Virus record (IMG/VR): IMGVR_UViG_3300049139_000178 | Coordinates: 1 to 64,000 of that record | Length of the DNA: 64,000 nucleotides | Direction: 5' to 3' (one strand) | Origin: a virus | Shown: positions 1 to 64,000 of the stretch, piece after piece | Layout of the letters: each line of letters starts with the position of its first letter | Position numbering within the stretch: position 1 is the stretch's first letter | Made by a program: the position numbers and the translations under genes | Notes under the pieces: generated by a model | What the model was told of the DNA's origin: nothing | What the model saw: only the letters and a program-made list of their open reading frames with translations | The model's database searches: none

Positions 1-3
1 CAC

Positions 4-291
<288 letters not shown>

Positions 292-400
292 GGTCGGTTC
301 CTCGTTCCCTGGTCTGCGGTCCGTCTGTCCGGGACGCCGGCCGGGTCGGCTTCCCCGCCTCGGCGGCGGTCGCGGCCCGGTCCACCCGGTCGGCGTCCCG

Positions 401-440
401 ATGAATTAATTAAACCATAGCTCGGGGCGGGGCACAACCC
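401..440 (-). promoter_or_regulatory. conserved bipartite promoter/operator box (representative leftward copy)
   Basis: GGGTTGTG-N-CTATGGTTTAATTAATTCAT on the minus strand; other leftward copies near 1061, 4021, 4971, 6359, 8287, 10151, 13818, 14219, 15840, 16711, 26226, 29860. Confidence 0.8.
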
Positions 441-505
441 CGGGACACGGAGAAGCCCCGGACCGCGTACGGCTCCGGGGCTTCGCCGCTGTGCGTCTCA
501 GGTCG

Positions 506-1024
506 TCAGCGCGGTCCGTGCTCCCGCGCGAACTCGGCGGCGGCGTCGAGCAGGTCACGCACCTCGTCCCAGGTGCGGCCCTTCTTCTCCACCCATACGT
601 TCGCCTGGGCAGCCGGCGAGCCGGTGTAGGCGCGCACCACCGCGTCCAGCACGCGGCCGGCGACCTCTCGTGTGTCCGTGTCGCTGCACGTACGGCCGAT
701 CTCCAGGCTCGCGTACATCAGGGTGAGCGGGCCCGGGGCCGCGACCCAGGAACGCAGGGCGCGCAGCCCGGCCAGCACCAGCGCCTTCACCGACATCGAC
801 TCGTCGGCCTCGGGAACCTGCGGCTCTTCGTCCTGGAAGTTGCGCACCCAGCCACGCACCGCCAGCATCGTGGCGACGTTCTCGATGTGCTCGGACACGT
901 CGTGGCCGGTCACGGATTCCCCGGACCACCCGGTCCAGAAGCCGTCCCGGGCGGCGTACTCGGAAGTCCTGGCAATAACGTCGGCGGCGGTGAAGCTGCG
1001 GGCCGGGGCGGTGGTGTCGGTCAT
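506..1024 (-). CDS. conserved actinobacterial hypothetical protein (DUF6197-like)
   Basis: C-terminal W-x4-GRT-x2-EV-x2-LL pattern; GACCAAGGA and box upstream. Confidence 0.7.
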   Translation of the reverse strand: MTDTTAPARSFTAADVIARTSEYAARDGFWTGWSGESVTGHDVSEHIENVATMLAVRGWVRNFQDEEPQVPEADESMSVKALVLAGLRALRSWVAAPGPLTLMYASLEIGRTCSDTDTREVAGRVLDAVVRAYTGSPAAQANVWVEKKGRTWDEVRDLLDAAAEFAREHGPR

Positions 1025-1155
1025 GTCGGTTCCTCATTCCTTGGTCTGGTCGAGCACGTTGGATTAACTAAACCAAGATCCGGGGTCGGGCGCAAGACCG
1101 TACGACGAAGCCTCGGAACCTTGGGGCTTCGGGGCTTCGTTGCTGCGCTGCTCGG

Positions 1156-1407
1156 TCAAGACCGGTGGTCGACAGAGTAGTTCGCCACGCGGCCGGCGCA
1201 GTGCACCTCGTACCGTCGCACGCCGTCGGAGCCGATCGGCTCCGCGAGGATCTCGACGGGAACCATCCCGGAGCCGTTCCACAGCTCGTCCGAGATGGAC
1301 AGGTCACCCAGCTCCGCCGCCTGCCGGTCCTTGGCGTAGTCGGTGATCGTGCCCGCCTTGACGTAGCCCTCTACGGTCCAGGCGAAGGTCGTCCTGTACT
1401 CCGTCAC
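1156..1407 (-). CDS. hypothetical protein
   Basis: GTG start after GAGGAAG; protein-like composition; hairpin downstream at 1100-1142. Confidence 0.6.
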   Translation of the reverse strand: MTEYRTTFAWTVEGYVKAGTITDYAKDRQAAELGDLSISDELWNGSGMVPVEILAEPIGSDGVRRYEVHCAGRVANYSVDHRS

Positions 1408-1450
1408 AGCTTCCTCACTTCCGTGTTCGTCGTCCGTCGTACCGTAGCGG

Positions 1451-1789
1451 TCACGTGCGCGGGGGTTCACCGACTCCGTCGCACCACCTGCCGGTGGAAA
1501 AGCCGGCCGCGTCCGTCCCGACATGGTGGCCGATCACACCGCCCTTGCGGACCAGGTACGGAAACCCGCACACCGAGCACGGTCGCCGGGTGCCGACGAG
1601 AGCGCGAGCCAGCAGCTCTCCGGCAATGCGCTCCACCTCCTCCAGAACCAGGTCCCGCTCAGCCTCGTCAGGAAAGTAGTGCTCCGGGTCCCACCCGGCG
1701 CGCAGAGCCGTGACGAGGATCATTCCAGCCTGGTGCGTGGCGGTCCGCCGGATCTCCTTCGCGCGCCCCGGGGTGATCAGCTCATCCAT
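1451..1789 (-). CDS. hypothetical Cys/His zinc-binding protein
   Basis: MDELITP start coupled to the upstream gene; CSVCG...HH...C. Confidence 0.6.
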   Translation of the reverse strand: MDELITPGRAKEIRRTATHQAGMILVTALRAGWDPEHYFPDEAERDLVLEEVERIAGELLARALVGTRRPCSVCGFPYLVRKGGVIGHHVGTDAAGFSTGRWCDGVGEPPRT

Positions 1790-2036
1790 CGTTCTCACCG
1801 CCGTTGTTCGCAGGCGCGGCGGGGAAGACGAGCCAGTGGCCGCTCCGGTCCAAGCCGACGCGATCGCCGAACAGCGCCGTCTTGGTTTGGCTTCCGTCCT
1901 CGTAGACCATCCCGTCGGGCAGGGGCAACTCGACTCCGACCACGCGCATGTCATCGTTGAAGAGGGCCACGGCCCTCTGCTCCGTTTCCAGGATGTCCCC
2001 GAGTCGTTCGGGCGTGAGTCGCTGCATCCCCGTCAT
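1782..2036 (-). CDS. hypothetical protein
   Basis: ATGA overlap with the methyltransferase stop. Confidence 0.6.
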   Translation of the reverse strand: MTGMQRLTPERLGDILETEQRAVALFNDDMRVVGVELPLPDGMVYEDGSQTKTALFGDRVGLDRSGHWLVFPAAPANNGGENDG

Positions 2037-3004
2037 GACCCGGTCCTCACCGCCCGGAACAGAGACTCCGCGAGTTGTGTCGGGCAGGCGTTGCCGATCT
2101 GCTGCGGGATGTCCCCGCCCGACCACGGGTAATCCGCCGGGAATCCCTGGAGTCGCCCGGCCTCCGATTCGGTGAACCGGGGCAGCTCCTCGCCGTCCGG
2201 CCCGACGACCCGGTTACGGTTGATCTTCCCCGTCACGGTGAACGCGGGTTCGGTGCTCGCTCGCCGGCCGCGCTTCTTCGGGTCCCCGCCGGTGCCATAG
2301 TTCGAGATCACCGTGAACGGCTTCGGCCGATCGAGCGCCTCCCCCATGGACACCGGCGCGGGAAGGCCCTTGTCGCCGCTCACGCGGCCCCGGGACCACC
2401 GCCGGTGCGTCGGGGTTGGGAGCGCCACGGCGCCGTCCCTACGGGCCAGCAGGACCGCCCGGCGCCGGGTCTGCGGTACTCCGTACTGCTCGGAGTTCAG
2501 CACGCCACAGGCGACCGCGTACCCTTCGGCGCGCAGGATCTCTGCGTACGTCTGCCACACCGGCAGGGCGCCTTGTACCTGTTCCAGCACGACGGCCCGG
2601 TACGGACGTCCGGCGTCGGCAGCCGCGAGGATGTACCGCAGCGGCTCCAGGACGAGCAGCGAGCGCGCGTCCGTTCCGGGCGGGGTCGGCGGCAGGGTCT
2701 GACGGGCGGCCATCGCCTTGGCCTTTTGCTGAAGGTGGGCGAGGAGCAGACGACCGGCGCCCCGGCCGGCGACGGTGAACGTCTGGCACGGCGGACCCCC
2801 GGCGAGGATGTCCACCCCGTAGAAGTCAGCTGGGCCGTAGTCCCGGACGTCGCCGTGGACCGTGTCCAAACCCCTCGCCCGGCGGGTGGCCACGGCCCCG
2901 TCGTCGTACTCGACACCGACGACCGGGATGTCATCCGCCTCCGCAGCGATGTCCATACCGCCGGGTCCGGCGAACAGATCCAGGACTGTGCGGTACCCGA
3001 TCAT
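2033..3004 (-). CDS. DNA (cytosine-5)-methyltransferase
   Basis: motif I DLFAGPGG, catalytic GPPCQ, motif VI as EQV, PQTRRR, RLQGFP, QIGNA. Confidence 0.93.
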   Translation of the reverse strand: MIGYRTVLDLFAGPGGMDIAAEADDIPVVGVEYDDGAVATRRARGLDTVHGDVRDYGPADFYGVDILAGGPPCQTFTVAGRGAGRLLLAHLQQKAKAMAARQTLPPTPPGTDARSLLVLEPLRYILAAADAGRPYRAVVLEQVQGALPVWQTYAEILRAEGYAVACGVLNSEQYGVPQTRRRAVLLARRDGAVALPTPTHRRWSRGRVSGDKGLPAPVSMGEALDRPKPFTVISNYGTGGDPKKRGRRASTEPAFTVTGKINRNRVVGPDGEELPRFTESEAGRLQGFPADYPWSGGDIPQQIGNACPTQLAESLFRAVRTGS

Positions 3005-3510
3005 TCCTCGTCCTCCGCCTCGTCCTCGTCGGCGACGTCATCACCGCTCCAGCACCGCGCGCAGAACCAGGCGCTGGGCACCTTCGTGCCCGAGCGGTTC
3101 TCCAGCCCGGGGTGCGTCTTCTGCGTCACCTCGAACAGCCGCTCCGTGGCGTGGCTGCACGCCTCGCACCGCAGGACGGCGATGGACCGGTGAACCAGGC
3201 CGCGCCGGCGCATCTCGTCGCGCAGGGCCCGGGTGTACGCATAGACCTCCCGCTCCGCCTGGCCGTCCAGGTCACCGATCACTTCGGCGAGCTGGTACCG
3301 GCGCAGCACCTGGTCGTTACCCACGTGCTTCCAGGTAGCGCCCCGGAAGGTCGTCCGGGAGTACCGCCGGGCCATCTGACGCAGCGCGTCGAACTCCTCA
3401 GCCGTCGGCGGCACGTAATCTTCCGGCGGCCAGACCTTCACCCGGGGCGCGTAGTCGCTCGCCCGCTTCGCCTCCAGCAGGGCCCGGCGCGACAGCGTGT
3501 CGATTGCCAT
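3001..3510 (-). CDS. hypothetical protein with two CxxC motifs
   Basis: CEAC/CARC; coupled to the MTase start. Confidence 0.7.
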   Translation of the reverse strand: MAIDTLSRRALLEAKRASDYAPRVKVWPPEDYVPPTAEEFDALRQMARRYSRTTFRGATWKHVGNDQVLRRYQLAEVIGDLDGQAEREVYAYTRALRDEMRRRGLVHRSIAVLRCEACSHATERLFEVTQKTHPGLENRSGTKVPSAWFCARCWSGDDVADEDEAEDEE

Positions 3511-3513
3511 GGG

Positions 3514-3978
3514 TCAGCGCTCCCGGCGGACGGAGTGGAGGGTGAACGACCAGTTGGCACGCGGGCCGCGCTCTGCCCGGATCTGCTGGAGAGCCAGGTA
3601 CCGAGCCTCCAGCTCCGTGCGCGCGTTGACGAACACCGGCAGCAGCTCGTCACCGCTGCCGTCGGCGTCCACGGCCTTGTGCTTGAGCGTGACGGTCCAC
3701 CGGCGGTAGATCTCCCGGCGCGGGAACACCTGCGACGGCCGGTACCGCCGGGTCTGGTTCTCGTCGACCCGGGCGCAGCGCAGGTGCAGACCGTTGCTGT
3801 CCATGCGGACGTAGACGGCCGGGAACTCGATCTCATCGCCGTTCTCGTCGAACGTGCGGATGGTCACCGGCTGGCCGATGGTCGCCTGGCCGGGGCGCAG
3901 GTGGACCAGTCCGGGACGGACGCTGGACTGCCGGGCGGGCCGGCGAACCGGCCTCTCCACCGAGTAGCTGGTCATCAC
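3514..3978 (-). CDS. hypothetical protein
   Basis: first gene after the box at 4021 and GACCAAGGA at about 3996. Confidence 0.7.
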   Translation of the reverse strand: MMTSYSVERPVRRPARQSSVRPGLVHLRPGQATIGQPVTIRTFDENGDEIEFPAVYVRMDSNGLHLRCARVDENQTRRYRPSQVFPRREIYRRWTVTLKHKAVDADGSGDELLPVFVNARTELEARYLALQQIRAERGPRANWSFTLHSVRRER

Positions 3979-4092
3979 GGGCCTACTTTCCTGGTTCCTT
4001 GGTCTACGACCTAACCGGTCGATTTAGCTAAATCATAGCTGTACCCCGGGGTGAGGACAACCCCGGGGTACAGATTCAGTGGTGACGCGCGG

Positions 4093-4515
4093 TCAGGCGT
4101 CGGGCGGCCCGAGCCGACGGAACAAGCCGTCCAGTCCCTCGTTCAGCCTGTCCGCAGCCCGTTGTGCGACCTCGGGGTCACTGGGCAGACTCACCATCAA
4201 GTACGGCTTACGAGAGTGAGGCCCCTTGCGCTCCACGATCCAGCCATCGGCTTCCAGCGTGGCCGCGTAGGCGTCGATCATCTTGTGCCGCTCGGCGGCC
4301 ATCTCGTCGCTGCTCATTCGGTCGTCGTAGCCATCGTCCGTGGCGGTGAGTTCGGGCATCCGGTGTGACACCCGGACCTCGCCGTCAGTGCTCTCGTCTA
4401 CGACGTAGCCGGAGGCGGTGCACTTCCCGTACTGGTCGCTGATGGACATACGGTGCTTGGCGGACAGGGTGCGGGACACCTGATCGGTGATCTTTGAGAA
4501 GGCGAATTGAGGCAC
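4093..4515 (-). CDS. hypothetical protein
   Basis: GACCACGGA motif upstream; protein-like composition. Confidence 0.7.
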   Translation of the reverse strand: MPQFAFSKITDQVSRTLSAKHRMSISDQYGKCTASGYVVDESTDGEVRVSHRMPELTATDDGYDDRMSSDEMAAERHKMIDAYAATLEADGWIVERKGPHSRKPYLMVSLPSDPEVAQRAADRLNEGLDGLFRRLGPPDA

Positions 4516-4573
4516 GGTCGGTTCCTTCCGTGGTCAGGGAAGGGCCCCGCCGAGTGGCGAGGCCCGGGACGAT

Positions 4574-4930
4574 TCAGCGTGCGGGCAGCACGGTGTAGTG
4601 GTGGCAGCCTTCCAGCGACTTCGCCGGCGGGCCGTCGCACCCGGCGATGGAGCGGACGCCGTCCCCGGTCACACGGTAGTGCTCCACGCCGTGCCACCTC
4701 GGCACGGCCGCGATGAGCGAGCCGTCGTCGTCCCGGGCGAACGCGGGCTCCGCGTCCAGCCTGGAGAGGCCGTGCACGACGGCCTCGGCGAGGGCCTTGA
4801 GCGCCACCGTCTTGGTCCGGCCGTACACCTTCACGGGCCCGAGCGTCGCCGTCCACCGGCTGTCGCCACGCACCCACGGGTTCTCCGTCACCTCGGCCAG
4901 CAGGCCCAGCCTCGCCGTTGTCGCGTCCAT
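4574..4930 (-). CDS. hypothetical protein
   Basis: box at 4971 and GACCAAGGA at about 4942. Confidence 0.7.
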   Translation of the reverse strand: MDATTARLGLLAEVTENPWVRGDSRWTATLGPVKVYGRTKTVALKALAEAVVHGLSRLDAEPAFARDDDGSLIAAVPRWHGVEHYRVTGDGVRSIAGCDGPPAKSLEGCHHYTVLPAR

Positions 4931-5040
4931 CGCGCCCGCCTTCCTTGGTCTCCCGCCGGCCCGCCCGGCAATGACTTAATTAAATCACAGGAGCCCCGGG
5001 GCGGACAACCCCGGGGCACTGGTATAGCGGTGACGTCCGG

Positions 5041-5199
5041 TCAGTCCTCGTCCGGGACGTGCACGTTCCAGGTGTCGGTCGCCGGGTCGGACTTCACCAC
5101 CGCGTCGCGGCCCTCGGCCCGCAGGCCGTCAGCCACCGCGTCGGCCTGTCGAAGGTTGCGCTGGAGACCCGCGTCGGGGGTCGAGAACACAATGCCCAT
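5041..5199 (-). CDS. small hypothetical protein (52 aa, MGIVFSTPDAG...), not in the ORF track
   Basis: GACCAAGGAATGAGGAAAC directly upstream; open frame to TGA at 5041. Confidence 0.65.
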   Translation of the reverse strand: MGIVFSTPDAGLQRNLRQADAVADGLRAEGRDAVVKSDPATDTWNVHVPDED

Positions 5200-5283
5200 G
5201 ATCGTTTCCTCATTCCTTGGTCGGTGAGGCTGAGCCGCCTCGGGGACGCCACCGGCGCGGTGCCGATGGCGTCCACGTGAGGC

Positions 5284-5544
5284 TCAGACAGCGGACGTGC
5301 CGGGGCTGGTGGGCGGCTTCACGCTGGCGGTGCGCATCCACTCGCGGTAGTCGTCCCGCACCATGCCCTCACCGTCCGGACGGTTCAGAGCCGTGGCCGC
5401 CGCGCCGGCGAGCTGCGCGTGCACCAGGGCCAAGGAAGCCAGTACAGCCATCTCCTCCCGGGCCTCAGCGTTGCGCGGGTTCAGACTCCCCGCCCGCTCC
5501 GCCAGCCGCTCGGCCTCAAGGTAGTGCTCGGGTCCGGTAGCCAT
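5284..5544 (-). CDS. hypothetical protein
   Basis: GAGGAGA RBS; MATGPEHYLEAERL N-terminus. Confidence 0.7.
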   Translation of the reverse strand: MATGPEHYLEAERLAERAGSLNPRNAEAREEMAVLASLALVHAQLAGAAATALNRPDGEGMVRDDYREWMRTASVKPPTSPGTSAV

Positions 5545-5634
5545 CGTGTCGGTTCTCCTCGTATCTCGGATCTGAGGCTGAGCTGCCTCACAGGGGCCAC
5601 GGCCGGGCGTCCCGTCCGCGACCCCGAGCGGTGC

Positions 5635-5820
5635 TCAGCCCCTTGTGACCTGGGCTTGCTCCCACGCCCATCCATCCAGTTCGTCCGGGTCACCGGGGTT
5701 CACGAGGACCCGGCCCGCCTTGTCACGGACGATGTCGCGGACCTCCACGACTCCGTTCTGCTCGGTGTGAACCCGGTCGCCGATCCGGAAGGCATCTGCC
5801 GGGATCCGCTGTTCCGCCAT
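5635..5820 (-). CDS. small hypothetical protein (SH3-like beta composition)
   Basis: GAGGAA RBS. Confidence 0.6.
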   Translation of the reverse strand: MAEQRIPADAFRIGDRVHTEQNGVVEVRDIVRDKAGRVLVNPGDPDELDGWAWEQAQVTRG

Positions 5821-5881
5821 CGTGTCGGTTCCTCTCCGCTTGAGCCGGGGCCGCCGGTCGACGGCCCCGGGTCGGGCTGTG

Positions 5882-6307
5882 TCAGGCGTTGACCAGCTCG
5901 CGCTGCGCCGGGACGGCGACGGCCGGGCGGACCGTCTGGCGGACGGTCACCGGGGCGCCGTGCGCGAGGACCATGAGCATCACGGCCGCCTTGTACTCCG
6001 CCTTGCGCGGCTTGTAGTTGCGCAGCAGTACCTGGACCTGGGCGGAGGTGAAGTGGTTCACCTTGCGCAGCCTGGCCGCGCGGCCGTCAGTGGTGCGGTG
6101 CGTGCGGGCGACCTTGACGGGCTCCATCCCGATCCGCTTGGCGACCGAGCGCAGGCCGTTCGCCACACCGGCGGCCGTTCCGGCGTCCACACCGGCCGCG
6201 ATGGCGTGCGTCGCGAGGCTGCGACCCTTGAGCAGGGACCGGGTGAAGCGGGTGGCGGCGGCGCGCTGGGCGACGATCCGGCGGCGGAGGCGGGAGGTCT
6301 GCATCAT
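5882..6307 (-). CDS. basic hypothetical protein
   Basis: box at 6359, GACCAAGGAATGAGGAACC before ATG. Confidence 0.7.
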   Translation of the reverse strand: MMQTSRLRRRIVAQRAAATRFTRSLLKGRSLATHAIAAGVDAGTAAGVANGLRSVAKRIGMEPVKVARTHRTTDGRAARLRKVNHFTSAQVQVLLRNYKPRKAEYKAAVMLMVLAHGAPVTVRQTVRPAVAVPAQRELVNA

Positions 6308-6455
6308 GGTCGGTTCCTCATTCCTTGGTCCGTCGTTCCGGCCGGCTGGCCGTTCCGATGGATTAACTAAATCATAGATGTCGGACGGGCACAACCCCCG
6401 GACGCGAAAGAGCCCCGAACCGGTGAGGGTTCGGGGCTCGTCGGCTGGCAGTCCG

Positions 6456-6872
6456 TCACGGGTACCAGTGGCCAGCTTCGTTGCGACGGCTCACGTACAT
6501 CACGTCGTGCGTCCGCTCGGTCAGGTTGCTCACCGGCAGCGGGTATCGAACCCGGGCGCCGTGCCGGTACGTCTCGATCACTTCGCCGGGGCCGACGCCG
6601 GTCACGTGCTGAACGGTGATCGCGTCACCGGCACGCAGGCCGAGGAAGTCCGGGACGACCTGCTGAGCCACGTTCCGCCACCACCAGGCCCATGCCTTCG
6701 GGTTGCCGCGTGGGCTGGCGGGCATCGGTTCGAACAGGTCGCCGGGACGGTAGTCGTAACGGACACCAGGGTCCAGGGCGTACTGGGTCAGGTCCCGGGT
6801 CGGGCTGTAGAGGTGACCCCGGTCGAACGCCGCCGGGACGGATGACTGGGGGAGTGTCTGCGTGTCGGTCAT
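6456..6872 (-). CDS. hypothetical protein
   Basis: GACCAAGGA upstream; hairpin downstream. Confidence 0.7.
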   Translation of the reverse strand: MTDTQTLPQSSVPAAFDRGHLYSPTRDLTQYALDPGVRYDYRPGDLFEPMPASPRGNPKAWAWWWRNVAQQVVPDFLGLRAGDAITVQHVTGVGPGEVIETYRHGARVRYPLPVSNLTERTHDVMYVSRRNEAGHWYP

Positions 6873-6890
6873 GAGTTCCTCGCTCCTTGG

Positions 6891-7499
6891 TCAGTGGTCG
6901 ACGCGTGCCCAGGTGGGCGCGGCCGGCTCGTGCTCGCGGTAGCCGGTGACCCGGTCCAGCAGGGGCCAGAGCCAGGTGTCCCGGCCCCACACGGGGTCGA
7001 TGACGGCGAGGGCGACGCCGTGACGCGCCAGCTCCCGACGGGCCTCACGCCCGATGCCGGGCAGCTCCGCTTGGCGCTGAAAGCGCCTCGGACGCCCTCC
7101 GAAGCCGGTGTGCACCTCGTTGCCCCAACGCGTCGCCGGGAGGCCACGACGTGGGCCCACAGAGCGCCCGGGGCCGTACGCGGTAACGATGAGTCCGGCG
7201 CCCCGGGCCCGGCGGATGAGCGGGCCGAGGAGCGGGTTCCGGCAGGAGATCCAGCCTTCCACGGCTGCGCGCTGCTCCCACGGCCGTCCGTCGTACGCCG
7301 TGCCGGTCTCGCCGGGCTGCGAGCAGGTGGTCACCCAGCCTCGTCGGTTCAGCCGGGCGAGCACCGGCACCAGGTGTGCGGTCTCCTCGTCGGGACCGAC
7401 CGAGCAGCCGGGCTGTGAGGCGATGCGGCCCTCCAGCCAGCCGGCCATCGCCGCGCCGAGTTCGTCGATACTGCGCACGTCACGCCAGATGCGGTCCAT
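6891..7499 (-). CDS. conserved actinobacterial hypothetical protein (DUF6919-like)
   Basis: WLEG...PG...DEET...LNRRG-x-VT-x-SQPG...QRAAVEG pattern. Confidence 0.7.
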   Translation of the reverse strand: MDRIWRDVRSIDELGAAMAGWLEGRIASQPGCSVGPDEETAHLVPVLARLNRRGWVTTCSQPGETGTAYDGRPWEQRAAVEGWISCRNPLLGPLIRRARGAGLIVTAYGPGRSVGPRRGLPATRWGNEVHTGFGGRPRRFQRQAELPGIGREARRELARHGVALAVIDPVWGRDTWLWPLLDRVTGYREHEPAAPTWARVDH

Positions 7500-7501
7500 G
7501 G

Positions 7502-7750
7502 TCAGCCGGCCAGGAACGGGAGCGGATCCACGGCGTCACCGTCGGTCCACACCCACGCGTCGAACTTCTCCTCGCCCATGCGGATCTCCAGCTCGTCCAT
7601 CAGCCAGCCCCGCGTCATGGCCAGTTCCTCGCTCATCGGCATCGTCTCGGTGAGCAGCCACGTCACGCTCAGGGCCTCGTTCGTGAGGCGGCTCAGCTTC
7701 TCCCGTGCGGCGGCTTCCAGTCGCTGGCCCTCGGGCGTCTTGGCTCGCAT
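7502..7750 (-). CDS. hypothetical protein
   Basis: GACCAAGGA at about 7770, GAGGA RBS. Confidence 0.7.
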   Translation of the reverse strand: MRAKTPEGQRLEAAAREKLSRLTNEALSVTWLLTETMPMSEELAMTRGWLMDELEIRMGEEKFDAWVWTDGDAVDPLPFLAG

Positions 7751-7830
7751 GGCGTCCTCGATTCCTCAGTTCCTTGGTCAGGGTGGTGCAGGGCCCCTGA
7801 ATCACCAACCGGCTCCGGGGCCCGGGGTGG

Positions 7831-8259
7831 TCAGTCGGTGAGGCCCGGCACCTCGCCGGCCCGCTGCGCCTCACGCAGGGCCGCGATCGCGGGGCCGGAC
7901 GTACGGACCGGAGACAGGCCCGCGCGCTTGGCGGCCTCGTGCAGGTCCGGCGTGCCGTGGTGCTCCAGGTACCAGTTCCGGAGGAACTCCTGCTCGGCCT
8001 GCCGGACGACCGCGCGCTCAGCCTCCTTGCGCTCGCGCTCCTCGTCGGCCGCGCGCTTGATGCCGGCGCGGACCTCGCGAACGGTCCAGCCGGCCGCCTT
8101 GGCCGCGCAGGACGTCCCGAAGTAGGAGACCTCGCCGCCCTCGTTGCCGTCGTCGTCAAGTGGGGCCAGCATGACCGTGCCCTTCAGCTCTACCTTGCCG
8201 CACAGCTCGCAGTTGGTGACCTCGTCCGTGGTGCCCTTGACGCGGTAAGCCTTCAGCAT
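7831..8259 (-). CDS. hypothetical zinc-binding protein
   Basis: CELCGK...YFGTSCA; box at 8287. Confidence 0.75.
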   Translation of the reverse strand: MLKAYRVKGTTDEVTNCELCGKVELKGTVMLAPLDDDGNEGGEVSYFGTSCAAKAAGWTVREVRAGIKRAADEERERKEAERAVVRQAEQEFLRNWYLEHHGTPDLHEAAKRAGLSPVRTSGPAIAALREAQRAGEVPGLTD

Positions 8260-8587
8260 GGTCTGCTCCTTGGTCGGTCCCTCTTGATGACTTAATTAAA
8301 TCATAGGCTCACCGACGGGACAACCCCCGGACGCGACGGAGCCCGAGACCTAAAGGCCCCGGGCTCCGTGTCTAAAATTTTCGACACGAGGTCAGGTCTT
8401 GGGCTTCGGAGACAGTGCGAGGCAGCGGGGCCCGCCCGCCTTGTGCCACTCCATCGCCGGCTCGCGGCGGGAGCCGTGGTCAGGGCAGTCAGGATCCGGG
8501 ATGATCCCGCTGCACGTCTGTACAGGGCACGAGCAGCGAGGGCTGGGCGCTGCGTACGGGAGCGCGTGGAGAAGCATGGGGCTCTTT

Positions 8588-8830
8588 CTACCGCCCGTCG
8601 GCCGCGCGGTCCACGCGGAACGCGTAGCCGGACGTCTCGTGCTTCACCGTCTCGCCGATCGGCCGGCCGACGAGGCCGGCGGCGAAGGTCCGCGCCTCAC
8701 CGCGCGGCACGCGGGAGTTGTCCATCAGGCAGTACGCGACGGCCACCTCCACCTCGCGCAGCGTGCGCAGAGCCGTCGGGTTCGTCTTCTCGGTGCCGTC
8801 GGGCAGAGTGCGGGTCAGGGAGTACTTCAC
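8588..8830 (-). CDS. hypothetical protein
   Basis: GACCAAGGA at about 8843. Confidence 0.65.
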   Translation of the reverse strand: MKYSLTRTLPDGTEKTNPTALRTLREVEVAVAYCLMDNSRVPRGEARTFAAGLVGRPIGETVKHETSGYAFRVDRAADGR

Positions 8831-8849
8831 GGGTTCCTCGATTCCTTGG

Positions 8850-9077
8850 TCACAGCTCGTCCTTCTCCAGGGACCAGCACACCGTGTTGACGTCAGCCAT
8901 CAACGCGCCGGTGCGGCCCAGTACCTGCTCCAGGATCGACTCCCGGAGCTGTTTGTAGACCTGACTCCGGGTGGTCCCGGGCAGCAGGTGCACGGTCCCG
9001 TAGTCACCGGCAGTCGTCTGCACTCCATTGATGGTTCCGTTCAGGGTGAGAACCCAGTGGTACGTCGTCCGGGCCAT
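8850..9077 (-). CDS. hypothetical protein
   Basis: TGATG coupling to the upstream gene. Confidence 0.65.
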   Translation of the reverse strand: MARTTYHWVLTLNGTINGVQTTAGDYGTVHLLPGTTRSQVYKQLRESILEQVLGRTGALMADVNTVCWSLEKDEL

Positions 9078-9406
9078 CAGACCGCACCGCTCAAGTACTC
9101 GGCGAGGTCACGCTGCATGCCGTCCCAGACGGCCAGGGCAAACTCCGCTGCGACGATGCTGCGGCCGTCGTGGTTGGCGTGCGCCCGGTCGAGCCGCCGC
9201 TGGAAGGCGTCCGTGATGGCCTGCGCGCTCAGCCCGTCCCGGTTGCGCAGATCGGAGAGCGTGCGGGTGGCGACCAGGAAGCCGTCGGTGCGCAGGCCCT
9301 TGGCGACCTCGGGCTCTATGTCGCCGCTCAGCACCTTGCGCATCAGGTACGCGTCGGCTTCCTCGTGCGCGTGCGCCAGCAGCGGCCGGGGGTTCGTGTC
9401 GGTCAT
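9077..9406 (-). CDS. hypothetical protein
   Basis: GACCAAGGA at about 9418. Confidence 0.7.
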   Translation of the reverse strand: MTDTNPRPLLAHAHEEADAYLMRKVLSGDIEPEVAKGLRTDGFLVATRTLSDLRNRDGLSAQAITDAFQRRLDRAHANHDGRSIVAAEFALAVWDGMQRDLAEYLSGAV

Positions 9407-9424
9407 GCGGTCCTCGTTCCTTGG

Positions 9425-9622
9425 TCAGCCGTTCGTCACGGTGTGCTTAGAGCATCGGGCGTGCCCCTGCATCTTCATCCGCTTGCACTTCCCACCGGCC
9501 CGCGTGGGGGCACCGCACTGGCGGGCCGAGTCGTGCGAAGCGCACACGAGCTGGCCGGGCTGCACCGGGTTGATGCAGCCGTAGCCGTTCGACGTGGTGG
9601 CCGAGCAGCGGGCGGTGCTCAT
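9425..9622 (-). CDS. small tandem C3H zinc-ribbon protein
   Basis: two C-x9-C-x10-C-x2-H repeats; GACCAAGGA upstream. Confidence 0.7.
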   Translation of the reverse strand: MSTARCSATTSNGYGCINPVQPGQLVCASHDSARQCGAPTRAGGKCKRMKMQGHARCSKHTVTNG

Positions 9623-9681
9623 GGGTCCCTCGTTCCTTGGTCGGGGGCCCGGGAGCCGCTGGGGCTCCCGGGCCGGGGTCC

Positions 9682-10119
9682 TTACTTCGCCTCGCAGCGG
9701 GGGCAGAAGGTGTACAGGTGCGCGTACTTGTCCGCCTGCTGTTCGGCCTTCGTCTTGAAGTCGTAGCCGTTGCCGTAGCGATACGGGCGGAAGCTCTTGT
9801 TGCACAGGGCCCGGCCGTCCTTGTCCGCCTGCGTGAAGCGGTGCAGCAGGGTCCTGTGACTGGCCACGGTCCACGCGTCGGGGCGCTCGTCGGTCTCGGC
9901 GGACGGCTCGGTCGGGGCATCCACGCGGACCAGGCGGACCTTGCGGCCGTCCTTGTACTCGATCTCGTAGTCCGTGCGGTTGATGGAGGACATCTCGCGG
10001 ACGTCCTGCTTGCCGGCCATCATCGCGTGATTGATCTCGGCCAGGCCCTCGCGGATGGAGACGTGGGTGGTGGTGGTGCCGTTCTCGGTCCGCTCGTAGA
10101 CCTTGGCCTGCTCGCTCAT
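9682..10119 (-). CDS. hypothetical protein with C-terminal zinc finger
   Basis: H...C...CPRC; box at 10151. Confidence 0.7.
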   Translation of the reverse strand: MSEQAKVYERTENGTTTTHVSIREGLAEINHAMMAGKQDVREMSSINRTDYEIEYKDGRKVRLVRVDAPTEPSAETDERPDAWTVASHRTLLHRFTQADKDGRALCNKSFRPYRYGNGYDFKTKAEQQADKYAHLYTFCPRCEAK

Positions 10120-10197
10120 GATGTCCTGCTTTCCTTGGTCGGTCCCTCTCGATGACTTAATTAAATCATAGACCCGGAGGAGGCACAACCCCTGACG

Positions 10198-11133
10198 TCA
10201 GATCACGTTCAACGCCCGGCGGATCCCGTCTTCCAACCGCACCTGCGGTTCGTAGTACCGCCGCATGCGGGTCGGATCGCCGACGCGGTACGCCACGCCG
10301 GCCGGCTTGTCCGCCAGAGGCTTGATCTCCGGGCTGTATTCCGCGACGTCGGCCATCATCCGGGCGAGGTCCAGGAACGACGTCGCCCGGCCGGTACACA
10401 GGTTCACCGGCTGCTCGGTGCCCGACTCGGCGACGGCCAGGGCCCCGGCCACGAGGTCGTCCACATGGATCCAGTCGCGCACTTGCTCGCCGGTGCCCCA
10501 CACCTCCAGCGGATCCTCACGCCGACGTACGCGCTCCAGAATCGCCCGGAACGGATACGTGTCGTCCTGGTCCTCGCCGTACCCGCTGAACGGCCGGACG
10601 ACGGTCACCGGGACGCCGGCCTCGCGCAGCCGCGCGGCGAGGAGTTCGCCGGTGACCTTGGACCAGCCGTACACCTGGTCCGGTTCGGAGACATCCCAGA
10701 ACGTACCGGGCACCGGATGACCGTTGTCGTCCCGGTCGCCGTCCCAGACGTCACGCTCGTGGAGCCGTACCCCCGACATGCCGTGCTGATAGGCGATCGG
10801 GTACGCCGCGCTGCTGCTGAAGTACAGCACCCGGCCCGGCCGCGCGACGGCCGCCCACCGGAACATCTCCGCGTCGATGCTCAGCGATTCCGCCGTGGCG
10901 AGCGGGTCGCCGTCGATGGTGGCCCGGCCGCCGACCACGGCCGCGCAGTGCACGACCAGGTCCCAGTGCTTGCGGACAGTCGGGTGGCGCAATTCCAGGT
11001 CGAACAGCCGGCGGCAGTCCTGCGCCGTGGTCGCCTTGACGTCGCACCCGACCACATCCCAACCGCGCCGGAGCAGCTCTGCCTTGACGTGCCGTCCGAG
11101 GAACCCCCGGTCACCGGTGATCAACGCTCGCAT
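10198..11133 (-). CDS. NAD-dependent nucleotide-sugar epimerase/dehydratase (extended SDR)
   Basis: ITGDRGFLG, HCAAVVGG, SSSAAY, YGWSK, VRDWIHVDD. Confidence 0.92.
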   Translation of the reverse strand: MRALITGDRGFLGRHVKAELLRRGWDVVGCDVKATTAQDCRRLFDLELRHPTVRKHWDLVVHCAAVVGGRATIDGDPLATAESLSIDAEMFRWAAVARPGRVLYFSSSAAYPIAYQHGMSGVRLHERDVWDGDRDDNGHPVPGTFWDVSEPDQVYGWSKVTGELLAARLREAGVPVTVVRPFSGYGEDQDDTYPFRAILERVRRREDPLEVWGTGEQVRDWIHVDDLVAGALAVAESGTEQPVNLCTGRATSFLDLARMMADVAEYSPEIKPLADKPAGVAYRVGDPTRMRRYYEPQVRLEDGIRRALNVI

Positions 11134-11236
11134 GTCGTACCTCCGACCAGGCCCAGGACTCCGAAGATGATCGCGAACCCGGGTAGCCACACCGGGGCTG
11201 TTCCCTTGGTGATCTGCCAGGCGGTGCACAGAACCT

Positions 11237-11818
11237 TCACCACAGGTCCCGCCTCCCGCTCGTGTTCGCCCCGTGCCAGTGCCACGTCCACGTCCGGCAG
11301 TTGAGGTGCTCGAACCGCGCGCCCCGCTCAAGCAGCGCGTCCCAGGTCCCCCAGTCGTCGCACGGGTTGTTCGGCGGGCCCTTGGGCCGGAAGCCGCCGA
11401 CGTCCCGCAGCAACTCCGTGCGCACCAGCACCGTGATCGGGATGTAGTTCTCGCTGCGCAGCGCCTCGCGATTGAACGGTTGTCCCTCACGGTGCGGCCA
11501 TGGGTCGAACCCGCCAGGCACGTTGAACCACGGGTAGACGAGGTCGGCGCCGGTGTCCCGCGCACGGTCCATCAACATCTCGATGTGGAGAGGGTTCCAC
11601 TCGTCATCGTCGTCGAGCAGCGCTGTCCACTCCGTCTGCACTCCGGCCAGGGCCTGGTTGCGATTGACGGATGAGCCGAGCCGGCCGGTGTCGATGCTCA
11701 CGCTGACCGCGTCGACCGGCTGGGTCTGGCCGAGGACCGAGGACACCGCCCGGTGCAGCTTGCCGTCGGCCACCCGGGGCGGGATCGCCGGGATGACGGC
11801 CGTGACGCCCGGCCTCAC
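11237..11818 (-). CDS. glycosyltransferase family 2
   Basis: VIPAIP-R, NRNQAL, LDDDD, VGGF, DDW. Confidence 0.88.
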   Translation of the reverse strand: MRPGVTAVIPAIPPRVADGKLHRAVSSVLGQTQPVDAVSVSIDTGRLGSSVNRNQALAGVQTEWTALLDDDDEWNPLHIEMLMDRARDTGADLVYPWFNVPGGFDPWPHREGQPFNREALRSENYIPITVLVRTELLRDVGGFRPKGPPNNPCDDWGTWDALLERGARFEHLNCRTWTWHWHGANTSGRRDLW

Positions 11819-12447
11819 CTCTTCACCGCCAGCCAGAGCTGATACCGGTACGCGCCGGGCAGGTCCCGCGTGGACTCCGGCCGCAACGTGCGTTGCTCCA
11901 GGGGAGTCCAGCCGGCCGCGTGCAGCATGTCGTAGACGTCCGTCACGTCCCAACTCCAGTAGTGCTCCAGGTTCCCGGAGTCGGCCGGCTCCGCGACCGG
12001 CGTGGACAGGAAGAGGTACCGGGCGCGCCCTGTGAGCCTGCGCAGCAGGTCGTCCGGGTCGTCCACGTGCTCCAGCGTCTCGCTGAGGATGAACAGGTCC
12101 ACCGGCTCCAGATGCTCCAGGCTGTCCGGCAGCGCAGCGGCTCCGATCGTCTCCAGTACCTGCGCCTTACAGCTCACGGCGGCCGAGGCCGGGACTCCGT
12201 TGAGGTCTCCGAGCACGGCTCGGGTCAGGTGACGGCTGATCATGTTGAGCAGCGCGCCGTCCCCGCAGGACAGATCGGCTGCGCTGCGTATCTGACTGGC
12301 ATACCGCTCGATCATGTCGGCGGAGGCCCTCACCCGCTCCACGTGATCCGCCCAGCAGTCGTGCCGGTACCCGCCGGGGTAAATCCGCGCGTAGTACGCG
12401 GCTTCGTCGGCGGCCGACCGGGACTCACGCAGCCGGATGCGCGTCAT
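11815..12447 (-). CDS. class I SAM-dependent methyltransferase
   Basis: DLSCGDG, SETLEHVDDP, LFLSTP. Confidence 0.88.
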   Translation of the reverse strand: MTRIRLRESRSAADEAAYYARIYPGGYRHDCWADHVERVRASADMIERYASQIRSAADLSCGDGALLNMISRHLTRAVLGDLNGVPASAAVSCKAQVLETIGAAALPDSLEHLEPVDLFILSETLEHVDDPDDLLRRLTGRARYLFLSTPVAEPADSGNLEHYWSWDVTDVYDMLHAAGWTPLEQRTLRPESTRDLPGAYRYQLWLAVKR

Positions 12448-13156
12448 GGCTGTACTCCTCCCGTACGGCCCGCAACGCAGCGTCGAACGCGTCGCTGTCC
12501 CGAAACCCCATCCACGCGAGCCGGTCGGCCACGTCGGCCTCGGGGGCGTTGACGGCCGCGTACCGCTCGTCCATCGCGGTCTTCCCGGCCGCCGGGTGCA
12601 CGTGCTCGATGACGACGTCCGGCAGGTAGGTCAGGCCGCCGAGCTGCTGCCCGAGGTCCAGCCAGAAGTTGTCGACATAGAGGTGCCGGAGCATCGGCGG
12701 CGCCATGTACCCCAGCGCCCGCACCACCCGGGACGGCAGGAAGGCGGCCGTCGGCAGCCGCTCGCCCTGGAACAGATCGTTGCCGTAGACGACGCGGGGC
12801 CAAGGGGAGCTCAGCGCGCCGAGCACGTGCGCGTCCCAGCCGGCCGTACGCGGCAGGTGGTCGTCGCCCATGAACCCGAGCGCGTCGTATTCGCCGGCGA
12901 GCCGGTGGGCGGCTGCGTTGAGGGAGGCGACCATGCCGCGCCCGCCCTCGCCCTCGTACACCGTGAGGTGGTCGATCTCCCCGACGCCCGCGCGTTCCCA
13001 GTACCCCTCTAGTTCAGGGTCGTCGTGATCGACGACGAATACGAGCGTGGAGTTCAGGGATTCGGTATTCCGGAACGCCTGCTGTAGCCGGGCTGCGTTC
13101 TGTGGTCGTCCTCGCGTGGGGACGAGGACCGCGAGGGGTTCCGTGGTCTGCGTCAT
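12425..13156 (-). CDS. glycosyltransferase family 2-like
   Basis: VLVPTRGRP, VVDHDDP, FMGDD, HLYVD, IEHVHP. Confidence 0.85.
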   Translation of the reverse strand: MTQTTEPLAVLVPTRGRPQNAARLQQAFRNTESLNSTLVFVVDHDDPELEGYWERAGVGEIDHLTVYEGEGGRGMVASLNAAAHRLAGEYDALGFMGDDHLPRTAGWDAHVLGALSSPWPRVVYGNDLFQGERLPTAAFLPSRVVRALGYMAPPMLRHLYVDNFWLDLGQQLGGLTYLPDVVIEHVHPAAGKTAMDERYAAVNAPEADVADRLAWMGFRDSDAFDAALRAVREEYSHDAHPAA

Positions 13157-13208
13157 GCGCCGGAAGGTACCGAGGAATCGCCGAATCACCGCACCGCTCG
13201 CTTCGCTC

Positions 13209-13249
13209 CCCGGGCACGACGAAGCCCCGGGCCGCGAGGGCACCGGGGC
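13209..13249. repeat. 41-bp terminator-like direct repeat, copy 1
   Basis: CCCGGGCACGACGAAGCCCCGGGCCGCGAGGGCRCCGGGGC; copies at 13858-13898 and 14257-14297, inverted copy at about 52831-52868. Confidence 0.9.
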
Positions 13250-13253
13250 GGGG

Positions 13254-13790
13254 TCAGGCCAGCAGCAGGTCGTCGTCGCTGAACGGCATCGTGCAGTTGT
13301 CGTCGGGGTGGGTGCCGACGTGGTCGGGGCCACTGCCGACGCCGCTCATGTTGTGGGTGCCGCGCTTGTTCAGACGACGGTTGCAGGTGTAGCCGTCCCG
13401 GCTCATCAGGCCGCACTCGCCTTCCGGGGCAAACGGGTTGCGGAACGGCACCTTCGGGCGGGTGAAAGTGACGCCGGCGTCGGCGAGGGCCTGGACGTAC
13501 TCGCCGACCATACCGGCGAACAGCTCGCTGGCGCGCCCTTGCTCGATCTCTGTCAGCGCGGCGGTGCCGGGCCCGGAGCAGGTCTCGTTACGCGCGTCGC
13601 GGATGCCGGTGGTGCTGGAGGCGTAGCGGTCGATGCAGACGGTCGCACCACAGTCTGTGCAGGTGCCCTCGAAGACGAGCGCATGGTCCTTCGACTCGCG
13701 CGGCAGACGCTTCCAGGTGAGGGTGTGGCCGTTCTTCCCGGCGACCTCGTCCATGTACTGCTTGCCCTCGGTCCACCACTGCTGTGCCAT
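13254..13790 (-). CDS. hypothetical Cys/His-rich protein
   Basis: CTDCG and several C/H clusters; own box at 13818. Confidence 0.7.
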   Translation of the reverse strand: MAQQWWTEGKQYMDEVAGKNGHTLTWKRLPRESKDHALVFEGTCTDCGATVCIDRYASSTTGIRDARNETCSGPGTAALTEIEQGRASELFAGMVGEYVQALADAGVTFTRPKVPFRNPFAPEGECGLMSRDGYTCNRRLNKRGTHNMSGVGSGPDHVGTHPDDNCTMPFSDDDLLLA

Positions 13791-13857
13791 CCGAATCACT
13801 CCCCGGTTTCCATCCCTGATGAATTAATTAAATCATAGGCTGTGTGTCAACGCAACT

Positions 13858-13898
13858 CCCGGGCACGACGAAGCCCCGGGCCGCGAGGGCGCCGGGGC
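13858..13898. terminator. 41-bp repeat copy 2, hairpin terminator
   Basis: GAAGCCCCGG-loop-CCGGGGCTTC stem. Confidence 0.8.
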
Positions 13899-13914
13899 TT
13901 CGGTGAACGGCCTG

Positions 13915-14193
13915 TCAGGCGGCAGACGTTTCCGGGAACTGGTCCCAGGCGTTCGAGTAGGCGTCCATGATCCGGTACTCGTAGCCGCTGACGATGTGCG
14001 ACGTACCGGCCATGAGGTTCAGGGAAAGCACGTGGGTGGGGACGTCCCAGTCCACGTCACGCAGCGCGCCCTCCAGGGCGCTCACCGCATCGCGAATCTT
14101 GTCGAACTCCCGCGCCACGAAAGCGCCGTCCGACAGGCGCTGGACAACGGCCTTGAACGGGCGGCGGGTGGAAGCCGTGTGGGTGTCGGTCAT
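13915..14193 (-). CDS. hypothetical protein
   Basis: own box at 14219; GAGGAGA RBS. Confidence 0.7.
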   Translation of the reverse strand: MTDTHTASTRRPFKAVVQRLSDGAFVAREFDKIRDAVSALEGALRDVDWDVPTHVLSLNLMAGTSHIVSGYEYRIMDAYSNAWDQFPETSAA

Positions 14194-14256
14194 GGGTTCT
14201 CCTCGGTCGGTGTTCCCTATGACTTAACTAAATCATAGGGCAAGTCGTCCTCGCAA

Positions 14257-14297
14257 CCCGGGCACGACGAAGCCCCGGGCCGCGAGGGCGCCGGGGC
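14257..14297. terminator. 41-bp repeat copy 3, hairpin terminator
   Basis: identical to copy 2. Confidence 0.8.
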
Positions 14298-14311
14298 TCG
14301 CCGAGCAGACG

Positions 14312-14788
14312 TCAAGTGGCCGCGATGATGAGCGCGGCGACGAACAGCCAGAAGTGATGGAACGACTGGTCCAGCGCGTAAGCACCGGTGCCGAGGGTCG
14401 GAGCGTACTCGCCGTCGGATGTCACCGGGTGGGCCGGGTGCGCAGGGGTGCCGAGCGTGTGGAACTCCGTCTTCCCGCAGACCCGGGCGAGGCCGGTCAG
14501 CGTGTGCCGGCGGTCGGCCCAGTAGTGGCTCGCTGCGTCCAGGCCGAGTCCGATGACCACGCCGACGACGCTCACCTCCAGGCCGAGCACGGCCACGGCG
14601 ACGAACAGCAGCACCACCTTGGTTACGGTGAGGCCGAAGATGTGCCGGCCGCAGGCGATGTGTCCCGTGCGGCTGCGGTCGCCCTTGCGAGCCGCCTGCC
14701 ATGAGGTCTGCACCCAGTGATCCCCGACGGAGTGCGCGACGAACAGAGCCGCGAAGGCGGCGGCGAAGGTGCCGGCTGTGTCGGTCAT
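14312..14788 (-). CDS. DUF3307-like membrane protein
   Basis: HSVGDHWVQT, SHYWAD, DQSFH motifs and TM segments. Confidence 0.8.
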   Translation of the reverse strand: MTDTAGTFAAAFAALFVAHSVGDHWVQTSWQAARKGDRSRTGHIACGRHIFGLTVTKVVLLFVAVAVLGLEVSVVGVVIGLGLDAASHYWADRRHTLTGLARVCGKTEFHTLGTPAHPAHPVTSDGEYAPTLGTGAYALDQSFHHFWLFVAALIIAAT

Positions 14789-14861
14789 GGCCGTGTTTTC
14801 CTCGTTCCTTGGTCGACGAAGCCCCGGAGCGGAGGTGCTCTGGGGCTGGGGTGTTGCCGGG

Positions 14862-15236
14862 TCAGCGGGCGGCGGGCAGGTGCTCCACGGTGACCTCGTG
14901 GCCCCGGCGGCGCAGCCGGCGGGCGAGTGCTTCGGTCGCCACGGCTGCACGGATCCTGCCTCCGCCGACCGCAACGACGATGGCCCTGTTGTACGGGCCG
15001 GAGTCGTATGCCCGGACCGCGCGCACCGTGGCGGCCAGCAGAGCCCGGAGACCCGGGGTGCCGAGGATGCTCCGGCGGCCGGTCTGGTGGATGACGGTCC
15101 GTCCGCGCACCTCCCGGTTCGGGTCGGCTCCGGGGAAGTGGTGGCGCAGGTCCAGGGTCAGGTGGGCGGTCGGGGCGTCGCCGTTGACGTAGCCGAAGGA
15201 AACGACGCGCACGGGCGCGGGGTTCGCTGCGGTCAT
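14862..15236 (-). CDS. RapZ C-terminal-domain-like protein
   Basis: VVSFGY, DLR, AVGGGR-x-R, VEH pattern. Confidence 0.65.
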   Translation of the reverse strand: MTAANPAPVRVVSFGYVNGDAPTAHLTLDLRHHFPGADPNREVRGRTVIHQTGRRSILGTPGLRALLAATVRAVRAYDSGPYNRAIVVAVGGGRIRAAVATEALARRLRRRGHEVTVEHLPAAR

Positions 15237-15303
15237 GGGTTCCTCGTTCCTTGGTCGGAAGCCCCGGCGCCATGAGGCGTCGGGGCTTTGGTTCGGTAGT
15301 AGC

Positions 15304-15795
15304 TCAACCGTGGTTGTGCGGGCAGCAGCGGAGGCACAGGCCCTTTGACGCGGCGTCCCGGTCGCACATCCACCCCGTCGGAAGGTTCTGCTTACCGCAC
15401 CGGGTGCAGCACTCGCCCTCGCTGGCCTTCCCCGTGCGGTACTCGTACAGGGCGTGCACGACGTCGTCCAACCGGCCCTTGTCCAGCGACGCGTACAGCT
15501 TCTCCAGGCGCTCGGGCTCGCGCTCCGCCAAGTTCTCGAAGCCGGCGCGGACGTCGAGCGAGAACGTCAGGGAGGACACGCCCTTGGGCGCCTGAATCTT
15601 CCGGGCGTGGGACCGGACCAGCTCGCGGGTGGAGTCCCACCGCTCCTGCTTGGCCTGCCGGGCAGCCTTCTCGGCGGGGGTGTAGATGGTGACCTCTCCG
15701 GTGCCGTTGCAGCCGAAGCAGTGGCCGGGCATGCCCGACGCGCGGGGGACCTCGCCCTTGCCTCCGCAGTAGCGGTGCGTCCGCTTGTGGCTCAT
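15304..15795 (-). CDS. hypothetical zinc-finger protein
   Basis: DnaJ-like CxGxG motifs and a C-terminal Cys cluster; box at 15840. Confidence 0.7.
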   Translation of the reverse strand: MSHKRTHRYCGGKGEVPRASGMPGHCFGCNGTGEVTIYTPAEKAARQAKQERWDSTRELVRSHARKIQAPKGVSSLTFSLDVRAGFENLAEREPERLEKLYASLDKGRLDDVVHALYEYRTGKASEGECCTRCGKQNLPTGWMCDRDAASKGLCLRCCPHNHG

Positions 15796-15943
15796 CGCCG
15801 GCCCCTCCCGTTCGGTTTGTCCGCCGGGATCCTCCCGACTGATTTAATTAAACCATCGATCCGGCGACCGCACAACCCCGCAACGCAAAGAACCCCGGCC
15901 CTCGTCGGGTCCGGGGTTCTCCGGGTCGGCGGTGCCATGGATC

Positions 15944-16357
15944 TCACCGCCTCTTGTGCTTGCCCTTGTTCAGCGCCTCCGCCGCCTTGGCCCGCGCTTC
16001 CACGGCCACGGTCTGCGAGTTGATGACGTACGCGACCACCAGGCCGAGCACGATCACCGCTGCCAGGACGGCCACCGCGACGACGGCCACCATGGCGAAC
16101 ACCAACGCGCACAGCGTCAGGACGACGCAGGACAGCAGCGCGACCCACAGCCACGGGATCACCTTCTCCGCCACCGTCTTCTCCGGGCCCTGGTGCACGA
16201 TCGCCCCGGCGGGGACGGCCGGCTCCGGGGCCGCGTAGTGGTGGTGCACGTGGACGTGGACTCCGCCGTCCGCCGCCTGCTGCGCTGCCGACGGGTTGGC
16301 CCTCAGGTACTCCAGCAACTCCCCGGGGACCGGGGCATGCCTCCGCTCTATCTCCAT
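15944..16357 (-). CDS. SpdD-like membrane spread protein
   Basis: HVHVHHH plus a long hydrophobic hairpin; lies next to traB. Confidence 0.55.
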   Translation of the reverse strand: MEIERRHAPVPGELLEYLRANPSAAQQAADGGVHVHVHHHYAAPEPAVPAGAIVHQGPEKTVAEKVIPWLWVALLSCVVLTLCALVFAMVAVVAVAVLAAVIVLGLVVAYVINSQTVAVEARAKAAEALNKGKHKRR

Positions 16358-16497
16358 GGTCAGATTCCTTGATTCCTAGGTCCCGGCCGCCGGCGGCGGC
16401 CTTGAATTAGTTGTACCACGGCGGAGCCTGCGCGAATCGGGCCGTGCACGACGAAGCCCCGGGCCGCTGGGCGCCGGGGCTGTCGGTCGGGGTGGGG

Positions 16498-16680
16498 TCA
16501 GCGGGTGCGCGCGTTCTCGATGAACTCGCGGACGGCGCTCTTGTTGTCGAGGTCGGGGACGTTGGTTCCGACGATGTGCGCGTAGGCGGTGACCTCGGCA
16601 GCGATGCCGTCAGTCACGAAGGGGTAGTGCCGGGCGTTCTCGTCCCACTCGCTGATCATGTCGGCGCTGTAGTCGTCCAT
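16498..16680 (-). CDS. small hypothetical protein
   Basis: own box at 16711, GACCACGGA, hairpin at about 16445-16480. Confidence 0.65.
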   Translation of the reverse strand: MDDYSADMISEWDENARHYPFVTDGIAAEVTAYAHIVGTNVPDLDNKSAVREFIENARTR

Positions 16681-16760
16681 CGTGTCCCCATTCCGTGGTC
16701 GGTGTTCCTGTGAATTAACTAAACCATCCTCCGGGGTGCTGCGCAACCCCTCGCCGGAGG

Positions 16761-17156
16761 TCAGTACGCGAAGACGTAGCCCACCCCTTCCGGGGTCTTC
16801 TCCTTGATCAGGTCGCCCTCCTTCACCCGCTCGTCCAGCCACCCGTACACCCACGGGCGCGTCCTCCCGGTGATCTCGATCAGGTCCCGGAAGTCCGCGA
16901 AGGTCACCCGCTTCACCCCCTTCCGACGCAGGGCGGCGAGCCGCTGGTGAGCCACGTCGTCGGCAACTTTCGGGTCCATCCGGGGAGCGGGAGCAGCCGG
17001 GAGTTCGATCACTCCGGAGCCCCCGCGCAGCCCGTCGAAGACGAAGCCCAGCGCCTCCTCGGCGACGGCCAGGCCGCACCGCGCGCACAGAGCGATGGTC
17101 TTGGTGAAGGCGGCGGGAACACCGCAGCCGGTGCAGGTCTTCTGTTCCTTGGTCAT
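16761..17156 (-). CDS. zinc finger plus stand-alone TraB-type winged helix protein
   Basis: CTGC/CARC; C-terminus aligns with the TraB C-terminus (G-x3-WVY...EG-x-L). Confidence 0.7.
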   Translation of the reverse strand: MTKEQKTCTGCGVPAAFTKTIALCARCGLAVAEEALGFVFDGLRGGSGVIELPAAPAPRMDPKVADDVAHQRLAALRRKGVKRVTFADFRDLIEITGRTRPWVYGWLDERVKEGDLIKEKTPEGVGYVFAY

Positions 17157-17239
17157 CTGTCAGTCTTCCTCGTGTCATCGGTCGTTGTCGGCGCCGGCCG
17201 GGCCGGGCGAGAGAGAACCTGAGGCCGGATTGCTCCGGA

Positions 17240-17370
17240 CCTCGTCAGCGCCTCTGTCAGACCCGTGTAAGCGCCCGGGTCACCGGACAGTCGGGGCGTG
17301 TCTGCTGACGTGTCAGAGGCGTCACCAGGACCCGTCAGCAATGCGTCAGGGCGGGCACCCTGACACAGGA
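17240..17370. repeat. GTCAG/CTGAC short repeats, candidate clt locus
   Basis: about 8 copies in the intergenic gap just downstream of traB. Confidence 0.4.
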
Positions 17371-17399
17371 TGCCCGCCCTGAGTGAACACCAACCAGCC

Positions 17400-19394
17400 C
17401 TACCCGACGGCCGCGAGACTCCCGAAATCGATCTCGTACAGGGCCGCCATGTTGGGCGGGGTGACCCGCCTCAGCAGACCCTCGTCCGCCAGGCTCTCGA
17501 CCTCCGCGTACACCCAGCCGCGAGGCCAGCCGGTCAGCTCGGGAAGGTCCATCAGATCCTCGACGCTGACGTTCTGTTGGCCGGACTGGCGCAAGATCTC
17601 CAGCCGGTTCAGCAGCTCCGCCCGCGCGTCCGCCTCGGACATCCTCGCCTGAGCCGGGGCACCGAACGTCACCTCGGTGCCGCGCGGAGCGGCCAGCGGC
17701 TCGCCGACGTCGATGCCGTCGTCGCTGACCGTGTTCAGGTCGCTGACCTGCGCGAAGTCGGTGTCCACGTCGTCCTCCAGGGTTACCTCCATGGCCGCCG
17801 AGGCGGCCTTGTCCTGCTGCTCGTCCACGACGCCCTCGGCGAGGATGCGGTAGCTGCCCGCGTCCAGCTCCGCCCAGTACGGGCGGGTGACTTGCTTCAT
17901 CTCCTCACGGTCGGCTGCCTTCATGCGCGGCACGCGGCCGTCGACTGGCCAGTGGGCCTTGTCCGTGCCTGTGACCTCGGCATACAGCGAGCCGGGGGCG
18001 TTGTTGGCCCACTTGGTCGGGTCGGCGCCGGCCTCCAGCGTCTCCGCCTCCAGGGCGTACTTCGCGTCCTGGTACTCCTTCTGCCCGTGAGCCAGGGACT
18101 GCACGAGCTGACCTCGGGTTTTGCGGGGGATGTTGTCGTGCGGCATGGTCTGCGCGGAGGCGCAAAAGTGCACGCCGATCGACCGCAGCTTGCGCATGGC
18201 CTCGTCGGCCTCCTCGTCCACCACCGGCAGCACGTCGGTGGCCTCCTCGATGTCCAGGAAGATCGCCGGGATGCGGTGCAGCGTCCACAGCTCGGGCACC
18301 CACTGCTTGTAGCCCTTGCCGCCGTCTGCCCTGGTCAGCGTGCCGAACAGGCCGGCGCGGTACTCGATGAGCGGCACCAGGTTGCGCACGAGCTGCTCGG
18401 TGGCCTCTCGGGTCTTCGCGGCCAGGCCCAGCACCTCCTCGATGTCGCCGAACGACTGTTGGAACTTGGCCGGGTCGCCGACCACAGGCACCACGTCCAC
18501 GCGCTCGCGCATCTGGAGAATCGCCGTGCAGATGGTCTCCGTCTTGCCCGCGCCGGACACGCCGGTGCACTTCGTATGGGCCAGTGGCCTGGGGTTTTTC
18601 TCGTCCTCGGAGCCGACGATCCACCAGTTGATGTCACTGCCGTCGGTGCGCTTCCCGAGCCAGATCGGGGCGTCCGCGATGGACGCCCCGAGGTGACGCG
18701 GGCCGGTCCAGACAGCCGGCTTGAAGGCTCCTGCCGCGCGGGTGAACGTCACGTCCACCTGACCTTCGTGACCTGCGACTTTGAGCACCTTGACCTGGTC
18801 GGCACCGACGCCGGCGACGGCCGCGATCTGCTCCCGGGCGTCCTGCGCCTCCTTCGCCGTGGTCGGGGCGTCCAGGTGGACCCGGGCGCGCAACTCCTGC
18901 TCGGACTCGGTGACCTTGCCCACCCGGGCGTCCTTGAACGCCCGCACCTTGGCCAGCAAACCGTCGTTTCCGCTGGTCTCGGGCGACTTGTCAGCGTCCC
19001 GGACGCCCGACAGGGCCGCGTGCCGGACGCACCAGGCGACCGACAGAACGAGCCCTCCGAGGGCCCACGCCTTGAAGACGTCGGCCTGCCAGGGGCGGAC
19101 GGTGATGGCGAAGAGTTCCCAGGTCAGGACGGCGCTGACGAACACCGTGACCATGGTCCGGGTCTCCTGCCGGCGCACCGCCCAGGTCGACCAGGTCACG
19201 TACGCGAGATACGCGAACCCGAGGGCGAGGAAGGCCATCCACAGCGGGCTGTCGCCGATGACGAGGTGGAGCACCAGAGCGAGCGGCCAGGCCGCCCCCG
19301 TGATGGCCCACGGCAGAACGTACGAGATGATGCGCTCAGGCACCCTGAACAGGGCGTATCCACGCACGCGGTGATTGTTCGACACGTCGTCCAC
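17400..19394 (-). CDS. traB: Streptomyces-type TraB DNA translocase (FtsK/SpoIIIE family)
   Basis: N-terminal TM helices, Walker A GVSGAGKT, Walker B IFLDIEEA, C-terminal winged helix. Confidence 0.85.
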   Translation of the reverse strand: MDDVSNNHRVRGYALFRVPERIISYVLPWAITGAAWPLALVLHLVIGDSPLWMAFLALGFAYLAYVTWSTWAVRRQETRTMVTVFVSAVLTWELFAITVRPWQADVFKAWALGGLVLSVAWCVRHAALSGVRDADKSPETSGNDGLLAKVRAFKDARVGKVTESEQELRARVHLDAPTTAKEAQDAREQIAAVAGVGADQVKVLKVAGHEGQVDVTFTRAAGAFKPAVWTGPRHLGASIADAPIWLGKRTDGSDINWWIVGSEDEKNPRPLAHTKCTGVSGAGKTETICTAILQMRERVDVVPVVGDPAKFQQSFGDIEEVLGLAAKTREATEQLVRNLVPLIEYRAGLFGTLTRADGGKGYKQWVPELWTLHRIPAIFLDIEEATDVLPVVDEEADEAMRKLRSIGVHFCASAQTMPHDNIPRKTRGQLVQSLAHGQKEYQDAKYALEAETLEAGADPTKWANNAPGSLYAEVTGTDKAHWPVDGRVPRMKAADREEMKQVTRPYWAELDAGSYRILAEGVVDEQQDKAASAAMEVTLEDDVDTDFAQVSDLNTVSDDGIDVGEPLAAPRGTEVTFGAPAQARMSEADARAELLNRLEILRQSGQQNVSVEDLMDLPELTGWPRGWVYAEVESLADEGLLRRVTPPNMAALYEIDFGSLAAVG

Positions 19395-19399
19395 CGCCC

Positions 19400-19972
19400 T
19401 TACACCAGGTCGAAGCCGCCACGGCGGCCCCCGGGACGGCTGACCTTGCGGTCGTTCTCGAACTCGTCCAGCAGAGCCTCGAACCGGCGCCAGGCCTTGA
19501 CCGCGCTCACGGCTCCGCCTGCGCAGGAGTTGGCCATGTGGTCGAGATCCTTGCCGACCTGTCGCAGCGTCAGAGCCAGCTTGGCCATCTGCGCCGGGGT
19601 CATCCATCCGTCTTTCGCCTGCCGGGCGCTGGCCCGCGCAGCTGCCTTGAGCTGGCCTTCTGCCAGCTTGGCGGAGACGGCAAGGAAGTGGAGCAAGGTG
19701 CGGTAGGCCTCGCAGAACGCGTAGAGATCTTCCTGGTTGGCCAGTTCCAGGGATCCGATGGAGTTGACGAGTTGGGCCAGGTTCTGCCCGCGCTTCCCGC
19801 CGGGTCGGGAGAATCCCTTCTGACCTGCGGATTTCTCGGTGCTGCCGTTCGACGGCAACGGGTTGCCCTGGCCGTCCAGACCTCGCTTGTGGAGCTGGTC
19901 GGTGGTCTGTCCGTTGGCCCGGCCCGCCGCGCTGAACGGGTTTTCCGGGTGGTTTTGTCCGATACGGCTCAT
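19400..19972 (-). CDS. TraA-like plasmid transfer protein
   Basis: helical protein directly upstream of traB, the arrangement seen in Streptomyces plasmids. Confidence 0.55.
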   Translation of the reverse strand: MSRIGQNHPENPFSAAGRANGQTTDQLHKRGLDGQGNPLPSNGSTEKSAGQKGFSRPGGKRGQNLAQLVNSIGSLELANQEDLYAFCEAYRTLLHFLAVSAKLAEGQLKAAARASARQAKDGWMTPAQMAKLALTLRQVGKDLDHMANSCAGGAVSAVKAWRRFEALLDEFENDRKVSRPGGRRGGFDLV

Positions 19973-20029
19973 AGCCGGTCCTCTTCCTGATTCCTGGGTT
20001 CCTGGTTCCGAAGCGAAAGCCCTACCGAG

Positions 20030-21600
20030 GTTGTCCCCGGTAGGGCTTTACCTAAATCAAGAGTCTCGCGGCAGTGTCCCGGCCGCAAGGCCGTTCTACG
20101 CCTCCTTGGGGAACGTCCGCTGGATCGCCTTGCGCAGGCTCTCCGGCTTCGTGCCTTCGTGTCCCGGCAGGGTCGGGACAATCGCACGGACCTCGTCCTT
20201 GCTGTGTCCCGTCTCCATCAGGAAGCGGACGACGCCGGTCAGGTTGTCCCGCACGTCTTCCGGGACATCGACGATGGTCTGTCCCTCGCTCCGGGACACG
20301 GCCTGCTCGGCCGGGACAACCTCGTGCAGCTTGTCCAGGGACACCCGGACGGTGGGACGCGGCCGGGACACGGTCGCCGGGACAGAGGTACGGGGGCGGG
20401 ACACCGGCGCCGGGACAACGTCCTGCGGGACACGGGACATGTCCCGCTGCGGGACAGCGGGGGCCGGGACATCCGACGGGACAGAGGCCGTGTCCCGGGG
20501 GACAGCCGTCTCGCGGGACACGATCGACGGGACATCGCCATGTCCCGTGTCCCCGGCCGGGACAGCGGGAGCCGGGACAAGGGACAGCGACCAGTCGTGG
20601 CGCGCGTTGATCCTGGCGAGGGATGCCGCCGACTTGCGCCGAACGACCCGGGCGACGATAGCCGCCTCCGCCCTCTCGGCCTGCTCGGGGGTCAGGCCGT
20701 GCCGCGCCGCGTCGATCTGCTCGGCCAGGCGGGCGCTGAGCCGGTTACGGCCCCACTCGGTGCGCGCGGCGGCCACGCGGTCGGCGAGGGCGACTGCGCG
20801 GTCAGCGGCCCGGCTACGGGCGATGGCGGCGGAGTCGTCGCCGCGCCGGCCGATGCCCAGGGAAGCCGTCAGGCGCTCCTTCAGCTCACGCAGGGCCTTG
20901 GCGAGCAGGCCGTCCGACTTGGCGCCTGACATGCGAAGTTCCAGGCCGAGCAGCAGGTGCAGGAGCACGGCCAGCAGTACCGACCCGAAGATGAAACGTA
21001 CCGGACCGCCGATGCTCCCGGAGATCGCGAAAGCGGGGACGCCCTGCGCGAGAACGAGCAGGTAGGCGAGGTACGCGGGGCCCTTGGTCCGGGTGGCCCA
21101 GGCGTAGACGGTGAGGGCGACGATGGCCGATTCGGCGACGCCGCACAGGATCATGCGCTCGGTCTCGTCGGAGATCTGAAGCGCGGTATCCATGAAGCGG
21201 TACGAGGTGTCGGCGGACATACCCAGGGCCAGTGTGGCCGGGACAAGGAGGCCCCAGGTCGCTACCTGTGTACGGGACATGCGGGACATCGTCTGTCCTC
21301 TCTTCCTTGGTCACGATTCCTTGGTCGGTGCTGATTTCCTTAAATCATCGTACACGCTATCTGTCCCGGTGTCCCCTGTCCCGACAGACCTTTGTCCCGG
21401 GACATGTCCCGAGCTGGGACAAAGCGCGTGTCCCGGCCGCCGTGTCCCGGTGTCCCACGCGGGACGGGACAACGACGTGTCCCGTTGTCCCGGCTCCGAA
21501 TGTCCCGGGACACGACGAAGCCCCTGCGGTTGTCCCGCAGGGGCTCGCTGTCTCTCTGTCCAGCCGTCAGGTCTCGTCCCGGTCCGGGACATCGCAGGGG
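20030..21600. repeat. dense GGGACA/TGTCCC hexamer clusters
   Basis: roughly 45 copies by hand in 20030-20590 and 21240-21600, in both orientations. Confidence 0.9.
20096..21289 (-). CDS. SpdB-like membrane protein with repetitive linker and C-terminal helical domain
   Basis: about four TM helices, SADTSYRF motif, V/P/S/R-rich linker encoded by GGGACA repeats. Confidence 0.65.
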   Translation of the reverse strand: MSRMSRTQVATWGLLVPATLALGMSADTSYRFMDTALQISDETERMILCGVAESAIVALTVYAWATRTKGPAYLAYLLVLAQGVPAFAISGSIGGPVRFIFGSVLLAVLLHLLLGLELRMSGAKSDGLLAKALRELKERLTASLGIGRRGDDSAAIARSRAADRAVALADRVAAARTEWGRNRLSARLAEQIDAARHGLTPEQAERAEAAIVARVVRRKSAASLARINARHDWSLSLVPAPAVPAGDTGHGDVPSIVSRETAVPRDTASVPSDVPAPAVPQRDMSRVPQDVVPAPVSRPRTSVPATVSRPRPTVRVSLDKLHEVVPAEQAVSRSEGQTIVDVPEDVRDNLTGVVRFLMETGHSKDEVRAIVPTLPGHEGTKPESLRKAIQRTFPKEA

Positions 21601-21896
21601 CGGAAAGGATCCGGACCGTCGGCGTGGGGACGGAAAGGGTCGGCGCTCGCCGTACCCGCCGCCGTGTCCCGGATGTCGTCCTCCGTGACGATCTCGCTGA
21701 ACCAGAAGTCCGTGATCTCGACGCCGGCGAGCGGGACGTTCTGCGACTGGGACAAGTCCCGTACGGCTGCCGCGCGAAGCCGCACCTCGTCGCACCGGCC
21801 CAGCGAGTAGGCCGTTCCGTCCAGCACGTAGTTCTGCCCCTTGAAGCGGGCTGTTCCTCCGTAGACGTATCCGAACCTCATCACACGCCGGGTCAC
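21567..21896 (-). CDS. hypothetical protein
   Basis: GTGA coupling to the upstream gene. Confidence 0.6.
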   Translation of the reverse strand: MTRRVMRFGYVYGGTARFKGQNYVLDGTAYSLGRCDEVRLRAAAVRDLSQSQNVPLAGVEITDFWFSEIVTEDDIRDTAAGTASADPFRPHADGPDPFRPCDVPDRDET

Positions 21897-22153
21897 CTCA
21901 GATACTCCGAGCCGGGGCAGACGGCCCAGGTACGCGGTCCGGGACGATGGACGGCTCGGAGAATGCCGACGCCCTCCAGGACGAGCAGGTGGTCCTCCAG
22001 CCAGGGTCCCGGCCGGCCTGCGCGACTGGCGACGTCGGGGAAGTCCGAGACGGTGAACGTCTTTTGACCTCGTGCGGTCAGTTCACCGATACGGCTGCGC
22101 ACCGCATCGGCAAGGGTTGGGGGTGGTCCAGTCGTGGCTGTGGTGGTCGGCAC
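21893..22153 (-). CDS. stand-alone TraB-type winged helix protein
   Basis: GTG after GGAGGAG; aligns with the TraB C-terminus. Confidence 0.65.
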   Translation of the reverse strand: MPTTTATTGPPPTLADAVRSRIGELTARGQKTFTVSDFPDVASRAGRPGPWLEDHLLVLEGVGILRAVHRPGPRTWAVCPGSEYLR

Positions 22154-22172
22154 GACTCCTCCGTTTCCGTGT

Positions 22173-22814
22173 TCAGATATCCGCTCGGACGAGCCCCCGC
22201 CCGGCGGTGTTTCCACGGTGCACGTGCCAGACCCACGTCCGAGCGTCCAGATGCTCGAACGTGGCCCCTGCGTCAAGCAGGCGCACCAGATAGTCCTCGT
22301 CTTCGCCACGGTAGCGGCGGCCTAGGCCATCTGTCGTCGTTTCCTGGCCAGGACGGAACCCTCCGATGGTTCGTACCAGCTCAGTCCGTACAAGGTGGGT
22401 CATCGGGATGAATGACCCGAATCGGCGCAGATGCGCCTCTTGCTCAGGCCCAAAGCGGACACCCCAGGGAAGCACCCACTGCCCCTGTACGGACACGGCC
22501 GTGGGATCCTGACCCCCGCGCACCACTGGTGCCGGGTACACCAGGTCGGGCCGTTCCGGGGACTGCTCCATCACGCGCATGCATGCCATGAGGTGGTTGG
22601 GCTTGATTTCGTCGTCATCGTCGAGCCACGCCACGACGTCCGTGGTGACCCGCTCCAGGGCTCGGTTACGGGCCTGGTCCGCCCCGGTGCGCAGGGAATC
22701 GCGTTCGACGACGACCTGGTCCGGCCGGCGGCGTTGTGCGCGCACGGACACCAGGGCGCGCTCCAGCATCGCCTCCCGGCCCGGGATGGTCGGGATGACG
22801 ACGGCTACGGTCAT
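22173..22814 (-). CDS. glycosyltransferase family 2 (paralogue of 11237-11818)
   Basis: VIPTIPGR, ARNRAL, LDDDD, LVRTEL, GGFRP, FEHL, HxxNTxGR. Confidence 0.88.
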   Translation of the reverse strand: MTVAVVIPTIPGREAMLERALVSVRAQRRRPDQVVVERDSLRTGADQARNRALERVTTDVVAWLDDDDEIKPNHLMACMRVMEQSPERPDLVYPAPVVRGGQDPTAVSVQGQWVLPWGVRFGPEQEAHLRRFGSFIPMTHLVRTELVRTIGGFRPGQETTTDGLGRRYRGEDEDYLVRLLDAGATFEHLDARTWVWHVHRGNTAGRGLVRADI

Positions 22815-22855
22815 GCGGGGCACGACAGTGTCTCCTCTCCGTCGGCCGGCGGGCT

Positions 22856-23155
22856 CTAGCACATCGCGTCCCCGGCGTCGTAGGGCGGCATGGGCTCTGG
22901 GACCCGCACCCCGGCCAGGGCCTGCGCAGCCCTCTGAACCGCCGGTGCTGTACGGGTCAGGCTCTCGCGGAACCGCTGGAAGACCAACGCGGTCTCGTTG
23001 AGCCGCGCGCCCAGCAACTCGGCGTCCGCAGCGATATGTACGGCTGCGGTGCCGTCCGGGTTCGACGGGTCAACGCCGACAACCACGGAGCCCGCACTTT
23101 CGGCGTCTGCGCCGGGTGCGGGCTCCGTGGCGGCGGGTGTGCGGTCCGATGGCAT
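22856..23155 (-). CDS. hypothetical protein
   Basis: TGATG coupling to the HTH gene. Confidence 0.55.
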   Translation of the reverse strand: MPSDRTPAATEPAPGADAESAGSVVVGVDPSNPDGTAAVHIAADAELLGARLNETALVFQRFRESLTRTAPAVQRAAQALAGVRVPEPMPPYDAGDAMC

Positions 23156-23421
23156 CAGTCCTCCTGGACGGCCACCCACAGGGCGTCCTTGTCGGCCTGG
23201 GACTCCTCGGACTTGACCATCGCGGCCAGGCCCTGCCGGCGCAGCCGGTCCAGGGACAGGTAGGTGCGGGACTTGTTCAGGCCCATCTCCTCGGCGATGA
23301 CGTTGCGGGCCATCCCGTCCGGATTGCTCTTGAGCAGGGCGAGGATCTTCCGGTCCCGTTCGATGGTCTCTGCGGGCCTCGGCCGTCCTCGCGGGGGGCG
23401 CTGCGGCGCGGTCACAGTCAT
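23155..23421 (-). CDS. winged HTH DNA-binding protein
   Basis: ILALL...GMARNVIAEEMGLNKSRTYLSLDRLRRQGL. Confidence 0.8.
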   Translation of the reverse strand: MTVTAPQRPPRGRPRPAETIERDRKILALLKSNPDGMARNVIAEEMGLNKSRTYLSLDRLRRQGLAAMVKSEESQADKDALWVAVQED

Positions 23422-23481
23422 GATTCCTTCCTCGGTGATCAGGGCGTTGATGATTTATCTTAATCGGTATACCCCTGGCTG

Positions 23482-23769
23482 TCACGCCTCAAGCCCCGGC
23501 GACGTCAGCAGGCCTGAGGACCGCACCAGCTCACAGGCCGCCTCCACGCCCATCGGCTCCCGGTCCGTGGCCAGGTACGCGGGCGGCTGCCACAGTTCCA
23601 CCTCAGCCCCGAACGGCGACGGCCCGCCGGGCACGGTGGCCGGCAGGCCGTGGGTGTCGTTCTTCAGTTCCAGGTGATCTCGCAGCAGCCGCTCGTACGC
23701 CTCCCGCAGACTGACGTACGCCCGCCGTAGGTCTCGGGCGGGTATGCGTTCTGCGGTGTGCCTGCCCAT
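23482..23769 (-). CDS. hypothetical protein
   Basis: GAGGA RBS; short coiled coil. Confidence 0.55.
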   Translation of the reverse strand: MGRHTAERIPARDLRRAYVSLREAYERLLRDHLELKNDTHGLPATVPGGPSPFGAEVELWQPPAYLATDREPMGVEAACELVRSSGLLTSPGLEA

Positions 23770-23913
23770 CCGTCCGTCCTCTCGTCCGGCTTCGTTGCGG
23801 CCGGGGACGGTATCAGCGAGCAGCGTTGGCGCCGAACGGAGCCCACCCACCTGCAAGCTTTGCCATTCCGTAATAGGCGGCGGCCTTGAGACCTCACAGT
23901 CTCAAGCGGGGCG

Positions 23914-24384
23914 TCACCGCACCGCGCGGTTCTGCCAGGCGTCCCGCATCCCCGGATCGAAAGCGGCAGCCTGCGAAGCGGCCCGGGACGCCGGCGAGGT
24001 CAGAAACGCATCCGTGCCCCGGCGCGTGGTCAGCTTCTCCAGCACCTCGTCCCCGGTGATCAGACCCTCCCACTCGATGAAGTCTTTCTCCCCGGGCACG
24101 GCCGACGCGCCGCGCTTGACGACCAGGTACGGCAGCGCACCGGGATTGCCTTCCTCGGAGTCCACGGCGAAGATCCGGATCTCCGTCCAGCGGCAGGTGG
24201 AGCAGTGGACTCGCCGAGGGGCGAACTCGGCATCAGGGTGGTTCTGGTGCCGGGGCCGGTAACTGGATCCGAGGCCCAGGAACGCGCCGGTGATGGTCAC
24301 CGACTGGCCGTGCTGATCTGTGATCGTCCAGGTCCCCTCTTTGCCGACGGAATCCAGTCCGGGCAGGGGTGTAGGGCTCGTCAT
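23914..24384 (-). CDS. hypothetical protein
   Basis: GAGGAGAG RBS; H...CSTCRW motif. Confidence 0.7.
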   Translation of the reverse strand: MTSPTPLPGLDSVGKEGTWTITDQHGQSVTITGAFLGLGSSYRPRHQNHPDAEFAPRRVHCSTCRWTEIRIFAVDSEEGNPGALPYLVVKRGASAVPGEKDFIEWEGLITGDEVLEKLTTRRGTDAFLTSPASRAASQAAAFDPGMRDAWQNRAVR

Positions 24385-24542
24385 TGGTCTGCTCTCCTCA
24401 ATCCGTGGTCCTGCTCCGAGCGTACCCACTGGGTAAACGTGCGCGTAGCCGAGTCCAGGCCGCGTCGGGAGCGTGGCGAGACAGCGTATCGGGTAAGTCT
24501 GATTTAGTGAAATGAGTGCGCCCAGATATGGAGGACCAAGGA

Positions 24543-25124
24543 ATGCGCATCATGGGGCTGGACCTGTCAATGACGTGCACGGGGGTGGCTTTCCCGGACG
24601 ACTCCACAGCCGTCCTCAAACCGCGCGGCAAGGGGTACGAACGGTTGCTCACCATCGAGGAGCGTCTGTGCGCGGCAGTGCGTGTCGCCCGGCCGGACCT
24701 CGCCGTGGTGGAAGACATCAGGGCCGGCCTGAAAGGCGACGCAGCCAAGGTCGTCCCGATGGTGCACGCGGTCGCCGTGCTCGTGCTCGGGCGAGCCGGT
24801 GTGCCCTGCGTCTGGGTCAACGCGAAGACGCTGAAGTTGTACGCCACCGGCTACGGCGGCGGGTCCGACAAGGAGTCCATGGCGCTGGCCGCGTTCACCC
24901 GGGCCGGACGGACGTTCCCCGGCGACAAAGGCGGGGATCAGTGCGATGCGTGGTGGCTACGTGCGGCCGGTCACGCCGCCTACGGCGAGCCGGTGGTCCG
25001 GATGCCGCAGCACAACATCGACGCCCTGCGCATGGTGGCGTGGCCGAGCCTGCCCGGAGCGTCCCCGGTCTTCGAGCCGCCCGTGCCGAAGCAGGCCCGT
25101 CGCCGGCGGAAGGTGGCGGCCTGA
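24543..25124 (+). CDS. ruvC: RuvC-like Holliday junction resolvase
   Basis: IMGLDLSMTCTGVA, VVED, KLYATG-x-G-x3-K, DQCDA; GACCAAGGAATG start. Confidence 0.85.
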   Translation: MRIMGLDLSMTCTGVAFPDDSTAVLKPRGKGYERLLTIEERLCAAVRVARPDLAVVEDIRAGLKGDAAKVVPMVHAVAVLVLGRAGVPCVWVNAKTLKLYATGYGGGSDKESMALAAFTRAGRTFPGDKGGDQCDAWWLRAAGHAAYGEPVVRMPQHNIDALRMVAWPSLPGASPVFEPPVPKQARRRRKVAA

Positions 25125-25213
25125 CATGATGCTGTACGCGGCCCTGGCCGTGAACGCGGGAAGACCCCGAGCGCGCTCTGCTCGGGGTCTTCCTCATGGG
25201 CGGTGCTGTGCGG

Positions 25214-25798
25214 TCAGCCGCCGAACGGGTCCGGCGCTTCGCCGCCGTCGCCCTGGGTGAGGAACTGACCGGCCGCGTGGCTGTTCTGGTCGGCCTTGGT
25301 GTAGACGGCGGTGAAGGTCTGGCTCGGGTACTTCGCGCCCTCGCGCTTGACACTCTTGCCCCGGGTGACCTTCAGGTACCCGCCGATCTCCGGGGCCGGG
25401 ACCCCGGCCTCCTTGAGCGCCTTGCCGACGGCCATCTGAAGGCCGTTCTTGACGTACAGGGCTCGCTTGCCGTCGTCGTCCGGGATCGGCTTCTCGATGT
25501 ACTCGCGAGTCTCCCAGGTCATGCCGGTCGGCTCGCACTGCATCTCGATGATGAGCTGCTTGACGGGCCGGGCCGTCTGCGGGAACCGCAGCTCGGACTG
25601 CTTGACCTTGGACTTGCCCTCCCAGAACAGCAGCTCGCCGGTCTCCATGTCGGTGACGTCGTCCATCCGGTAGGAGAGGATGGTCCCCTCCACGGTGAAT
25701 CCGACCTGAGGGAACTTCGCGGCGACGGTGCCGCTCCCGCCGAAGAACTGGGCCGCCGCAGCGGCTTCGGCGCTGAAGGGGTCAACCTGAGTCGTCAT
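25214..25798 (-). CDS. phage single-stranded DNA-binding protein (OB-fold)
   Basis: KF-x-QVG-x-TVEGTI, RALYVK, acidic DPFGG tail; downstream of the exonuclease. Confidence 0.65.
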   Translation of the reverse strand: MTTQVDPFSAEAAAAAQFFGGSGTVAAKFPQVGFTVEGTILSYRMDDVTDMETGELLFWEGKSKVKQSELRFPQTARPVKQLIIEMQCEPTGMTWETREYIEKPIPDDDGKRALYVKNGLQMAVGKALKEAGVPAPEIGGYLKVTRGKSVKREGAKYPSQTFTAVYTKADQNSHAAGQFLTQGDGGEAPDPFGG

Positions 25799-25876
25799 TC
25801 CTGTGTCCTGTCTGCTGTGATCCTGTGGGCCTCCGCCGCCGGTGGCGAGGGAGGGGAGCCGGCTGTGCGTGGCTCC

Positions 25877-25972
25877 GGTGCGCGGCCGGGTCTCGAACCC
25901 GAATCTCCAAGGACTTGCCGACACGGGGGTGGGCCGGGGTCCTTGGGCTCTCGCCTGTTGAGCTACCGCGCG
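25877..25972 (-). ncRNA. tRNA-like RNA with an elongated hairpin in place of the anticodon loop
   Basis: acceptor GCGCGG/CCGCGC, TA, D-arm GCTC/GAGC, stem CCAAGGAC/GTCCTTGG around 24 nt, T-arm TCGGG-TTCGAGA-CCCGG. Confidence 0.7.
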
Positions 25973-26244
25973 TCCAGCGTTTTACGGCCGCCGCCAGACC
26001 CCGAACCGACCGCCGATGTCGCGTTGCCGCCCTGCGGGCTGTGTCGCTACGACGGTTCGTCGTTGGGTCTTCTGTGGCCCCGACCCGGGGCGAGTGCCAC
26101 TGGATCGAACCGGGTCGGGGCGGTCTCTGTGGAGTTGGTCCGGGAGGATCTGTGACGATAGGTCAACTACGTCTGACCTGCCCGGAGTTGCTGTGCTCCG
26201 TATGCTTTTATGATACCCCGGAAGCTGATTTAGTTAAACCCTTC

Positions 26245-29200
26245 TCAGCCGCCGGGTTCGGCGAGTTCCTTCAGCCGCTTCTGCATGACGGCCACCAGCT
26301 CGTCCACCTCCGTGTCGGGCAGTCCAGCCGTCTTCGCTTCCTTCCACACCGCCGACGCGTCGCCCTTGGACGTGACCGCGAGGGCCTTGTCCTTGAGGGT
26401 CGGCTGGCGGACCGTGGTCCGCGTGACGACGGTCGGCTCCAGCCGCGCCGGGGCGAACGTGTCCGCCTCCGAAACCATGACCGGCGAGGCGAGGGTGCGC
26501 AGCTTGCGCCACTCCCTGACCCGCTCGCACAGCACGGCCGCCTGCCACCCAGATTCCAGGTCCACGCCGTACACCGCCGGCGTCTTCTCGGACTCCTTGT
26601 CCACCGGCAGGTGGACGACGACACCGGTGTCCGTCCGGACCTTCGCACCGTTCAGAGGGTCCGGGATCCACTCCTCCGCCCTCTTGTCCCAGACGCCGGA
26701 CGTGTTGATGCCCTGCGCGTAGGTCGCGAGCTGGATGACGATCTCCTGCCACCCGTAGTCGAGATCCTTGCCGGTCTTCTTGTCCCCGATCACGTACTCG
26801 CCGGGCTCCAGCCGCACCTCGGCACGGCCGATCTTCAGCGTGAGCGGCTTGGTGACCTTGTAGCAGTTGTCGCTGGTCCCGGCGACGCCGTACTGCTTGA
26901 CGACCGTGGTGAACTCGATGAGCCCCGGGACGGGCTCCAGGCCCGTCTCCTCCAGCAGCCGGATGTACGTCTCGACGTCCGCCCGGCAGTCGGGCGGAAC
27001 CTGGTCCATGATGCTGCGCGGGCCGCCGGGGGAGTGCCAAGCCCGGTCCGCCAGCTCCGTGAACGAGTGCATCGCCGTGCCGAGGTTGGCCGCGACCTTG
27101 TCCCCAGCCGCGTTCTTCAGCTCCGCCGTCAGCTCGTCCAGTAGGGCCTTGTCCGCCTTGACGTGCTTGCCGTGCGCCCGCTGCACGATGTCCGGACGCA
27201 CCGTCGCCCCGAGCAGCGCCATGCGCAGACCCCACTGGGACAGGGCGTAGGTGTCGCTGATCGACTTGGCGAAGGTGGTGGACCGCGTCCACGCCTTCTC
27301 CTTGCCGGTGTCCGGGTGGGGGATGAGGTACCGGCCGTACCGGTCGCGCTTGGTCTCCACCTCGCCGTGCGAGCCCGAGCCGCCGGCGAGGAACTGCGCC
27401 GCCGCATCGGCCTGGTTCTGCGCTCCGGTCGACGCCGGGGCCGACGGCCGTCCGCTGCCGAGGAAAGCCGCTGCCGCCGCGCTCTGATCAGTCGTCACCG
27501 CAGCACTCCTGACCCTCGTACCCGCCGTCGCCGTCGGCCCGGATGATGTCACCGGGTTCGATTCCGGCAAAACAGCCGGAGCAGGTGCCCCCGCGCCCTG
27601 CGGGGAACCATGGGCCGGGCTCGTCGGCGTAGCCGTGGCCGTTGAACTCGTTGCGGATGCCGCCGAAGAACGCGGCGACGTCGTCTTGTTGCTCGGGCAT
27701 TCCTTGGTCTCCTGTTCCGTGGTCGTCTTCAGGTCTCCGCAGTAGTCGCAGCAATAGCCGCCGTCCCCGTCCGGTACGGAGTAGTCGTGGCGGCAGTGCG
27801 TGCGCTCCACCGTCTCGCTGACGTTGAACAGTTCGCCTGTAAGGCCCTTGCGGGGGCCCTCAACGACAACCGCAGTGAGGATTCCGCCGTCCGTGTCGAC
27901 TACGCGCATGACCGCACCTCGCCGGATGAAATGGTCGCCGTCTTCCAGCTCGCTGAGCAGCGCCGGGCCGGACGTCGGACGCTCGTCGTCCGGCAGTTCG
28001 TCTTCAGGGTCCATGGCGCCGCAGATCGCGCAGGTGCTGACGACGCGGTCCTGGCCGTCGCTGTCGTAGTCGTCGGCCGTGCCCTGGAACCCGTTCGGGT
28101 GCATGCATGTCTCTCGGGTGCACTGAGCACAAGCCACGGCGCCGTGCGGGACGTCCGTGCCGCAGCCGGGGCACCGGTGGTTGTCGGTGTCGCACTGCTC
28201 GCAGTTCGGATCGAACCCCTCGGGCAGGCCCGCCCGCAACGCCACGCAGTCCGGCGCCTGGCATGTCTCCTCGGGACCCTCGTGCGTCCACACCGTGCCC
28301 GACGGATCGGTGTAGTTGTGGTTCAGCGCTGGGTCGAGCGGGACGCCGAGGGCGGCCGACGCGGTGCGGTCCATGCGGGCCGCCGTCTCCGCCTTCTCCT
28401 CCGGGCTGCGCTGCTGGAGCACCTTGACGGCCTCGCGGGTCAGCTCGGACATCCGCGCGTCGGCGGCTTTCCGCTCCGGGCTGCGGTAGTCCGTGGCGAC
28501 GACGGCCGCCAGGCGCTCCTGCTCCGCCGCCGACAGTCCGCCGCCGCTGTGCGTCGCCGGAGCCGCGTTCTTGAACTGCTCGGCCTCCGTGAGCGACGTG
28601 ACCGCCGGGTAGGGGTACCCGCCGTCGCTGTGAATCGATGGTCCGGCCGCGCGGTCCTTCGGGCACTGCGTCAGACCGTGCCCGACCTTTTGCATCTCCT
28701 CGTTCGAAGGCCACGAGGCGCCGCACCCGCAGGTCATTGACTCGGCCGCGTCCTTGAACTGGTCGGCCATGGTCGGCTGCTGGACGGCCGCCGGGTCCAC
28801 GCCCCACGGCGCCGCGCCGGTGCCCTCGGCCTCCGCCATAGCGTCCAGTTCGGCGTCGCTGACCGGCTTCCCGGCCGCGCCGTGGCAGCCGTAGCACTGG
28901 CCGACCGGAACGTGCTCGCAGTCGGCCGCGAGGGTGGCCACGAGGCCGTCCGTCGTGCCGACAAGGTCCGGGTAGGTGCCCAGCGGGAAGTCGCTGCCGC
29001 CGGGGCAGGGCCGGGGCGTCTGCTCGGGCGTGAGATGGGACCGGGCCCGGCCGTTGCCGGTCAGCTCCACTGGGTGCTTGCACAGACGACACTGGGGCTG
29101 GTCGGCCTCCATGTCCTCGGCGAGGGCGAGTCCGGCCGCGCTGGCCGGCGGCTCACCGACGCCCTTGCACTTGCGGCTGTCGGGGCCGGCCTGGAAGTCG

Positions 29201-29301
29201 GGGTTCTCAGTGAAGTGGTGACGGATCGTCTTGTTCGCCGTGACGGTGTACTCGTTGCCGCACACGGAGCACGGCCTGCGCTCAGGGGTCGTCTGAGTCA
29301 T
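26245..29301 (-). CDS. multi-zinc-finger protein fused to a PD-(D/E)xK (RecB/Cas4-like) exonuclease; nuclease may also start at GTG 27498
   Basis: RDRYGRY, NLGTAMH, GVAGTSD, IGDKKTG, QLATYA; many CxxC/H in the N-terminal half. Confidence 0.8.
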   Translation of the reverse strand: MTQTTPERRPCSVCGNEYTVTANKTIRHHFTENPDFQAGPDSRKCKGVGEPPASAAGLALAEDMEADQPQCRLCKHPVELTGNGRARSHLTPEQTPRPCPGGSDFPLGTYPDLVGTTDGLVATLAADCEHVPVGQCYGCHGAAGKPVSDAELDAMAEAEGTGAAPWGVDPAAVQQPTMADQFKDAAESMTCGCGASWPSNEEMQKVGHGLTQCPKDRAAGPSIHSDGGYPYPAVTSLTEAEQFKNAAPATHSGGGLSAAEQERLAAVVATDYRSPERKAADARMSELTREAVKVLQQRSPEEKAETAARMDRTASAALGVPLDPALNHNYTDPSGTVWTHEGPEETCQAPDCVALRAGLPEGFDPNCEQCDTDNHRCPGCGTDVPHGAVACAQCTRETCMHPNGFQGTADDYDSDGQDRVVSTCAICGAMDPEDELPDDERPTSGPALLSELEDGDHFIRRGAVMRVVDTDGGILTAVVVEGPRKGLTGELFNVSETVERTHCRHDYSVPDGDGGYCCDYCGDLKTTTEQETKECPSNKTTSPRSSAASATSSTATATPTSPAHGSPQGAGAPAPAVLPESNPVTSSGPTATAGTRVRSAAVTTDQSAAAAAFLGSGRPSAPASTGAQNQADAAAQFLAGGSGSHGEVETKRDRYGRYLIPHPDTGKEKAWTRSTTFAKSISDTYALSQWGLRMALLGATVRPDIVQRAHGKHVKADKALLDELTAELKNAAGDKVAANLGTAMHSFTELADRAWHSPGGPRSIMDQVPPDCRADVETYIRLLEETGLEPVPGLIEFTTVVKQYGVAGTSDNCYKVTKPLTLKIGRAEVRLEPGEYVIGDKKTGKDLDYGWQEIVIQLATYAQGINTSGVWDKRAEEWIPDPLNGAKVRTDTGVVVHLPVDKESEKTPAVYGVDLESGWQAAVLCERVREWRKLRTLASPVMVSEADTFAPARLEPTVVTRTTVRQPTLKDKALAVTSKGDASAVWKEAKTAGLPDTEVDELVAVMQKRLKELAEPGG
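27488..27700 (-). CDS. nested alternative-frame small Cys-rich protein (MPEQQDD...)
   Basis: GACCAAGGAATG start; CSGC...ECC; the host frame is low-complexity over this stretch. Confidence 0.6.
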   Translation of the reverse strand: MPEQQDDVAAFFGGIRNEFNGHGYADEPGPWFPAGRGGTCSGCFAGIEPGDIIRADGDGGYEGQECCGDD

Positions 29302-29375
29302 TGCGGTACCTTCCTGCTTCCTTGGTCAATGGCCTAACGGCCAGGTGGGGAGGGCCGCCGCAGCCCTCCCCGGGG

Positions 29376-29840
29376 TCACTCGCCGGCCGCGTCCAGTTCG
29401 GAGAGGAACCGAAGGAGATCCGTGTTCCTGATCTTGTCCCGACCGATGATGTCCGCCGCGCGGCGCAGCAGGGCGTTGTCGTACTCCGGCTCGTCCTCGC
29501 CGCCATGGCGGCCGTCCACCGCGTACGCCTTCGGCCAGTAGCCCTCCAGCAGCAGGCCGTTCATAGCCCGCAAGATGAAGTCGGCTGCCTCGCGGGACAT
29601 CGTCGTGTCCGGCGCGAACGGGTTCTCCGCGTCCTGCGCACGCTCCTCGTCGGCGGTCTCGCACAGCTCCTTGAACTCGTGGGCTGCGCGGTCGGCAGCT
29701 TGCCCGATGTTGGTCAGCGCCCGGCTGTCCAGCTCGGACGTCTCGTACGGCATGTCCAGGCCGTTCGCAGCAACGCTCATGGCCTGGAACGCCCGGTCGA
29801 TCTCCTCCCGGATAATCGCCCGGATTCGTGTCTCGTCCAT
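29376..29840 (-). CDS. hypothetical protein
   Basis: box at 29860 and GACCAAGGAATG. Confidence 0.7.
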   Translation of the reverse strand: MDETRIRAIIREEIDRAFQAMSVAANGLDMPYETSELDSRALTNIGQAADRAAHEFKELCETADEERAQDAENPFAPDTTMSREAADFILRAMNGLLLEGYWPKAYAVDGRHGGEDEPEYDNALLRRAADIIGRDKIRNTDLLRFLSELDAAGE

Positions 29841-29872
29841 TCCTTGGTCTCCGTTCCTGTGGTTTAGCTAAA

Positions 29873-31552
29873 TCATACCCCGGCTGTGCGGGGAAGGAAA
29901 CGGTCCAGCTTCCGGGATGCGATGGTGACCGCGAGCAGGTCCGAGGCGAGCCCCGCCCGGAGCCCGTCCGGCACGGTGTGCCCGGCGTACCGCAGGATCT
30001 TGAGCTGCTTCTCTGACGCGGGCTTCTTCCTCCAGGCCGCCGACTTGGTCATGTTCAGCGACGACCGGTCCATGGCTTCTGTCTCCGCCCACGCCATCGC
30101 CATGCCGAGGTCCAGGCCCTCGTGCAGCCGCTCCCACCGCTCCCGTCCGGCCGCCACGTTCGCGTAGGTGGCCTTCGGGCTGGCGTAGGCGACGTCCCAC
30201 TTCTCCGCTTCACCCCGGGACGGCCACAGGAGGATCTCACCGTTGTCGCCCAACGGGATGAACTGCACCCCGCCGTGCGTGCGCAGCCACGAGTAGGCGG
30301 TCGACGCCTTGAACAGGTCCAGGTCGCGGTGCTTCAGCTCGAACCGCAGCGAGCCGGCCGGGACCTTGGCTTCCTTGTAGGACTCCTCGCGCTCGTACGC
30401 CTCGGCCAGGGTCTCGCCGTCCCGCACCTCGCGGATCTCGGCGCCCGGCTCCAGGTCCACCAGCGTGCACAGTGCCCCACCCTCGCCGGCGAGGATGAGC
30501 ACCAGCGCGTCCTGCTTGCCGGTGGCGGGGGAGGGCCGCAGCACCCGGCCGACCATCTGTATGAACAGCGGCTCGGACTTCGTCGGCCGGGCGATGACCG
30601 CGCAGTCCGCAAACGGGAAATCGGCCCCCTCCGTCAAGACCATGCAATTCACGAGGGTGCGCACCTCGCCGGTGCGGAACTTGCGGTAGATGTTCAGCCG
30701 CTCCTCGCGGGGCGTCCCGCCGTGCACGTACGCCGCGCTCGGCAGGGCCTCGGCCGTCGCCCGCGCGACCTCCACCGTCGGGGTGAAGACGATCGGGGAC
30801 CGGCGGTCGGCCGCATGCTCCTCCAGCACCTTGGCGATGATCTGCGGGCCGCCGGCCTCCATCAGCGCGTCGCCCAGGGAGGATGCGGTGTAGTCGCCCC
30901 GGGACTTCTTCACGTCGCCAAGGTGCAGGGTGTCCACGTCGATCAGCTTGGAGCTGACATCGACCAGGTGACCCCGGGACATCATCCACAGCGGGGAGCG
31001 GGTGTAGACCGCGTCCTCCCACACGCTGCCGAGCCCCTGCCCGTCCCCGCGCGCCATCGTGGCGGTGAAGCCGACAGCCCGCGTGCCGGGCATCCCGCTG
31101 TAGCAGCCGAGTCCGGCGAGGATGTTGCGGTAGCTGACGGCCGCCGCGTGGTGGCACTCGTCCACGATGACCAGACCGACCTTGCCGCACTTCTCCTGCG
31201 AGTCGACCAGGCGGTTGAACCGGGTCTCCCGGGCGAGGGTCTGCACCGAGCAGACCATGACGTCAGCAGCCACGTTGTCGGCCGCCGCCTTCACCTTGCC
31301 GACGAACAGGCTCGGTTCGGTCTGCTTCAGCTTGTTCAGCGTCTGGTCGGCCAGCTCGTCGCGGTGCACAAGGATGACGACGCGGCTTCCTTCGGAAGCA
31401 AGGTGCTCGGCCGCCATGCGGGAGAACACGACCGTTTTCCCTGCGCCAGTTGGGAGCACAACGGCGGGCCGCTGCATGCCGTCAGCCCACGCGGCCTGGA
31501 CGGCGTCGATGGCTTCGCGCTGGTACTCGCGAAGCGTCAGGGTCTGGCTCAC
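29873..31552 (-). CDS. SF2 DEAD/DEAH-box helicase
   Basis: LREYQ, PTGAGKT, DECH, TAT, LTEGAD, QMVGRVLR. Confidence 0.93.
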   Translation of the reverse strand: MSQTLTLREYQREAIDAVQAAWADGMQRPAVVLPTGAGKTVVFSRMAAEHLASEGSRVVILVHRDELADQTLNKLKQTEPSLFVGKVKAAADNVAADVMVCSVQTLARETRFNRLVDSQEKCGKVGLVIVDECHHAAAVSYRNILAGLGCYSGMPGTRAVGFTATMARGDGQGLGSVWEDAVYTRSPLWMMSRGHLVDVSSKLIDVDTLHLGDVKKSRGDYTASSLGDALMEAGGPQIIAKVLEEHAADRRSPIVFTPTVEVARATAEALPSAAYVHGGTPREERLNIYRKFRTGEVRTLVNCMVLTEGADFPFADCAVIARPTKSEPLFIQMVGRVLRPSPATGKQDALVLILAGEGGALCTLVDLEPGAEIREVRDGETLAEAYEREESYKEAKVPAGSLRFELKHRDLDLFKASTAYSWLRTHGGVQFIPLGDNGEILLWPSRGEAEKWDVAYASPKATYANVAAGRERWERLHEGLDLGMAMAWAETEAMDRSSLNMTKSAAWRKKPASEKQLKILRYAGHTVPDGLRAGLASDLLAVTIASRKLDRFLPRTAGV

Positions 31553-31929
31553 TGGTTCGTCCGCCCCATCTCGCGCAGGATCCGCCGGGCCTCGCCGTCG
31601 GGGCACAGCGGAGGCGGGTAGTCGTGGATCAGGCATTCGCCCTGCTCGTTGACCGCGCACGGCTTCGGGTCGGCCCACGCCATCAGCATCGGCGCGGTGG
31701 CCTCCAGTGCGACGTCCGCGCCCTGGCGCCAGAAGTGCGCCTCCGGCTGGTCCCAGTTGGGGCGCAGCGCCTCGGGGACGGTCACGCCCCGGTACGTCTC
31801 CGGGCCGTCAGTCGGCGGTCCCGGCCAGACAGCCTTCCGGGAGTCCGCGAGGCTCTTCAGCCGCTGCACGTGGTCGGGGCTGAGCGATTCGAGCAGGCTC
31901 AGCAGCTTGCGGTCGTCGTCGTTGCTCAT
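31549..31929 (-). CDS. hypothetical protein
   Basis: ATGA/GTGA couplings on both sides. Confidence 0.65.
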   Translation of the reverse strand: MSNDDDRKLLSLLESLSPDHVQRLKSLADSRKAVWPGPPTDGPETYRGVTVPEALRPNWDQPEAHFWRQGADVALEATAPMLMAWADPKPCAVNEQGECLIHDYPPPLCPDGEARRILREMGRTNQ

Positions 31930-32255
31930 GCGGCCGTCGCCCTCTCGTGCCGGTCCCCAGCGCGGGTCCACGCCAACTGTGCGGGCGAGAAAGCCACCCG
32001 AACGTCGAACCCGTGGCGGATGATCAGGTGCTCCCACAGGTCGGCGAAGTGCTCGCCGTCCGTCGCGCCGTTGTACGGCACGGTCCAGTAGCAGTACGCG
32101 CAGTCGGCGTGCGGGCCTGTGGAGTGGGCGGCCAGCCGCCGCTCCCGGCCCAGCGCGTCGACCAGTTCCCAGTCCCGGCCCTCCGGGCTCGGGTCCAGCA
32201 CGTCGGAACCGATGAGGTTCAGCGTGTCCGCGTAGGCGGTCTCTTCCTTGGTCAT
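31926..32255 (-). CDS. hypothetical protein (C2H2-like)
   Basis: CAYC...HLIIRH; GGAGGA RBS. Confidence 0.65.
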   Translation of the reverse strand: MTKEETAYADTLNLIGSDVLDPSPEGRDWELVDALGRERRLAAHSTGPHADCAYCYWTVPYNGATDGEHFADLWEHLIIRHGFDVRVAFSPAQLAWTRAGDRHERATAA

Positions 32256-32369
32256 GAGTCCGTGATCCTCCCAGCGGGGTGCACAATCACCGAACCCGCA
32301 CCTCAGGAGGGAGCTGCGGGGCCTGCGACGTCGCCCCATCTGCGCCCGGCGTCCCGGGATTCCTTGGTC

Positions 32370-32480
32370 AATGGTCGGTGGGGCTCCGTCGGGCCCTCTG
32401 TCCGTTATGGTACCCAGTGTATAAGCGTGTGTAAACGCGGGTATCATCGCTTCGCATACTTACACACCATCAAGGAGGAG
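32370..32480. promoter_or_regulatory. divergent control region between the two arms
   Basis: AT-richer gap at the strand switch containing TGTATAAG...CTTACACA. Confidence 0.5.
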
Positions 32481-32482
32481 CA

Positions 32483-32707
32483 GTGGAAGAGTTCCTGACG
32501 GTCGACCAGGTCGCGTTCCTCGCGGAAGTGCATCCGGGGTCCGTGTACCGGTGGCTGGACAACCCGGACGTGCCACTGACCAAGCACAAGACGCCCAACG
32601 GCCGCGTACGCATCCTCCGGACCGAGGCGGAGGAGTGGATCCGGATGCGCAACACACCCATCGTCGTCTCCGCCGGCTCTCCGGCCGCCACGGGCGTCGG
32701 TGCGTGA
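32483..32707 (+). CDS. excisionase/MerR-like HTH DNA-binding protein
   Basis: LTVDQVA...VHPGSVYRW...GRVRI; AGGAGGAG RBS. Confidence 0.8.
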   Translation: MEEFLTVDQVAFLAEVHPGSVYRWLDNPDVPLTKHKTPNGRVRILRTEAEEWIRMRNTPIVVSAGSPAATGVGA

Positions 32708-33189
32708 TGAACAGCCTGTACCAGACGGTCAAGCCGATACCCACCGCCGTCGCCGGGGTCACCACCCGCTCGCGGTTAGAGGCCCGCTGGATCCTGTTCT
32801 TCGAACACGCGCGTATCCCGTGGGAGTACGAACCGCACACGTACCGCGTCGGCTCGCGGGGGTACCTGCCGGACTTCCGAATTCGGCCCCATCGCGGCGC
32901 TGACCAGGCATGGATGGAGATAAAGCCCGTCGCGGATACCTTTGACGACCCACGCTGGAAGGGTCTCGTCACCAAGACCGGCTTGATGCTGTTCACGGTG
33001 CGCGGCCTGCACCGCCTGGGTGACGTCTGCGGGCGGGATCACACCGTCCGCGTCTGGCACCCGAGCGGCATGGTCGCCGACGTTCACCGTATGTGGACCG
33101 GCCCCGAGTTCCGGACGGCGTGGGAGGCGGCTCACGCCGCACGATTCGACGGCCGGCGCCCGGCGGTCCGGAAGGGGAGGAGAGAGTAA
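32707..33189 (+). CDS. PD-(D/E)xK nuclease-like protein
   Basis: RSRLEARW, WEYEP, YLPDF, WMEIK. Confidence 0.75.
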   Translation: MNSLYQTVKPIPTAVAGVTTRSRLEARWILFFEHARIPWEYEPHTYRVGSRGYLPDFRIRPHRGADQAWMEIKPVADTFDDPRWKGLVTKTGLMLFTVRGLHRLGDVCGRDHTVRVWHPSGMVADVHRMWTGPEFRTAWEAAHAARFDGRRPAVRKGRRE

Positions 33190-33242
33190 GTGCCCAAGCC
33201 CCCGCAGACCAAGGAAGCAATGACCAAGGAATCGAGGAACCG

Positions 33243-36200
33243 ATGACCACGTACGTGGAAGCGAACGCGGGGCAGTTGTCAGACCACCATCTGGCGGAGC
33301 TGGACGCGAGTGAGATCGCGCCGGAGGTGCGTGAAGAACGCGGATACGAGACCCTGTACGGCACCGACGAGGACAAAGCCCTGCTGCGGCAGGAGAAGAT
33401 CCCGGTCTGGGCTTGGCGTGAAGAGAGTGCGTTTCCGGGACTCCTTCTGCCGATGTACCGGGTGACCGGCGAGCGCATCGGCGCCATGTTCAAGCCCGGC
33501 ATCCCGCAGGTGCACAACGAGAAGAAGGTGAAATACGCGACGCCGGTGGGCAAGTCGCGTCTGGACATCCCACCGACTGTGGCGCACCTCGTCCGTCCGA
33601 CAGACCCCAAGGTCATTCTTGAGGCACCGCTGTGGATCACGGAGGGCATCAAGAAGGCTGACGCCCTCGCATCCAAGGGTCTCGCCACCGTCACCCTGTC
33701 CGGGGTGTTCAACTGGCGCGCAACCCTCGGCACGCTCGGGGACTGGGAAGACATCCCGCTCAAGGGGCGCCGGGTCATCATCTGCTTCGACGCGGACGCC
33801 CGGCACAAGCCCAGTGTCCTCTCCGCCATGATCCGCCTGGGCCGGTGGCTGGAGACCCGGCGGGTTGAGAGCGTCTACTACCTGATCGTCCCCGAGGAGG
33901 TGAACGGGGCCCAGGTCAAAGGTGTGGACGACTATCTCCACGCCGGCGGCACTCTCGAAGGGCTGCGGGACGCGGCCACGCGGGAAGTCCCGTCCGACAA
34001 CACCCGGGATGCCGCCTTCAGTGACGCCGTTCTGGTCGAGACGCTGTGCATGGAGGCTCTGGAAGGGAACTACCGGTGGGCCTCGGGCCTGGGGTGGTTG
34101 AACTGGAACGGCAGTGTCTGGGCCGAGTGCTCGGAGGCTCAGGTGCTGGAAGAAATCCGGTTGTGGGCCCGTGCGGGGTGGGATCGGACCCTGGAGGAGA
34201 TGCGAGGGGGCAAGGACCTGCGCGGCCAGTTGGACGGCTGGAAGGGCGTCCTCTCGGCCGGCAAGTTGGGCAGCCTGCTGAAACTGGCCCGGGGCGTCGC
34301 AGGGATTCTGGCCGACGCGAACGATTTCGACTACGACCCGGACGTCATCAACTGCCGAAACGGCATCCTGGACCTGCGTACGGGTGTCCTGACCCCGCAC
34401 GACCCGGACCGGTTGATGACGAAGATCACCGGTTGCGACTACGTGAAGGGCGCCACGCACCCCGACTGGACCACGGCTCTGGAGGCCGTCCCGGACGACT
34501 CCCGCGACTGGTTCCAGATCCGCAGCGGCCAGGCCATCACCGGCCACACCCCGCCGGACGACATGATCCTCATCTGCCAGGGCGGCGGGTCCAACGGCAA
34601 GTCGTCCGTCATGGACTCCATCGCGATGGCCGCCGGGAAGAGGGGCGGCTACCACACGGTCGTCTCCGACAAGGCCCTGCTGGGGAACGCTTCCGACGGT
34701 CACTCCACGGAGATGATGCCGTTCATGGGCGCGCGTCTCGCCGTGCTGGAGGAGACCCCGGAGGCCAAGCGGCTGGACGTGAACCGGGTCAAGAAACTCG
34801 CGGGCACGGATCAGATCACCGCGCGCAAGATCCGCCAGGACAACATCACCTTCGCCACGACGCACAGCCTGGTCATCAACACCAACTTCAAGCCCCTGGT
34901 GGACGAGACGGACCACGGCACATGGCGGCGTCTGGCCATGCTGGTGTTCCCGTTCACGTTCAGGAAGCCCGGGGAGGCGTGCACGGGGCCGAACGACAAG
35001 GCCGGTGACCCGAACCTGCGCCAGCGCCTGCGGGCTGACGAGCGGGTCGCCGAGGCCGTCCTGGCATGGCTCGTGGAGGGCGCCCGCAAGTGGTACGCGG
35101 CCGACATGATCCTGCCCCCGCCTCCGAGGCGGGTGGAGAAGGACACCCTGGAGTGGCGCCGTGAGTCGGACCTGATCCTGTCCTTCATCGGGGACGTCCT
35201 GGAGTTCGACTGGAACAGCCACATCGCCGCCCGGGAGCTGCACGAGGTCTTCAACAAGTACCTCGTCGACAAGGGTCACCGGGAGTGGACCGACCGCACG
35301 TTCGTGAGCCGTTTCGGAAGCCACGACGAGTGCTCCCGGAACTCGGTCCAGCGGAAGAAGATCAGGGCTCGGGACGGGCGGTCGACGCTGGGCGGACCCG
35401 CACCCACGGGCGTCAACTACTACGCGTGGCTAGGGATCAAGTTCCAGGACCCGAACGGAAACGGCCAGGTCAGCGAGGAAGAGTCGGGAGGTGTACCGCC
35501 TGTACCCTCTCCTCCGGTTAACGGTGAAACTGTCTCTCGTATAGAGGTAACCGACGCAGGAGGTACAGGGGGTACACCTCCTCAACGCGACCCTGAAGCG
35601 GACCCGTTTGGGGATGATCCTTTCGCCGAAGCGGAAGCACCCCGCGTGGCCACCGTGCCTGCTCCGGCACCGTCCCCGGAGAGCGTCCCGCCCCGCGCCG
35701 GCGGCGTGATCGGATTCGACATCGAGTCACACTCGGCCAAGCGGCTGTTCACCCACACCGACCTCGGCGGGGACCCGTACACCAAGCTGTCCGGCTACGT
35801 CACCGAGGACGGGACCGAGGTCGTCGTCAACTCCGTGCAGGAGCTGATCAAGCGTCTGGAAGACGCCGACGAGATCTACGGCCACAACCTGCTCGGGTTC
35901 GACCTCATGGCTCTCGCCCGTCACCACGGCGCCGACTACGACAAGCTGGCCGCCAAGACGGTGGATACCATGCGATGGGCGATGACTGTTGACCCGCCGG
36001 GCGCCAAGGGCGAAAAGCCGTGGTCCGCCAAGGGCTATTACAGTCTGGACGGCCTTGCCGCCCGGCTGGGCATGCCCGGCAAGACGGACGACCTCCGGGC
36101 CCTCGCCATCAAGCACGCCCCGGAGGAGATCGACGGGCGCAAGCTGACCGACGACGAGCGGGCCGAGATCGGATACGGCCGGATCCCCGAGGATGACCCC

Positions 36201-37613
36201 GAGTACCGCTCGTACTTCAGCGGCGACCTGAAGGCGACCCGGGGCGTGCGGCGCGCTCTGGGTGAGCCCTCGGACTACGTCCGGCGCGAGATGCGCGTGG
36301 CCCACCTCCAGCACCGCATGACGTACAACGGCTGGCGCGTGGACGTCCCCGAACTGACCAGGCTGGTGCAGGCTGAGGCCGACAAGCGGCAGGAGTCGCT
36401 GGAGTGGTTGCATGAGAACTGCGGCGTGCCGCTGACTAGGTCGGTCGGCAAGGGCCGGGGAAAGAACCGCGTCTTCACGGACGAGCCGGTGCTTGCCCCC
36501 TTGTCCACCAATGAGGGCCGGGACGCCCTCATCCGGGCGTTCGCCGATCGGGGCCTGCCGTACTACCTCAAGACGGCGTCCGGGACACTCGCCACCAGCA
36601 AAGACGCGCTGGGTGAGGGTGCCTACCTGGTGGGCAAGGGCAAAGAGACCCGCGAAATGCCCGCCCTTCTCAACCCGAACCGCCGCCCGTTCCACCCGGA
36701 CGCGGACTGGGCGGCGATCGAGGAGATGGCGGGCCACATCGTCACCGTGACGTCTTCGGTGCAGAAGTACGCGGAGATCCAGAAGCACCTCATCGGGGAC
36801 CGGGTGCACCCGAAGGTCGGTGACCTCCAGGCGTCCGGTCGGTGGGCGTACATCAACCCGTCAGTGACCAACATGGGCAAGCGTGGCGGCAAGGTCCACC
36901 AGCGGCGCCCGATGATCGCCGATGACGGCATGCTGCTGGTTGCGTTCGACCTGGACCAGGTCGACATGCGCGCCGTGGCCGGACACAGCCAGGACGAGGC
37001 GTACATGGCGCTGTTCGGGCCGGGCATGGATGCGCACAGCATGGTCACCGATGCCGTGTTCGGCCGGGACAACTGCGGGTGCACGGGACCGAAGCACACC
37101 TGTGAGTGGCGGGACAAGGCCAAAGCATCCGGTCACGGCTGGAACTACGGCATGGGCGTGGACAGTCTTGTCCTCCGCCAGGGTGTCGAGCGGGCGGTGG
37201 CTCAGCAGTTCGACGACCAGATGAACGCACAGTTCCCGGGGCTGTGCGCCTGGAGGACTGAAGTCCGCGAGCGGGGCAAGGCCGGCGAGCTGCTGGACAA
37301 CGGCTTCGGCCGGCTTATGCGCTGCAACCCCGACCGTGCCTGGACGCAGGCTCCGGCGCTGATGGGCCAGGGTGGCGCCCGGGACATCATGTGCGAGGCG
37401 CTGTTGCGGCTCGTCGACCGGGCCCCGGAGGCCACGGAGTGGCTGCGATGCGTCGTGCACGACGAGGTCGTCCTGTGCGTCCCCGAACACCGCGTGGAGG
37501 AGACCACGGCCACCGTGCTGGAGGCTTTCACGTTCGAGTTCAAGGGCGTGCCGATCACGGCAGGCGCCTCCAAGGCGGCCGTGTCGTGGGACGCGTGCTA
37601 CGCGAAGGACTGA
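33243..37613 (+). CDS. fused DUF3854/Toprim primase - P4/D5-type SF3 helicase - family A DNA polymerase
   Basis: ITEGIKKAD, CFDAD, KGVDD; GGGSNGKS; exo FDIE/GHNLLGFD; pol DLDQVDMR, RxxxKxxxHGxNYG, VHDE. Confidence 0.9.
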   Translation: MTTYVEANAGQLSDHHLAELDASEIAPEVREERGYETLYGTDEDKALLRQEKIPVWAWREESAFPGLLLPMYRVTGERIGAMFKPGIPQVHNEKKVKYATPVGKSRLDIPPTVAHLVRPTDPKVILEAPLWITEGIKKADALASKGLATVTLSGVFNWRATLGTLGDWEDIPLKGRRVIICFDADARHKPSVLSAMIRLGRWLETRRVESVYYLIVPEEVNGAQVKGVDDYLHAGGTLEGLRDAATREVPSDNTRDAAFSDAVLVETLCMEALEGNYRWASGLGWLNWNGSVWAECSEAQVLEEIRLWARAGWDRTLEEMRGGKDLRGQLDGWKGVLSAGKLGSLLKLARGVAGILADANDFDYDPDVINCRNGILDLRTGVLTPHDPDRLMTKITGCDYVKGATHPDWTTALEAVPDDSRDWFQIRSGQAITGHTPPDDMILICQGGGSNGKSSVMDSIAMAAGKRGGYHTVVSDKALLGNASDGHSTEMMPFMGARLAVLEETPEAKRLDVNRVKKLAGTDQITARKIRQDNITFATTHSLVINTNFKPLVDETDHGTWRRLAMLVFPFTFRKPGEACTGPNDKAGDPNLRQRLRADERVAEAVLAWLVEGARKWYAADMILPPPPRRVEKDTLEWRRESDLILSFIGDVLEFDWNSHIAARELHEVFNKYLVDKGHREWTDRTFVSRFGSHDECSRNSVQRKKIRARDGRSTLGGPAPTGVNYYAWLGIKFQDPNGNGQVSEEESGGVPPVPSPPVNGETVSRIEVTDAGGTGGTPPQRDPEADPFGDDPFAEAEAPRVATVPAPAPSPESVPPRAGGVIGFDIESHSAKRLFTHTDLGGDPYTKLSGYVTEDGTEVVVNSVQELIKRLEDADEIYGHNLLGFDLMALARHHGADYDKLAAKTVDTMRWAMTVDPPGAKGEKPWSAKGYYSLDGLAARLGMPGKTDDLRALAIKHAPEEIDGRKLTDDERAEIGYGRIPEDDPEYRSYFSGDLKATRGVRRALGEPSDYVRREMRVAHLQHRMTYNGWRVDVPELTRLVQAEADKRQESLEWLHENCGVPLTRSVGKGRGKNRVFTDEPVLAPLSTNEGRDALIRAFADRGLPYYLKTASGTLATSKDALGEGAYLVGKGKETREMPALLNPNRRPFHPDADWAAIEEMAGHIVTVTSSVQKYAEIQKHLIGDRVHPKVGDLQASGRWAYINPSVTNMGKRGGKVHQRRPMIADDGMLLVAFDLDQVDMRAVAGHSQDEAYMALFGPGMDAHSMVTDAVFGRDNCGCTGPKHTCEWRDKAKASGHGWNYGMGVDSLVLRQGVERAVAQQFDDQMNAQFPGLCAWRTEVRERGKAGELLDNGFGRLMRCNPDRAWTQAPALMGQGGARDIMCEALLRLVDRAPEATEWLRCVVHDEVVLCVPEHRVEETTATVLEAFTFEFKGVPITAGASKAAVSWDACYAKD
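35487..35581. other. nested inverted repeat, candidate replication origin inside the helicase-polymerase linker
   Basis: GGAGGTGTACC/GGTACACCTCC and CCTGTACC/GGTACAGG flank an AT-richer core. Confidence 0.45.
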
Positions 37614-37618
37614 CGGCC

Positions 37619-37828
37619 ATGGCTGACGTGATCGAGTGCCCCCTGTGCGGGGACCTGGTGGACACGGGCGCGATGGACGACTCGCTCAAGGGCTCGCACG
37701 TCCCGGGGCACGGGCCCGGCGGGTGGCGGCTGTGCGAGGCCTCGGGGCTGCCCGTCGATGAGGCCCTCGCCATAGCCATCTTGCGTGCAGAGGGCGGCGA
37801 GCGTCTGCGTCTGGCGGCTCACCCGTAG
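37619..37828 (+). CDS. small zinc-finger protein
   Basis: CPLCG...H...C; follows the polymerase stop. Confidence 0.65.
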   Translation: MADVIECPLCGDLVDTGAMDDSLKGSHVPGHGPGGWRLCEASGLPVDEALAIAILRAEGGERLRLAAHP

Positions 37829-37852
37829 ATGCGGTGCCGGGACAGCTCCGAG

Positions 37853-37892
37853 GGGGTTGTCCCGGCGTCTCGGCCATGGTTTAATTAAATCG
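37853..37892 (+). promoter_or_regulatory. conserved bipartite promoter/operator box (representative rightward copy)
   Basis: GGGGTTGT-N-CATGGTTTAATTAAATC; other rightward copies at about 49872, 51716, 55406, 57292, 58583, 60636. Confidence 0.8.
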
Positions 37893-37939
37893 AATGGTTC
37901 GGGCCGGTCGGCCCGGCTACGACCAAGGAAGGCGGGACC

Positions 37940-38104
37940 GTGTCGTACAAGCCCGGAAGCTACAGCCAGGATCTCCGTTCCGACCACCAGAACGGCGACC
38001 ACGTTGAGCAGAGCGCGACCCACTGCCCCTCGTGTCTCTTCCCCTCCCTCTCCCGTCAGCCCTCGAATGAAGAACTGCTCCGCGTCGCGCAGGAAGAGGA
38101 CTGA
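37940..38104 (+). CDS. small hypothetical protein (54 aa), not in the ORF track
   Basis: GTG after the box and GACCAAGGA at 37921; H...CPSC. Confidence 0.6.
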   Translation: MSYKPGSYSQDLRSDHQNGDHVEQSATHCPSCLFPSLSRQPSNEELLRVAQEED

Positions 38105-38107
38105 CCC

Positions 38108-38632
38108 ATGAGTGCTGACACCTACGACCTCGGCCACATCGCGAGCGGTATCGACCGCATCGAGCGGGCACGGAAGACCATCGACCGCCGGAAGTACACC
38201 GACAAGGTGGGCAACGACTGGACCGCCGGTATCGAGGGCATGAAGCACCCGAAGGTCGTCGGCGTCTACGGCGAGGCGGTGCTGGACTACAGCGACGATG
38301 GTGCCCGGTTCCAGGTGAACGGCTACACCCATGGCGGGCATCACCTCTATCGCCGGGAGTTCGCATCGCTGGACGCGGCCCTGCGCAACGGCTCTCGTGT
38401 GGCTCACGACGGCCCGACGCCTGCCGAGCGCGTGGAGGCGTGGAACCTGACGTATCCCGAGGGCCGGGCCGTGCGCTACTGGACCGGGGCGCGCGAGGGC
38501 GCTGGCGCGACGGGGCGCACTCGCAGCGCGGCGTGGGTCGCCGAGGGCCACACCGCCGTCGTCCAGGTCACCGGTCACGGTGCCTGGATCGCCCTGACCC
38601 ACGTCGACCCGATCCCGGAGACGGAGGGCTGA
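38108..38632 (+). CDS. hypothetical protein
   Basis: GAGGA RBS; C-terminal WN-x2-YP-x-G...TRS-x-AW motif. Confidence 0.75.
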   Translation: MSADTYDLGHIASGIDRIERARKTIDRRKYTDKVGNDWTAGIEGMKHPKVVGVYGEAVLDYSDDGARFQVNGYTHGGHHLYRREFASLDAALRNGSRVAHDGPTPAERVEAWNLTYPEGRAVRYWTGAREGAGATGRTRSAAWVAEGHTAVVQVTGHGAWIALTHVDPIPETEG

Positions 38633-38635
38633 GCG

Positions 38636-38833
38636 GTGACCGCGTTCGTGCGCGCCTTCGTCTTCTGCGACGACTGCGGTCAACCCCTCGACACCGACAC
38701 CGTGCCGGCCGCCAGCAGCATCAGCGAGGCCCTGCGCGACGCCAAGCGGCGGGGCTGGGTCCGAAAGCGCGGGCGTTGCGACCTCTGCGGGGGTTGCAAG
38801 GTCAAGACCAAGGAAGCGAGGAACGAGGAATGA
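38636..38833 (+). CDS. small zinc-finger protein
   Basis: CDDC...GW...DLCGGC. Confidence 0.65.
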   Translation: MTAFVRAFVFCDDCGQPLDTDTVPAASSISEALRDAKRRGWVRKRGRCDLCGGCKVKTKEARNEE

Positions 38834-39138
38834 GCGACGACAAGGGGCACGGCTACACGTGGGCGGACCTGCGCGAGCGGCCGGCCGACGAACTGGGTGT
38901 CGGGGATACGTGGGTTAACCCGGATGCGTTCACGGTGTACCGGGTCGACAAGGACGGCAACGTGTACCCCGGTCTGTCTCCGCTGGACGGCTACGCGTGG
39001 ACCATCACGGCTCGCGACGGGAACACCGTCACGGCCCGGCGCCATGACAGGCGACAGGCGGAGACCGCGACGATCCCCGAGGGGCAGCGCGTCCTCGCCG
39101 TCGTGCGCACGACCGACGAAACGGGGGCCGGGGTATGA
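38830..39138 (+). CDS. hypothetical protein
   Basis: GACCAAGGA and GAGGA before ATG. Confidence 0.65.
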   Translation: MSDDKGHGYTWADLRERPADELGVGDTWVNPDAFTVYRVDKDGNVYPGLSPLDGYAWTITARDGNTVTARRHDRRQAETATIPEGQRVLAVVRTTDETGAGV

Positions 39139-39569
39139 GCGTCCACTTGGAGTGCGACCGCTGCGGGTTCCAGGAGCAGACCGGCAGCGTGATGCTGTTC
39201 GCCGGACTCACTGGCCCCGGGATCCCGACGGCCCGCCCCGAGCTACCGGTCGGCTGGACACGGCCCCGGCTCCCCACCGAGGACGACGAGCTGCGCGACC
39301 AGGAGCTGTGCCCCGGGTGCAAGGCGGACCTGTTCGCGTTCATGCGCGGCGTCGCCGTCCCGGGCCGGACGGTTCCGGTGGAGGTTTGTCAGGGCTGCGG
39401 GCACCACGCGGGCGAGGGGTGCGGCTGTCCGCCGAACCGGATCTGCCCCGGCTGCGGGCACCTGCGTCACGCGGACCCGTGCCCCGACCACGTCTCCGAG
39501 GTCGGCCCGTGCGGCTGCAAGGAACTGACGACCCGCAAGCAGATGAAGGAGCTGGGGATCTATGACTGA
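39135..39569 (+). CDS. Cys-rich zinc-finger protein
   Basis: multiple CxxC/CGH motifs; ATGA coupling. Confidence 0.7.
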   Translation: MSVHLECDRCGFQEQTGSVMLFAGLTGPGIPTARPELPVGWTRPRLPTEDDELRDQELCPGCKADLFAFMRGVAVPGRTVPVEVCQGCGHHAGEGCGCPPNRICPGCGHLRHADPCPDHVSEVGPCGCKELTTRKQMKELGIYD

Positions 39570-39978
39570 ACCGAGGCGCACGCGGCTGGTCGTGGACATC
39601 GAGTGGCGCGGCCACCCCAACGCCGAGCCCGGGGACGAGTACTACGCGGACGCCGAGCTGCCCGAGGTGGCGACGCGGTGGATCACAGATGCGTTCTACG
39701 ACCGCGACGACTCTCCTCAGGTCACCGTGACCGACGTCGGCGAACCCGGACCCGACGCTGATGGGCCCGGGACCGAGGACGTCATCTATGAAGTCGTCGG
39801 TGGATGGGGTGTGAGCAGCGCGGACAGTGCAGAGGACGCTCGCCGGAAGGTCGCGGAGGCGTTGCGGGACTACCCGCACAGCGGGGCACGGGCTCAACAG
39901 CGTGTGTATCGCGACTGGCCTGACGGCTCCGAGTACTACGGCCCGTGGACGGACTTGCCGGAGGAGACTGATGACTGA
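39562..39978 (+). CDS. hypothetical acidic protein
   Basis: overlaps the upstream stop; hairpin terminator at about 40000-40036. Confidence 0.7.
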   Translation: MTEPRRTRLVVDIEWRGHPNAEPGDEYYADAELPEVATRWITDAFYDRDDSPQVTVTDVGEPGPDADGPGTEDVIYEVVGGWGVSSADSAEDARRKVAEALRDYPHSGARAQQRVYRDWPDGSEYYGPWTDLPEETDD

Positions 39979-40129
39979 CTGATCGTCCGACGAATCACCG
40001 AGCCCCGGAGCCCTACGGCCCGGGGCTTCGTCGTGCACCGCTCGCCCCGCTCACGGGGCCGCCGGAACGATCATGGGCTGCTCCGGTCTTAACATCGCCC
40101 GCGTCCGTCGACCAGGCGAAGGGGCCGCG

Positions 40130-40966
40130 ATGACCACGACCATCGGAACCGAACAGGTCTCGCTGGAAGACCTCACCCCGTTCCCCGGCAACGCGCGCCG
40201 GGGCAACGTGGAGACGATCCTGGACAGCCTCCGGGCGAACGGCCAGTACAAGCCGCTCACCGTTCGCCGGGCCGGCGAGACGCTGACGATCCTCGCCGGG
40301 AATCACACGTACGTAGCGCTGCTGCGGCACGAGGAGTCCGGCCGCGAAGCCTGCCAGGACTGGGAGCTGGCCAACGACCGGCCGTGCCAGCTCTGCATCA
40401 ACGTCGACCGCGACGACCCGACTGCGCTCTCCCATCTCATCGAGTGCGACGACGACACCGCCAAGCGCATCAACCTGGTGGACAACAAATCGGCGGACGA
40501 CGGCACCTACGACGACGAGGCCGTGGCCGCCATCCTCGGCTCGCTGGAGGGCGGTGTCGTCGGCACCGGCTTCACAGACGACGAGGCCGACTCTCTGCTG
40601 GCCCGGTTCGAGGAGGAGGAGGTCGTCGCGTACACCGCGCCGGCCGTCGCCGAGTACAACGACTCCCCGGAGGAACGCCAGGCCCGCATCGACTCGCACG
40701 GCGGGGAGAACAGCCGTACCTACGAGTCCCGGGGCGTGCGGGACATCTTCCTCGCCATGCCCAACGCCGAGGCCGACGAGCTGGGCCGCTGCATCATGGC
40801 GCTGCGCGAGCACTTCGGCGCCATGAGCCAGAGCGAGATCGTGCTGCGGGCGGCCCGGGTGGCCGTGGCGGTGATGGACGGTGCCGGCTCGGGCCTGACC
40901 CTCGCGGAGTGCCTCAGCCGGGGCGAGGAGATCTACGCCCCGGAGGAGACCGAGGACGCGACGTGA
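40130..40966 (+). CDS. ParB/Srx N-terminal domain protein
   Basis: LTPFPGNAR, SLRANGQYKPL, ILAGNHT-x2-AL, DN. Confidence 0.85.
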   Translation: MTTTIGTEQVSLEDLTPFPGNARRGNVETILDSLRANGQYKPLTVRRAGETLTILAGNHTYVALLRHEESGREACQDWELANDRPCQLCINVDRDDPTALSHLIECDDDTAKRINLVDNKSADDGTYDDEAVAAILGSLEGGVVGTGFTDDEADSLLARFEEEEVVAYTAPAVAEYNDSPEERQARIDSHGGENSRTYESRGVRDIFLAMPNAEADELGRCIMALREHFGAMSQSEIVLRAARVAVAVMDGAGSGLTLAECLSRGEEIYAPEETEDAT

Positions 40967-42051
40967 CCACCCCTCCCGAGCTGACCGCCGGCGTGGACTT
41001 CCGGCAGTCCTCCCTCCGGCGCGAGGTGTTCCTGCGCTTTTACGAGTGGTCGGTGCGGCACAAGTCGTTCCCCGGCGGGGTGCATTACGTGCTGCCGCAC
41101 CTGGCCGACGTACTCGGATGGGACACGGAGCAGCGGTTCTGGGCCGCTTTCCTCAACGCCAATACGCAGAACCCCGTCACCACGCTGCTGCTCATGCAGG
41201 CCGCCCCGCACCCCGCCGACACCTCCGGGGCGCTGGCGTTCTGGCAGCGTCACTACCGCGAGCTGGAGTGGGACACCGACCGCCGGTACCACAAGGCCCG
41301 GTTCGGCGACGCGGTGGACGGCTATCTGCACCTCGTCGGCTCCGGCCCGGCGGCGCAGACCCGCTACTTCCGCCGGCCGCACGAGTGGACGGCGTGGTGG
41401 GAGGCTGCGTCGGCCGTGCCGACCATGGGGCGCCTGTCCACCTGGAGCTATTTGGAGTACCTGCGGATCCTGGAGTGCGGGGCCCCGGACGCCGACACGC
41501 TCATGCTCACCGACATCCCCGGCTCCCGCAGTCACCGCAACGGCCTCGCCCTGGTGGCCGGACACGACGAGTGGATCTCAGACAAGCAGCTCGGCCGGGC
41601 CCCGGTCAGCTACACCCCGGACATCCTGAGCGAGCTGGCCTCCGTCGGCTACGGCTTGCTGCGCGAGGCGGCCCGCCGCCTGCCCGGTGACCGCACGGTC
41701 GGCTACCTGTCGCTGGAGTCGGCTCTGTGCACGTACAAGAGCTGGCACAAGCCGAACCGCAGGTACCCCGGCGTCTACAACGACATGCTGCACGACCGGC
41801 TCGTGCGGGCTGAGAACCGCTTCGGCCGCCGCTTCGGCGCCATCTGGGACGCCCGGCGCGAGGCCCTGCCCGCCAGGTTGCGGCTGGAGGACAACCCCGG
41901 CGATCCGGGCTGCGTGCCGGTCAAACAGAACTGGTACCTGACCACCGGCCAGGTCATCGGCATGGCGGAAGAGTGGCCGTGCTTCAGCAACGACTTCGAC
42001 CGCATGGTGCGCGAGGGCGTGTTCGGCGTGAGGGAGCGGGCGTGGCTGTGA
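40963..42051 (+). CDS. amino acid:DNA transferase (aGPT-Pplase2 clade, HhH-glycosylase fold)
   Basis: RREVFLRFY, NANTQNP, WDTDRRYHK, GRLSTWSYLE, SHRNGL, LESALCTYKS, RYPGVY; sits with a kinase and a PLP gene. Confidence 0.82.
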   Translation: MTTPPELTAGVDFRQSSLRREVFLRFYEWSVRHKSFPGGVHYVLPHLADVLGWDTEQRFWAAFLNANTQNPVTTLLLMQAAPHPADTSGALAFWQRHYRELEWDTDRRYHKARFGDAVDGYLHLVGSGPAAQTRYFRRPHEWTAWWEAASAVPTMGRLSTWSYLEYLRILECGAPDADTLMLTDIPGSRSHRNGLALVAGHDEWISDKQLGRAPVSYTPDILSELASVGYGLLREAARRLPGDRTVGYLSLESALCTYKSWHKPNRRYPGVYNDMLHDRLVRAENRFGRRFGAIWDARREALPARLRLEDNPGDPGCVPVKQNWYLTTGQVIGMAEEWPCFSNDFDRMVREGVFGVRERAWL

Positions 42052-42776
42052 ACAAAGCGATCATCTGCGAGCGGTGGGAGGTGCCACTGGCCGAGCAGAA
42101 CGACGGCAACAGGTGGTTCGCCGACTGGGTCCGCCGCGACCCCAAACAGGCCAGCGCCCACGTCACCGCCGGGTACTGCGCCTACCGCGCGCTCAGCCTC
42201 GTCTACACCCCCGACGAACTGCGCACGGCGGAGGAGTTCTTCGGCGGGCTGGGCTGCCAGTCGCTCATCATCAGCGACCGGTGGCAGCCGGAGCAGCACA
42301 CCATCCACGAGCAGCACCCGGCCGCCGTGGAGCACCTGCGCACGCTGATGCCGTGGGCTGAGGTGTGGCGCTCCGACTCCTACGCCGTGGAGCCGGCCGG
42401 GGCGGATCTGGTCGGGCTGGACTTCGGAGACCTGACGGCGTGGCGGCTGCGCGAGGGCCAGGCCCACCGGCGGCTACTCGATGCGGTGTTCACCCGCCGG
42501 CCGAAGGCTGTCGTACTCACGGACATCGCCGGGCCCCGGCTGCACCTGCACCGGCAGCGCTACGGCGAAGTCCTCGGCGCGGCCAGCCTGCCCGGCTACC
42601 GCACGTACCTGGAGGCGCTGGTGCGCTGGTTCCAGACCACCTACGACTACGCGCTGGTGCGCGGCTACTGGCAGAGCTGGTCCACCGTGCTCGCGCTCGT
42701 ACCGGCGGAGAACTTCATCGGGCTGGGGTCGCTGGAGCCCGTGCCCGACCGGCCCCGAGGAATCGAGATCCTGTGA
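42048..42776 (+). CDS. divergent Rossmann/SAM-methyltransferase-like protein
   Basis: EEFFGGLGCQS resembles SAM-binding motif I; DS..., LVGLDF; translationally coupled. Confidence 0.5.
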   Translation: MNKAIICERWEVPLAEQNDGNRWFADWVRRDPKQASAHVTAGYCAYRALSLVYTPDELRTAEEFFGGLGCQSLIISDRWQPEQHTIHEQHPAAVEHLRTLMPWAEVWRSDSYAVEPAGADLVGLDFGDLTAWRLREGQAHRRLLDAVFTRRPKAVVLTDIAGPRLHLHRQRYGEVLGAASLPGYRTYLEALVRWFQTTYDYALVRGYWQSWSTVLALVPAENFIGLGSLEPVPDRPRGIEIL

Positions 42777-43645
42777 TGGACCTGGACACCTGGCTCAGCC
42801 CTGTAGAGAACCGGGACGGCCGCCTCTACAAGCGCGAAGACCTCGCCGCGCTGCCGGTCGGCGTCAACGGCTCCAAGTTGCGCGCCTGCGAGCACCTGAT
42901 AGGCCGGGCGGCACGCGCCGGCGCCAAGCGCGTCATCTCCGCAGCCTCGGTGCTCTCCCCGCAGAGCGCCATGGCGGCCGTCCTGGCGCAGCGCCACGGG
43001 CTGGGTTGCACGGTCGTCGTCGGCGGCACGAAGCCCAGCACGGCCATCCGCCACCCGTCGGTGCGCATGGCCGTGGACCACGGCGCCTCGTTGGAGTTCG
43101 CGGCCGTCGGCTACAACCCGGCGCTTCAGTCCTACGCGCGCAAGCTGGCCGCGCTCGACCCCGACGCCTACTGGCTCCAGTACGGCATCACCACCCCGCC
43201 GTCCGCCGGCCGCGAGGAGCTGCGCGCCTTTCACAACGTCGCCGCCCGGCAGACGGCCAACCTGCCGCGCGGGGTGGAGACGCTCGTCGTGCCGTTCGGC
43301 TCGGGCAACACGGCCGCCGGGGTGCTCATGGGCCTGGCGCAGCGAGCCCCGGCGGACCGTCCGGAGCGCATTGTACTCGTCGGCATCGGCCCCGACCGGC
43401 GGACCTGGCTCGCGGACCGCTTCGCCGCGATGGGCCTGCGCCTCCCGGCCTACGAGCACCTGGACCTGCACGGCTCCGGGTATGCCGCCTACGGCGACAA
43501 GATGCCCGGCACCGCCGACGGTATCCGACTGCACCCCACCTACGAGGGCAAGATCGTGCGCTACCTGAACGAGCACCGGCCCGACTGGTGGACCCGGCGC
43601 GACGGCACCACCTGCCTGTGGATCGTGGGAGGGCCGATCTCGTGA
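42776..43645 (+). CDS. PLP-dependent fold type II enzyme (ACC deaminase/cysteine desulfhydrase-like), DNA-modification associated
   Basis: YKREDL, NGSKLR (PLP Lys), SPQ, FGSGNT, PTYEGK. Confidence 0.88.
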   Translation: MDLDTWLSPVENRDGRLYKREDLAALPVGVNGSKLRACEHLIGRAARAGAKRVISAASVLSPQSAMAAVLAQRHGLGCTVVVGGTKPSTAIRHPSVRMAVDHGASLEFAAVGYNPALQSYARKLAALDPDAYWLQYGITTPPSAGREELRAFHNVAARQTANLPRGVETLVVPFGSGNTAAGVLMGLAQRAPADRPERIVLVGIGPDRRTWLADRFAAMGLRLPAYEHLDLHGSGYAAYGDKMPGTADGIRLHPTYEGKIVRYLNEHRPDWWTRRDGTTCLWIVGGPIS

Positions 43646-44217
43646 TCAGTGAGCTGCTGTACCTCGTCGGCCCGCCCGGCGCCGGGAAGTCCACCCTCGC
43701 GCGGGAACTGCGCACCGGCTGGGACACGGAGGTCGACCGGCACCACCCTGTCCCGCATACCCGGCTCACCCACCCGGCGACCGGCCGGACCGTCGGTCTG
43801 GAGCTGGGGGTGCCCCGTCCGGAGTTCCCCGGCACCGACGCCCTGGCCATGGACATAGGGCTCCGGGCCCTCCAGTTCCTCTCCTCCAGCTACCTGCACT
43901 TCGCGCTCGGCGAGGGCGCCCGGCTGGCGACGAAGCCGTTCCTCGCCGGTCTCGCGCAGCAGGGAATTGCCGTGACCGTGGTGGAGCTGATGGCACCGCA
44001 GGCCCTGCTCGACGAGCGGTGGCGCGAGCGCGGAGCGAAGCAGAACCCGTCCTGGCGCAAGGGCGCGGCCACCCGGGCCCGCCGCATAGCCGAGTGGGCC
44101 GCCGGGGCGCCCGGCGTCCGGCTGCGGTGCATCGATGTGGGGGAGTACGGCCTGTCGGAGATGGCGGACGAGGTGCGCGACGCCTTCCCGCCGATAGCCC
44201 TGGGGGTGAACCGGTGA
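43642..44217 (+). CDS. P-loop 5-hydroxymethylpyrimidine DNA kinase
   Basis: GPPGAGKST, FPGTDAL, GEGARL, RG-x2-Q-x3-W-x-KG-x2-TR. Confidence 0.8.
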   Translation: MISELLYLVGPPGAGKSTLARELRTGWDTEVDRHHPVPHTRLTHPATGRTVGLELGVPRPEFPGTDALAMDIGLRALQFLSSSYLHFALGEGARLATKPFLAGLAQQGIAVTVVELMAPQALLDERWRERGAKQNPSWRKGAATRARRIAEWAAGAPGVRLRCIDVGEYGLSEMADEVRDAFPPIALGVNR

Positions 44218-45104
44218 TCTCGATACGCCTGCGCTCGCGCATCGGCAAACAGGAGCTGGACGAGAAGGTCGGCAAGGTCATCGGCGACGACGCGTACAAC
44301 GTGCTGCTGACGGGTCCGAGCAGGGTGTTCATGCCCAACGGGCAGCCGCTGTGCGTCTACCTGCCCGGAGCGATGCGCGACGTCGTCACCGACGAGCAGT
44401 ACGAGACCTTGCACTCGCTGCACAGCACCAAGACCGGTAACAGGGGCCTGGCCGGGGGAGCCCCGACGTGGACCACAGGCAAGCAGTGGCGAGCGTTCCC
44501 GGTGTCGTCCGCCGTACTGGGCTCCCTGGACCCCAAGCTGCCGAGAAATCCCGCCTGTCGCCTGACGGCCTGGACTGGCAAAAACCTCCCCCGGTGGGAG
44601 GTGCTGCACCCGGCGCTTCAGGCCGTCGCGGACAACATGCGGCAGCACGTCCCCGACAGGTATGCGGCGCAGATGGAAGAGATCGACCAGACGCATCCGG
44701 ATTGGGTGGTACCCGGCACCCCGTTCACGACGATCACGGTCAACAACACGTACCCGACCGGTGTGCACACCGATAAGGGTGACCTGGACAAGGGCTTCAG
44801 CACGATCTTCTGCGTGCGTCGGGGCGAGTACACCGGCGGCCGGTTCGTCTTCCCGGAGTTCCGCGTCGCCGTCGACCTCCAGGACGGCGACCTGATCCTG
44901 ATGGACGCCCACCAGTGGCACGGCAATACGGCCCTGGTCTGCGCGTGCGGGGAGAAGCGGACGGCCTACTGCGAGGAGTGCGGCGCCGAGCGGATCTCAG
45001 TCGTCTCGTACATGCGCACTGCGATGACCAAGTGCGGTAGCGAGGCTGAGGAGATCGACCGGGCGCGGGAGTACCGCGAGCGCACCAAGGGCGTCGTCCG
45101 TTAA
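44214..45104 (+). CDS. TET/JBP-family 2OG-Fe(II) dioxygenase
   Basis: FTTITVN, HTD (HxD), WHGNT, RISVVSYMR; CACG...CEEC zinc insert. Confidence 0.85.
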   Translation: MISIRLRSRIGKQELDEKVGKVIGDDAYNVLLTGPSRVFMPNGQPLCVYLPGAMRDVVTDEQYETLHSLHSTKTGNRGLAGGAPTWTTGKQWRAFPVSSAVLGSLDPKLPRNPACRLTAWTGKNLPRWEVLHPALQAVADNMRQHVPDRYAAQMEEIDQTHPDWVVPGTPFTTITVNNTYPTGVHTDKGDLDKGFSTIFCVRRGEYTGGRFVFPEFRVAVDLQDGDLILMDAHQWHGNTALVCACGEKRTAYCEECGAERISVVSYMRTAMTKCGSEAEEIDRAREYRERTKGVVR

Positions 45105-45126
45105 CTGTTAGGGAGGCTAAGGAGCT

Positions 45127-45759
45127 ATGGCGAAGGGTGATCCGCCCAACCAACAGCCCAGCCACCGGGCGATGGTGGCGCAGCGGCGCGCACGGGCCAT
45201 CGAGCTGAAGAACCGGGGCTTGTCCTGGCAGCAAGTGGCCGAGCAGATGGTTCCGGCCTATCTGGACGGCGACGGCAACCCGTCGGCTGCCGCCGCGTGC
45301 GTGGACGTCTCCCGCGCGCTGAAGCAGGCCAACAAGGAACTTTCGATGGGGCTGGAGGAGTACCGCGAGGCGGCGCGCATGCGGCTGGACGGGCTGCGCC
45401 GGCAGGTGTTCGCAGTCCTCGCCCGGCCGCACTACGTACTGCACGCGGGGCAAATCGTCCGCGACGACGAAGGCAATCCTCTGCGGGACGACAGCGTGGT
45501 GCTCGCGTGCGTCGACCGGCTGCAACGCATCGAAGAGCGCCAGGCGAAGATCGACGGCACGGACGCGTCGGAGAAGTTGACCATCGCCTTGGACCGCAGG
45601 GTCGACGAGGAAACGACGGTGGTGGTAGAAGCGATCCTGGCCGGCGCCAACGCGGTCGAGTTGGAGCCCGCGCAGCGACAGCGGATGCTGGAGGCCGCTG
45701 GTGCGCACCTGCGTGTCCTGGAGGGCGAGGTCGTCGGCGAGGCGGAGGAGCCGGAGTGA
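45127..45759 (+). CDS. putative terminase small subunit (HTH)
   Basis: N-terminal HTH (AIEL...GLSWQQVAEQM), RLD, ERQAKIDG-x-D. Confidence 0.55.
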   Translation: MAKGDPPNQQPSHRAMVAQRRARAIELKNRGLSWQQVAEQMVPAYLDGDGNPSAAAACVDVSRALKQANKELSMGLEEYREAARMRLDGLRRQVFAVLARPHYVLHAGQIVRDDEGNPLRDDSVVLACVDRLQRIEERQAKIDGTDASEKLTIALDRRVDEETTVVVEAILAGANAVELEPAQRQRMLEAAGAHLRVLEGEVVGEAEEPE

Positions 45760-45938
45760 ACAGCGGAGAGCAAACGAGCCCCCATCCGTTCGCGCGGGCG
45801 CGCTGGCGGTGGTGGCTCTGCGTTCACTGCTACGCCCCGAGAAGTCTGCACCCCCGGCGCGGCTGGGTCCGGGCGCGTCCGCTCGGGGACCGCAGGTATC
45901 TGTCGGCCGACGCCCCGCACTTCCGCGAAGGCTGGTAG
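45756..45938 (+). CDS. small hypothetical protein
   Basis: GTGA overlap; H...CVHC...HP. Confidence 0.45.
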   Translation: MNSGEQTSPHPFARARWRWWLCVHCYAPRSLHPRRGWVRARPLGDRRYLSADAPHFREGW

Positions 45939-45994
45939 GCGCTCCGGGAGTTCGGTGGCATCATCCGGACCCACCCACGACACAGGAGGCAGAC

Positions 45995-46249
45995 GTGCCC
46001 CTCCCCACTGACGGCTTCACCACCGCCAGCGTCACCTACTCCCTCGCCACCAGCGACAACCTGCCGGTGAACATCACCGTGCGGACGGACAACGCAGGGC
46101 GGCGCGAGGCGTTCGAGCTGTTCCAGCCGTACCTGGAGGCGGCCCTGAACCAGCTCCGCAACGACTACGCCAACGGCACTGAGCAGGAGGTGCTCTACAT
46201 CGAGCGTGCCTACGGCGCGGCCATGCAGGAACAACTGACGAGCGAGTAG
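45995..46249 (+). CDS. hypothetical protein
   Basis: CAGGAGG RBS before GTG. Confidence 0.6.
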   Translation: MPLPTDGFTTASVTYSLATSDNLPVNITVRTDNAGRREAFELFQPYLEAALNQLRNDYANGTEQEVLYIERAYGAAMQEQLTSE

Positions 46250-46415
46250 CCGGCCGGCCACCTGGGTACGACACCTGGGACGGCGGCCCGTACACACCGC
46301 CTCAGCTCTGGAACCGCCCGGCGCCGCACCGGGCGGTTCCTGCGTTTCCCAGGTTGTTCGGCGATTCTCCGGTCCCTGGCTACCATCCGGCCACGACCAG
46401 TGACCAAGGAGACGA

Positions 46416-47507
46416 GTGGCCATGCGTGTTCTGCTCACCGGTGCGGCGGGGTTCGTCGGCAGCCACGTCCTGCGCCATCTGCTGACGCATACGGACTGGG
46501 ACGTCGTCTGCCCGGTCAGCTTCCACCACAAGGGCCTGCCGGCGCGCATCGCCTCAGCCGTCTGCGACACCGACTGGTCCCACCGAGTGGACGTCGTGCA
46601 CTGGGATATGCGGTCCCCGGCCGACCCGCTGACGCTGCACCAGCTCGACGGCTGCGACGTCATCATGAACGTCGCCAGCGAGTCGCACGTCGACCGCTCT
46701 ATCACTCACCCCGTCGACTTCGTGCAGAACAACGTCGCGTTGATGCTGAACGTCCTGGAGGTCGCGCGGGCCATCGAGCCCCGACTGCTCCTCCAGATGT
46801 CCACCGACGAAGTCTACGGCCCGGCCTACGGCGACCACCGGCACCGCGAGTGGGAACCGGCCGTGCCGTCGAATCCGTACTCGGCGAGCAAGGCGGCGCA
46901 GGAGTCCATCGCCATCAGCTACTGGCGGACCTACGGCGTGCCGCTCGTCATCACCAACACCATGAACATCATCGGGGAGATGCAGGACGGCGAGAAGTTT
47001 CTGCCAAGAATCATCAAGAGTCTGCGCGCGGGTCGGCCCGTGCCAGTGCACACCGCACCCGACGGCACCCCCGGCTCCCGCTTCTACCTGCACGCGCGCA
47101 ACCTCGCCGACGCCTGGCTGTTCCTGACGCGGCGGTATACCGACGAGGGCGACATCGAGGTGACCACGCTGGGTGGTGAGGTCATCCGCATCCCCACGGG
47201 CCCCGCGCAGTACAGCCACGGCGGAACCCGGCGGCCCGACAGGTTCAACATCGTCGGCGAGCGCGAGGTGAACAACGCCGAGCTGGTCGGAATGGTTGGG
47301 CAGCTCATGGGGCTGGGGCCGTGCGAGGTGGACCAGTTGATCCAGCCGGTGTCCTTCCACGCCTCACGGCCGGGTCACGACCTGCGATACGCCCTGGACG
47401 GGTCCAAGATGGCTCGCCTCGGCTGGGAGCCCCCGGTGCCGCTGGAGAAGTCCATCGAAACCACCGTGCGCTGGTCGCTCGACAACCCGGCCTGGCTGGA
47501 GCTGTAG
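46416..47507 (+). CDS. dTDP-glucose 4,6-dehydratase-like (RmlB family)
   Basis: TGAAGFVG, ASESHVDRSI, STDEVYG, YSASK, EKFLP, RPGHDLRYA. Confidence 0.92.
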   Translation: MAMRVLLTGAAGFVGSHVLRHLLTHTDWDVVCPVSFHHKGLPARIASAVCDTDWSHRVDVVHWDMRSPADPLTLHQLDGCDVIMNVASESHVDRSITHPVDFVQNNVALMLNVLEVARAIEPRLLLQMSTDEVYGPAYGDHRHREWEPAVPSNPYSASKAAQESIAISYWRTYGVPLVITNTMNIIGEMQDGEKFLPRIIKSLRAGRPVPVHTAPDGTPGSRFYLHARNLADAWLFLTRRYTDEGDIEVTTLGGEVIRIPTGPAQYSHGGTRRPDRFNIVGEREVNNAELVGMVGQLMGLGPCEVDQLIQPVSFHASRPGHDLRYALDGSKMARLGWEPPVPLEKSIETTVRWSLDNPAWLEL

Positions 47508-47515
47508 GGCGCCGG

Positions 47516-47555
47516 ATGGTTTAACAAAACCATCATCCGGGGATTTAACTAAATG
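47516..47555. promoter_or_regulatory. tandem pair of degenerate palindromic boxes upstream of the LuxR-type gene
   Basis: ATGGTTTAACAAAACCAT and GGATTTAACTAAATGA. Confidence 0.6.
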
Positions 47556-47668
47556 AAAGAGTCCTGGCAGACCCGGTGATCTGACCCGGATCGTCGCCAG
47601 TCGACAAGGGCCCCGGGTCAGTGGACGTGACCCGGGGCCCACCCCAATCTACGGAGGGAGCGACCCAC

Positions 47669-48490
47669 ATGGATACCGAGCCGCAGCCCGTCGTCCTGAC
47701 CGAACGGCAGCGCCGAGTGCTGTGGCTGCTGTCCACGGGTCGCACCCGAGCGGAGATAGTCCCGCTCATCCCTGGCGAGACGGACGGAGGGGTCCGGGGA
47801 GCGTGTGCCCGCATCTACGCCCTGCTCGACGCTGCCACGGCCGCGCAGGCCGTCCGCAACGGGCTGCTGGGCGGGCACATCGGACCATACGAAGATTGCG
47901 GCACCCTGGCCGCGTACCGCCGGCACATCAAGCGTGAGGAGCCGATCTGCCAGGCCTGCAAGCGCGGCAACCGTGAGCGGGCGGAGACCGAGGCGGCCCT
48001 GCGCAACCGCCGCGTGAAGCTGAACGAGGCGCAGGTCCGGTTGCTGCGGGCGTTCGACGCCGGGCGCACCATGGCCCAGATATGCACCGCCTGGGGCGTC
48101 CATCACCGGGTCGTGAAGAACCTCGCTACATCCGCCTACGCGGCCCTCGGGGTCGCGCACCTTCCGCAGGTCGTCCGGCGTGAGGCAGCGCTGCGCGAGG
48201 CCTGTATGCGCGGCCTGCTCGGGGTGCGACTGCCGGACCAGCCGATGCCGACAGACCGTCAGGTCCGTCTGTCCGACACGCACGTGAAGATCCTGCTGGA
48301 GCTGGAGACGGGGGCCAGTTTCTCCGTCGCCGCCGAACGGCTGAGCATGCACCCCGGAACGTTCTCCTCCCGGGTGTCCGAGGCGTACAAGCGCCTCGGC
48401 GTGGACTGGGTGGACAAGCCACAGCGCAAGGACGCAGCCTTGCGCAAGGCACGCGCGTTGGGTCTGCTGCCCGAACCCGCGTCGACCTGA
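47669..48490 (+). CDS. transcription regulator with three LuxR-type HTH repeats and a central Cys/His knuckle
   Basis: LTERQRRVL, LNEAQVRLL, LSDTHVKIL, each followed by an HTH and Y-x2-L; C...H...CQAC. Confidence 0.8.
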   Translation: MDTEPQPVVLTERQRRVLWLLSTGRTRAEIVPLIPGETDGGVRGACARIYALLDAATAAQAVRNGLLGGHIGPYEDCGTLAAYRRHIKREEPICQACKRGNRERAETEAALRNRRVKLNEAQVRLLRAFDAGRTMAQICTAWGVHHRVVKNLATSAYAALGVAHLPQVVRREAALREACMRGLLGVRLPDQPMPTDRQVRLSDTHVKILLELETGASFSVAAERLSMHPGTFSSRVSEAYKRLGVDWVDKPQRKDAALRKARALGLLPEPAST

Positions 48491-49815
<1,325 letters not shown>

Positions 49816-49937
49816 CCCACCGCACCGGCCCGTGCCGGCCGGTAATCGGCACGGGCTCCGTCGTGTTCGGAGGTTGTTCGGCCACCGAATCTCTGGTTTA
49901 GTTAAATCCATAGGATCACGGAATGAAGGAACAAGCC

Positions 49938-50192
49938 ATGGACAGCATGACGGGCTACATCGACACCTTGTGCGGCCACATCGTGGATCTTCACGATAGG
50001 TATGAGTTGTCGCCTGCGTTCCACTCACGTACTGGGACGGACCTTCAGATCCGGTTGCAGTTCCTCGGGGAACTTACCGGGCTGCGTCGTGCCCTTGCCA
50101 TCGCGCTGGGGGAAGACCCGGAGCAGGAGTGCGACATCGAGGGCGCGGCGGACACGTACGTCCGCGAGTGGCGTGAGAAGCACAAGCGCTGA
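49938..50192 (+). CDS. hypothetical protein
   Basis: own box at about 49872-49910; hairpin downstream. Confidence 0.65.
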   Translation: MDSMTGYIDTLCGHIVDLHDRYELSPAFHSRTGTDLQIRLQFLGELTGLRRALAIALGEDPEQECDIEGAADTYVREWREKHKR

Positions 50193-50247
50193 TACCGGAC
50201 CCTCACCCACTAGAACCCCGGCGCCCTTCCGGTCCGGGGCTCCGCCG

Positions 50248-51654
50248 ATGCTCCGGAAAGCAACGGCCGCAGCTCCACCGACAATGACCCCCATGGTGGA
50301 CCGGAAGCTGAGCCGCGCGGCGGCCGAACGGCTGCTGATGCACGCGCGCACGCTGACCGAGCCGCGCTGGACTCCGCTGCCCCACCAGGTCCCGCCCGAG
50401 GGCGACTGGTACGGCTGGTTGCTGCTCGCGGGCCGTGGCGCCGGCAAGACAGACGCCTGCGCGCGGTACGTCCACGAGCACGTCATGGGCCCGCCGTGCC
50501 TACCGGGTCCCACCCCGCACTGGATCGGCATCATCGCGCCCACCCTCGGCGACGCGGCCACGTCCTGCTACGCCGGTCCGTCCGGACTCCGGGTGCACAG
50601 CCCCGAGGCTCGGATGATGACCGTCCAGGGCGGCACGGTCATCCGCTGGCCCAACGGCTCCGAGGCGAAGCTGTTCGGCGCCGACAGCCCCGGCAGCGTC
50701 GAGCGCCTGCGGTCCGGCGGTAACCGCTGCCTCTCGTGGTTGGAAGAGCTGGCGGCCTGGCGCTACCTGGACGACACCTGGGACCAAATGCGCTTCGGCC
50801 TGCGCACTGGTCCCCGGCCGCACTGGGTGGCGTCCACCACGCCGAAGCCCCGGGCGCTGATCAAGAAACTCGCGTCCGGCGGAGTCGAGAACGTGGTGCG
50901 CACCCGGGCGTCCATGTACGACAACCCCCACCTGCCCGAGGACATCAAGGCCGCGCTGGAGGACGCATACGGCAGTACGCAGATCGGCCGCCAGGAGCTG
51001 CACGCCGAGATCATCGACCAGGACGAGAACGCGCTGTGGACTCGCGACACGATCGACGCCCACCGACTGCGCCCGGCGGACCTCCCGGACCTCGCGCGGA
51101 TCTCCGTCGGCGTAGACCCCTCCGGCGGCCGGGGCGAGCAGGGCATCGTCGTCGTGGGCAAGGCTATGCAGGAGCACGTCCGAACCGACGGCCGCCCGGC
51201 GCAGCTCGCCCACGGCTACGTCCTCGCCGACCGGACGTGCCACCTTTCCCCGGACGGCTGGGGCCGGCGTGCGGTTCAGGCGGCCGTCGACTACGACGCG
51301 GACGATATCTGCTGTGAAGTGAATTTTGGCGGGGACATGGCCGTCAACACGATCCGGGCGGCGGCCGACGCGATGGGCGTGCGCATCCCGATCCGCACCG
51401 TGCGCGCCACGCGGGGGAAGAAGGTGCGCGCGGAGCCGGTGTCGGCCCTGTCCGAGCAGGGCCGCTGGCACATGGTGGGGGAGTTCCCCGAGCTGGAGGA
51501 CCAGATGTGCACCTGGTACGACGAGCTGGACTGGAGCCCCGACCGGCTGGACGCGATGGTGTGGCCGGCCTGGCACCAGCGGATCGTGAAACCGACAATG
51601 ACCGGCACGACGTCGTCCAAGGGCCTGGCCACCGCTGCGCGGACCATCGGATGA
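50248..51654 (+). CDS. terL: terminase large subunit
   Basis: PLPHQ, AGRGAGKT, WLEE, STTPK, DNPHL, VGVDPS, EVNFGG, SPDRLDA; start uncertain. Confidence 0.92.
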   Translation: MLRKATAAAPPTMTPMVDRKLSRAAAERLLMHARTLTEPRWTPLPHQVPPEGDWYGWLLLAGRGAGKTDACARYVHEHVMGPPCLPGPTPHWIGIIAPTLGDAATSCYAGPSGLRVHSPEARMMTVQGGTVIRWPNGSEAKLFGADSPGSVERLRSGGNRCLSWLEELAAWRYLDDTWDQMRFGLRTGPRPHWVASTTPKPRALIKKLASGGVENVVRTRASMYDNPHLPEDIKAALEDAYGSTQIGRQELHAEIIDQDENALWTRDTIDAHRLRPADLPDLARISVGVDPSGGRGEQGIVVVGKAMQEHVRTDGRPAQLAHGYVLADRTCHLSPDGWGRRAVQAAVDYDADDICCEVNFGGDMAVNTIRAAADAMGVRIPIRTVRATRGKKVRAEPVSALSEQGRWHMVGEFPELEDQMCTWYDELDWSPDRLDAMVWPAWHQRIVKPTMTGTTSSKGLATAARTIG

Positions 51655-51783
51655 CGTGCGGAGTTGGTGATTTGGGCAGACGGTTGAAGAATCGCCGCCC
51701 CGGACGGGTGACGTGGGGTTGTCCGGCGTACGGGAGCATGGTTTAGTAAATTCATCGGTGACCACGGAACAGAGGAGCAGACC

Positions 51784-52713
51784 ATGGAACTTGACCCCAA
51801 CCTCCGCGAGATGGCGGACGACCTCAAAAACAGGCTTGCCTGGACCCCGGGCCTCGGATGGCTGTACTGGGACGGCAAAACCTGGGTGACGCAGTTCGGC
51901 GCGGACGAGGCGGCCGACCGGGTGAACCAGTGGCGGGAAGAGCACGGGCACCGCCGACTCTCTGACAGGCACGTCCGTACGATCCTCCGTCAGCTCCAGG
52001 TTGTTCTGGAGATCGACGCGCAGACCCTGGACTCACACCCCGGCCTGCTCAACGTGCAGAACGGCGTGGTGGACCTCTTCACCGGAACGCTGCACCCGCA
52101 CGACCCCGCCTTGCTGCTGACCAAGGTAGCGGCTGTCGATTACGACCCCGACGCTCAGAGCCCGGCCTGGGACCAGGTACTCGCGGCCCTGCCGCCCGGA
52201 GTGCCTTTCCGGCTCGGATCGTTCGTCGCGGGAGCCGTAACCGGAGAACCTGCCGATTCGGCCGCCGTCCTGCACGGCCCGGGGTCGTCCGGGAAGTCGA
52301 CGTTCCTTCGGCCGCTATGCGATGCCCTCGGGAACCACGCGCTGTACTCGGTCAATTGGCCCCTGGCCGGGGACCTGCGCGGTGTCCGTCTCGTCGTGGC
52401 TGAGGAGATCGGGCGCATCAACACCGGTCAGTTGAAGCTCCTGCTCACAGAGAGCATGATCGTCACGCGGCACCCCCACCGGGACCCTTACACGTTCAAG
52501 CCGTCACACAGCCTGGCCCTGGTGACAGGACCGCACGACGATCGGGGGCTGGACGAAGGTACCCGGCGGCGCCTGAACCCCATCGAGTTCGAGGAGCTGA
52601 CCGACCCGGACCCGAGCCTGCGACCCCGCCTGAAGGAGACCGAAGCCCTGCGCGCTGCTCTCGCGTGGGCTGTGGGTCAAGTTACACCGTTGCCGGGAGC
52701 AGTGGGCCGCTGA
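51784..52713 (+). CDS. second, compact D5-N/SF3 helicase (P4 primase C-terminal-like)
   Basis: GLGWLYWDG, LNVQNGVVDL-x-TG-x-L-x-PHDP, GPGSSGKST, RRL; paralogue of the 33243 fusion core. Confidence 0.8.
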   Translation: MELDPNLREMADDLKNRLAWTPGLGWLYWDGKTWVTQFGADEAADRVNQWREEHGHRRLSDRHVRTILRQLQVVLEIDAQTLDSHPGLLNVQNGVVDLFTGTLHPHDPALLLTKVAAVDYDPDAQSPAWDQVLAALPPGVPFRLGSFVAGAVTGEPADSAAVLHGPGSSGKSTFLRPLCDALGNHALYSVNWPLAGDLRGVRLVVAEEIGRINTGQLKLLLTESMIVTRHPHRDPYTFKPSHSLALVTGPHDDRGLDEGTRRRLNPIEFEELTDPDPSLRPRLKETEALRAALAWAVGQVTPLPGAVGR

Positions 52714-52819
52714 ACGCAGCCGTTGACCACCCACCCTGAAGCGCGAAAGGAGGATCCACTATGTGCCCCACGTGCCACGGACGAGATGGCCAGCACCACG
52801 TCCAGTGCCCCCAGTTCTG

Positions 52820-52869
52820 ACCACGACGAAGCCCCGGCGCCCTCGCGGCCCGGGGCTTCGTCGTGCCCC
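52820..52869. terminator. perfect hairpin terminator (inverted copy of the 41-bp repeat)
   Basis: CACGACGAAGCCCCGG...CCGGGGCTTCGTCGTG. Confidence 0.8.
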
Positions 52870-52928
52870 GAGATGGTGAATCGGCGGATCTGCCCTACCC
52901 TGCCCGGGTCTCTTCCTCGGGAGGAATC

Positions 52929-53294
52929 ATGGGCAAGGTGTACGGGCGGGAACCGGCCGTGTGGCTGGCGGCCGTCGGAGCGGTGTGGCAGATCCTCAGC
53001 GCGTTCGGCCTCGGGTTCGACCCGCAGCTCCAGTCCATCATCACCGCCATCGTCGCGGCCGTGCTCGGCATCATCGTCGCCGTGCAGGTAGGTGACGGCA
53101 TCATCGCGGCCCTGAACGGCCTCGTGGTCGCGGGCGTCTCCCTCACCGCGTACTTCGGGTTCGACTGGGACGCCGAGACGCAGGCCAAGGTCGTCGGCGC
53201 CGTCATGCTGATCGTCGCGTGGCTGTTCACCCGGCCGAACGTCACCGCGCCGCAGCCCGCCACCGTTTCCCCTCCAGGCAAGCTCGTCGCTTGA
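52929..53294 (+). CDS. holin-like four-TM membrane protein
   Basis: GREPA start and four hydrophobic segments. Confidence 0.6.
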   Translation: MGKVYGREPAVWLAAVGAVWQILSAFGLGFDPQLQSIITAIVAAVLGIIVAVQVGDGIIAALNGLVVAGVSLTAYFGFDWDAETQAKVVGAVMLIVAWLFTRPNVTAPQPATVSPPGKLVA

Positions 53295-53404
53295 CGCAAC
53301 TAGGTCACCAGGCGCAACGTCTCTCCTACGGCGGGGCGCTCGGCCTGGTGACCACCTCCAACACGTCGCCCGACAGGGCGTCCCGTCCACATGACCATGG
53401 AGCC

Positions 53405-53842
53405 GTGACCGTGCCCGTCTGGCTGCTCATCGCCTGCATGATCCTCGCGAACTACCGTGCCGCGCGCCTCGCCGTGCGGGATACGTTCCCGCCTGTGCTG
53501 TGGCTGCGTGACCGTCTCGCCGGCGGGTGGCGCCCATTGACGGAACCAGAGCAGGAACGGCACGCGGCCCCTCAGCCGTCTAATGAAGAGCCGTTCGTGC
53601 GTCATCCGGCCCTCGGCACGCTGACGCTCATCGACGGCCGGGTGAACCGCTACGTGCGCCGCAAGAGCTGGTCGCCGTACTGGCTGGCGGAGCTGCTCAC
53701 TTGCCCGTGGTGCGTGTCCGGGTGGCTGTCCGCCGCGCTCACCGCAGCCGTCGCCTTCACTGTCGGCGTCCCGGCGCCGGTGCTCGTGTGGGGCGCGGTA
53801 TGGGGTGCCTCCGCCTTGCTCGCCTCGCGCGAGTGGGCCTGA
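53405..53842 (+). CDS. DUF1360-like membrane protein
   Basis: YR-x2-RL-x3-DT, ELLTCPWC-x-S-x-W. Confidence 0.75.
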   Translation: MTVPVWLLIACMILANYRAARLAVRDTFPPVLWLRDRLAGGWRPLTEPEQERHAAPQPSNEEPFVRHPALGTLTLIDGRVNRYVRRKSWSPYWLAELLTCPWCVSGWLSAALTAAVAFTVGVPAPVLVWGAVWGASALLASREWA

Positions 53843-53887
53843 CCTGAATCACCCCGAACCGTCGACCGCAGCCGATAGCCTGCGGTC

Positions 53888-54154
53888 GTGAACGTTACGA
53901 GGAATTCTGACGGCAGCCATGAGCCCCCGTACGACGAGAGCTGGCCGCCCCGCATGCAGCTCGAATGGTCCGCCGGCGTAGTCGCATCCAAGACGGGACT
54001 ACGCATCCACATCAGCGAGCTGGGCGAGGACCAGTACGCGGTCCGGGTCGGCAGCAGCGGACTGAGCCCCATGAACCTTGCCAACGCGTACGCCTTCCTG
54101 GACGGAGTCTCGGTCGGAGCGCGGGAGACCTCGGTTGTCAGTGCCTCGCGGTAA
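53888..54154 (+). CDS. hypothetical protein
   Basis: fills the gap between neighbours; protein-like composition. Confidence 0.55.
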   Translation: MNVTRNSDGSHEPPYDESWPPRMQLEWSAGVVASKTGLRIHISELGEDQYAVRVGSSGLSPMNLANAYAFLDGVSVGARETSVVSASR

Positions 54155-54163
54155 CTTCCCGAC

Positions 54164-55432
54164 ATGACCGACACCACCACATCGCTCCCGGTCTACGAGC
54201 GCCGGGACATCCCCGAGCAGCACCGGCACCTGCGCACAATGACGGAGCTGAAGAAGGACCGGCTGAAGCCCGCCGAGGGGCAGGAGCCCGTGGCCATGCT
54301 GCGGGTCTACCGGCGCGGGCACGGCTGGGGCAAGTTCCCGCTGTACGACCCGGCTGGCGCGGCGAAGATGCGCCCGCTGTCCGCGAAGCAGCAACGGGCC
54401 ATGGAAGTCCGGCGCACCTGCCCCGAGTGCGAGGCCGTGCGCGGGTACGTCGTCTACACCCGGTGCACCGACTGCCGTACGAAGGCGCAGCAGGAAGCGC
54501 AGGACCGCCGGGCCCGGACCTGCGAGCGGTGCCGACGGGTGTCCGGGGCCGCGCTGCCGAAGGACGTACACGGCTGGCCGGCGTGCGACCCGTGCCGGAT
54601 CCGTTACGCGCTCTGCAAGCAGCTCGCCGACGAGCGCGCGGCCGTGTGGCGCCGTACCTGCCCCGGATACCCGGGCCACGACTGCACGGTGCAGACAGCA
54701 ACCGATGAGGAAATCACTGAGGCGTGGAACGCCGGAGACTACACCGGCCCCTGGCGATGCCCGCCGTGCGCGGAGGCCTACGACAGGTGGCAGGAGACCC
54801 AGCACCGCGAAGCGGAGGAGAACGGGCGCCGCGCTGAGGAAGCGCGGGAGCGGCAGGTCGCCGACCTGTCCGCGTGGGCGCGGGACGCCCTCGCCGACCC
54901 GGCCGTGGTCGTCCTGGACACGGAGACGACCGGGCTGCACGACGAGGCGCGCATCGTCGACCTGGCTGTGCTGACCGCCGGCGGCGACGTCCTCGTGGAC
55001 ACGTTGCTCGACCCGGGCGAGCCGATCCCGGCCGAGGCGTGGGGAGTTCACGGCATCTCCGACGCGGACGTGCAGAGGGCGCCCCGGTTCGGCGACATCC
55101 TGGTGCAGCTGACCGGCGCACTGGTCAACCGCCGGTGCCTGATCTACAACGACACGTTCGACGTCGCCCGGCTGCGTCACGAGCTGACGCTGCACTACCG
55201 CGAGGCCGGCCACGACGACCCGGCCGCCTCCGCCGCCGCGTGGCTGGGCACGATGCGGTTCGAGGACGTGATGGTGCCGTACTCGGACTGGTTCGGGGAG
55301 GAGTCACCCTTCGGCGACTACCGCTGGCAGCCGTTGTACGGCGGGGACCACCGGGCCGCCTCCGACTGCCGCGCGGTGCTGGACCGGCTGCGCGACATGG
55401 CCTCCGGGGTTGTCGACCCGGTCGAGTCATGA
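54164..55432 (+). CDS. zinc-finger plus DEDDh 3'-5' exonuclease (DnaQ-like)
   Basis: LDTETTGL, VHGI, YN-x2-FD, HRA-x2-D; N-terminal CxxC array. Confidence 0.88.
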   Translation: MTDTTTSLPVYERRDIPEQHRHLRTMTELKKDRLKPAEGQEPVAMLRVYRRGHGWGKFPLYDPAGAAKMRPLSAKQQRAMEVRRTCPECEAVRGYVVYTRCTDCRTKAQQEAQDRRARTCERCRRVSGAALPKDVHGWPACDPCRIRYALCKQLADERAAVWRRTCPGYPGHDCTVQTATDEEITEAWNAGDYTGPWRCPPCAEAYDRWQETQHREAEENGRRAEEARERQVADLSAWARDALADPAVVVLDTETTGLHDEARIVDLAVLTAGGDVLVDTLLDPGEPIPAEAWGVHGISDADVQRAPRFGDILVQLTGALVNRRCLIYNDTFDVARLRHELTLHYREAGHDDPAASAAAWLGTMRFEDVMVPYSDWFGEESPFGDYRWQPLYGGDHRAASDCRAVLDRLRDMASGVVDPVES

Positions 55433-55473
55433 TTTAATCAAATCAGTAACACCGACCAAGGAAGGCAGGACCC

Positions 55474-55875
55474 ATGACCCTCATCGCCAAAGGTCCAGTG
55501 TGGACCGGCCGCATCTACGGCGTCCGCGCACGGGCAGCCACGTGGGAGATGACCCCGGTGGAGCTGGCCCGCGTGTTCGCCCACGCGCATGGCTACCGGA
55601 CGGCCGTCGGCGGGTGGATCTACGACCCGGAAGGGCACCCCGTTGCCCACGGCTGGCAGTCTTTTGCCGACGCTCTCGCCGCGCGGGGGTGGATCGTAGA
55701 AGGCAAGGGCGTCGCCTGGACGAAAGCCACGTGGGAAGGCAACCGGCTCCCGCTGTCCAAGTCCTACCGCACGGAACTCGCCCACGACGCCAAGATGCAG
55801 GCGCAGGGACGCGAGCTGCGGCGCGTCATGCGCGGCGGCCGGATGGTCACCGCATGGGTGCCGAAGGGCTGCTGA
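55474..55875 (+). CDS. hypothetical protein
   Basis: box and GACCAAGGA upstream. Confidence 0.7.
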   Translation: MTLIAKGPVWTGRIYGVRARAATWEMTPVELARVFAHAHGYRTAVGGWIYDPEGHPVAHGWQSFADALAARGWIVEGKGVAWTKATWEGNRLPLSKSYRTELAHDAKMQAQGRELRRVMRGGRMVTAWVPKGC

Positions 55876-55920
55876 CACGACGAAGCCCCGGAGTCACGGG
55901 ACTCCGGGGCTTCGTCGTGT
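55875..55920. terminator. bidirectional hairpin terminator
   Basis: ACACGACGAAGCCCCGGAGTC-loop-GACTCCGGGGCTTCGTCGTGT between convergent genes. Confidence 0.85.
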
Positions 55921-57005
55921 CACAGGAACCGGTCGACCAGGCCCTCATACACCGCCACGGCCGCCGCCGCGTGCGTGCGCTTGAGCGCCTCGTCGTCCCG
56001 GCGCCGGATGTACCGCATGGTCGTCGCCACCTGGCTGTGGTCGGCGAACCGTCGGATGTCGTCGGGCTTCACACCCTGGTCGTACATGTGGGTGAGCTTG
56101 CTCGCCCGCAGGACGTGTGGGGTGAGGTCCCGGCCGGGCAGTACGCCGGCCGCGCGGCCCAGGCGGTTCAGCAGCCGGTCCACCGCGTGCCGGTCCATCG
56201 GCCGATCGTCGTCATCGAGCAGCAGCGGCCCGGAGGTCCGGCCCTGCCAGCACACGGCCCCGAGTTCGCACAGCTTCGGAGGCAGGGTGAACTTCCGGCC
56301 CTTGCCGCCCTTGCGGGTCAGGTCCAGTTTGCACTCCCCGCCGGACGGCTTCATGTGCTGCATCCCGGCCGCGCAGCACTCCGAGACGCGGCCGGCCAGC
56401 GTGTAGATGAGCACCGGCACGAGGGCCTGCCGGGGCGTGGCCGCCTGCTCCACCACGGCCTGGAACTCAGGCACTTCGAGAATCGGCGTCATGGCCGTCT
56501 CGTCGTGCGGGTCGATCACCGGCCGGTCGTACCGGGTGATGGGGTTGATGATCTCCAGCCGGGTGCGGAACTTGGTGTACTCGATCAGCGAAGTCAGCGA
56601 CGACGCCAGGCGGTTGACCCGGCGGGGCCCGAGGCCGATGTCCGTTGTCCAGGCCCGCCAGGCCGGGATGACGTCGGAGGTGATCGCCCCGAGGTAGAAG
56701 GGCTCGGTGCCGACCAGCTCCCGAGCGGCCCTCGCCCAGTGGCGGACGTCGTCGGCGTACTCGCGCCGGGTGCCGTCGCTGGTGAGCCGCTCGGAGTTCA
56801 GCCACCCCACCACGTGCTCGAACGTCTCCGGCGCGCACAGCTCGTGCAGGAGGTCCAGCCGGTGGACGCGCGGTCCGAGCCGGCGGTTCTTTGGGTCGCG
56901 CGGGGCGACCGTGCCCAGTTTCTCGCGCAGGCCCAGCATGGTGCGCAGCGCCACGTTGCCGTCGGCCGAGATCGTGTCGGCCCCTGCCGCCGTCATGATC
57001 GTCAT
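55920..57005 (-). CDS. tyrosine recombinase (XerC/D-like)
   Basis: R (GRVSE), K (RKGGK), HVLR, H (ADH), Y (TMRY). Confidence 0.92.
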   Translation of the reverse strand: MTIMTAAGADTISADGNVALRTMLGLREKLGTVAPRDPKNRRLGPRVHRLDLLHELCAPETFEHVVGWLNSERLTSDGTRREYADDVRHWARAARELVGTEPFYLGAITSDVIPAWRAWTTDIGLGPRRVNRLASSLTSLIEYTKFRTRLEIINPITRYDRPVIDPHDETAMTPILEVPEFQAVVEQAATPRQALVPVLIYTLAGRVSECCAAGMQHMKPSGGECKLDLTRKGGKGRKFTLPPKLCELGAVCWQGRTSGPLLLDDDDRPMDRHAVDRLLNRLGRAAGVLPGRDLTPHVLRASKLTHMYDQGVKPDDIRRFADHSQVATTMRYIRRRDDEALKRTHAAAAVAVYEGLVDRFL

Positions 57006-57369
57006 GGCAGATGAGCCTATCCCTGCGGCCCCTGGCCCGTCTGCACCCAGGGGTGGCGGGCTGTCCTCCTTTGGCCGTGACGCCTCAGGTGAGCAGGGGC
57101 CGCGCCTCGGTGATATGTCCGATCCGTGGGAGCCATGGCAGTCACGTGCCGTCGGACTCGCTCACACGAGGAAAACGGGCCTGGGTCCAGTCTGGCACAC
57201 AGGATGTATCGGGGCGGCGACGTGCTCAAAACACACGTTTTGCGCTTCGCCCAGAGCGATTCTGCGGCAGACGGGTTCCGTGGCATCCTCCGGGTTGTCC
57301 TCTGCGGGACCCTATGGTTTAATTAATTCATCGGGCAACGAGCCGGAAGACCAAGGAAAGAAGGAACGC

Positions 57370-57561
57370 ATGGCCGTCAACCTCCCCACTCCTCTCCCGC
57401 AGTGCCCCAAGCACGGCAGGATGCAGCTCCGTCCGGGCCACACCCTGGAACAGCGGTGGTGCGGGACCTGGTACGACTGCACCGAGCCTCGGTGCAGCAC
57501 TTCAACGCTTCTGGCTTCCCCCGCGTTGACGGCTTCGCTGGAAGTGCAGCGAACCGCCTGA
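57370..57561 (+). CDS. small zinc-finger protein
   Basis: CPKH...C...C...C; box and GACCAAGGA upstream. Confidence 0.65.
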   Translation: MAVNLPTPLPQCPKHGRMQLRPGHTLEQRWCGTWYDCTEPRCSTSTLLASPALTASLEVQRTA

Positions 57562-57592
57562 CCCGCCGTACAGACCAAGGAGACCTCGTCGC

Positions 57593-57889
57593 ATGAGCGA
57601 CCCCACCCCGATCCGCCGCCCTGCCCGGACAGGTCACCGATGCATCTGCGGTGCTACGTGGCGGCCGGGGTTCTCCTCGGATCCCGCGTGGCTCTTCACG
57701 GCGGATCCCCGGCTGAGCACCTTCGTCGGACTGCTGCACTGCCAGGCGTGCGGCCGGCGGAAGACCGACGTGCTCCGGGAGCAGGCCGAGCAGAAGCGCG
57801 CGGCCACCCCACCGGCCATCCCGCCTCGCGAGCGCCCGCCGGCCAAGGTTCTTCCGTTCAGGAAGCCCTCGGCCGACGAGGCCAACTGA
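57593..57889 (+). CDS. zinc-finger hypothetical protein
   Basis: CICG...CQACG; GACCAAGGA upstream. Confidence 0.65.
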   Translation: MSDPTPIRRPARTGHRCICGATWRPGFSSDPAWLFTADPRLSTFVGLLHCQACGRRKTDVLREQAEQKRAATPPAIPPRERPPAKVLPFRKPSADEAN

Positions 57890-57908
57890 CCAAGGAAAGA
57901 GGGACCCG

Positions 57909-58136
57909 ATGAGTGGGCTGACCAGGCACGGAAAGGTGATCACGTACACCGACGAGTCCGGAGACAGCATCGAGATCACCGCTGCGCGGGATAGCGGCGG
58001 ACGTCCGGTGGTTGCCCTGGTCCCGGTGCTGGACGCGGGTGGCGAACTCGTGCACGTGGCCGACGAGGACGTGGAGGAGTTCATCGCGGCCGTCCGCGAG
58101 AAGCAGGTAGAGGCTCGGGAGAAGTACGACACCTGA
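57909..58136 (+). CDS. hypothetical protein
   Basis: GACCAAGGA upstream. Confidence 0.7.
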   Translation: MSGLTRHGKVITYTDESGDSIEITAARDSGGRPVVALVPVLDAGGELVHVADEDVEEFIAAVREKQVEAREKYDT

Positions 58137-58164
58137 CGCCCGGCAGACCAAGGAAAGAAGGACC

Positions 58165-58581
58165 ATGACGCGCACCGCTAACGACAGGATGCGGAGCAAC
58201 GCCCGCCTGCGGATGTTCAGCCTCGCCCGGGGCCACGGCGGCTTGAAGACCGTGGCCGACGTGGAGCAGCGCACGAACATGAACGACGCGCGTATAGCAC
58301 TGTGCTTCGCGATGGGTGTGGACCCGGAGGACATCGACCCGAGCAGCGGCCACCACATCGGCCGGTCGGCGTACGAGAACAGCCGGACCTCATGGGTCGA
58401 CCACATAGCGCAGTTCGGGTGGAGCGACTACTACGACGGCCCCGCGCTCGCCGAGGTCATGGAGCGCTGGGCCGCACGGCGCCCACAGTTCACCGCCGGG
58501 GACGACTGGAAGGCGGCCGGGATAGCCGCACACCTTCTGCGCTCGTGCAGCCGATCGCCCTGCGACGTGCACGCAGACTGA
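58165..58581 (+). CDS. hypothetical protein
   Basis: GACCAAGGAAAGAAGGA upstream. Confidence 0.7.
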   Translation: MTRTANDRMRSNARLRMFSLARGHGGLKTVADVEQRTNMNDARIALCFAMGVDPEDIDPSSGHHIGRSAYENSRTSWVDHIAQFGWSDYYDGPALAEVMERWAARRPQFTAGDDWKAAGIAAHLLRSCSRSPCDVHAD

Positions 58582-58661
58582 CGGGTTGTGCCCCTGCCCG
58601 AGCTATGATTTAATTAAGTCATCGGGCAGGGGCCCGCCGGACCAAGGAAAAGGAACCGACC

Positions 58662-58730
58662 ATGACCGCTGTAGCCGTCGAACTGATCCCCGCTGTCGCC
58701 TGCGCCGAGGCCGGCCACAGCACCCACTGA
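58662..58730 (+). CDS. 22-aa micro-ORF (MTAVAVELIPAVACAEAGHSTH)
   Basis: perfect box at 58583-58623 and GACCAAGGAAAAGGAACCGACCATG. Confidence 0.45.
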   Translation: MTAVAVELIPAVACAEAGHSTH

Positions 58731-58797
58731 CGCCAGACACGACGAAGCCCCGGGACAACTACGCTTTGGGGCCCACCCGAACCGAGGAGAACACAGG

Positions 58798-59028
58798 ATG
58801 AGCGACACTCAGACCACCACGTGCACCCGGAAGACTGTCGACCGCTGGTGCCAGCCCGACCCGTCGGGTCTCTTCGGTGAGCCGAACCCCACTCCGGAGG
58901 ACCCCGGGCCGTGGAAGGACGGGGAGACCGTCGTCTGCCGCTGTGGCGCCGAGGTTGAGGTGACCCACCGGATTACCAACCAGCGTGAGACCGGCACGCA
59001 GTATGTCGGTGACCTCGCCGCGCACTGA
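58798..59028 (+). CDS. hypothetical protein
   Basis: GAGGAGA RBS; hairpin at about 59036-59080. Confidence 0.65.
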   Translation: MSDTQTTTCTRKTVDRWCQPDPSGLFGEPNPTPEDPGPWKDGETVVCRCGAEVEVTHRITNQRETGTQYVGDLAAH

Positions 59029-59091
59029 CCCCAGACGCGACGAAGCCCCGGGACTCCACCACAGGTCCCGGGGCTTCGCTGTTGCGGTCCG

Positions 59092-59472
59092 TCACACGGA
59101 CCAGTGCCGGCCACCCGCCGCACCGAAGGCACCGACGTACACCCGGTGCGTGTAGTCGCCGGACTGCCACCGTGTCCCCGCCGCGCCCGCGATGAAGCGA
59201 TGGCACGTACGTTCGATAATACGGTGCAGCTCGGGGAACTGGAGGCCCAGGAGCAGGCCCGACATCTCCACCCCTTCCGGGGCCGGCAGGGCCGCCGCGT
59301 CTTCGTCGCCGGTCGCCTCGTGCACGGCGGCCCGGATAGCCAGGACGCGGACCGCGTCGGCCATGCTCCCGGCGACGGCAGGCATCTCCGGGTCGGCCAT
59401 CCACTGTCCGTGGATCTCCATCGCCCGCCGGGCGGTCGTCTCGACGTCGGACAGAGTGCTGGTGGCGGCCAT
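59092..59472 (-). CDS. hypothetical protein
   Basis: GGAGGA RBS; divergent from the GntR gene. Confidence 0.65.
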   Translation of the reverse strand: MAATSTLSDVETTARRAMEIHGQWMADPEMPAVAGSMADAVRVLAIRAAVHEATGDEDAAALPAPEGVEMSGLLLGLQFPELHRIIERTCHRFIAGAAGTRWQSGDYTHRVYVGAFGAAGGRHWSV

Positions 59473-59522
59473 GCGGTCCTCCGTGTGTGATTTATCGAAT
59501 TCACGGGAATGCCCCTGTGAGA

Positions 59523-59554
59523 CTTCCTACAGGAACTGCCCCTCCTGTAGGAAG
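59523..59554. promoter_or_regulatory. 12-bp inverted repeat, probable GntR operator
   Basis: CTTCCTACAGGA-N8-TCCTGTAGGAAG in the divergent intergenic region. Confidence 0.6.
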
Positions 59555-59613
59555 CTAAGGCACGGCTGGGGTACCGTCAACCACATCCGATAGGAAGACC
59601 CGAGGAGATACCC

Positions 59614-60291
59614 ATGGCAGGGACCGTCGCACGCATGGTTTCGTACCTGAGGGCCCGTATTGACCTGGGAACACTGAAGCCGGGCGACCGACTGCCGCCG
59701 ACGGCGGCCCTGATGAAGCAATTCATGATCAGCGACAACGCGGTGTACCGGGGGATCGCGCTCTTGAAGGCTGAGGGCTACGTCACCTCCCAGCAGGGCA
59801 AGGGAGTGTTCGTTGCCGACCGGCGTCGGCTCATCGTCGGTGAGAAGCGTATCCAGGGCATTACGCAGGCCGGTGAGACGATCAACCACAAGCGGAGCGT
59901 CCGCGTGCAGGCGCCTGACTGGGTCGCCGAGTTCCTCGGGGAGGGCGAGTGCGTGAACCGCGTCCGTACGGTGATCCGTGGGGGCGCGGTCGTGCAGGCG
60001 TCGCAGTCGTGGGTGCACCTCGCGGTTGCCGACGTCGTCCCCGAGATCGACGAGCCCCGGGCCTGTGACCCCACGTGGCAGGCCGTCTATCAGGACCGTT
60101 CGGGCAACCCGGTGAAGGTAGCGTCCAAAACGGGCATCGTCCGCACCACGACGGACGAGGAGCGCGAGGAGTTCGGCCTGGACGCCGACCGGGAGGTGCT
60201 GGTCGTCCGCAGCGTCTACGTCACCGGCAACACGGTGATCGGCGTCGGCGAGGCCGCGTATGCGCCGGATAACCCTCTGATCATGTCCTGA
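59614..60291 (+). CDS. GntR (HutC/UTRA-type, KorSA/TraR-like) transcriptional regulator
   Basis: PGDRLP, L-x2-EGYV...GKGVFV; UTRA-like C-terminus. Confidence 0.88.
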   Translation: MAGTVARMVSYLRARIDLGTLKPGDRLPPTAALMKQFMISDNAVYRGIALLKAEGYVTSQQGKGVFVADRRRLIVGEKRIQGITQAGETINHKRSVRVQAPDWVAEFLGEGECVNRVRTVIRGGAVVQASQSWVHLAVADVVPEIDEPRACDPTWQAVYQDRSGNPVKVASKTGIVRTTTDEEREEFGLDADREVLVVRSVYVTGNTVIGVGEAAYAPDNPLIMS

Positions 60292-60340
60292 TCAAGCGAG
60301 CAGCGCACCGAAAACCCGACCAAGGAATGAGGAAACGATC

Positions 60341-60577
60341 ATGGCCGTGAACAAGCTGACTCCGGGAATGATCGACGTGGACGTCCCCGGCTGGGAACTG
60401 GAAGGCGAAGTCCGCGACTGCCACGAGACGTTCAGCGAGACGCCCGCGCGGGACGTGGAGAAGGCCAAGCGCTGGGCCAACCAGCGCATCGGCCGCCGCC
60501 TCGTCTGGCGCAAGGTAGTGGAGCGGGGGTTCGAGCACTACGAGGCCAACGCCGTCGACGACCCCTACGACCGTTGA
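60341..60577 (+). CDS. hypothetical protein
   Basis: GACCAAGGAATGAGGAA upstream; hairpin downstream. Confidence 0.7.
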   Translation: MAVNKLTPGMIDVDVPGWELEGEVRDCHETFSETPARDVEKAKRWANQRIGRRLVWRKVVERGFEHYEANAVDDPYDR

Positions 60578-60785
60578 CCCTTCCTCAGCCGTGAACCCCG
60601 GAGCCCCTCACGCTCCGGGGTTTCTTCGTACCTGAGGGTTGCGTGCATCCCACAACTATGGTTTAATTAATCCATGATCGACGACCCTTGGGAGCTGGTC
60701 TCCCCGGGCGCGGATCAGGAGTACGGAACCAGGAACATAGGAACGGGCCGTCAGAGCGCGGCCCCCACATCCGAAGGATGGCATC

Positions 60786-61058
60786 GTGACCGCCACGAGC
60801 ACCCCCTTTGCACTCCTCGCTGAGGTCCCGGCCCCGCCCGCCGACCGAACCCCGGAGTTCACGTTCGACCCCTTCCGCCAGCTCAACGTGACGACGGCTG
60901 GGGACGCCGTGATCGACGTCGCCGACGTCCAGTCCATGACGATGACCCACAACAGCAAGGGATTCAAGAAGGACGACGACTTCGCCCACGCCCCGCACGC
61001 CCTGCTCGGGCCGACCATGACCCACAACTCCTCCGGGCACAAGAAGGACGACGACTGA
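60786..61058 (+). CDS. ATP-grasp RiPP (graspetide) precursor peptide with two core repeats
   Basis: leader PFAL and FDPFRQLNV; two TMTHNSxGxKKDDD cores; TGATG-coupled to the ligase. Confidence 0.85.
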   Translation: MTATSTPFALLAEVPAPPADRTPEFTFDPFRQLNVTTAGDAVIDVADVQSMTMTHNSKGFKKDDDFAHAPHALLGPTMTHNSSGHKKDDD

Positions 61059-62065
61059 TGCCGCTCCCACCCACCGTGCTTGTCGTCACCGCGCCTGACG
61101 ACCTCAGCGCCGATCTCGTGATACGGCAGATCCAGGAACGCGGCGTCACCATCCACCGCCTGAACCCTGCTGACCTCGCGCGTCCGGGGGCCCTGAGGAT
61201 GACCGGCGTCTCAGACGGAGAGCCGTTACGGTTCACCATCGAAGACAACCACCGCTCCACGCTCTCGCAGTCGGTTGTCTCCGTTTTCTGGTGGCACCCG
61301 GGCCTGCCCGGTGGGTGGGAGCAGCAGGAGTCCCGGGCCATCCTGGAGGACTTCCTGTACGGCCTTGACGGGACGCTGTGGGTGAACCACCCGCTCCGGG
61401 CACAGGCTGCCCGGCCCGGCCCACGGCAACTGCACGTCGCTTCGTCTCTCGGCCTCCGGACTCCACCCGCACTGTTCACCAACGACCCCGACCAGGCCGC
61501 TGCGTTCGCCGCCGAACAAGGCGGCAAGGTGGTGTGCAAGACCCTCACCGCACACCCGGACCGGTTCGTCCAGGCCCGGCTGGTGTCCTCCGGGGAGATC
61601 CTGGCCAACGCAGATCACGTGCGGCAGAGCGTGTGTTACTTCCAGCGGCCTGTGGACAAGACGCACGACATCCGACTGACGGTGATCGGCGACCGGATGT
61701 TCCCGTGCAAGGTCACCGCCGGCGGTGCGTTCGACTGGAGGGCGGCACCGGAGGACGACCTGGGTTTTGAGGCTGTGGGCGCCAGCCTGCCGCTGACGCA
61801 GAAAGTCCGGAAACTCATGCAGACGCTGGGGCTGGAGTACGCCGCCCTGGACTTCGCCGTCGACCAGGGCGGCACGTGGTGGTTCCTGGAAGCGAACCCG
61901 GCGGGCCAGTTCGGTTTCGTGGAGACGTCTACAGGGATGGTCATTTCGCGGGCCATCGCCGACCACCTCGTTCAAACGGCCCTGGCCACCCACGTCTACA
62001 CTCCCGGAGGCGGCCACCGAGCATATTCGGGGACGCCTTGGCAACGGGGGTCCGCCGGCGTGTAG
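61058..62065 (+). CDS. ATP-grasp ribosomal peptide maturase (MvdC/D, TgmB-like)
   Basis: VLVVT-x2-DD-x-SAD-x-V, WVNHP, QL-x2-A-x3-GL-x-TP, VCK, FQ, DIR, DF, WFLEANP-x-GQ. Confidence 0.9.
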   Translation: MPLPPTVLVVTAPDDLSADLVIRQIQERGVTIHRLNPADLARPGALRMTGVSDGEPLRFTIEDNHRSTLSQSVVSVFWWHPGLPGGWEQQESRAILEDFLYGLDGTLWVNHPLRAQAARPGPRQLHVASSLGLRTPPALFTNDPDQAAAFAAEQGGKVVCKTLTAHPDRFVQARLVSSGEILANADHVRQSVCYFQRPVDKTHDIRLTVIGDRMFPCKVTAGGAFDWRAAPEDDLGFEAVGASLPLTQKVRKLMQTLGLEYAALDFAVDQGGTWWFLEANPAGQFGFVETSTGMVISRAIADHLVQTALATHVYTPGGGHRAYSGTPWQRGSAGV

Positions 62066-62327
62066 AGCATCGGACCGGAACACCCCACAGGCCCCGGAGC
62101 ATCCCCGCTCCGGGGCCTTCGTGCGTGAGTAGGCGAAAACGACCTTCCGACGTACAGTGCCCACGTTTCCCCGACTTCCTCGGGTCAGGGTGCACAGGGG
62201 TGCGTGAGCCCCGCCGGTGTGGTGGTCGGCGGGGCTCACGCGCGGGCAGGACCCCGTTTGCCGTGAAAACGGCTATTCGGATGATCGCGGCTACCATGCC
62301 CTCCGATCCGAACCGGGGAGGTATGCC

Positions 62328-64000
62328 GTGCCGTGGTACGACGCATTCCGGGGGCGCGTGGCTCGGGAGCCCGCTCCGCTGCCTCAGCTGCCTGAAGGGC
62401 TGACGGCCGCCGCTGCTCCGCCGCCCGGACCGGAGACCAAGTTCTTGCGCCGCACCGAGGCCTGGCAGGAAGAGGTCTGGCGCTTCCACGACACGCTCGG
62501 CGAGTTCAATTACGGCGTCGGGTGGTTGGCCAACATGCTTTCCCGGGTGCGCCTGCGGGCGGGCCGCCTGAAGCCGGGCTCCGATGAACCGGACATCGTC
62601 ACCTCCGGCACAGCCGCCGACCTCATGATGCTGTTCGGCGGGGGAGTCGCCGGCCAGTCGCAGCTCATGCGACGCCTCACGGTTCAGCTCGCGCTGCCCG
62701 GCGAGGGCTATCTGGTCGGCGAGCAGGACGGCAAAGTCGAGCGCTGGCAGGTCCGGTCCGTGGACGAAATCCGCGTGCAGTCCGGCAAGTACCAGGTGAT
62801 GGACGAGGAGTCGGCCACCACCGGCCAGGACTGGCGTGACCTCGCCGAGGACCACCACGTCGTCCGCGTCTGGCGACCGCATGACCGCTACTTCCACATG
62901 GCAGACTCCCCGGCGCGCAGTGCTCGCGAGATCATGCGTGAGCTGGAGCTGGTCAACCGGAAGATCGCAGCCGAGTACTTGTCCCGGCTGGCCTCTGCCG
63001 GCCTCCTTCTGCTCCCTGACGAGCTTTCGTTCCCGGTTCGCGAGGAGTTCGCCAACGACCCGGACAACGCCAACCCGCTGATGTCCGAGTGGATCGAGAT
63101 CGCCGCGACGGCGATTCAGAACCCCGGCACCGCCTCGGCCGTGGTGCCCATCCCGCTGGTCGGCCCGGCCGAGGCCATCGAGAAAGTGAAACACGTCGAC
63201 TTCACGTTGAAGATTGACGAGAAGATCATCGAGAAGCGGGACAGCGCGATCAAGCGACTGGCAACCAAGTTGGACATGCCGGCCGACGTGCTGCTGGGCA
63301 TGGGCGACGTCAACCACTGGGGGCAGTGGCAGATCGAGGAATCCGGGCTCAAGACGCACATCGCCCCCGTCGCGGAACTGATCTGCGACGCCCTCACGCG
63401 CGGCTACCTCCAGCCCCGGCTGGAAGCGTCCGGAGAGGACCCGGCCGCGTGGGTCGTCTGGTACGACATGAGCGAGCTGGCTCTGAGCCCGGACCGCAGC
63501 GGGAACGCCACCCTGGCCTACGACCGGCTGGAGCTGTCCGGCGAGGCGTACCGCCGGGAGCTGGGGTTCGACGAGGACGACGCACCGGACGACGAAGAGC
63601 TGCGGGTACAGTCCCTCAAGTCCATCATCCGCACCCTGCCGTCCGGCGCCGCGTCGGCCCTGGCGCAGCTGCTCGGCGAGGACGTCCCGCAGATCGTCCC
63701 GGTCTCCCCGCAGGATCCCGGCACAGCCGAAGCCGTGCAGCAGGGCGACACGCCTCCGCCGGCGAACCAGCAGCCGACCGAGGAGGGCGCGGGCCGCGCG
63801 GCGCCGCCGAGCGATGAACCCTCGCCTACACAGGGCCGGACCGGGCCACCCTCGCGAGACCAGCAGGCTACGGCTGAGCGAGCGCAACGGCTCGTACAGC
63901 AGGCCCGGACGCAGCACATGCTCCGCGTCGGCGCGACGAACCGGTGGGACCTGCTGCACCCCGGCATCTGCGGAGAGCACGAGTACTCGTGCCCGTTCAC
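62328..64000 (+). CDS. phage portal protein (partial, runs off the window)
   Basis: GGGGAGG RBS, GTG; WQEEVW-x2-HD-x-LGE-x2-Y-x3-W-x-AN-x2-SRVRL, RVWRPH, SRLASAG, LLGMG-x-VNHW, typical of actinophage portals. Confidence 0.8.
   Translation, partial: MPWYDAFRGRVAREPAPLPQLPEGLTAAAAPPPGPETKFLRRTEAWQEEVWRFHDTLGEFNYGVGWLANMLSRVRLRAGRLKPGSDEPDIVTSGTAADLMMLFGGGVAGQSQLMRRLTVQLALPGEGYLVGEQDGKVERWQVRSVDEIRVQSGKYQVMDEESATTGQDWRDLAEDHHVVRVWRPHDRYFHMADSPARSAREIMRELELVNRKIAAEYLSRLASAGLLLLPDELSFPVREEFANDPDNANPLMSEWIEIAATAIQNPGTASAVVPIPLVGPAEAIEKVKHVDFTLKIDEKIIEKRDSAIKRLATKLDMPADVLLGMGDVNHWGQWQIEESGLKTHIAPVAELICDALTRGYLQPRLEASGEDPAAWVVWYDMSELALSPDRSGNATLAYDRLELSGEAYRRELGFDEDDAPDDEELRVQSLKSIIRTLPSGAASALAQLLGEDVPQIVPVSPQDPGTAEAVQQGDTPPPANQQPTEEGAGRAAPPSDEPSPTQGRTGPPSRDQQATAERAQRLVQQARTQHMLRVGATNRWDLLHPGICGEHEYSCPF

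Follow-up and report, generated by a model that had tools for sequence, protein, structure and literature searches.

A likely post-replicative thymidine hypermodification operon with a methyltransferase-fold gene in a putative Streptomyces phage or phage-plasmid

In the 64,000 nucleotides of viral DNA analyzed here (the window), GC3 frame plots and start-codon mapping delimited six consecutive genes on the plus strand, at positions 40130-45104. These genes and the neighboring or related features are:

40003..40030, plus strand: GC-rich hairpin, 3' of the stop codon (39978) of the gene before it, read directly
40130..40966, plus strand: ParB-like protein, 278 aa (PHROG 723, E 7.6e-39)
40963..42051, plus strand: amino acid:DNA transferase (AADT, formerly aGPT-Pplase2), 362 aa (ADDT PF18724, E 3e-14)
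42048..42776, plus strand: g3, 242 aa, unannotated family with a class I SAM-methyltransferase fold (AF2)
42773..43645, plus strand: PLP-dependent enzyme, fold type II (ACC-deaminase/Trp-synthase-beta superfamily), 290 aa (PALP PF00291, E 2.5e-13)
43642..44217, plus strand: P-loop 5-hydroxymethyluracil DNA kinase (5-HMUDK), 191 aa (PF18751 Ploopntkinase3, E 1.2e-26)
44214..45104, plus strand: TET/JBP Fe(II)/2-oxoglutarate 5-methylpyrimidine dioxygenase (5mYOX), 296 aa (Tet_JBP PF12851, E 3.6e-20)
45127..45759, plus strand: g7, 210 aa, starting 22 bp past TET with a GGGAGG ribosome-binding site
2033-3004, minus strand: intact C5-cytosine DNA methyltransferase (PF00145, E 5e-30)

An earlier note on this DNA described six translationally coupled genes, and we confirmed the coupling: at each of the five junctions, the GTG start codon and the TGA stop codon share the sequence GTGA. 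Between g3 and the PLP gene, the sequence is GTGATG, which leaves two possible starts for the PLP gene. Every component named in the title of that note is present, but not in the order listed: the physical order is ParB-AADT-g3-PLP-kinase-TET. HMM searches recovered the three families that it had proposed (TET/JBP, P-loop kinase, and aGPT-Pplase2), with the E-values given above.

The hairpin upstream was not called by a consensus terminator scan, since it has no T tail. It is probably the end of the upstream transcription unit, and the operon would then begin anew about 100 bp further on. At the other end, g7 is probably co-transcribed with the operon, and 55 of 89 loci that carry a TET relative have it on the 3' side of that gene. 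A weak HTH match at its N-terminus (HTH_23, E 0.005) does not reach the Pfam cut-off. The gene is retained in pS1D4-14.2, which lacks the cassette, so it may be a backbone gene.

Regarding the carrier, the window encodes a tyrosine integrase, and a linear Streptomyces plasmid of 98.8 kb is among its syntenic relatives. Both fit the temperate or plasmid lifestyle suggested earlier. In sister elements, tailoring genes are exchanged inside an unchanged gene frame.

The TET/JBP protein retains the invariant catalytic residues (H185-x-D187, H233, H236, and R260), together with a four-Cys insert (C243, C245, C253, and C256) and a conserved tail beyond C274. It has 1,522 homologues at E <= 1e-5. We tallied the gene neighborhoods of 89 loci with TET relatives of 46-85% identity, from 80 viral contigs and nine actinobacterial genomes. 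ParB adjoins the TET relative in 81 loci; the kinase is found in 68, the AADT in 61, and the PLP enzyme in 31, and the most frequent architecture is ParB-AADT-PLP-kinase-TET. A C5-methyltransferase lies within 7 kb of the TET relative in a single locus, and a ThyA homologue in none of the 89. The TET clade of the window is thus linked to ParB, kinase, and AADT, and not to C5-methyltransferases. From this gene context, we predict that TET is a dioxygenase converting thymine to 5hmU on DNA.

The window does encode the intact C5-cytosine methyltransferase at 2033-3004 (motifs FAGPGG, PPCQ, and QTRRR), which the earlier note overlooked. This enzyme could write 5mC, which TET could oxidize to 5hmC; what the kinase, transferase, and PLP enzyme made from it would then be a hypermodified cytosine, not a thymine. 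Such a partnership of phage 5mC dioxygenases with methyltransferases is established (PMC8256090), yet here the methyltransferase is 37 kb away from the operon, and the neighborhood counts favor ParB over C5-methyltransferases. The complete 95.7-kb relative G001 also carries a methyltransferase at the same locus, but it is only 33% identical to that of the window, compared with 84% for TET, so the two did not co-evolve. Moreover, the kinase, AADT, and PLP families were characterized on 5hmU (PMC8989533), and the same module pairs elsewhere with Asn-type thymidylate-synthase homologues. We therefore see a cytosine route as very improbable. We keep it as a weak rival because the window holds this methyltransferase and phage thymine dioxygenases oxidize 5mC in vitro too, according to PMC13229309; some 5hmC-derived products are possible.

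For the thymine reading, the source of the hydroxymethyl group is central. The earlier note saw no thymidylate synthase homologue in the window, and tblastn returned none; a PF00303 profile search of G001 found none either. Neither the window nor G001 encodes a dUMP hydroxymethylase that could supply 5hmU instead. Together with the intact catalytic residues of TET and the ParB-kinase-AADT neighborhoods, this supports the proposal that the hydroxymethyl handle is installed on DNA.

The ParB-like gene has a GAAGGGG ribosome-binding site at its 40130 start, which equals the annotated start of the pS1D4-14.2 homologue; an alternative ATG at 40073 would give 297 aa. Its AF2 model (pLDDT 90.6, with confidence dropping at residues 161-210) starts with a ParB/Srx nucleotide-binding domain at the N-terminus, followed by a short helix pair, a linker of low confidence, and a C-terminal domain of two helices; no HTH DNA-binding domain appears in the model. 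The best PDB matches are the ParB proteins of B. subtilis, M. xanthus, and C. crescentus. This layout and these neighbors agree with the dioxygenase-activating ParBs described in PMC13229309. By analogy, the protein is probably an activator of the adjacent dioxygenase, a role not recognized when ParB was correctly placed in the operon by the earlier note. In pS1D4-14.2, ParB is 66% identical over residues 1-185 and has an unrelated C-terminus, which indicates that the ParB C-terminal domain travels with the dioxygenase.

The kinase conserves its Walker A motif GPPGAGKS (G10...G15-K16 intact). In the AADT, E252 and C256 show at least 90% conservation across 64 homologues and correspond to the essential Glu/Cys pair of PMC8989533. 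The AADT is predicted from its sequence to swap the phosphate of 5-phosphomethyl-U for an amino acid; serine, joined by its hydroxyl, is the probable donor. It matches the serine transferase ViI gp247 with 24.7% identity over 291 aa (E 3e-17), whereas the match to the glycine transferase M6 gp51 is only a local one (55 aa, E 0.015). The PLP enzyme behaves likewise, with 30% identity over 339 aligned columns to the O-seryl-thymidine decarboxylase ViI gp226 (E 2e-44) and E 1e-3 to M6 gp52. Across 35 homologues, conservation is at least 90% at K35 (NGSKLR), the candidate Schiff-base lysine, and at many other positions of the PLP enzyme. Enzymes of PLP fold type II catalyze several reaction types; here, the sequence points to a predicted decarboxylase of the DNA-bound amino acid. 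Since both proteins are much nearer to the serine-route enzymes of ViI than to the glycine-route enzymes of M6, they suggest a 5-(2-aminoethoxy)methyl-uracil-type base, at identities of 25-30% to the ViI enzymes.

With identities to gp247 and gp226 in that range, the donor could be another amino acid and the PLP reaction something other than decarboxylation (e.g., elimination or replacement), so that the final base would not be aminoethoxymethyl-uracil. AADTs with glycine, serine, or putrescine as donors are known (PMC8989533), and the PLP enzyme falls far short of the cut-offs of its nearest curated families, which are of the ACC deaminase, D-cysteine desulfhydrase, and sulfo-lyase types. We consider this unlikely. 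The match to gp226, a proven decarboxylase, is full-length and far stronger than that to M6 gp52. A decarboxylase requires a free alpha-amine, so the M6 glycine route needs a radical-SAM isomerase, and no homologue of it was found in the window. In addition, a sister element with a glycine-type transferase has an FAD oxidoreductase in place of the PLP enzyme.

The gene called MTase-like in the earlier note, g3, has no match in Pfam, PHROG, or NCBIfam, and its 141 homologues are all unnamed; none of 50,697 cultured-phage records matched it. Despite this, its AF2 model (pLDDT 94.7) bears out the label, with a class I SAM-dependent methyltransferase fold matching Trm1 (Z 15.6), PrmA, TrmM, RsmD-like, Trm5, and TYW2 (Foldseek, VIA). 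The conserved motifs are FGGxG (65-69), D110, and D125-F-G-D128. In the lineage of the window, the insertion point of g3 is exactly the AADT/PLP boundary, and g3 overlaps each neighbor by GTGA. Five contigs, with three distinct sequences among them, share the AADT-g3-PLP triad at g3 identities of 44-47%. In other viral genomes, the AADT-g3-PLP-kinase set adjoins a thymidylate-synthase-like gene and not TET. That gene is of the Asn type, the Asn position being the site that we take to set uracil versus cytosine preference.

We also searched g3-bearing viral genomes that were estimated to be at least 71% complete for AADT, PLP enzyme, and kinase. The four genomes searched for all three (G002, G004, G005, and G007) carry AADT or its operon partners, and all four have a close PLP homologue (50-52% identity) and a kinase. 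This co-occurrence, the fold, and the motifs point to g3 as a predicted tailoring enzyme, which may N-methylate the side-chain amine. Alternatively, g3 could act outside the pathway, as an independent DNA methyltransferase (e.g., N6-adenine or N4-cytosine) or a non-catalytic fold, with the pathway as proposed up to the decarboxylated amine. Its presence in only five of the 89 TET loci agrees with that, as do its nearest folds, which are those of nucleic-acid methyltransferases that modify base amines (Trm1, TrmM, and RsmD-like). In several viral genomes, its place is in the replication module, kilobases apart from the transferase and next to genes for primase/helicase, nuclease, and polymerase. 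Given the exact insertion with overlaps, the recurrent triad, and the four of four genomes, we regard a role outside the pathway as rather unlikely. As a tailoring enzyme or otherwise, g3 is a methyltransferase-like gene undescribed so far and a new point of this analysis.

Taken together, we think it likely that the operon is a self-contained, fully post-replicative thymidine hypermodification pathway, all five steps included, carried by an element of about 95 kb, a temperate Streptomyces phage or linear phage-plasmid. Gene order, coupling, family membership, catalytic motifs, hydroxymethylase absence, and neighborhood statistics were obtained directly. The chemistry of each step, serine as the donor, and most of all the function of g3 are inferred. 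First, the ParB-activated TET/JBP-type dioxygenase would hydroxylate DNA thymine to 5-hydroxymethyluracil, and the P-loop kinase would phosphorylate the hydroxymethyl group. Then, Cys256 of the AADT would attack C6, the phosphate would be expelled, and an amino acid added, most likely serine through its hydroxyl, as in phage ViI. The PLP enzyme would decarboxylate it to a 5-(2-aminoethoxy)methyl-uracil-type base, and g3 would add at least one methyl group, most plausibly on the free amine. If true, the modified DNA should withstand host restriction enzymes.

The pathway type is already published and not new, so the novelty given to this combination in the earlier note was overstated. Lee et al. 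reported in 2021 viral contigs in which the hypermodification genes stand next to TET_JBP instead of dUMP hydroxymethylase (PMC8989533). The ParB-dependent step followed in 2025-26: O'Toole et al. (PNAS 2026) showed in vivo and in vitro phage thymine dioxygenases requiring a neighboring ParB and adjoining kinases and AADTs (PMC13229309; preprint 10.1101/2025.08.14.668559). Their ParB-dependent clusters (5mYOX clade C1) share with the window a TET/JBP gene and a ParB with nucleotide-binding and C-terminal domains and without a DNA-binding domain, and have no adjacent C5-methyltransferase. That work characterized the oxidation step only, with metavirome enzymes expressed in E. coli. The window, likened to these clusters by gene context and not clade membership, adds the PLP enzyme and g3; its carrier is a temperate Streptomyces phage-plasmid that has relatives in cultured strains.

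In cluster B mycobacteriophages such as Prince (gp1-gp4) and Zemanar, as well as in Rhodococcus phage Tonitrus, genes for ParB, a TET-like 'thymidine hydroxylase', AADT, and kinase adjoin the terminase at one end of the genome (PMC11955845); we found no chemical data on these phages. Their AADT is 55-57% identical to that of the window and their kinase 42% (Prince gp4). Prince has the order ParB-TET-AADT-kinase, lacks the PLP enzyme and g3, and has a TET with only 28% identity to that of the window.

Pseudomonas phages M6 and PaMx11 (glycine route) follow the same kinase and AADT logic, and the sister element in Streptomyces africanus NRRL B-24243 resembles PaMx11, with an M6 gp51-like transferase and an FAD oxidoreductase. 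The window differs from M6 and PaMx11 in having neither radical-SAM isomerase nor flavin lyase, and in an AADT that barely matches M6 gp51.

Finally, Salmonella phage ViI has the nearest characterized enzymes to the AADT and PLP proteins. Its 5-(2-aminoethoxy)methyl-dU pathway shares with the window a 5-hmU DNA kinase, a Cys/Glu serine-type AADT, and a fold type II PLP decarboxylase (Lee et al. 2018, PMC5889632; Lee et al. 2021, PMC8989533). In ViI, a dUMP hydroxymethylase makes 5hmdU before replication and the genes are scattered, whereas the window has a DNA dioxygenase and ParB in place of the hydroxymethylase, a single coupled operon that holds all the genes, and an additional gene with a methyltransferase fold.

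At the level of gene layout, we mapped genes by third-position GC frame plot and candidate start codons (G+C is 66-72% per 2-kb window) and found six genes in a row on the + strand at 40130-45104, in the physical order ParB-AADT-g3-PLP-kinase-TET.

40003-40030: GC-rich hairpin, 3' of the upstream gene's stop
40130-40966, + strand: ParB (ParB-like PHROG, E 7.6e-39)
40963-42051, + strand: AADT, amino acid:DNA transferase (Pfam ADDT PF18724, E 3e-14)
42048-42776, + strand: g3, 242-aa protein
42773-43645, + strand: PLP enzyme (Pfam PALP PF00291, E 2.5e-13)
43642-44217, + strand: kinase (Pfam Ploopntkinase3 PF18751, E 1.2e-26)
44214-45104, + strand: TET, TET/JBP dioxygenase (Pfam Tet_JBP PF12851, E 3.6e-20)
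45127-45759: g7, downstream gene

All five operon junctions are GTGA, with a GTG start overlapping the previous TGA stop, and the g3/PLP junction reads GTGATG. Frame plot, start mapping and junctions together confirmed the coupled six-gene operon claimed in an earlier note on this DNA. A GAAGGGG ribosome-binding site precedes the ParB start at 40130, and this site and the upstream hairpin make the operon look like a separate transcription unit. The unit probably extends into g7, the seventh gene, which starts 22 bp past TET. A sigma-70 consensus scan of 38600-47600 found no promoter, and this consensus is poorly informative for a 69% GC actinobacterial element. An NAD-dependent sugar epimerase/dehydratase (46416-47507, +; PF01370, E 2e-43) lies 1.3 kb 3' of the operon.

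The HMM check proposed earlier for the transferase, the P-loop kinase and Tet_JBP matched all three families (PF18724, PF18751 and PF12851), and the residues expected of each enzyme are in place. E252 and C256 of AADT are at least 90% conserved among 64 homologues, which gives it the Cys and neighbouring Glu of clade 2 aGPT-Pplase/AADT enzymes, a pair shown to be essential by Lee et al. (PMC8989533). The kinase has the conserved Walker A motif of the 5-hmU DNA kinases (P-loop kinase3 family), and the PLP enzyme a conserved K35 within an NGSKLR motif. In TET, the Fe(II)/2OG motif (H185-x-D187, H233, H236 and R260) is invariant in 34 homologues, and a 22-residue conserved tail follows the invariant C274. 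Four invariant Cys (CxC...CxxC) occupy TET residues 243-256 (window 44940-44981), flanked by the distal His that binds iron and the Arg that binds 2-oxoglutarate, and look like a zinc-binding insert.

To place the step that makes the hydroxymethyl group, we searched for a thymidylate-synthase homologue. None was found in the window by tblastn, as the earlier note had stated, and the PF00303 profile had no match in G001, a complete viral relative; the same search matched 10 of 14 control genomes. We then looked at the neighbourhoods of TET relatives in 80 viral and 9 actinobacterial loci (identity 46-85%); their flanking genes were scored by iterated profile searches that started from the window proteins, and counting was by domain envelopes. 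ParB was present in 81 of the 89 loci, the kinase in 68, AADT in 61, g7 in 55, the PLP enzyme in 31 and g3 in five; a ThyA homologue was near TET in none. The most frequent architecture was ParB-AADT-PLP-kinase-TET, then g7. This tally agrees with earlier publications: contigs with TET_JBP substituting for the dUMP hydroxymethylase beside hypermodification genes were described by Lee et al. 2021 (PMC8989533), and O'Toole et al. 2026 showed that the phage enzymes of such clusters are post-replicative thymine dioxygenases (PMC13229309).

From gene context only, we provisionally place the window TET with the published ParB-dependent 5mYOX enzymes. Its relatives in cultured phages were distant by tblastn, in Pelagibacter, Nonlabens and Caulobacter phages only (27-37% identity), and the mycobacteriophage 'thymidine hydroxylase' matched it solely in direct pairwise comparison. 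The post-replicative mechanism put forward earlier is well supported. Its novelty was overstated: TET-initiated, fully post-replicative thymidine hypermodification is an already published idea, its kind predicted in 2021 and its first step demonstrated in 2025-26.

The substrate of TET needs further weighing, since an intact gene had been overlooked in the earlier note.

2033-3004, - strand: C5-cytosine DNA methyltransferase (PF00145, E 5e-30; motifs FAGPGG, PPCQ and QTRRR)

With this gene encoded in the window, we keep alive, as an unlikely rival, a 5mC route, in which a C5-methyltransferase elsewhere on the element would feed TET. However, several findings speak against it: 37 kb separate the gene from the operon, its counterpart at the same position in G001 is 33% identical (vs 84% for TET), and the TET clade almost never adjoins such an enzyme (less than 7 kb away in one of the 89 loci). 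Moreover, the AADT-g3-PLP-kinase set is found elsewhere with thymidylate-synthase homologues, one of them with Asn at the selectivity position, which we take, from E. coli ThyA N177 and T4 gp42 D179, to be the uracil-versus-cytosine determinant. Judged by the divergence of the G001 counterpart, the C5-methyltransferase locus looks like a variable methyltransferase slot. The thymidylate-synthase homologues of g3-bearing genomes (L007 4435-5847; G002, G004, G005, G007 and G008) have unusually long frames of 470-680 aa, with a C-terminal part beyond the PF00303 match.

Returning to thymine as the base, the amino acid donor can be approached by comparison with the serine-route phage ViI and the glycine-route phage M6. 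AADT matched ViI gp247 with E 3e-17 over 291 residues, vs a 55-residue match to M6 gp51 (E 0.015), and the PLP enzyme matched ViI gp226 with E 2e-44, vs E 1e-3 for M6 gp52. The glycine route requires a radical-SAM isomerase ahead of decarboxylation (PMC8989533), and the window has no radical-SAM isomerase or M6 gp53-like sequence. Given the closer ViI matches and the missing isomerase, our best guess from these alignments is a serine donor, whose O-seryl-thymidine product would be decarboxylated, leaving a base of the 5-(2-aminoethoxy)methyl-uracil type.

The protein without a named family in this operon is g3. It had no Pfam, PHROG or NCBIfam match, its profile search of PDB sequences gave nothing below E 0.1 (chance-level matches only), and tblastn against 50,697 cultured-phage records found no match. 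Its 141 homologues are all unnamed, and a protein atlas search returned unnamed viral clusters only. The AF2 model (pLDDT 94.7) has a class I SAM-methyltransferase fold, with Foldseek E-values from about 1e-8 to 3e-9 and below. A VIA search placed Trm1 first (Z 15.6, 213 residues aligned), with PrmA and TrmM at Z of at least 14 and RsmD-like, Trm5, TYW2 and HemK-type enzymes as further neighbours; most of these neighbours are methyltransferases of nucleic-acid or protein amines. Conserved positions follow each of the first four strands: FGGxG 65-69 the first, the acidic E87 the second, D110 the third and D125-F-G-D128 the fourth. They coincide with the SAM-binding and catalytic motif sites, and g3 has the glycine-rich motif I, the acidic residue, the Asp and the motif IV loop of the Rossmann-like class I fold. 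The D125-F-G-D128 stretch resembles what we take to be the DPFG motif of Trm1. The idea that g3 is a C5-cytosine methyltransferase supplying TET was rejected, since the PCQ, ENV and QxRxR motifs are missing from it and the enzymes nearest to it in structure methylate amines.

Five viral contigs, representing three distinct sequences, have the AADT-g3-PLP triad, with g3 at 44-47% identity. When g3 is located elsewhere in the genome, AADT is still present in all three searched genomes that are at least 71% complete. The g3-bearing genomes searched had a thymidylate-synthase homologue and the kinase in 5/5 and the PLP enzyme at 50-52% identity in 4/5, the miss being a 56%-complete record; TET was found in none of the five searched with g3 elsewhere. 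In the 89-locus tally, the PLP enzyme is often present without g3. Altogether, g3 looks like an optional tailoring step added to a route of transferase and decarboxylase. Because PLP decarboxylases act on primary amines, any methylation of the amine would have to come after decarboxylation; g3 would then methylate the side-chain amine once the PLP enzyme has acted.

The AF2 model of ParB (pLDDT 90.6) consists of a nucleotide-binding ParB/Srx domain (1-125), a helix pair (129-160), a linker modelled with low confidence (161-210) and, at the C-terminus, a two-helix domain (212-251), with no HTH or other DNA-binding domain. Among PDB structures, it is most similar to the CTP-binding ParBs from B. 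subtilis, M. xanthus and C. crescentus. O'Toole et al. report the same layout for dioxygenase-activating ParBs, whose nearest structures likewise come from M. xanthus and C. crescentus. The operon's ParB is a putative activator of this kind, with a nucleotide-binding and a C-terminal domain, no DNA-binding domain, and a gene in one cluster with that of the dioxygenase. The ParB of pS1D4-14.2, a plasmid relative without the cassette, is 66% identical across residues 1-185 and then has an unrelated short C-terminus; the recombination breakpoint between the two elements falls within the ParB gene. In mycobacteriophage Prince, the alignment of the TET-linked gp1 extends as far as residue 239 of 278 and takes in the greater part of the C-terminal domain. 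The ParB C-terminal domain is thus inherited along with the dioxygenase cassette. This is in line with the published finding that both ParB domains are needed for dioxygenase activation and that activation is partly pair-specific (O'Toole et al., PMC13229309).

The nucleotide-binding domain also carries a Cys-containing helical insertion of ~24 residues (C..C..CxxC; residues ~62-91, window 40310-40400), present in the window and its closest relatives and absent in other TET-linked ParBs. A further cassette layout is found in a cultured phage, Mycobacterium phage AlanGrant (L027 1-3152): in its 479-aa gp1, a ParB-like N-terminus (34% identical in 166 aligned residues) is fused to a further C-terminal part, and downstream come a kinase gene and, before it, the gene of a PLP enzyme with 47% identity to that of the window.

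Regarding the element itself, synteny with pS1D4-14.2, a 98.8-kb linear plasmid of Streptomyces sp. S1D4-14, extends over window ~15.8 to 59.5 kb. The window also matches nearly end to end, circularly permuted, the 95.7-kb IMG/VR genome G001, which has terminal repeats and is 100% complete by CheckV (window 386-22818 to G001 74177-95297; window 23064-64000 to G001 238-42170). By this permutation, window ~22818-23064 spans the terminal repeats of the G001 record. Besides a fused primase-polymerase, the window encodes:

50002-51654: large terminase
55920-57005, - strand: tyrosine integrase

By these genes and the synteny, the element is a temperate Streptomyces phage or linear phage-plasmid; the integrase and the linear-plasmid relative fit the temperate or plasmid lifestyle suggested earlier. 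The shared backbone includes ~22121-22870, where the homologue in pS1D4-14.2 is a family 2 glycosyltransferase. In place of window stretch 40590-45136, this plasmid has ~1 kb of unrelated sequence, which makes the cassette accessory; the two small genes found there (181 and 89 aa; L002 28890-30375 region) had no Pfam match.

Sister elements keep a common frame, with ParB at 83-94%, kinase at 81-92%, TET at 80-85% and g7 at 91-97% identity to the window, around a variable slot between ParB and kinase. A serine-type AADT, g3 and the PLP enzyme fill this slot in the window and in four of its close relatives; in L032 and L033 it holds a serine-type AADT and the PLP enzyme, with no g3. In Streptomyces africanus NRRL B-24243 (L028/L114 4682-6432, on a 92.7-kb contig) it holds an M6 gp51-like glycine-type AADT and an FAD oxidoreductase of the DAO family (PF01266, E 7e-12), a pairing that recalls PaMx11, where the glycine route likewise comes with an FAD oxidoreductase. 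Such swapping is a concrete instance of what Lee et al. proposed as a "modular gene pool".

What is new here is the unannotated methyltransferase-fold tailoring enzyme g3, the slot swapping in Streptomyces phage-plasmids and the cassette-linked ParB C-terminus. The operon is a complete and compact six-gene version with relatives in culturable Streptomyces, and so the pathway from thymine to the final base is measurable; we found no report of a measured whole pathway for any TET-started cluster. With a methyltransferase fold, no annotated family and no cultured-phage homologue, g3 may yield a new DNA base. The sister elements form a natural comparison series with ready controls, show phages shuffling base chemistry, and raise the question of how a resident phage-plasmid spares the host chromosome from modification. 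One tentative reading, which we consider rather doubtful, is that g3 would be the first member of a so far undescribed family, N-methyltransferases of DNA side chains, making mono-, di- or trimethylated (choline-like) aminoethoxymethyl-uracil not yet seen in DNA, and that the cassette-specific ParB C-terminal domain could let a temperate phage-plasmid restrict thymine oxidation to its own DNA in a living host.

Finally, the operon can be set against known systems. The 5mC dioxygenase systems of Burke et al. 2021 have an adjoining C5-methyltransferase and a glycosyltransferase, whereas neither is in or beside the window operon. The 5hmU pathway of Lee et al. uses a dUMP hydroxymethylase, and here TET stands in that place. 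Like the published ParB-dependent 5mYOX system, the operon has no adjoining C5-methyltransferase (the nearest is 37 kb off), and, like the ViI-type serine route, the window combines a predicted gp226-like PLP decarboxylase with the lack of a radical-SAM isomerase.

Follow-up and report, generated by a model that had tools for sequence, protein, structure and literature searches.

The 64,000-nucleotide window analysed here (positions 1 to 64,000 of IMG/VR virus record IMGVR_UViG_3300049139_000178) was found to carry a graspetide-type gene pair on the plus strand at 60786–62065, consisting of a gene for a 90-aa precursor and a gene for a 335-aa ligase. The two reading frames share one base (TGATG), and the coupled precursor and ATP-grasp ligase pair proposed in the first-pass annotation was recovered in the same place and is translationally coupled. 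Third-position GC is coding-like in both genes, 0.92 for the precursor and 0.83 for the ligase, compared with 0.70 for the antisense ORF. The features of the locus, in order, are as follows.

59614–60291, plus strand: gene for a GntR/UTRA-family regulator (PF00392, E 1.5e-13; UTRA, E 3.9e-4), given as context, with no tie to the cassette.
60341–60577, plus strand: 78-aa ORF of unknown function (third-position GC 0.90), given as context.
60593–60632, plus strand: terminator hairpin at the end of the preceding unit, upstream of the box, from RNA folding and a T-rich tail.
60636–60674, plus strand: putative promoter or 'box' region, with -35-like GGGTTGCGT, a 17-nt spacer and -10-like TTTAAT.
60675–60785, plus strand: 5' leader of about 110 nt, in which the sequence shows what is left of a GGAACCAGGAAC-type leader motif of the element.
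60773–60778, plus strand: ribosome-binding site GAAGGA, 7 nt before the GTG start.
60786–61058, plus strand: graspetide precursor of 90 aa with a GTG start, comprising leader, core 1, linker and core 2.
61058–62065, plus strand: ATP-grasp peptide macrocyclase (graspetide synthetase) of 335 aa with a pre-ATP-grasp domain, from profile, PDB and fold matches.
62086–62123, plus strand: downstream terminator hairpin (RNA fold, -30.1 kcal/mol, z -6.7).
62217–63998, plus strand: phage portal gene, running past the window end, from tblastn and given as context.

The GntR gene occurs without the pair in relatives L026 and L039, and the pair occurs without the GntR gene in L028 and L034; the 78-aa ORF, which had zero matches in Pfam, NCBIfam and PHROG scans, is found in L030, which is without the pair. 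On the other side, the gene at 62217 was matched by tblastn to annotated portals of Gordonia, Arthrobacter and Streptomyces phages (best E 1e-71; 31–38% identity to actinophage portal proteins), in agreement with the proposal that the pair lies directly before the portal gene. The portal shares 69% identity with that of the linear plasmid pS1D4-14.2. No protease, transporter or methyltransferase was present among the genes scanned from 51.8 kb to the window end, as the first-pass annotation had stated for the adjacent genes, and tRNA genes were called by ARAGORN neither in the window nor next to the chromosomal copy of the pair in genome G044.

The putative promoter includes a 19-nt quasi-palindromic box at 60656–60674, which contains the -10-like TTTAAT and has one mismatch to the motif CTATGRTTTARTTAAKTCA. 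Allowing up to 3 mismatches, the motif is matched 21 times in the window, where shuffled sequences predict 0; the 21 matches were read as 17 distinct box sites, each oriented towards the next gene, and one of them precedes the terminase gene. A GGGTTGY element is found 12 nt upstream of the box in 16 of the 17 copies, giving a layout of -35, 17 nt and -10 (TTTAAT). The predicted promoter before the pair is one of these repeated, co-oriented copies, consistent with the earlier claim that the pair is under a promoter of the element itself. The box and its upstream element also precede the pair in L001, L002 and L028. However, three related contigs have the pair without the box, and in relatives the pair sits under a different, host-like putative promoter; the box is therefore not intrinsic to the cassette, and phage-programmed expression is not general. 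The ORF at 60674–60823, which begins immediately behind the box, is not taken to be a gene, as neither its length nor its sequence is conserved in L001 and L002.

Both ends of the unit are marked by hairpins alike in sequence. The upstream one (60593–60623) folds with -23 kcal/mol and z -4.5, and the hairpin expected after the ligase was placed by folding at 62086–62123. Neither was listed by a simple terminator scan, owing to their short T-tracts.

Sequence and fold comparisons gave the same assignment for the ligase. The best family was TIGR04187 (E 7.4e-74; 248.8 bits, below the 350-bit curated cut-off), the MvdC and MvdD models gave E values of 4e-39 and 9e-29, and the TIGR04187, TIGR04185 and TIGR04184 matches span the full length of the protein. 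Sequence matches in the PDB were all graspetide ligases, including 9bou (E 5.7e-38) and MdnB (5ig8, E 4.9e-33). The AlphaFold2 model (pLDDT 90.6) had PruB, AMdnB, MdnC, CdnC and PsnB as top folds, and its best 25 fold matches were all graspetide ligases, above RimK and LysX. Residues K161, Q196, R206, D226, R228, D265, E278 and N280 are invariant among 49 ligases including that of the window, D226 and R228 forming the DWR motif, and the ATP-binding, Mg-binding and catalytic residues are intact. The enzyme belongs among the RiPP-maturing ATP-grasp ligases, with its ATP, Mg and acyl-phosphate residues kept.

One position sets this ligase apart. At the start of the central domain it has RPGPRQL where K-x-x-Q-L is usual, and the replacement of the Lys before QL, already remarked on in the first-pass annotation, proved to be a property of a whole clade: all 29 clade ligases have Gly at this position, residue 121 of the window ligase, whereas the 50 outgroup ligases have Lys (49) or Arg (one). 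The protein also has an extra C-terminal tail of about 25 residues, partly conserved, and the catalytic residues are conserved within the clade, which spans 60–93% identity.

The leader of the precursor includes PFALL at residues 7–11, which conforms to the P-h-h-x-h motif as defined for graspetide precursors (PMC8939145), together with FDPFRQLNV. Core 1 (residues 52–65) and core 2 (residues 77–90), of 14 residues each, are separated by an 11-residue linker that ends in Gly-Pro, so that both the leader motifs and the two cores could be read in the translation as had been reported. The cores have the form T/S-x-T-H-N-x-x-G-x-K-K-D-D-D. In both cores of 23 clusters the Thr at motif position 3, the His, the Asn, the Asp run and the Lys that precedes it are invariant or nearly so, and motif position 1 is Thr or Ser in the alignment rows; these core residues stay invariant although the precursor sequences are only 56–84% identical. 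The window leader matched PF14404 (E 0.0036) and TIGR04186 (E 0.027) weakly, at 17.8 and 14.6 bits, below the cut-off of 25. Weak matches of this kind are given by 22 of the 23 members of the family; the best E values among them are 3.9e-5 and 4.3e-6. The leader is homologous to that of a host PruA-like peptide (hhalign E 8.6e-5 over 36 columns), PFAL and YD..QLNV being common to the two. An AlphaFold2 model of the precursor has a hairpin over residues 53–62 with Thr52 facing Asp63; as its pLDDT is low (62), any ring topology drawn from it is a guess.

The PF14404 Strep_pep precursors, TIGR04186/TIGR04187 (tgmA/tgmB) and the PruB structure 9bou are all taken here to represent the prunipeptin system (PruA/PruB, group 11) of Streptomyces. 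PruB is closest to the window ligase in both sequence and fold, yet the identity is 33–36%; that to the host PruB-like ligase is 34%. Unno and Kodani in 2021 reportedly found that PruB forms one ester and one isopeptide bond. Both systems are minimal, each consisting of a precursor gene immediately followed by one ligase gene, and in both the core has C-terminal Asp acceptors and Thr and Lys donors. They differ in that the window precursor has two copies of a 14-residue core, in contrast to the single C-terminal GTTTSTAGSKTHFDD-type core (T-rich ...K-T-H-F-D-D) of the prunipeptin type, and in that the window ligase has Gly in K-x-x-Q-L and the additional C-terminal tail. Measured against group 11, the window pair has the leader motifs but falls below both family cut-offs and lacks both the single core and the Lys of K-x-x-Q-L. 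The prunipeptin type is a conserved chromosomal locus, whereas the window pair is on a phage-plasmid. Group 11 comprises 3,324 clusters, and PF14404-type clusters are very widespread (PMC13097080).

More distant are the microviridins and plesiocin (groups 1 and 2; MdnB/MdnC and PsnB), which have the same fold and chemistry at 20–28% ligase identity. Plesiocin, which inhibits serine proteases, has repeated cores on one precursor (PMC13097080), a trait common to it and the window peptide. The window locus differs from both in its leader (no PFFARFL), its core motifs, its single ligase and the lack of a GNAT and a transporter; the microviridin marks, namely the PFFARFL leader, the T-x-K-x-P-S-D core and two ligases with an acetyltransferase (motifs from PMC8939145), were absent at the locus.

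The nearest catalogued locus is that of Streptomyces sp. NRRL S-455 on contig JOCT01000029, which Makarova et al. 2022 list as singleton precursor cluster 6377, with a flag for its match to the set of Lee et al. 2020 (PMC8939145). It belongs to the same family as the window pair, with ligases 93% and precursors 82% identical, and JOCT01000029 corresponds to the 95,726-bp viral contig L001/L008. In Makarova et al. 2022 the word 'phage' is absent and no structure, activity or context is given for cluster 6377 (PMC8939145). The suggestion that the core motif may define a new group thus held in part: the core is unlike that of the prunipeptin type and the ligase clade is distinct, but the cassette is not wholly new, a 93%-identical locus having been catalogued earlier. 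The chemistry is of a known kind; the phage setting, and its purpose there, have not been described before. Our literature searches found no report of a phage-borne graspetide, and in the literature searched, mobile-element carriage of graspetide clusters was reported for conjugative elements only. In Porphyromonas gingivalis such clusters are hot-spot cargo of integrative conjugative elements (10.64898/2026.08.04.741601); those clusters, in Bacteroidota, are of the grasp-with-SPASM kind and include a type I secretion system, in contrast to the minimal pair on an actinobacterial phage-plasmid described here.

In the ligase tree the Lys-to-Gly enzymes form a monophyletic clade (n=29, support 100/99) with a long stem branch of 1.39 changes per column. 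The phage-plasmid copies constitute one subclade (support 99/99) nested among copies on large chromosomal contigs, a pattern consistent with one capture event, from a host-type locus, and patchy loss later on. Fourteen clade members fall outside this subclade, several on contigs of 0.2–7 Mb, the context having been read for G044. In G044 the pair is in a chromosomal island with no phage gene within 10 kb, so that the clade cannot be called strictly phage-borne. Scanning the G044 flanks with PHROG and Pfam gave no phage match, the contig holding the pair has no tyrosine integrase, and a Pfam portal search of G044 gave no match, with a model that scores the window's own portal below cut-off. The clade was carried by 2 of 401 sampled Streptomyces genomes and was not found among isolated phages in the phage collection searched. 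Carrier strains include Streptomyces sp. NRRL S-455 and S. africanus NRRL B-24243. Chromosomal PruA/PruB-like pairs are present in both sequenced host genomes.

The window has terminase, portal, integrase, lysin and primase-polymerase genes of phage type, and the relatives of the element are viral contigs of 92–99 kb and a linear plasmid that has genes for portal and capsid; both lines support the placement of the pair on a phage-type element. In a portal-anchored survey the pair was present in 6 related viral contigs, and at least 8 other contigs with at least 2 kb of upstream flank had no pair upstream of the portal. L026 represents an empty site, in which the GntR gene, the same hairpin as at 62086–62123 and the portal follow directly, and L030 and pS1D4-14.2 have other cargo at the same site. 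Because of this presence and absence at the same spot, with one site empty, the pair qualifies as a moron of an accessory hot spot, the variable integrase-to-portal region; it has a predicted promoter and terminator and lies between conserved phage genes, as expected of a moron.

The locus therefore combines a RiPP-type ligase having intact residues with an adjacent leader-bearing precursor and a donor/acceptor core. The TIGR04187, 9bou and fold matches, the prunipeptin-type leader and the conserved cores sustain the graspetide-type reading made at first pass. We consider it highly probable that the unit is a self-contained two-gene graspetide cassette and, taken jointly with this identity, that the element is a roughly 95-kb Streptomyces phage-plasmid on which the pair rides as swappable cargo; this estimate excludes the biological role. 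Macrocycle rings on this precursor are predicted from homology only. Transcription would start at the sigma-70-like promoter formed by one copy of the repeated box, and the ligase would dock on the leader through PFALL and the YD..RQLNV hairpin. With ATP it would phosphorylate Asp side chains of the DDD tail in each core, and the rings would close as esters via two Thr/Ser hydroxyls, possibly with one Lys as an amide, giving two macrocyclic modules per peptide. To judge from graspetides already characterised, the product would most likely bind a protease, perhaps a trypsin-like one in view of its paired Lys residues. The locus itself may have been captured once from a host-type locus by phage-plasmids, with patchy loss afterwards.

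As to its role, the macrocycle may, as suggested at first pass, stay inside the cell and block a protease of the host or of a defence system while the phage programme runs, a reading that we hold tentatively and judge rather unlikely as it stands. It accords with a box promoter common to 16 other units of the element, including one before the terminase, with the lack of an adjacent exporter or leader peptidase, with the position of the cassette in a variable accessory hot spot, and with a 2026 preprint according to which every graspetide of characterised function inhibits proteases (10.64898/2026.08.04.741601). However, several graspetide groups of cellular genomes are also without export genes (PMC8939145, PMC13097080). 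Export and leader-cleavage genes are scattered over the ligase tree and not universal (Makarova et al. 2022, PMC8939145), and a 2026 RODEO survey includes groups composed of synthetase and precursor alone (PMC13097080), so that the missing export genes say little. No target could be identified, and the host-like promoter before the pair in relatives, like the chromosomal island copy outside a phage context, speaks against an anti-defence or host-takeover peptide. A part in tuning lysis and lysogeny, put forward in the same first-pass annotation, is likewise conjecture. Alternatively, a released peptide might benefit the lysogen by protecting the carrier or harming competitors, for instance through inhibition of extracellular proteases or of superinfecting phages; this, too, is rather unlikely. 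The classic moron anatomy, with its own predicted promoter and terminator between conserved phage genes, points this way, as does a survey in which phage-borne biosynthetic clusters were mostly bacteriocins on temperate phages (10.1101/2020.10.01.322628), and graspetide clusters are conjugative-element cargo in Porphyromonas (10.64898/2026.08.04.741601). Against it, no transporter, signal peptide or cleavage-site peptidase is present nearby, and a box promoter that also precedes the terminase is not obviously a carrier-state promoter.

The leader recognition motifs common to the phage and host pairs raise the prospect of cross-talk, in which the phage precursor or ligase mimics or perturbs the role of the chromosomal PruA/PruB-like pair. 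The presence of such pairs on the chromosome of both sequenced hosts, the homologous leaders, the 34% identity of the ligases and the wide spread of PF14404-type clusters (3,324 in group 11; PMC13097080) are in its favour, but a stem branch as long as 1.39 changes per column, together with a core of its own kind, speaks for independent specificity, and we find cross-talk improbable. That the ligase acts on another protein, the 90-aa ORF being incidental, or that the pair is neutral hitch-hiking cargo, would suit its patchiness among close relatives and its sub-threshold family scores, but is very improbable given translationally coupled genes, a pair intact and adjacent in every locus read, core residues invariant at 56–84% sequence identity and catalytic residues conserved across a clade of 60–93% identity.

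Returning to the graspetide cassette as phage-plasmid cargo, its features might be combined in a bolder proposal, which we consider distinctly unlikely: that a lineage of Streptomyces phage-plasmids captured the widespread prunipeptin-type system of its hosts and re-tooled it, giving it a novel Lys/Asp core in duplicate and a ligase without the near-universal Lys, and placed it in the phage promoter regulon to disable one particular host protease, which would be a defence effector or a controller of development or cell death. If this were true, the product would be the first RiPP shown to be a phage counter-defence or host-takeover molecule.

The pair is easily overlooked in routine annotation, being 'hypothetical' in public records and scoring below curated cut-offs in Pfam and NCBIfam. 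For enzymology, it offers a Lys/Asp-rich two-core scaffold together with a ligase having an unusual active-site-adjacent substitution. In the large graspetide class of modified peptides, the members of tested function are protease inhibitors; a distinct conserved branch of the class is found here on phage-plasmids as a predicted promoter-to-terminator unit, and it provides a compact two-gene system for asking what a RiPP does for a virus.

The cassette was located in the window as a compact plus-strand unit spanning 60.58 to 62.13 kb. The order reported by the first-pass annotation (box, precursor, ligase, hairpin, portal) was confirmed, as the ORFs, the hairpins, the box match and the portal gene were all found there. 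Its components are:

60593-60623, plus strand: stable upstream hairpin (-23 kcal/mol, z -4.5)
60636-60674, plus strand: promoter-like element
Ahead of the precursor ORF, plus strand: roughly 110-nt 5' leader, in which the ribosome-binding site, GAAGGA, precedes the GTG by 7 nt
60786-61058, plus strand: precursor ORF, 90 codons, GTG start
61058-62065, plus strand: ligase ORF, 335 codons, ATG start
62086-62123, plus strand: downstream hairpin (-30 kcal/mol, z -6.7)
62217 onward, plus strand: phage portal gene, the next gene after the cassette

The ligase ATG overlaps the precursor TGA by one base. Third-position GC (0.92 in the precursor ORF and 0.83 in the ligase ORF) is gene-like for this DNA (69% GC), and a long antisense ORF gave 0.70. 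A possible leaderless 49-codon ORF at 60674-60823, whose ATG is at the expected start of the box transcript, is probably not a gene, as its frame is not kept in the related loci L001 (a viral contig of Streptomyces sp. NRRL S-455) or L002.

The ligase matched NCBIfam TIGR04187 (actinobacterial ATP-grasp peptide maturases) over its full length (E 7e-74), though with 248.8 bits it fell below the cut-off of 350, and the next-ranking family models were MvdC and MvdD. By sequence, the closest solved structures were 9bou (E 6e-38), MdnB, AMdnB, MdnC, CdnC and PsnB, all graspetide macrocyclases. An AlphaFold2 model built from 49 homologues (pLDDT 90.6) gave 9bou, namely PruB, the prunipeptin ligase of Streptomyces coelicolor, as the top Foldseek match, followed by the remaining graspetide ligases and only then by RimK and LysX. 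All residues invariant in the 49 aligned ligases are kept, including the strand lysine K161, the DWR arginine R228, D265, and E278 and N280 of FLEANP. The lysine usually found before QL, earlier noted as replaced, is indeed missing and its loss is diagnostic: (R/K)-P-G-P-x-Q-L is found in all 29 close relatives, with only two one-residue exceptions, and distant ligases have at the Gly position of this clade either Lys (49 of 50) or Arg (1 of 50). Two positions ahead of this Gly the clade keeps a basic residue, which might make up for the lost lysine. Ligases of the clade also end in a tail of about 25 residues (residues 311-335, window 61988-62062) with a partly conserved Gly-Gly-His stretch, which is absent from more distant ligases and disordered in the model (pLDDT <50).

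Residues 7-46 of the precursor gave weak matches to Pfam Strep_pep (E 0.0036) and TIGR04186 (E 0.027), seen again in 22 of 23 family members. The family profile aligned over 36 leader columns with a PruA-like peptide from the chromosome of one host strain (E 8.6e-5), PFAL and YD..QLNV being common to both. Two cores occur in 22 of the 23 sequence clusters; in both cores the Thr at position 3, the His, the Asn, the Lys before the Asp run and the Asp run itself are invariant or nearly so across the 23 clusters, and either Thr or Ser stands at position 1 in every case. In a low-confidence AlphaFold2 model (pLDDT 62), residues 53-62 form a hairpin with Thr52 facing Asp63. For the ring topology, two nested Thr-to-Asp esters, perhaps joined by a Lys-to-Asp amide, are no more than a reasonable guess.

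The 19-nt motif at 60656-60674 differs from the element-wide box consensus by one mismatch. Allowing up to 3 mismatches, 21 matches were found in the window versus 0 in shuffles, and were read as 17 distinct sites (among them 402, 8288, 13820, 37874, 49891, 57312, 58603 and 60656), each oriented towards the next gene, one preceding the large-terminase gene. The box is bipartite, with GGGTTGY (16 of the 17 copies) separated by a 12-nt gap from a quasi-palindromic 19-mer with TTTAATTAA, and the resulting geometry is -35 / 17 nt / -10 (TTTAAT). Judging from this sequence, the box would act as a promoter; as the -10 part lies within the near-palindrome, it could double as an operator, and the palindrome suggests that a dimeric regulator binds it as well. 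After many box copies a GACCAAGGAA-type leader stands right ahead of the start codon. The box and its upstream element precede the pair in three relatives (L001, L002 and L028). No box was found ahead of the pair in three others (L003, L005 and L004, the first two identical over the stretches compared), where a host-like TAGGCT element takes its place.

The window encodes a fused primase-helicase-PolA, a helicase, a cytosine methylase, an Rpf/NlpC-P60/LysM lysin, a large terminase, an exonuclease, a tyrosine integrase and the portal. Its ligase is on a 94,961-bp contig. The contigs bearing the nearest relatives measure 92.6-95.7 kb, and several of them belong to the viral-contig collection; one close relative comes from a 126.6-kb record that carries the annotation of a Streptomyces plasmid, and in the 98.8-kb linear plasmid pS1D4-14.2 a capsid gene follows a portal gene with 69% identity to that of the window. 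These relatives support the assignment of the element as a phage-plasmid. About 10.5 kb separate large terminase and portal (window 50002-63998), an unusual break in a packaging module, occupied by a primase-like gene, the exonuclease, the opposite-strand tyrosine integrase, regulators and the graspetide pair.

In a portal-anchored comparison of 21 viral contigs, the pair was just upstream of the portal in six, and was not found there in eight or more further contigs that extend at least 2 kb upstream. Three relatives show other states of this position:

L026:2153-2333: empty site, with a GntR gene, the same hairpin as after the window ligase, and then the portal
L030:5754-7001: a small ORF and an ORF of about 270 aa, no assigned function
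L007 (NZ_CP041606.1, pS1D4-14.2) 4846-8993: SAM methyltransferase, XRE regulator and PH-domain protein

Among relatives, the GntR gene occurs without the pair and the pair without the GntR gene. From its presence and absence, the empty site and the alternative cargo, it follows that the pair is a separate accessory module, sitting in a hot spot upstream of the portal.

About 29 sequence clusters are at least 60% identical to the ligase, the next relatives falling to 40%. The clade was present in 2 of 401 sampled Streptomyces genomes and absent from the isolated phages of the phage collection, where two distant ligases were the sole matches. In a maximum-likelihood tree, rooted by outgroup only, the clade has a long stem and support of 100/99; every contig of phage-plasmid size falls within one subclade (99/99), and copies on 0.2-7 Mb contigs and on short contigs make up the unresolved rest. 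The single large-contig copy read, in the chromosome of genome G044, lies in a low-GC stretch adjoining an XRE-DUF5753 regulator and a NUDIX gene, with no phage match within 10 kb. These observations fit a history in which the phage-plasmid lineage captured a host-type locus. Immediately ahead of the precursor in the chromosomal copy (L023 ~9480-9650, G044:C13), a stretch resembles a tRNA, its D-arm-like and T-arm-like parts set apart by extra bases; ARAGORN calls no tRNA there, and the stretch may be an integration-site remnant. Elsewhere, a Leptospira phage LE1-type locus (L045, KF114876.1, 2365-3439) has a 37-aa Thr/Lys/Asp/Glu-rich ORF overlapping the start of a 'RimK-like ATP-grasp' gene, whose product is 27% identical to the window ligase. 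A ParB gene lies close by, and the locus may represent another phage-borne graspetide pair, unrelated to the first.

The first-pass annotation holds for the identity and the location of the unit, whereas its proposals for what the unit does are unsupported, and the sequence itself fixes no function. Family scans of the genes from 51.8 kb to the window end found, as first noted, neither an exporter nor a peptidase or methyltransferase; this does not show an intracellular role, since several graspetide groups of cellular genomes likewise lack them (PMC8939145, PMC13097080). By analogy with characterised graspetides, the product would first of all be expected to bind a protease, and a trypsin-like enzyme would match its paired Lys residues. 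That the phage benefits, through a counter-defence or takeover peptide, is a tentative proposal, and a conversion factor serving the carrier cell has a similarly small chance. Cross-talk with the host prunipeptin-type system is less likely still. Chromosomal PruA/PruB-like pairs, their ligases 34-36% identical to that of the window, are present in both sequenced hosts (Streptomyces genomes carrying close element relatives):

L021:1447-2637: PruA/PruB-like pair of G001
L020:1279-2464: PruA/PruB-like pair of G002

The two PruA-like precursors (63 aa) differ very little and share one T-rich core at their C-terminal ends, and each genome has at least three further graspetide-type ligase matches. 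A product benefiting neither phage nor carrier cell is very improbable.

The biosynthetic prediction is not new, because the NRRL S-455 locus, whose ligase is 93% identical, was already catalogued: the supplements of Makarova et al. 2022 (PMC8939145) place this ligase in the 'Actinobacterial branch' of ATP-grasp proteins and its 90-aa neighbour in precursor cluster 6377, a singleton, both flagged as matching the set of Lee et al. 2020. The word 'phage' does not occur in that paper, nor in an updated RODEO survey (PMC13097080) that defines group 11 by PF14404 precursors and records integrase and relaxase genes in the vicinity of group 10. No ATP-grasp RiPP is mentioned in a survey of biosynthetic clusters carried by phages (10.1101/2020.10.01.322628), and a 2026 preprint (10.64898/2026.08.04.741601) reports graspetide clusters on Porphyromonas conjugative elements as newly recognised mobile cargo. 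In the literature searched, no description was found of the phage-plasmid setting, the moron anatomy, the clade-wide Lys loss or the family-wide two-core design. The cassette is best read, from its sequence, as a divergent form of a known RiPP class that is carried on a phage-plasmid, of moderate interest and directly testable by co-expression of the two genes.
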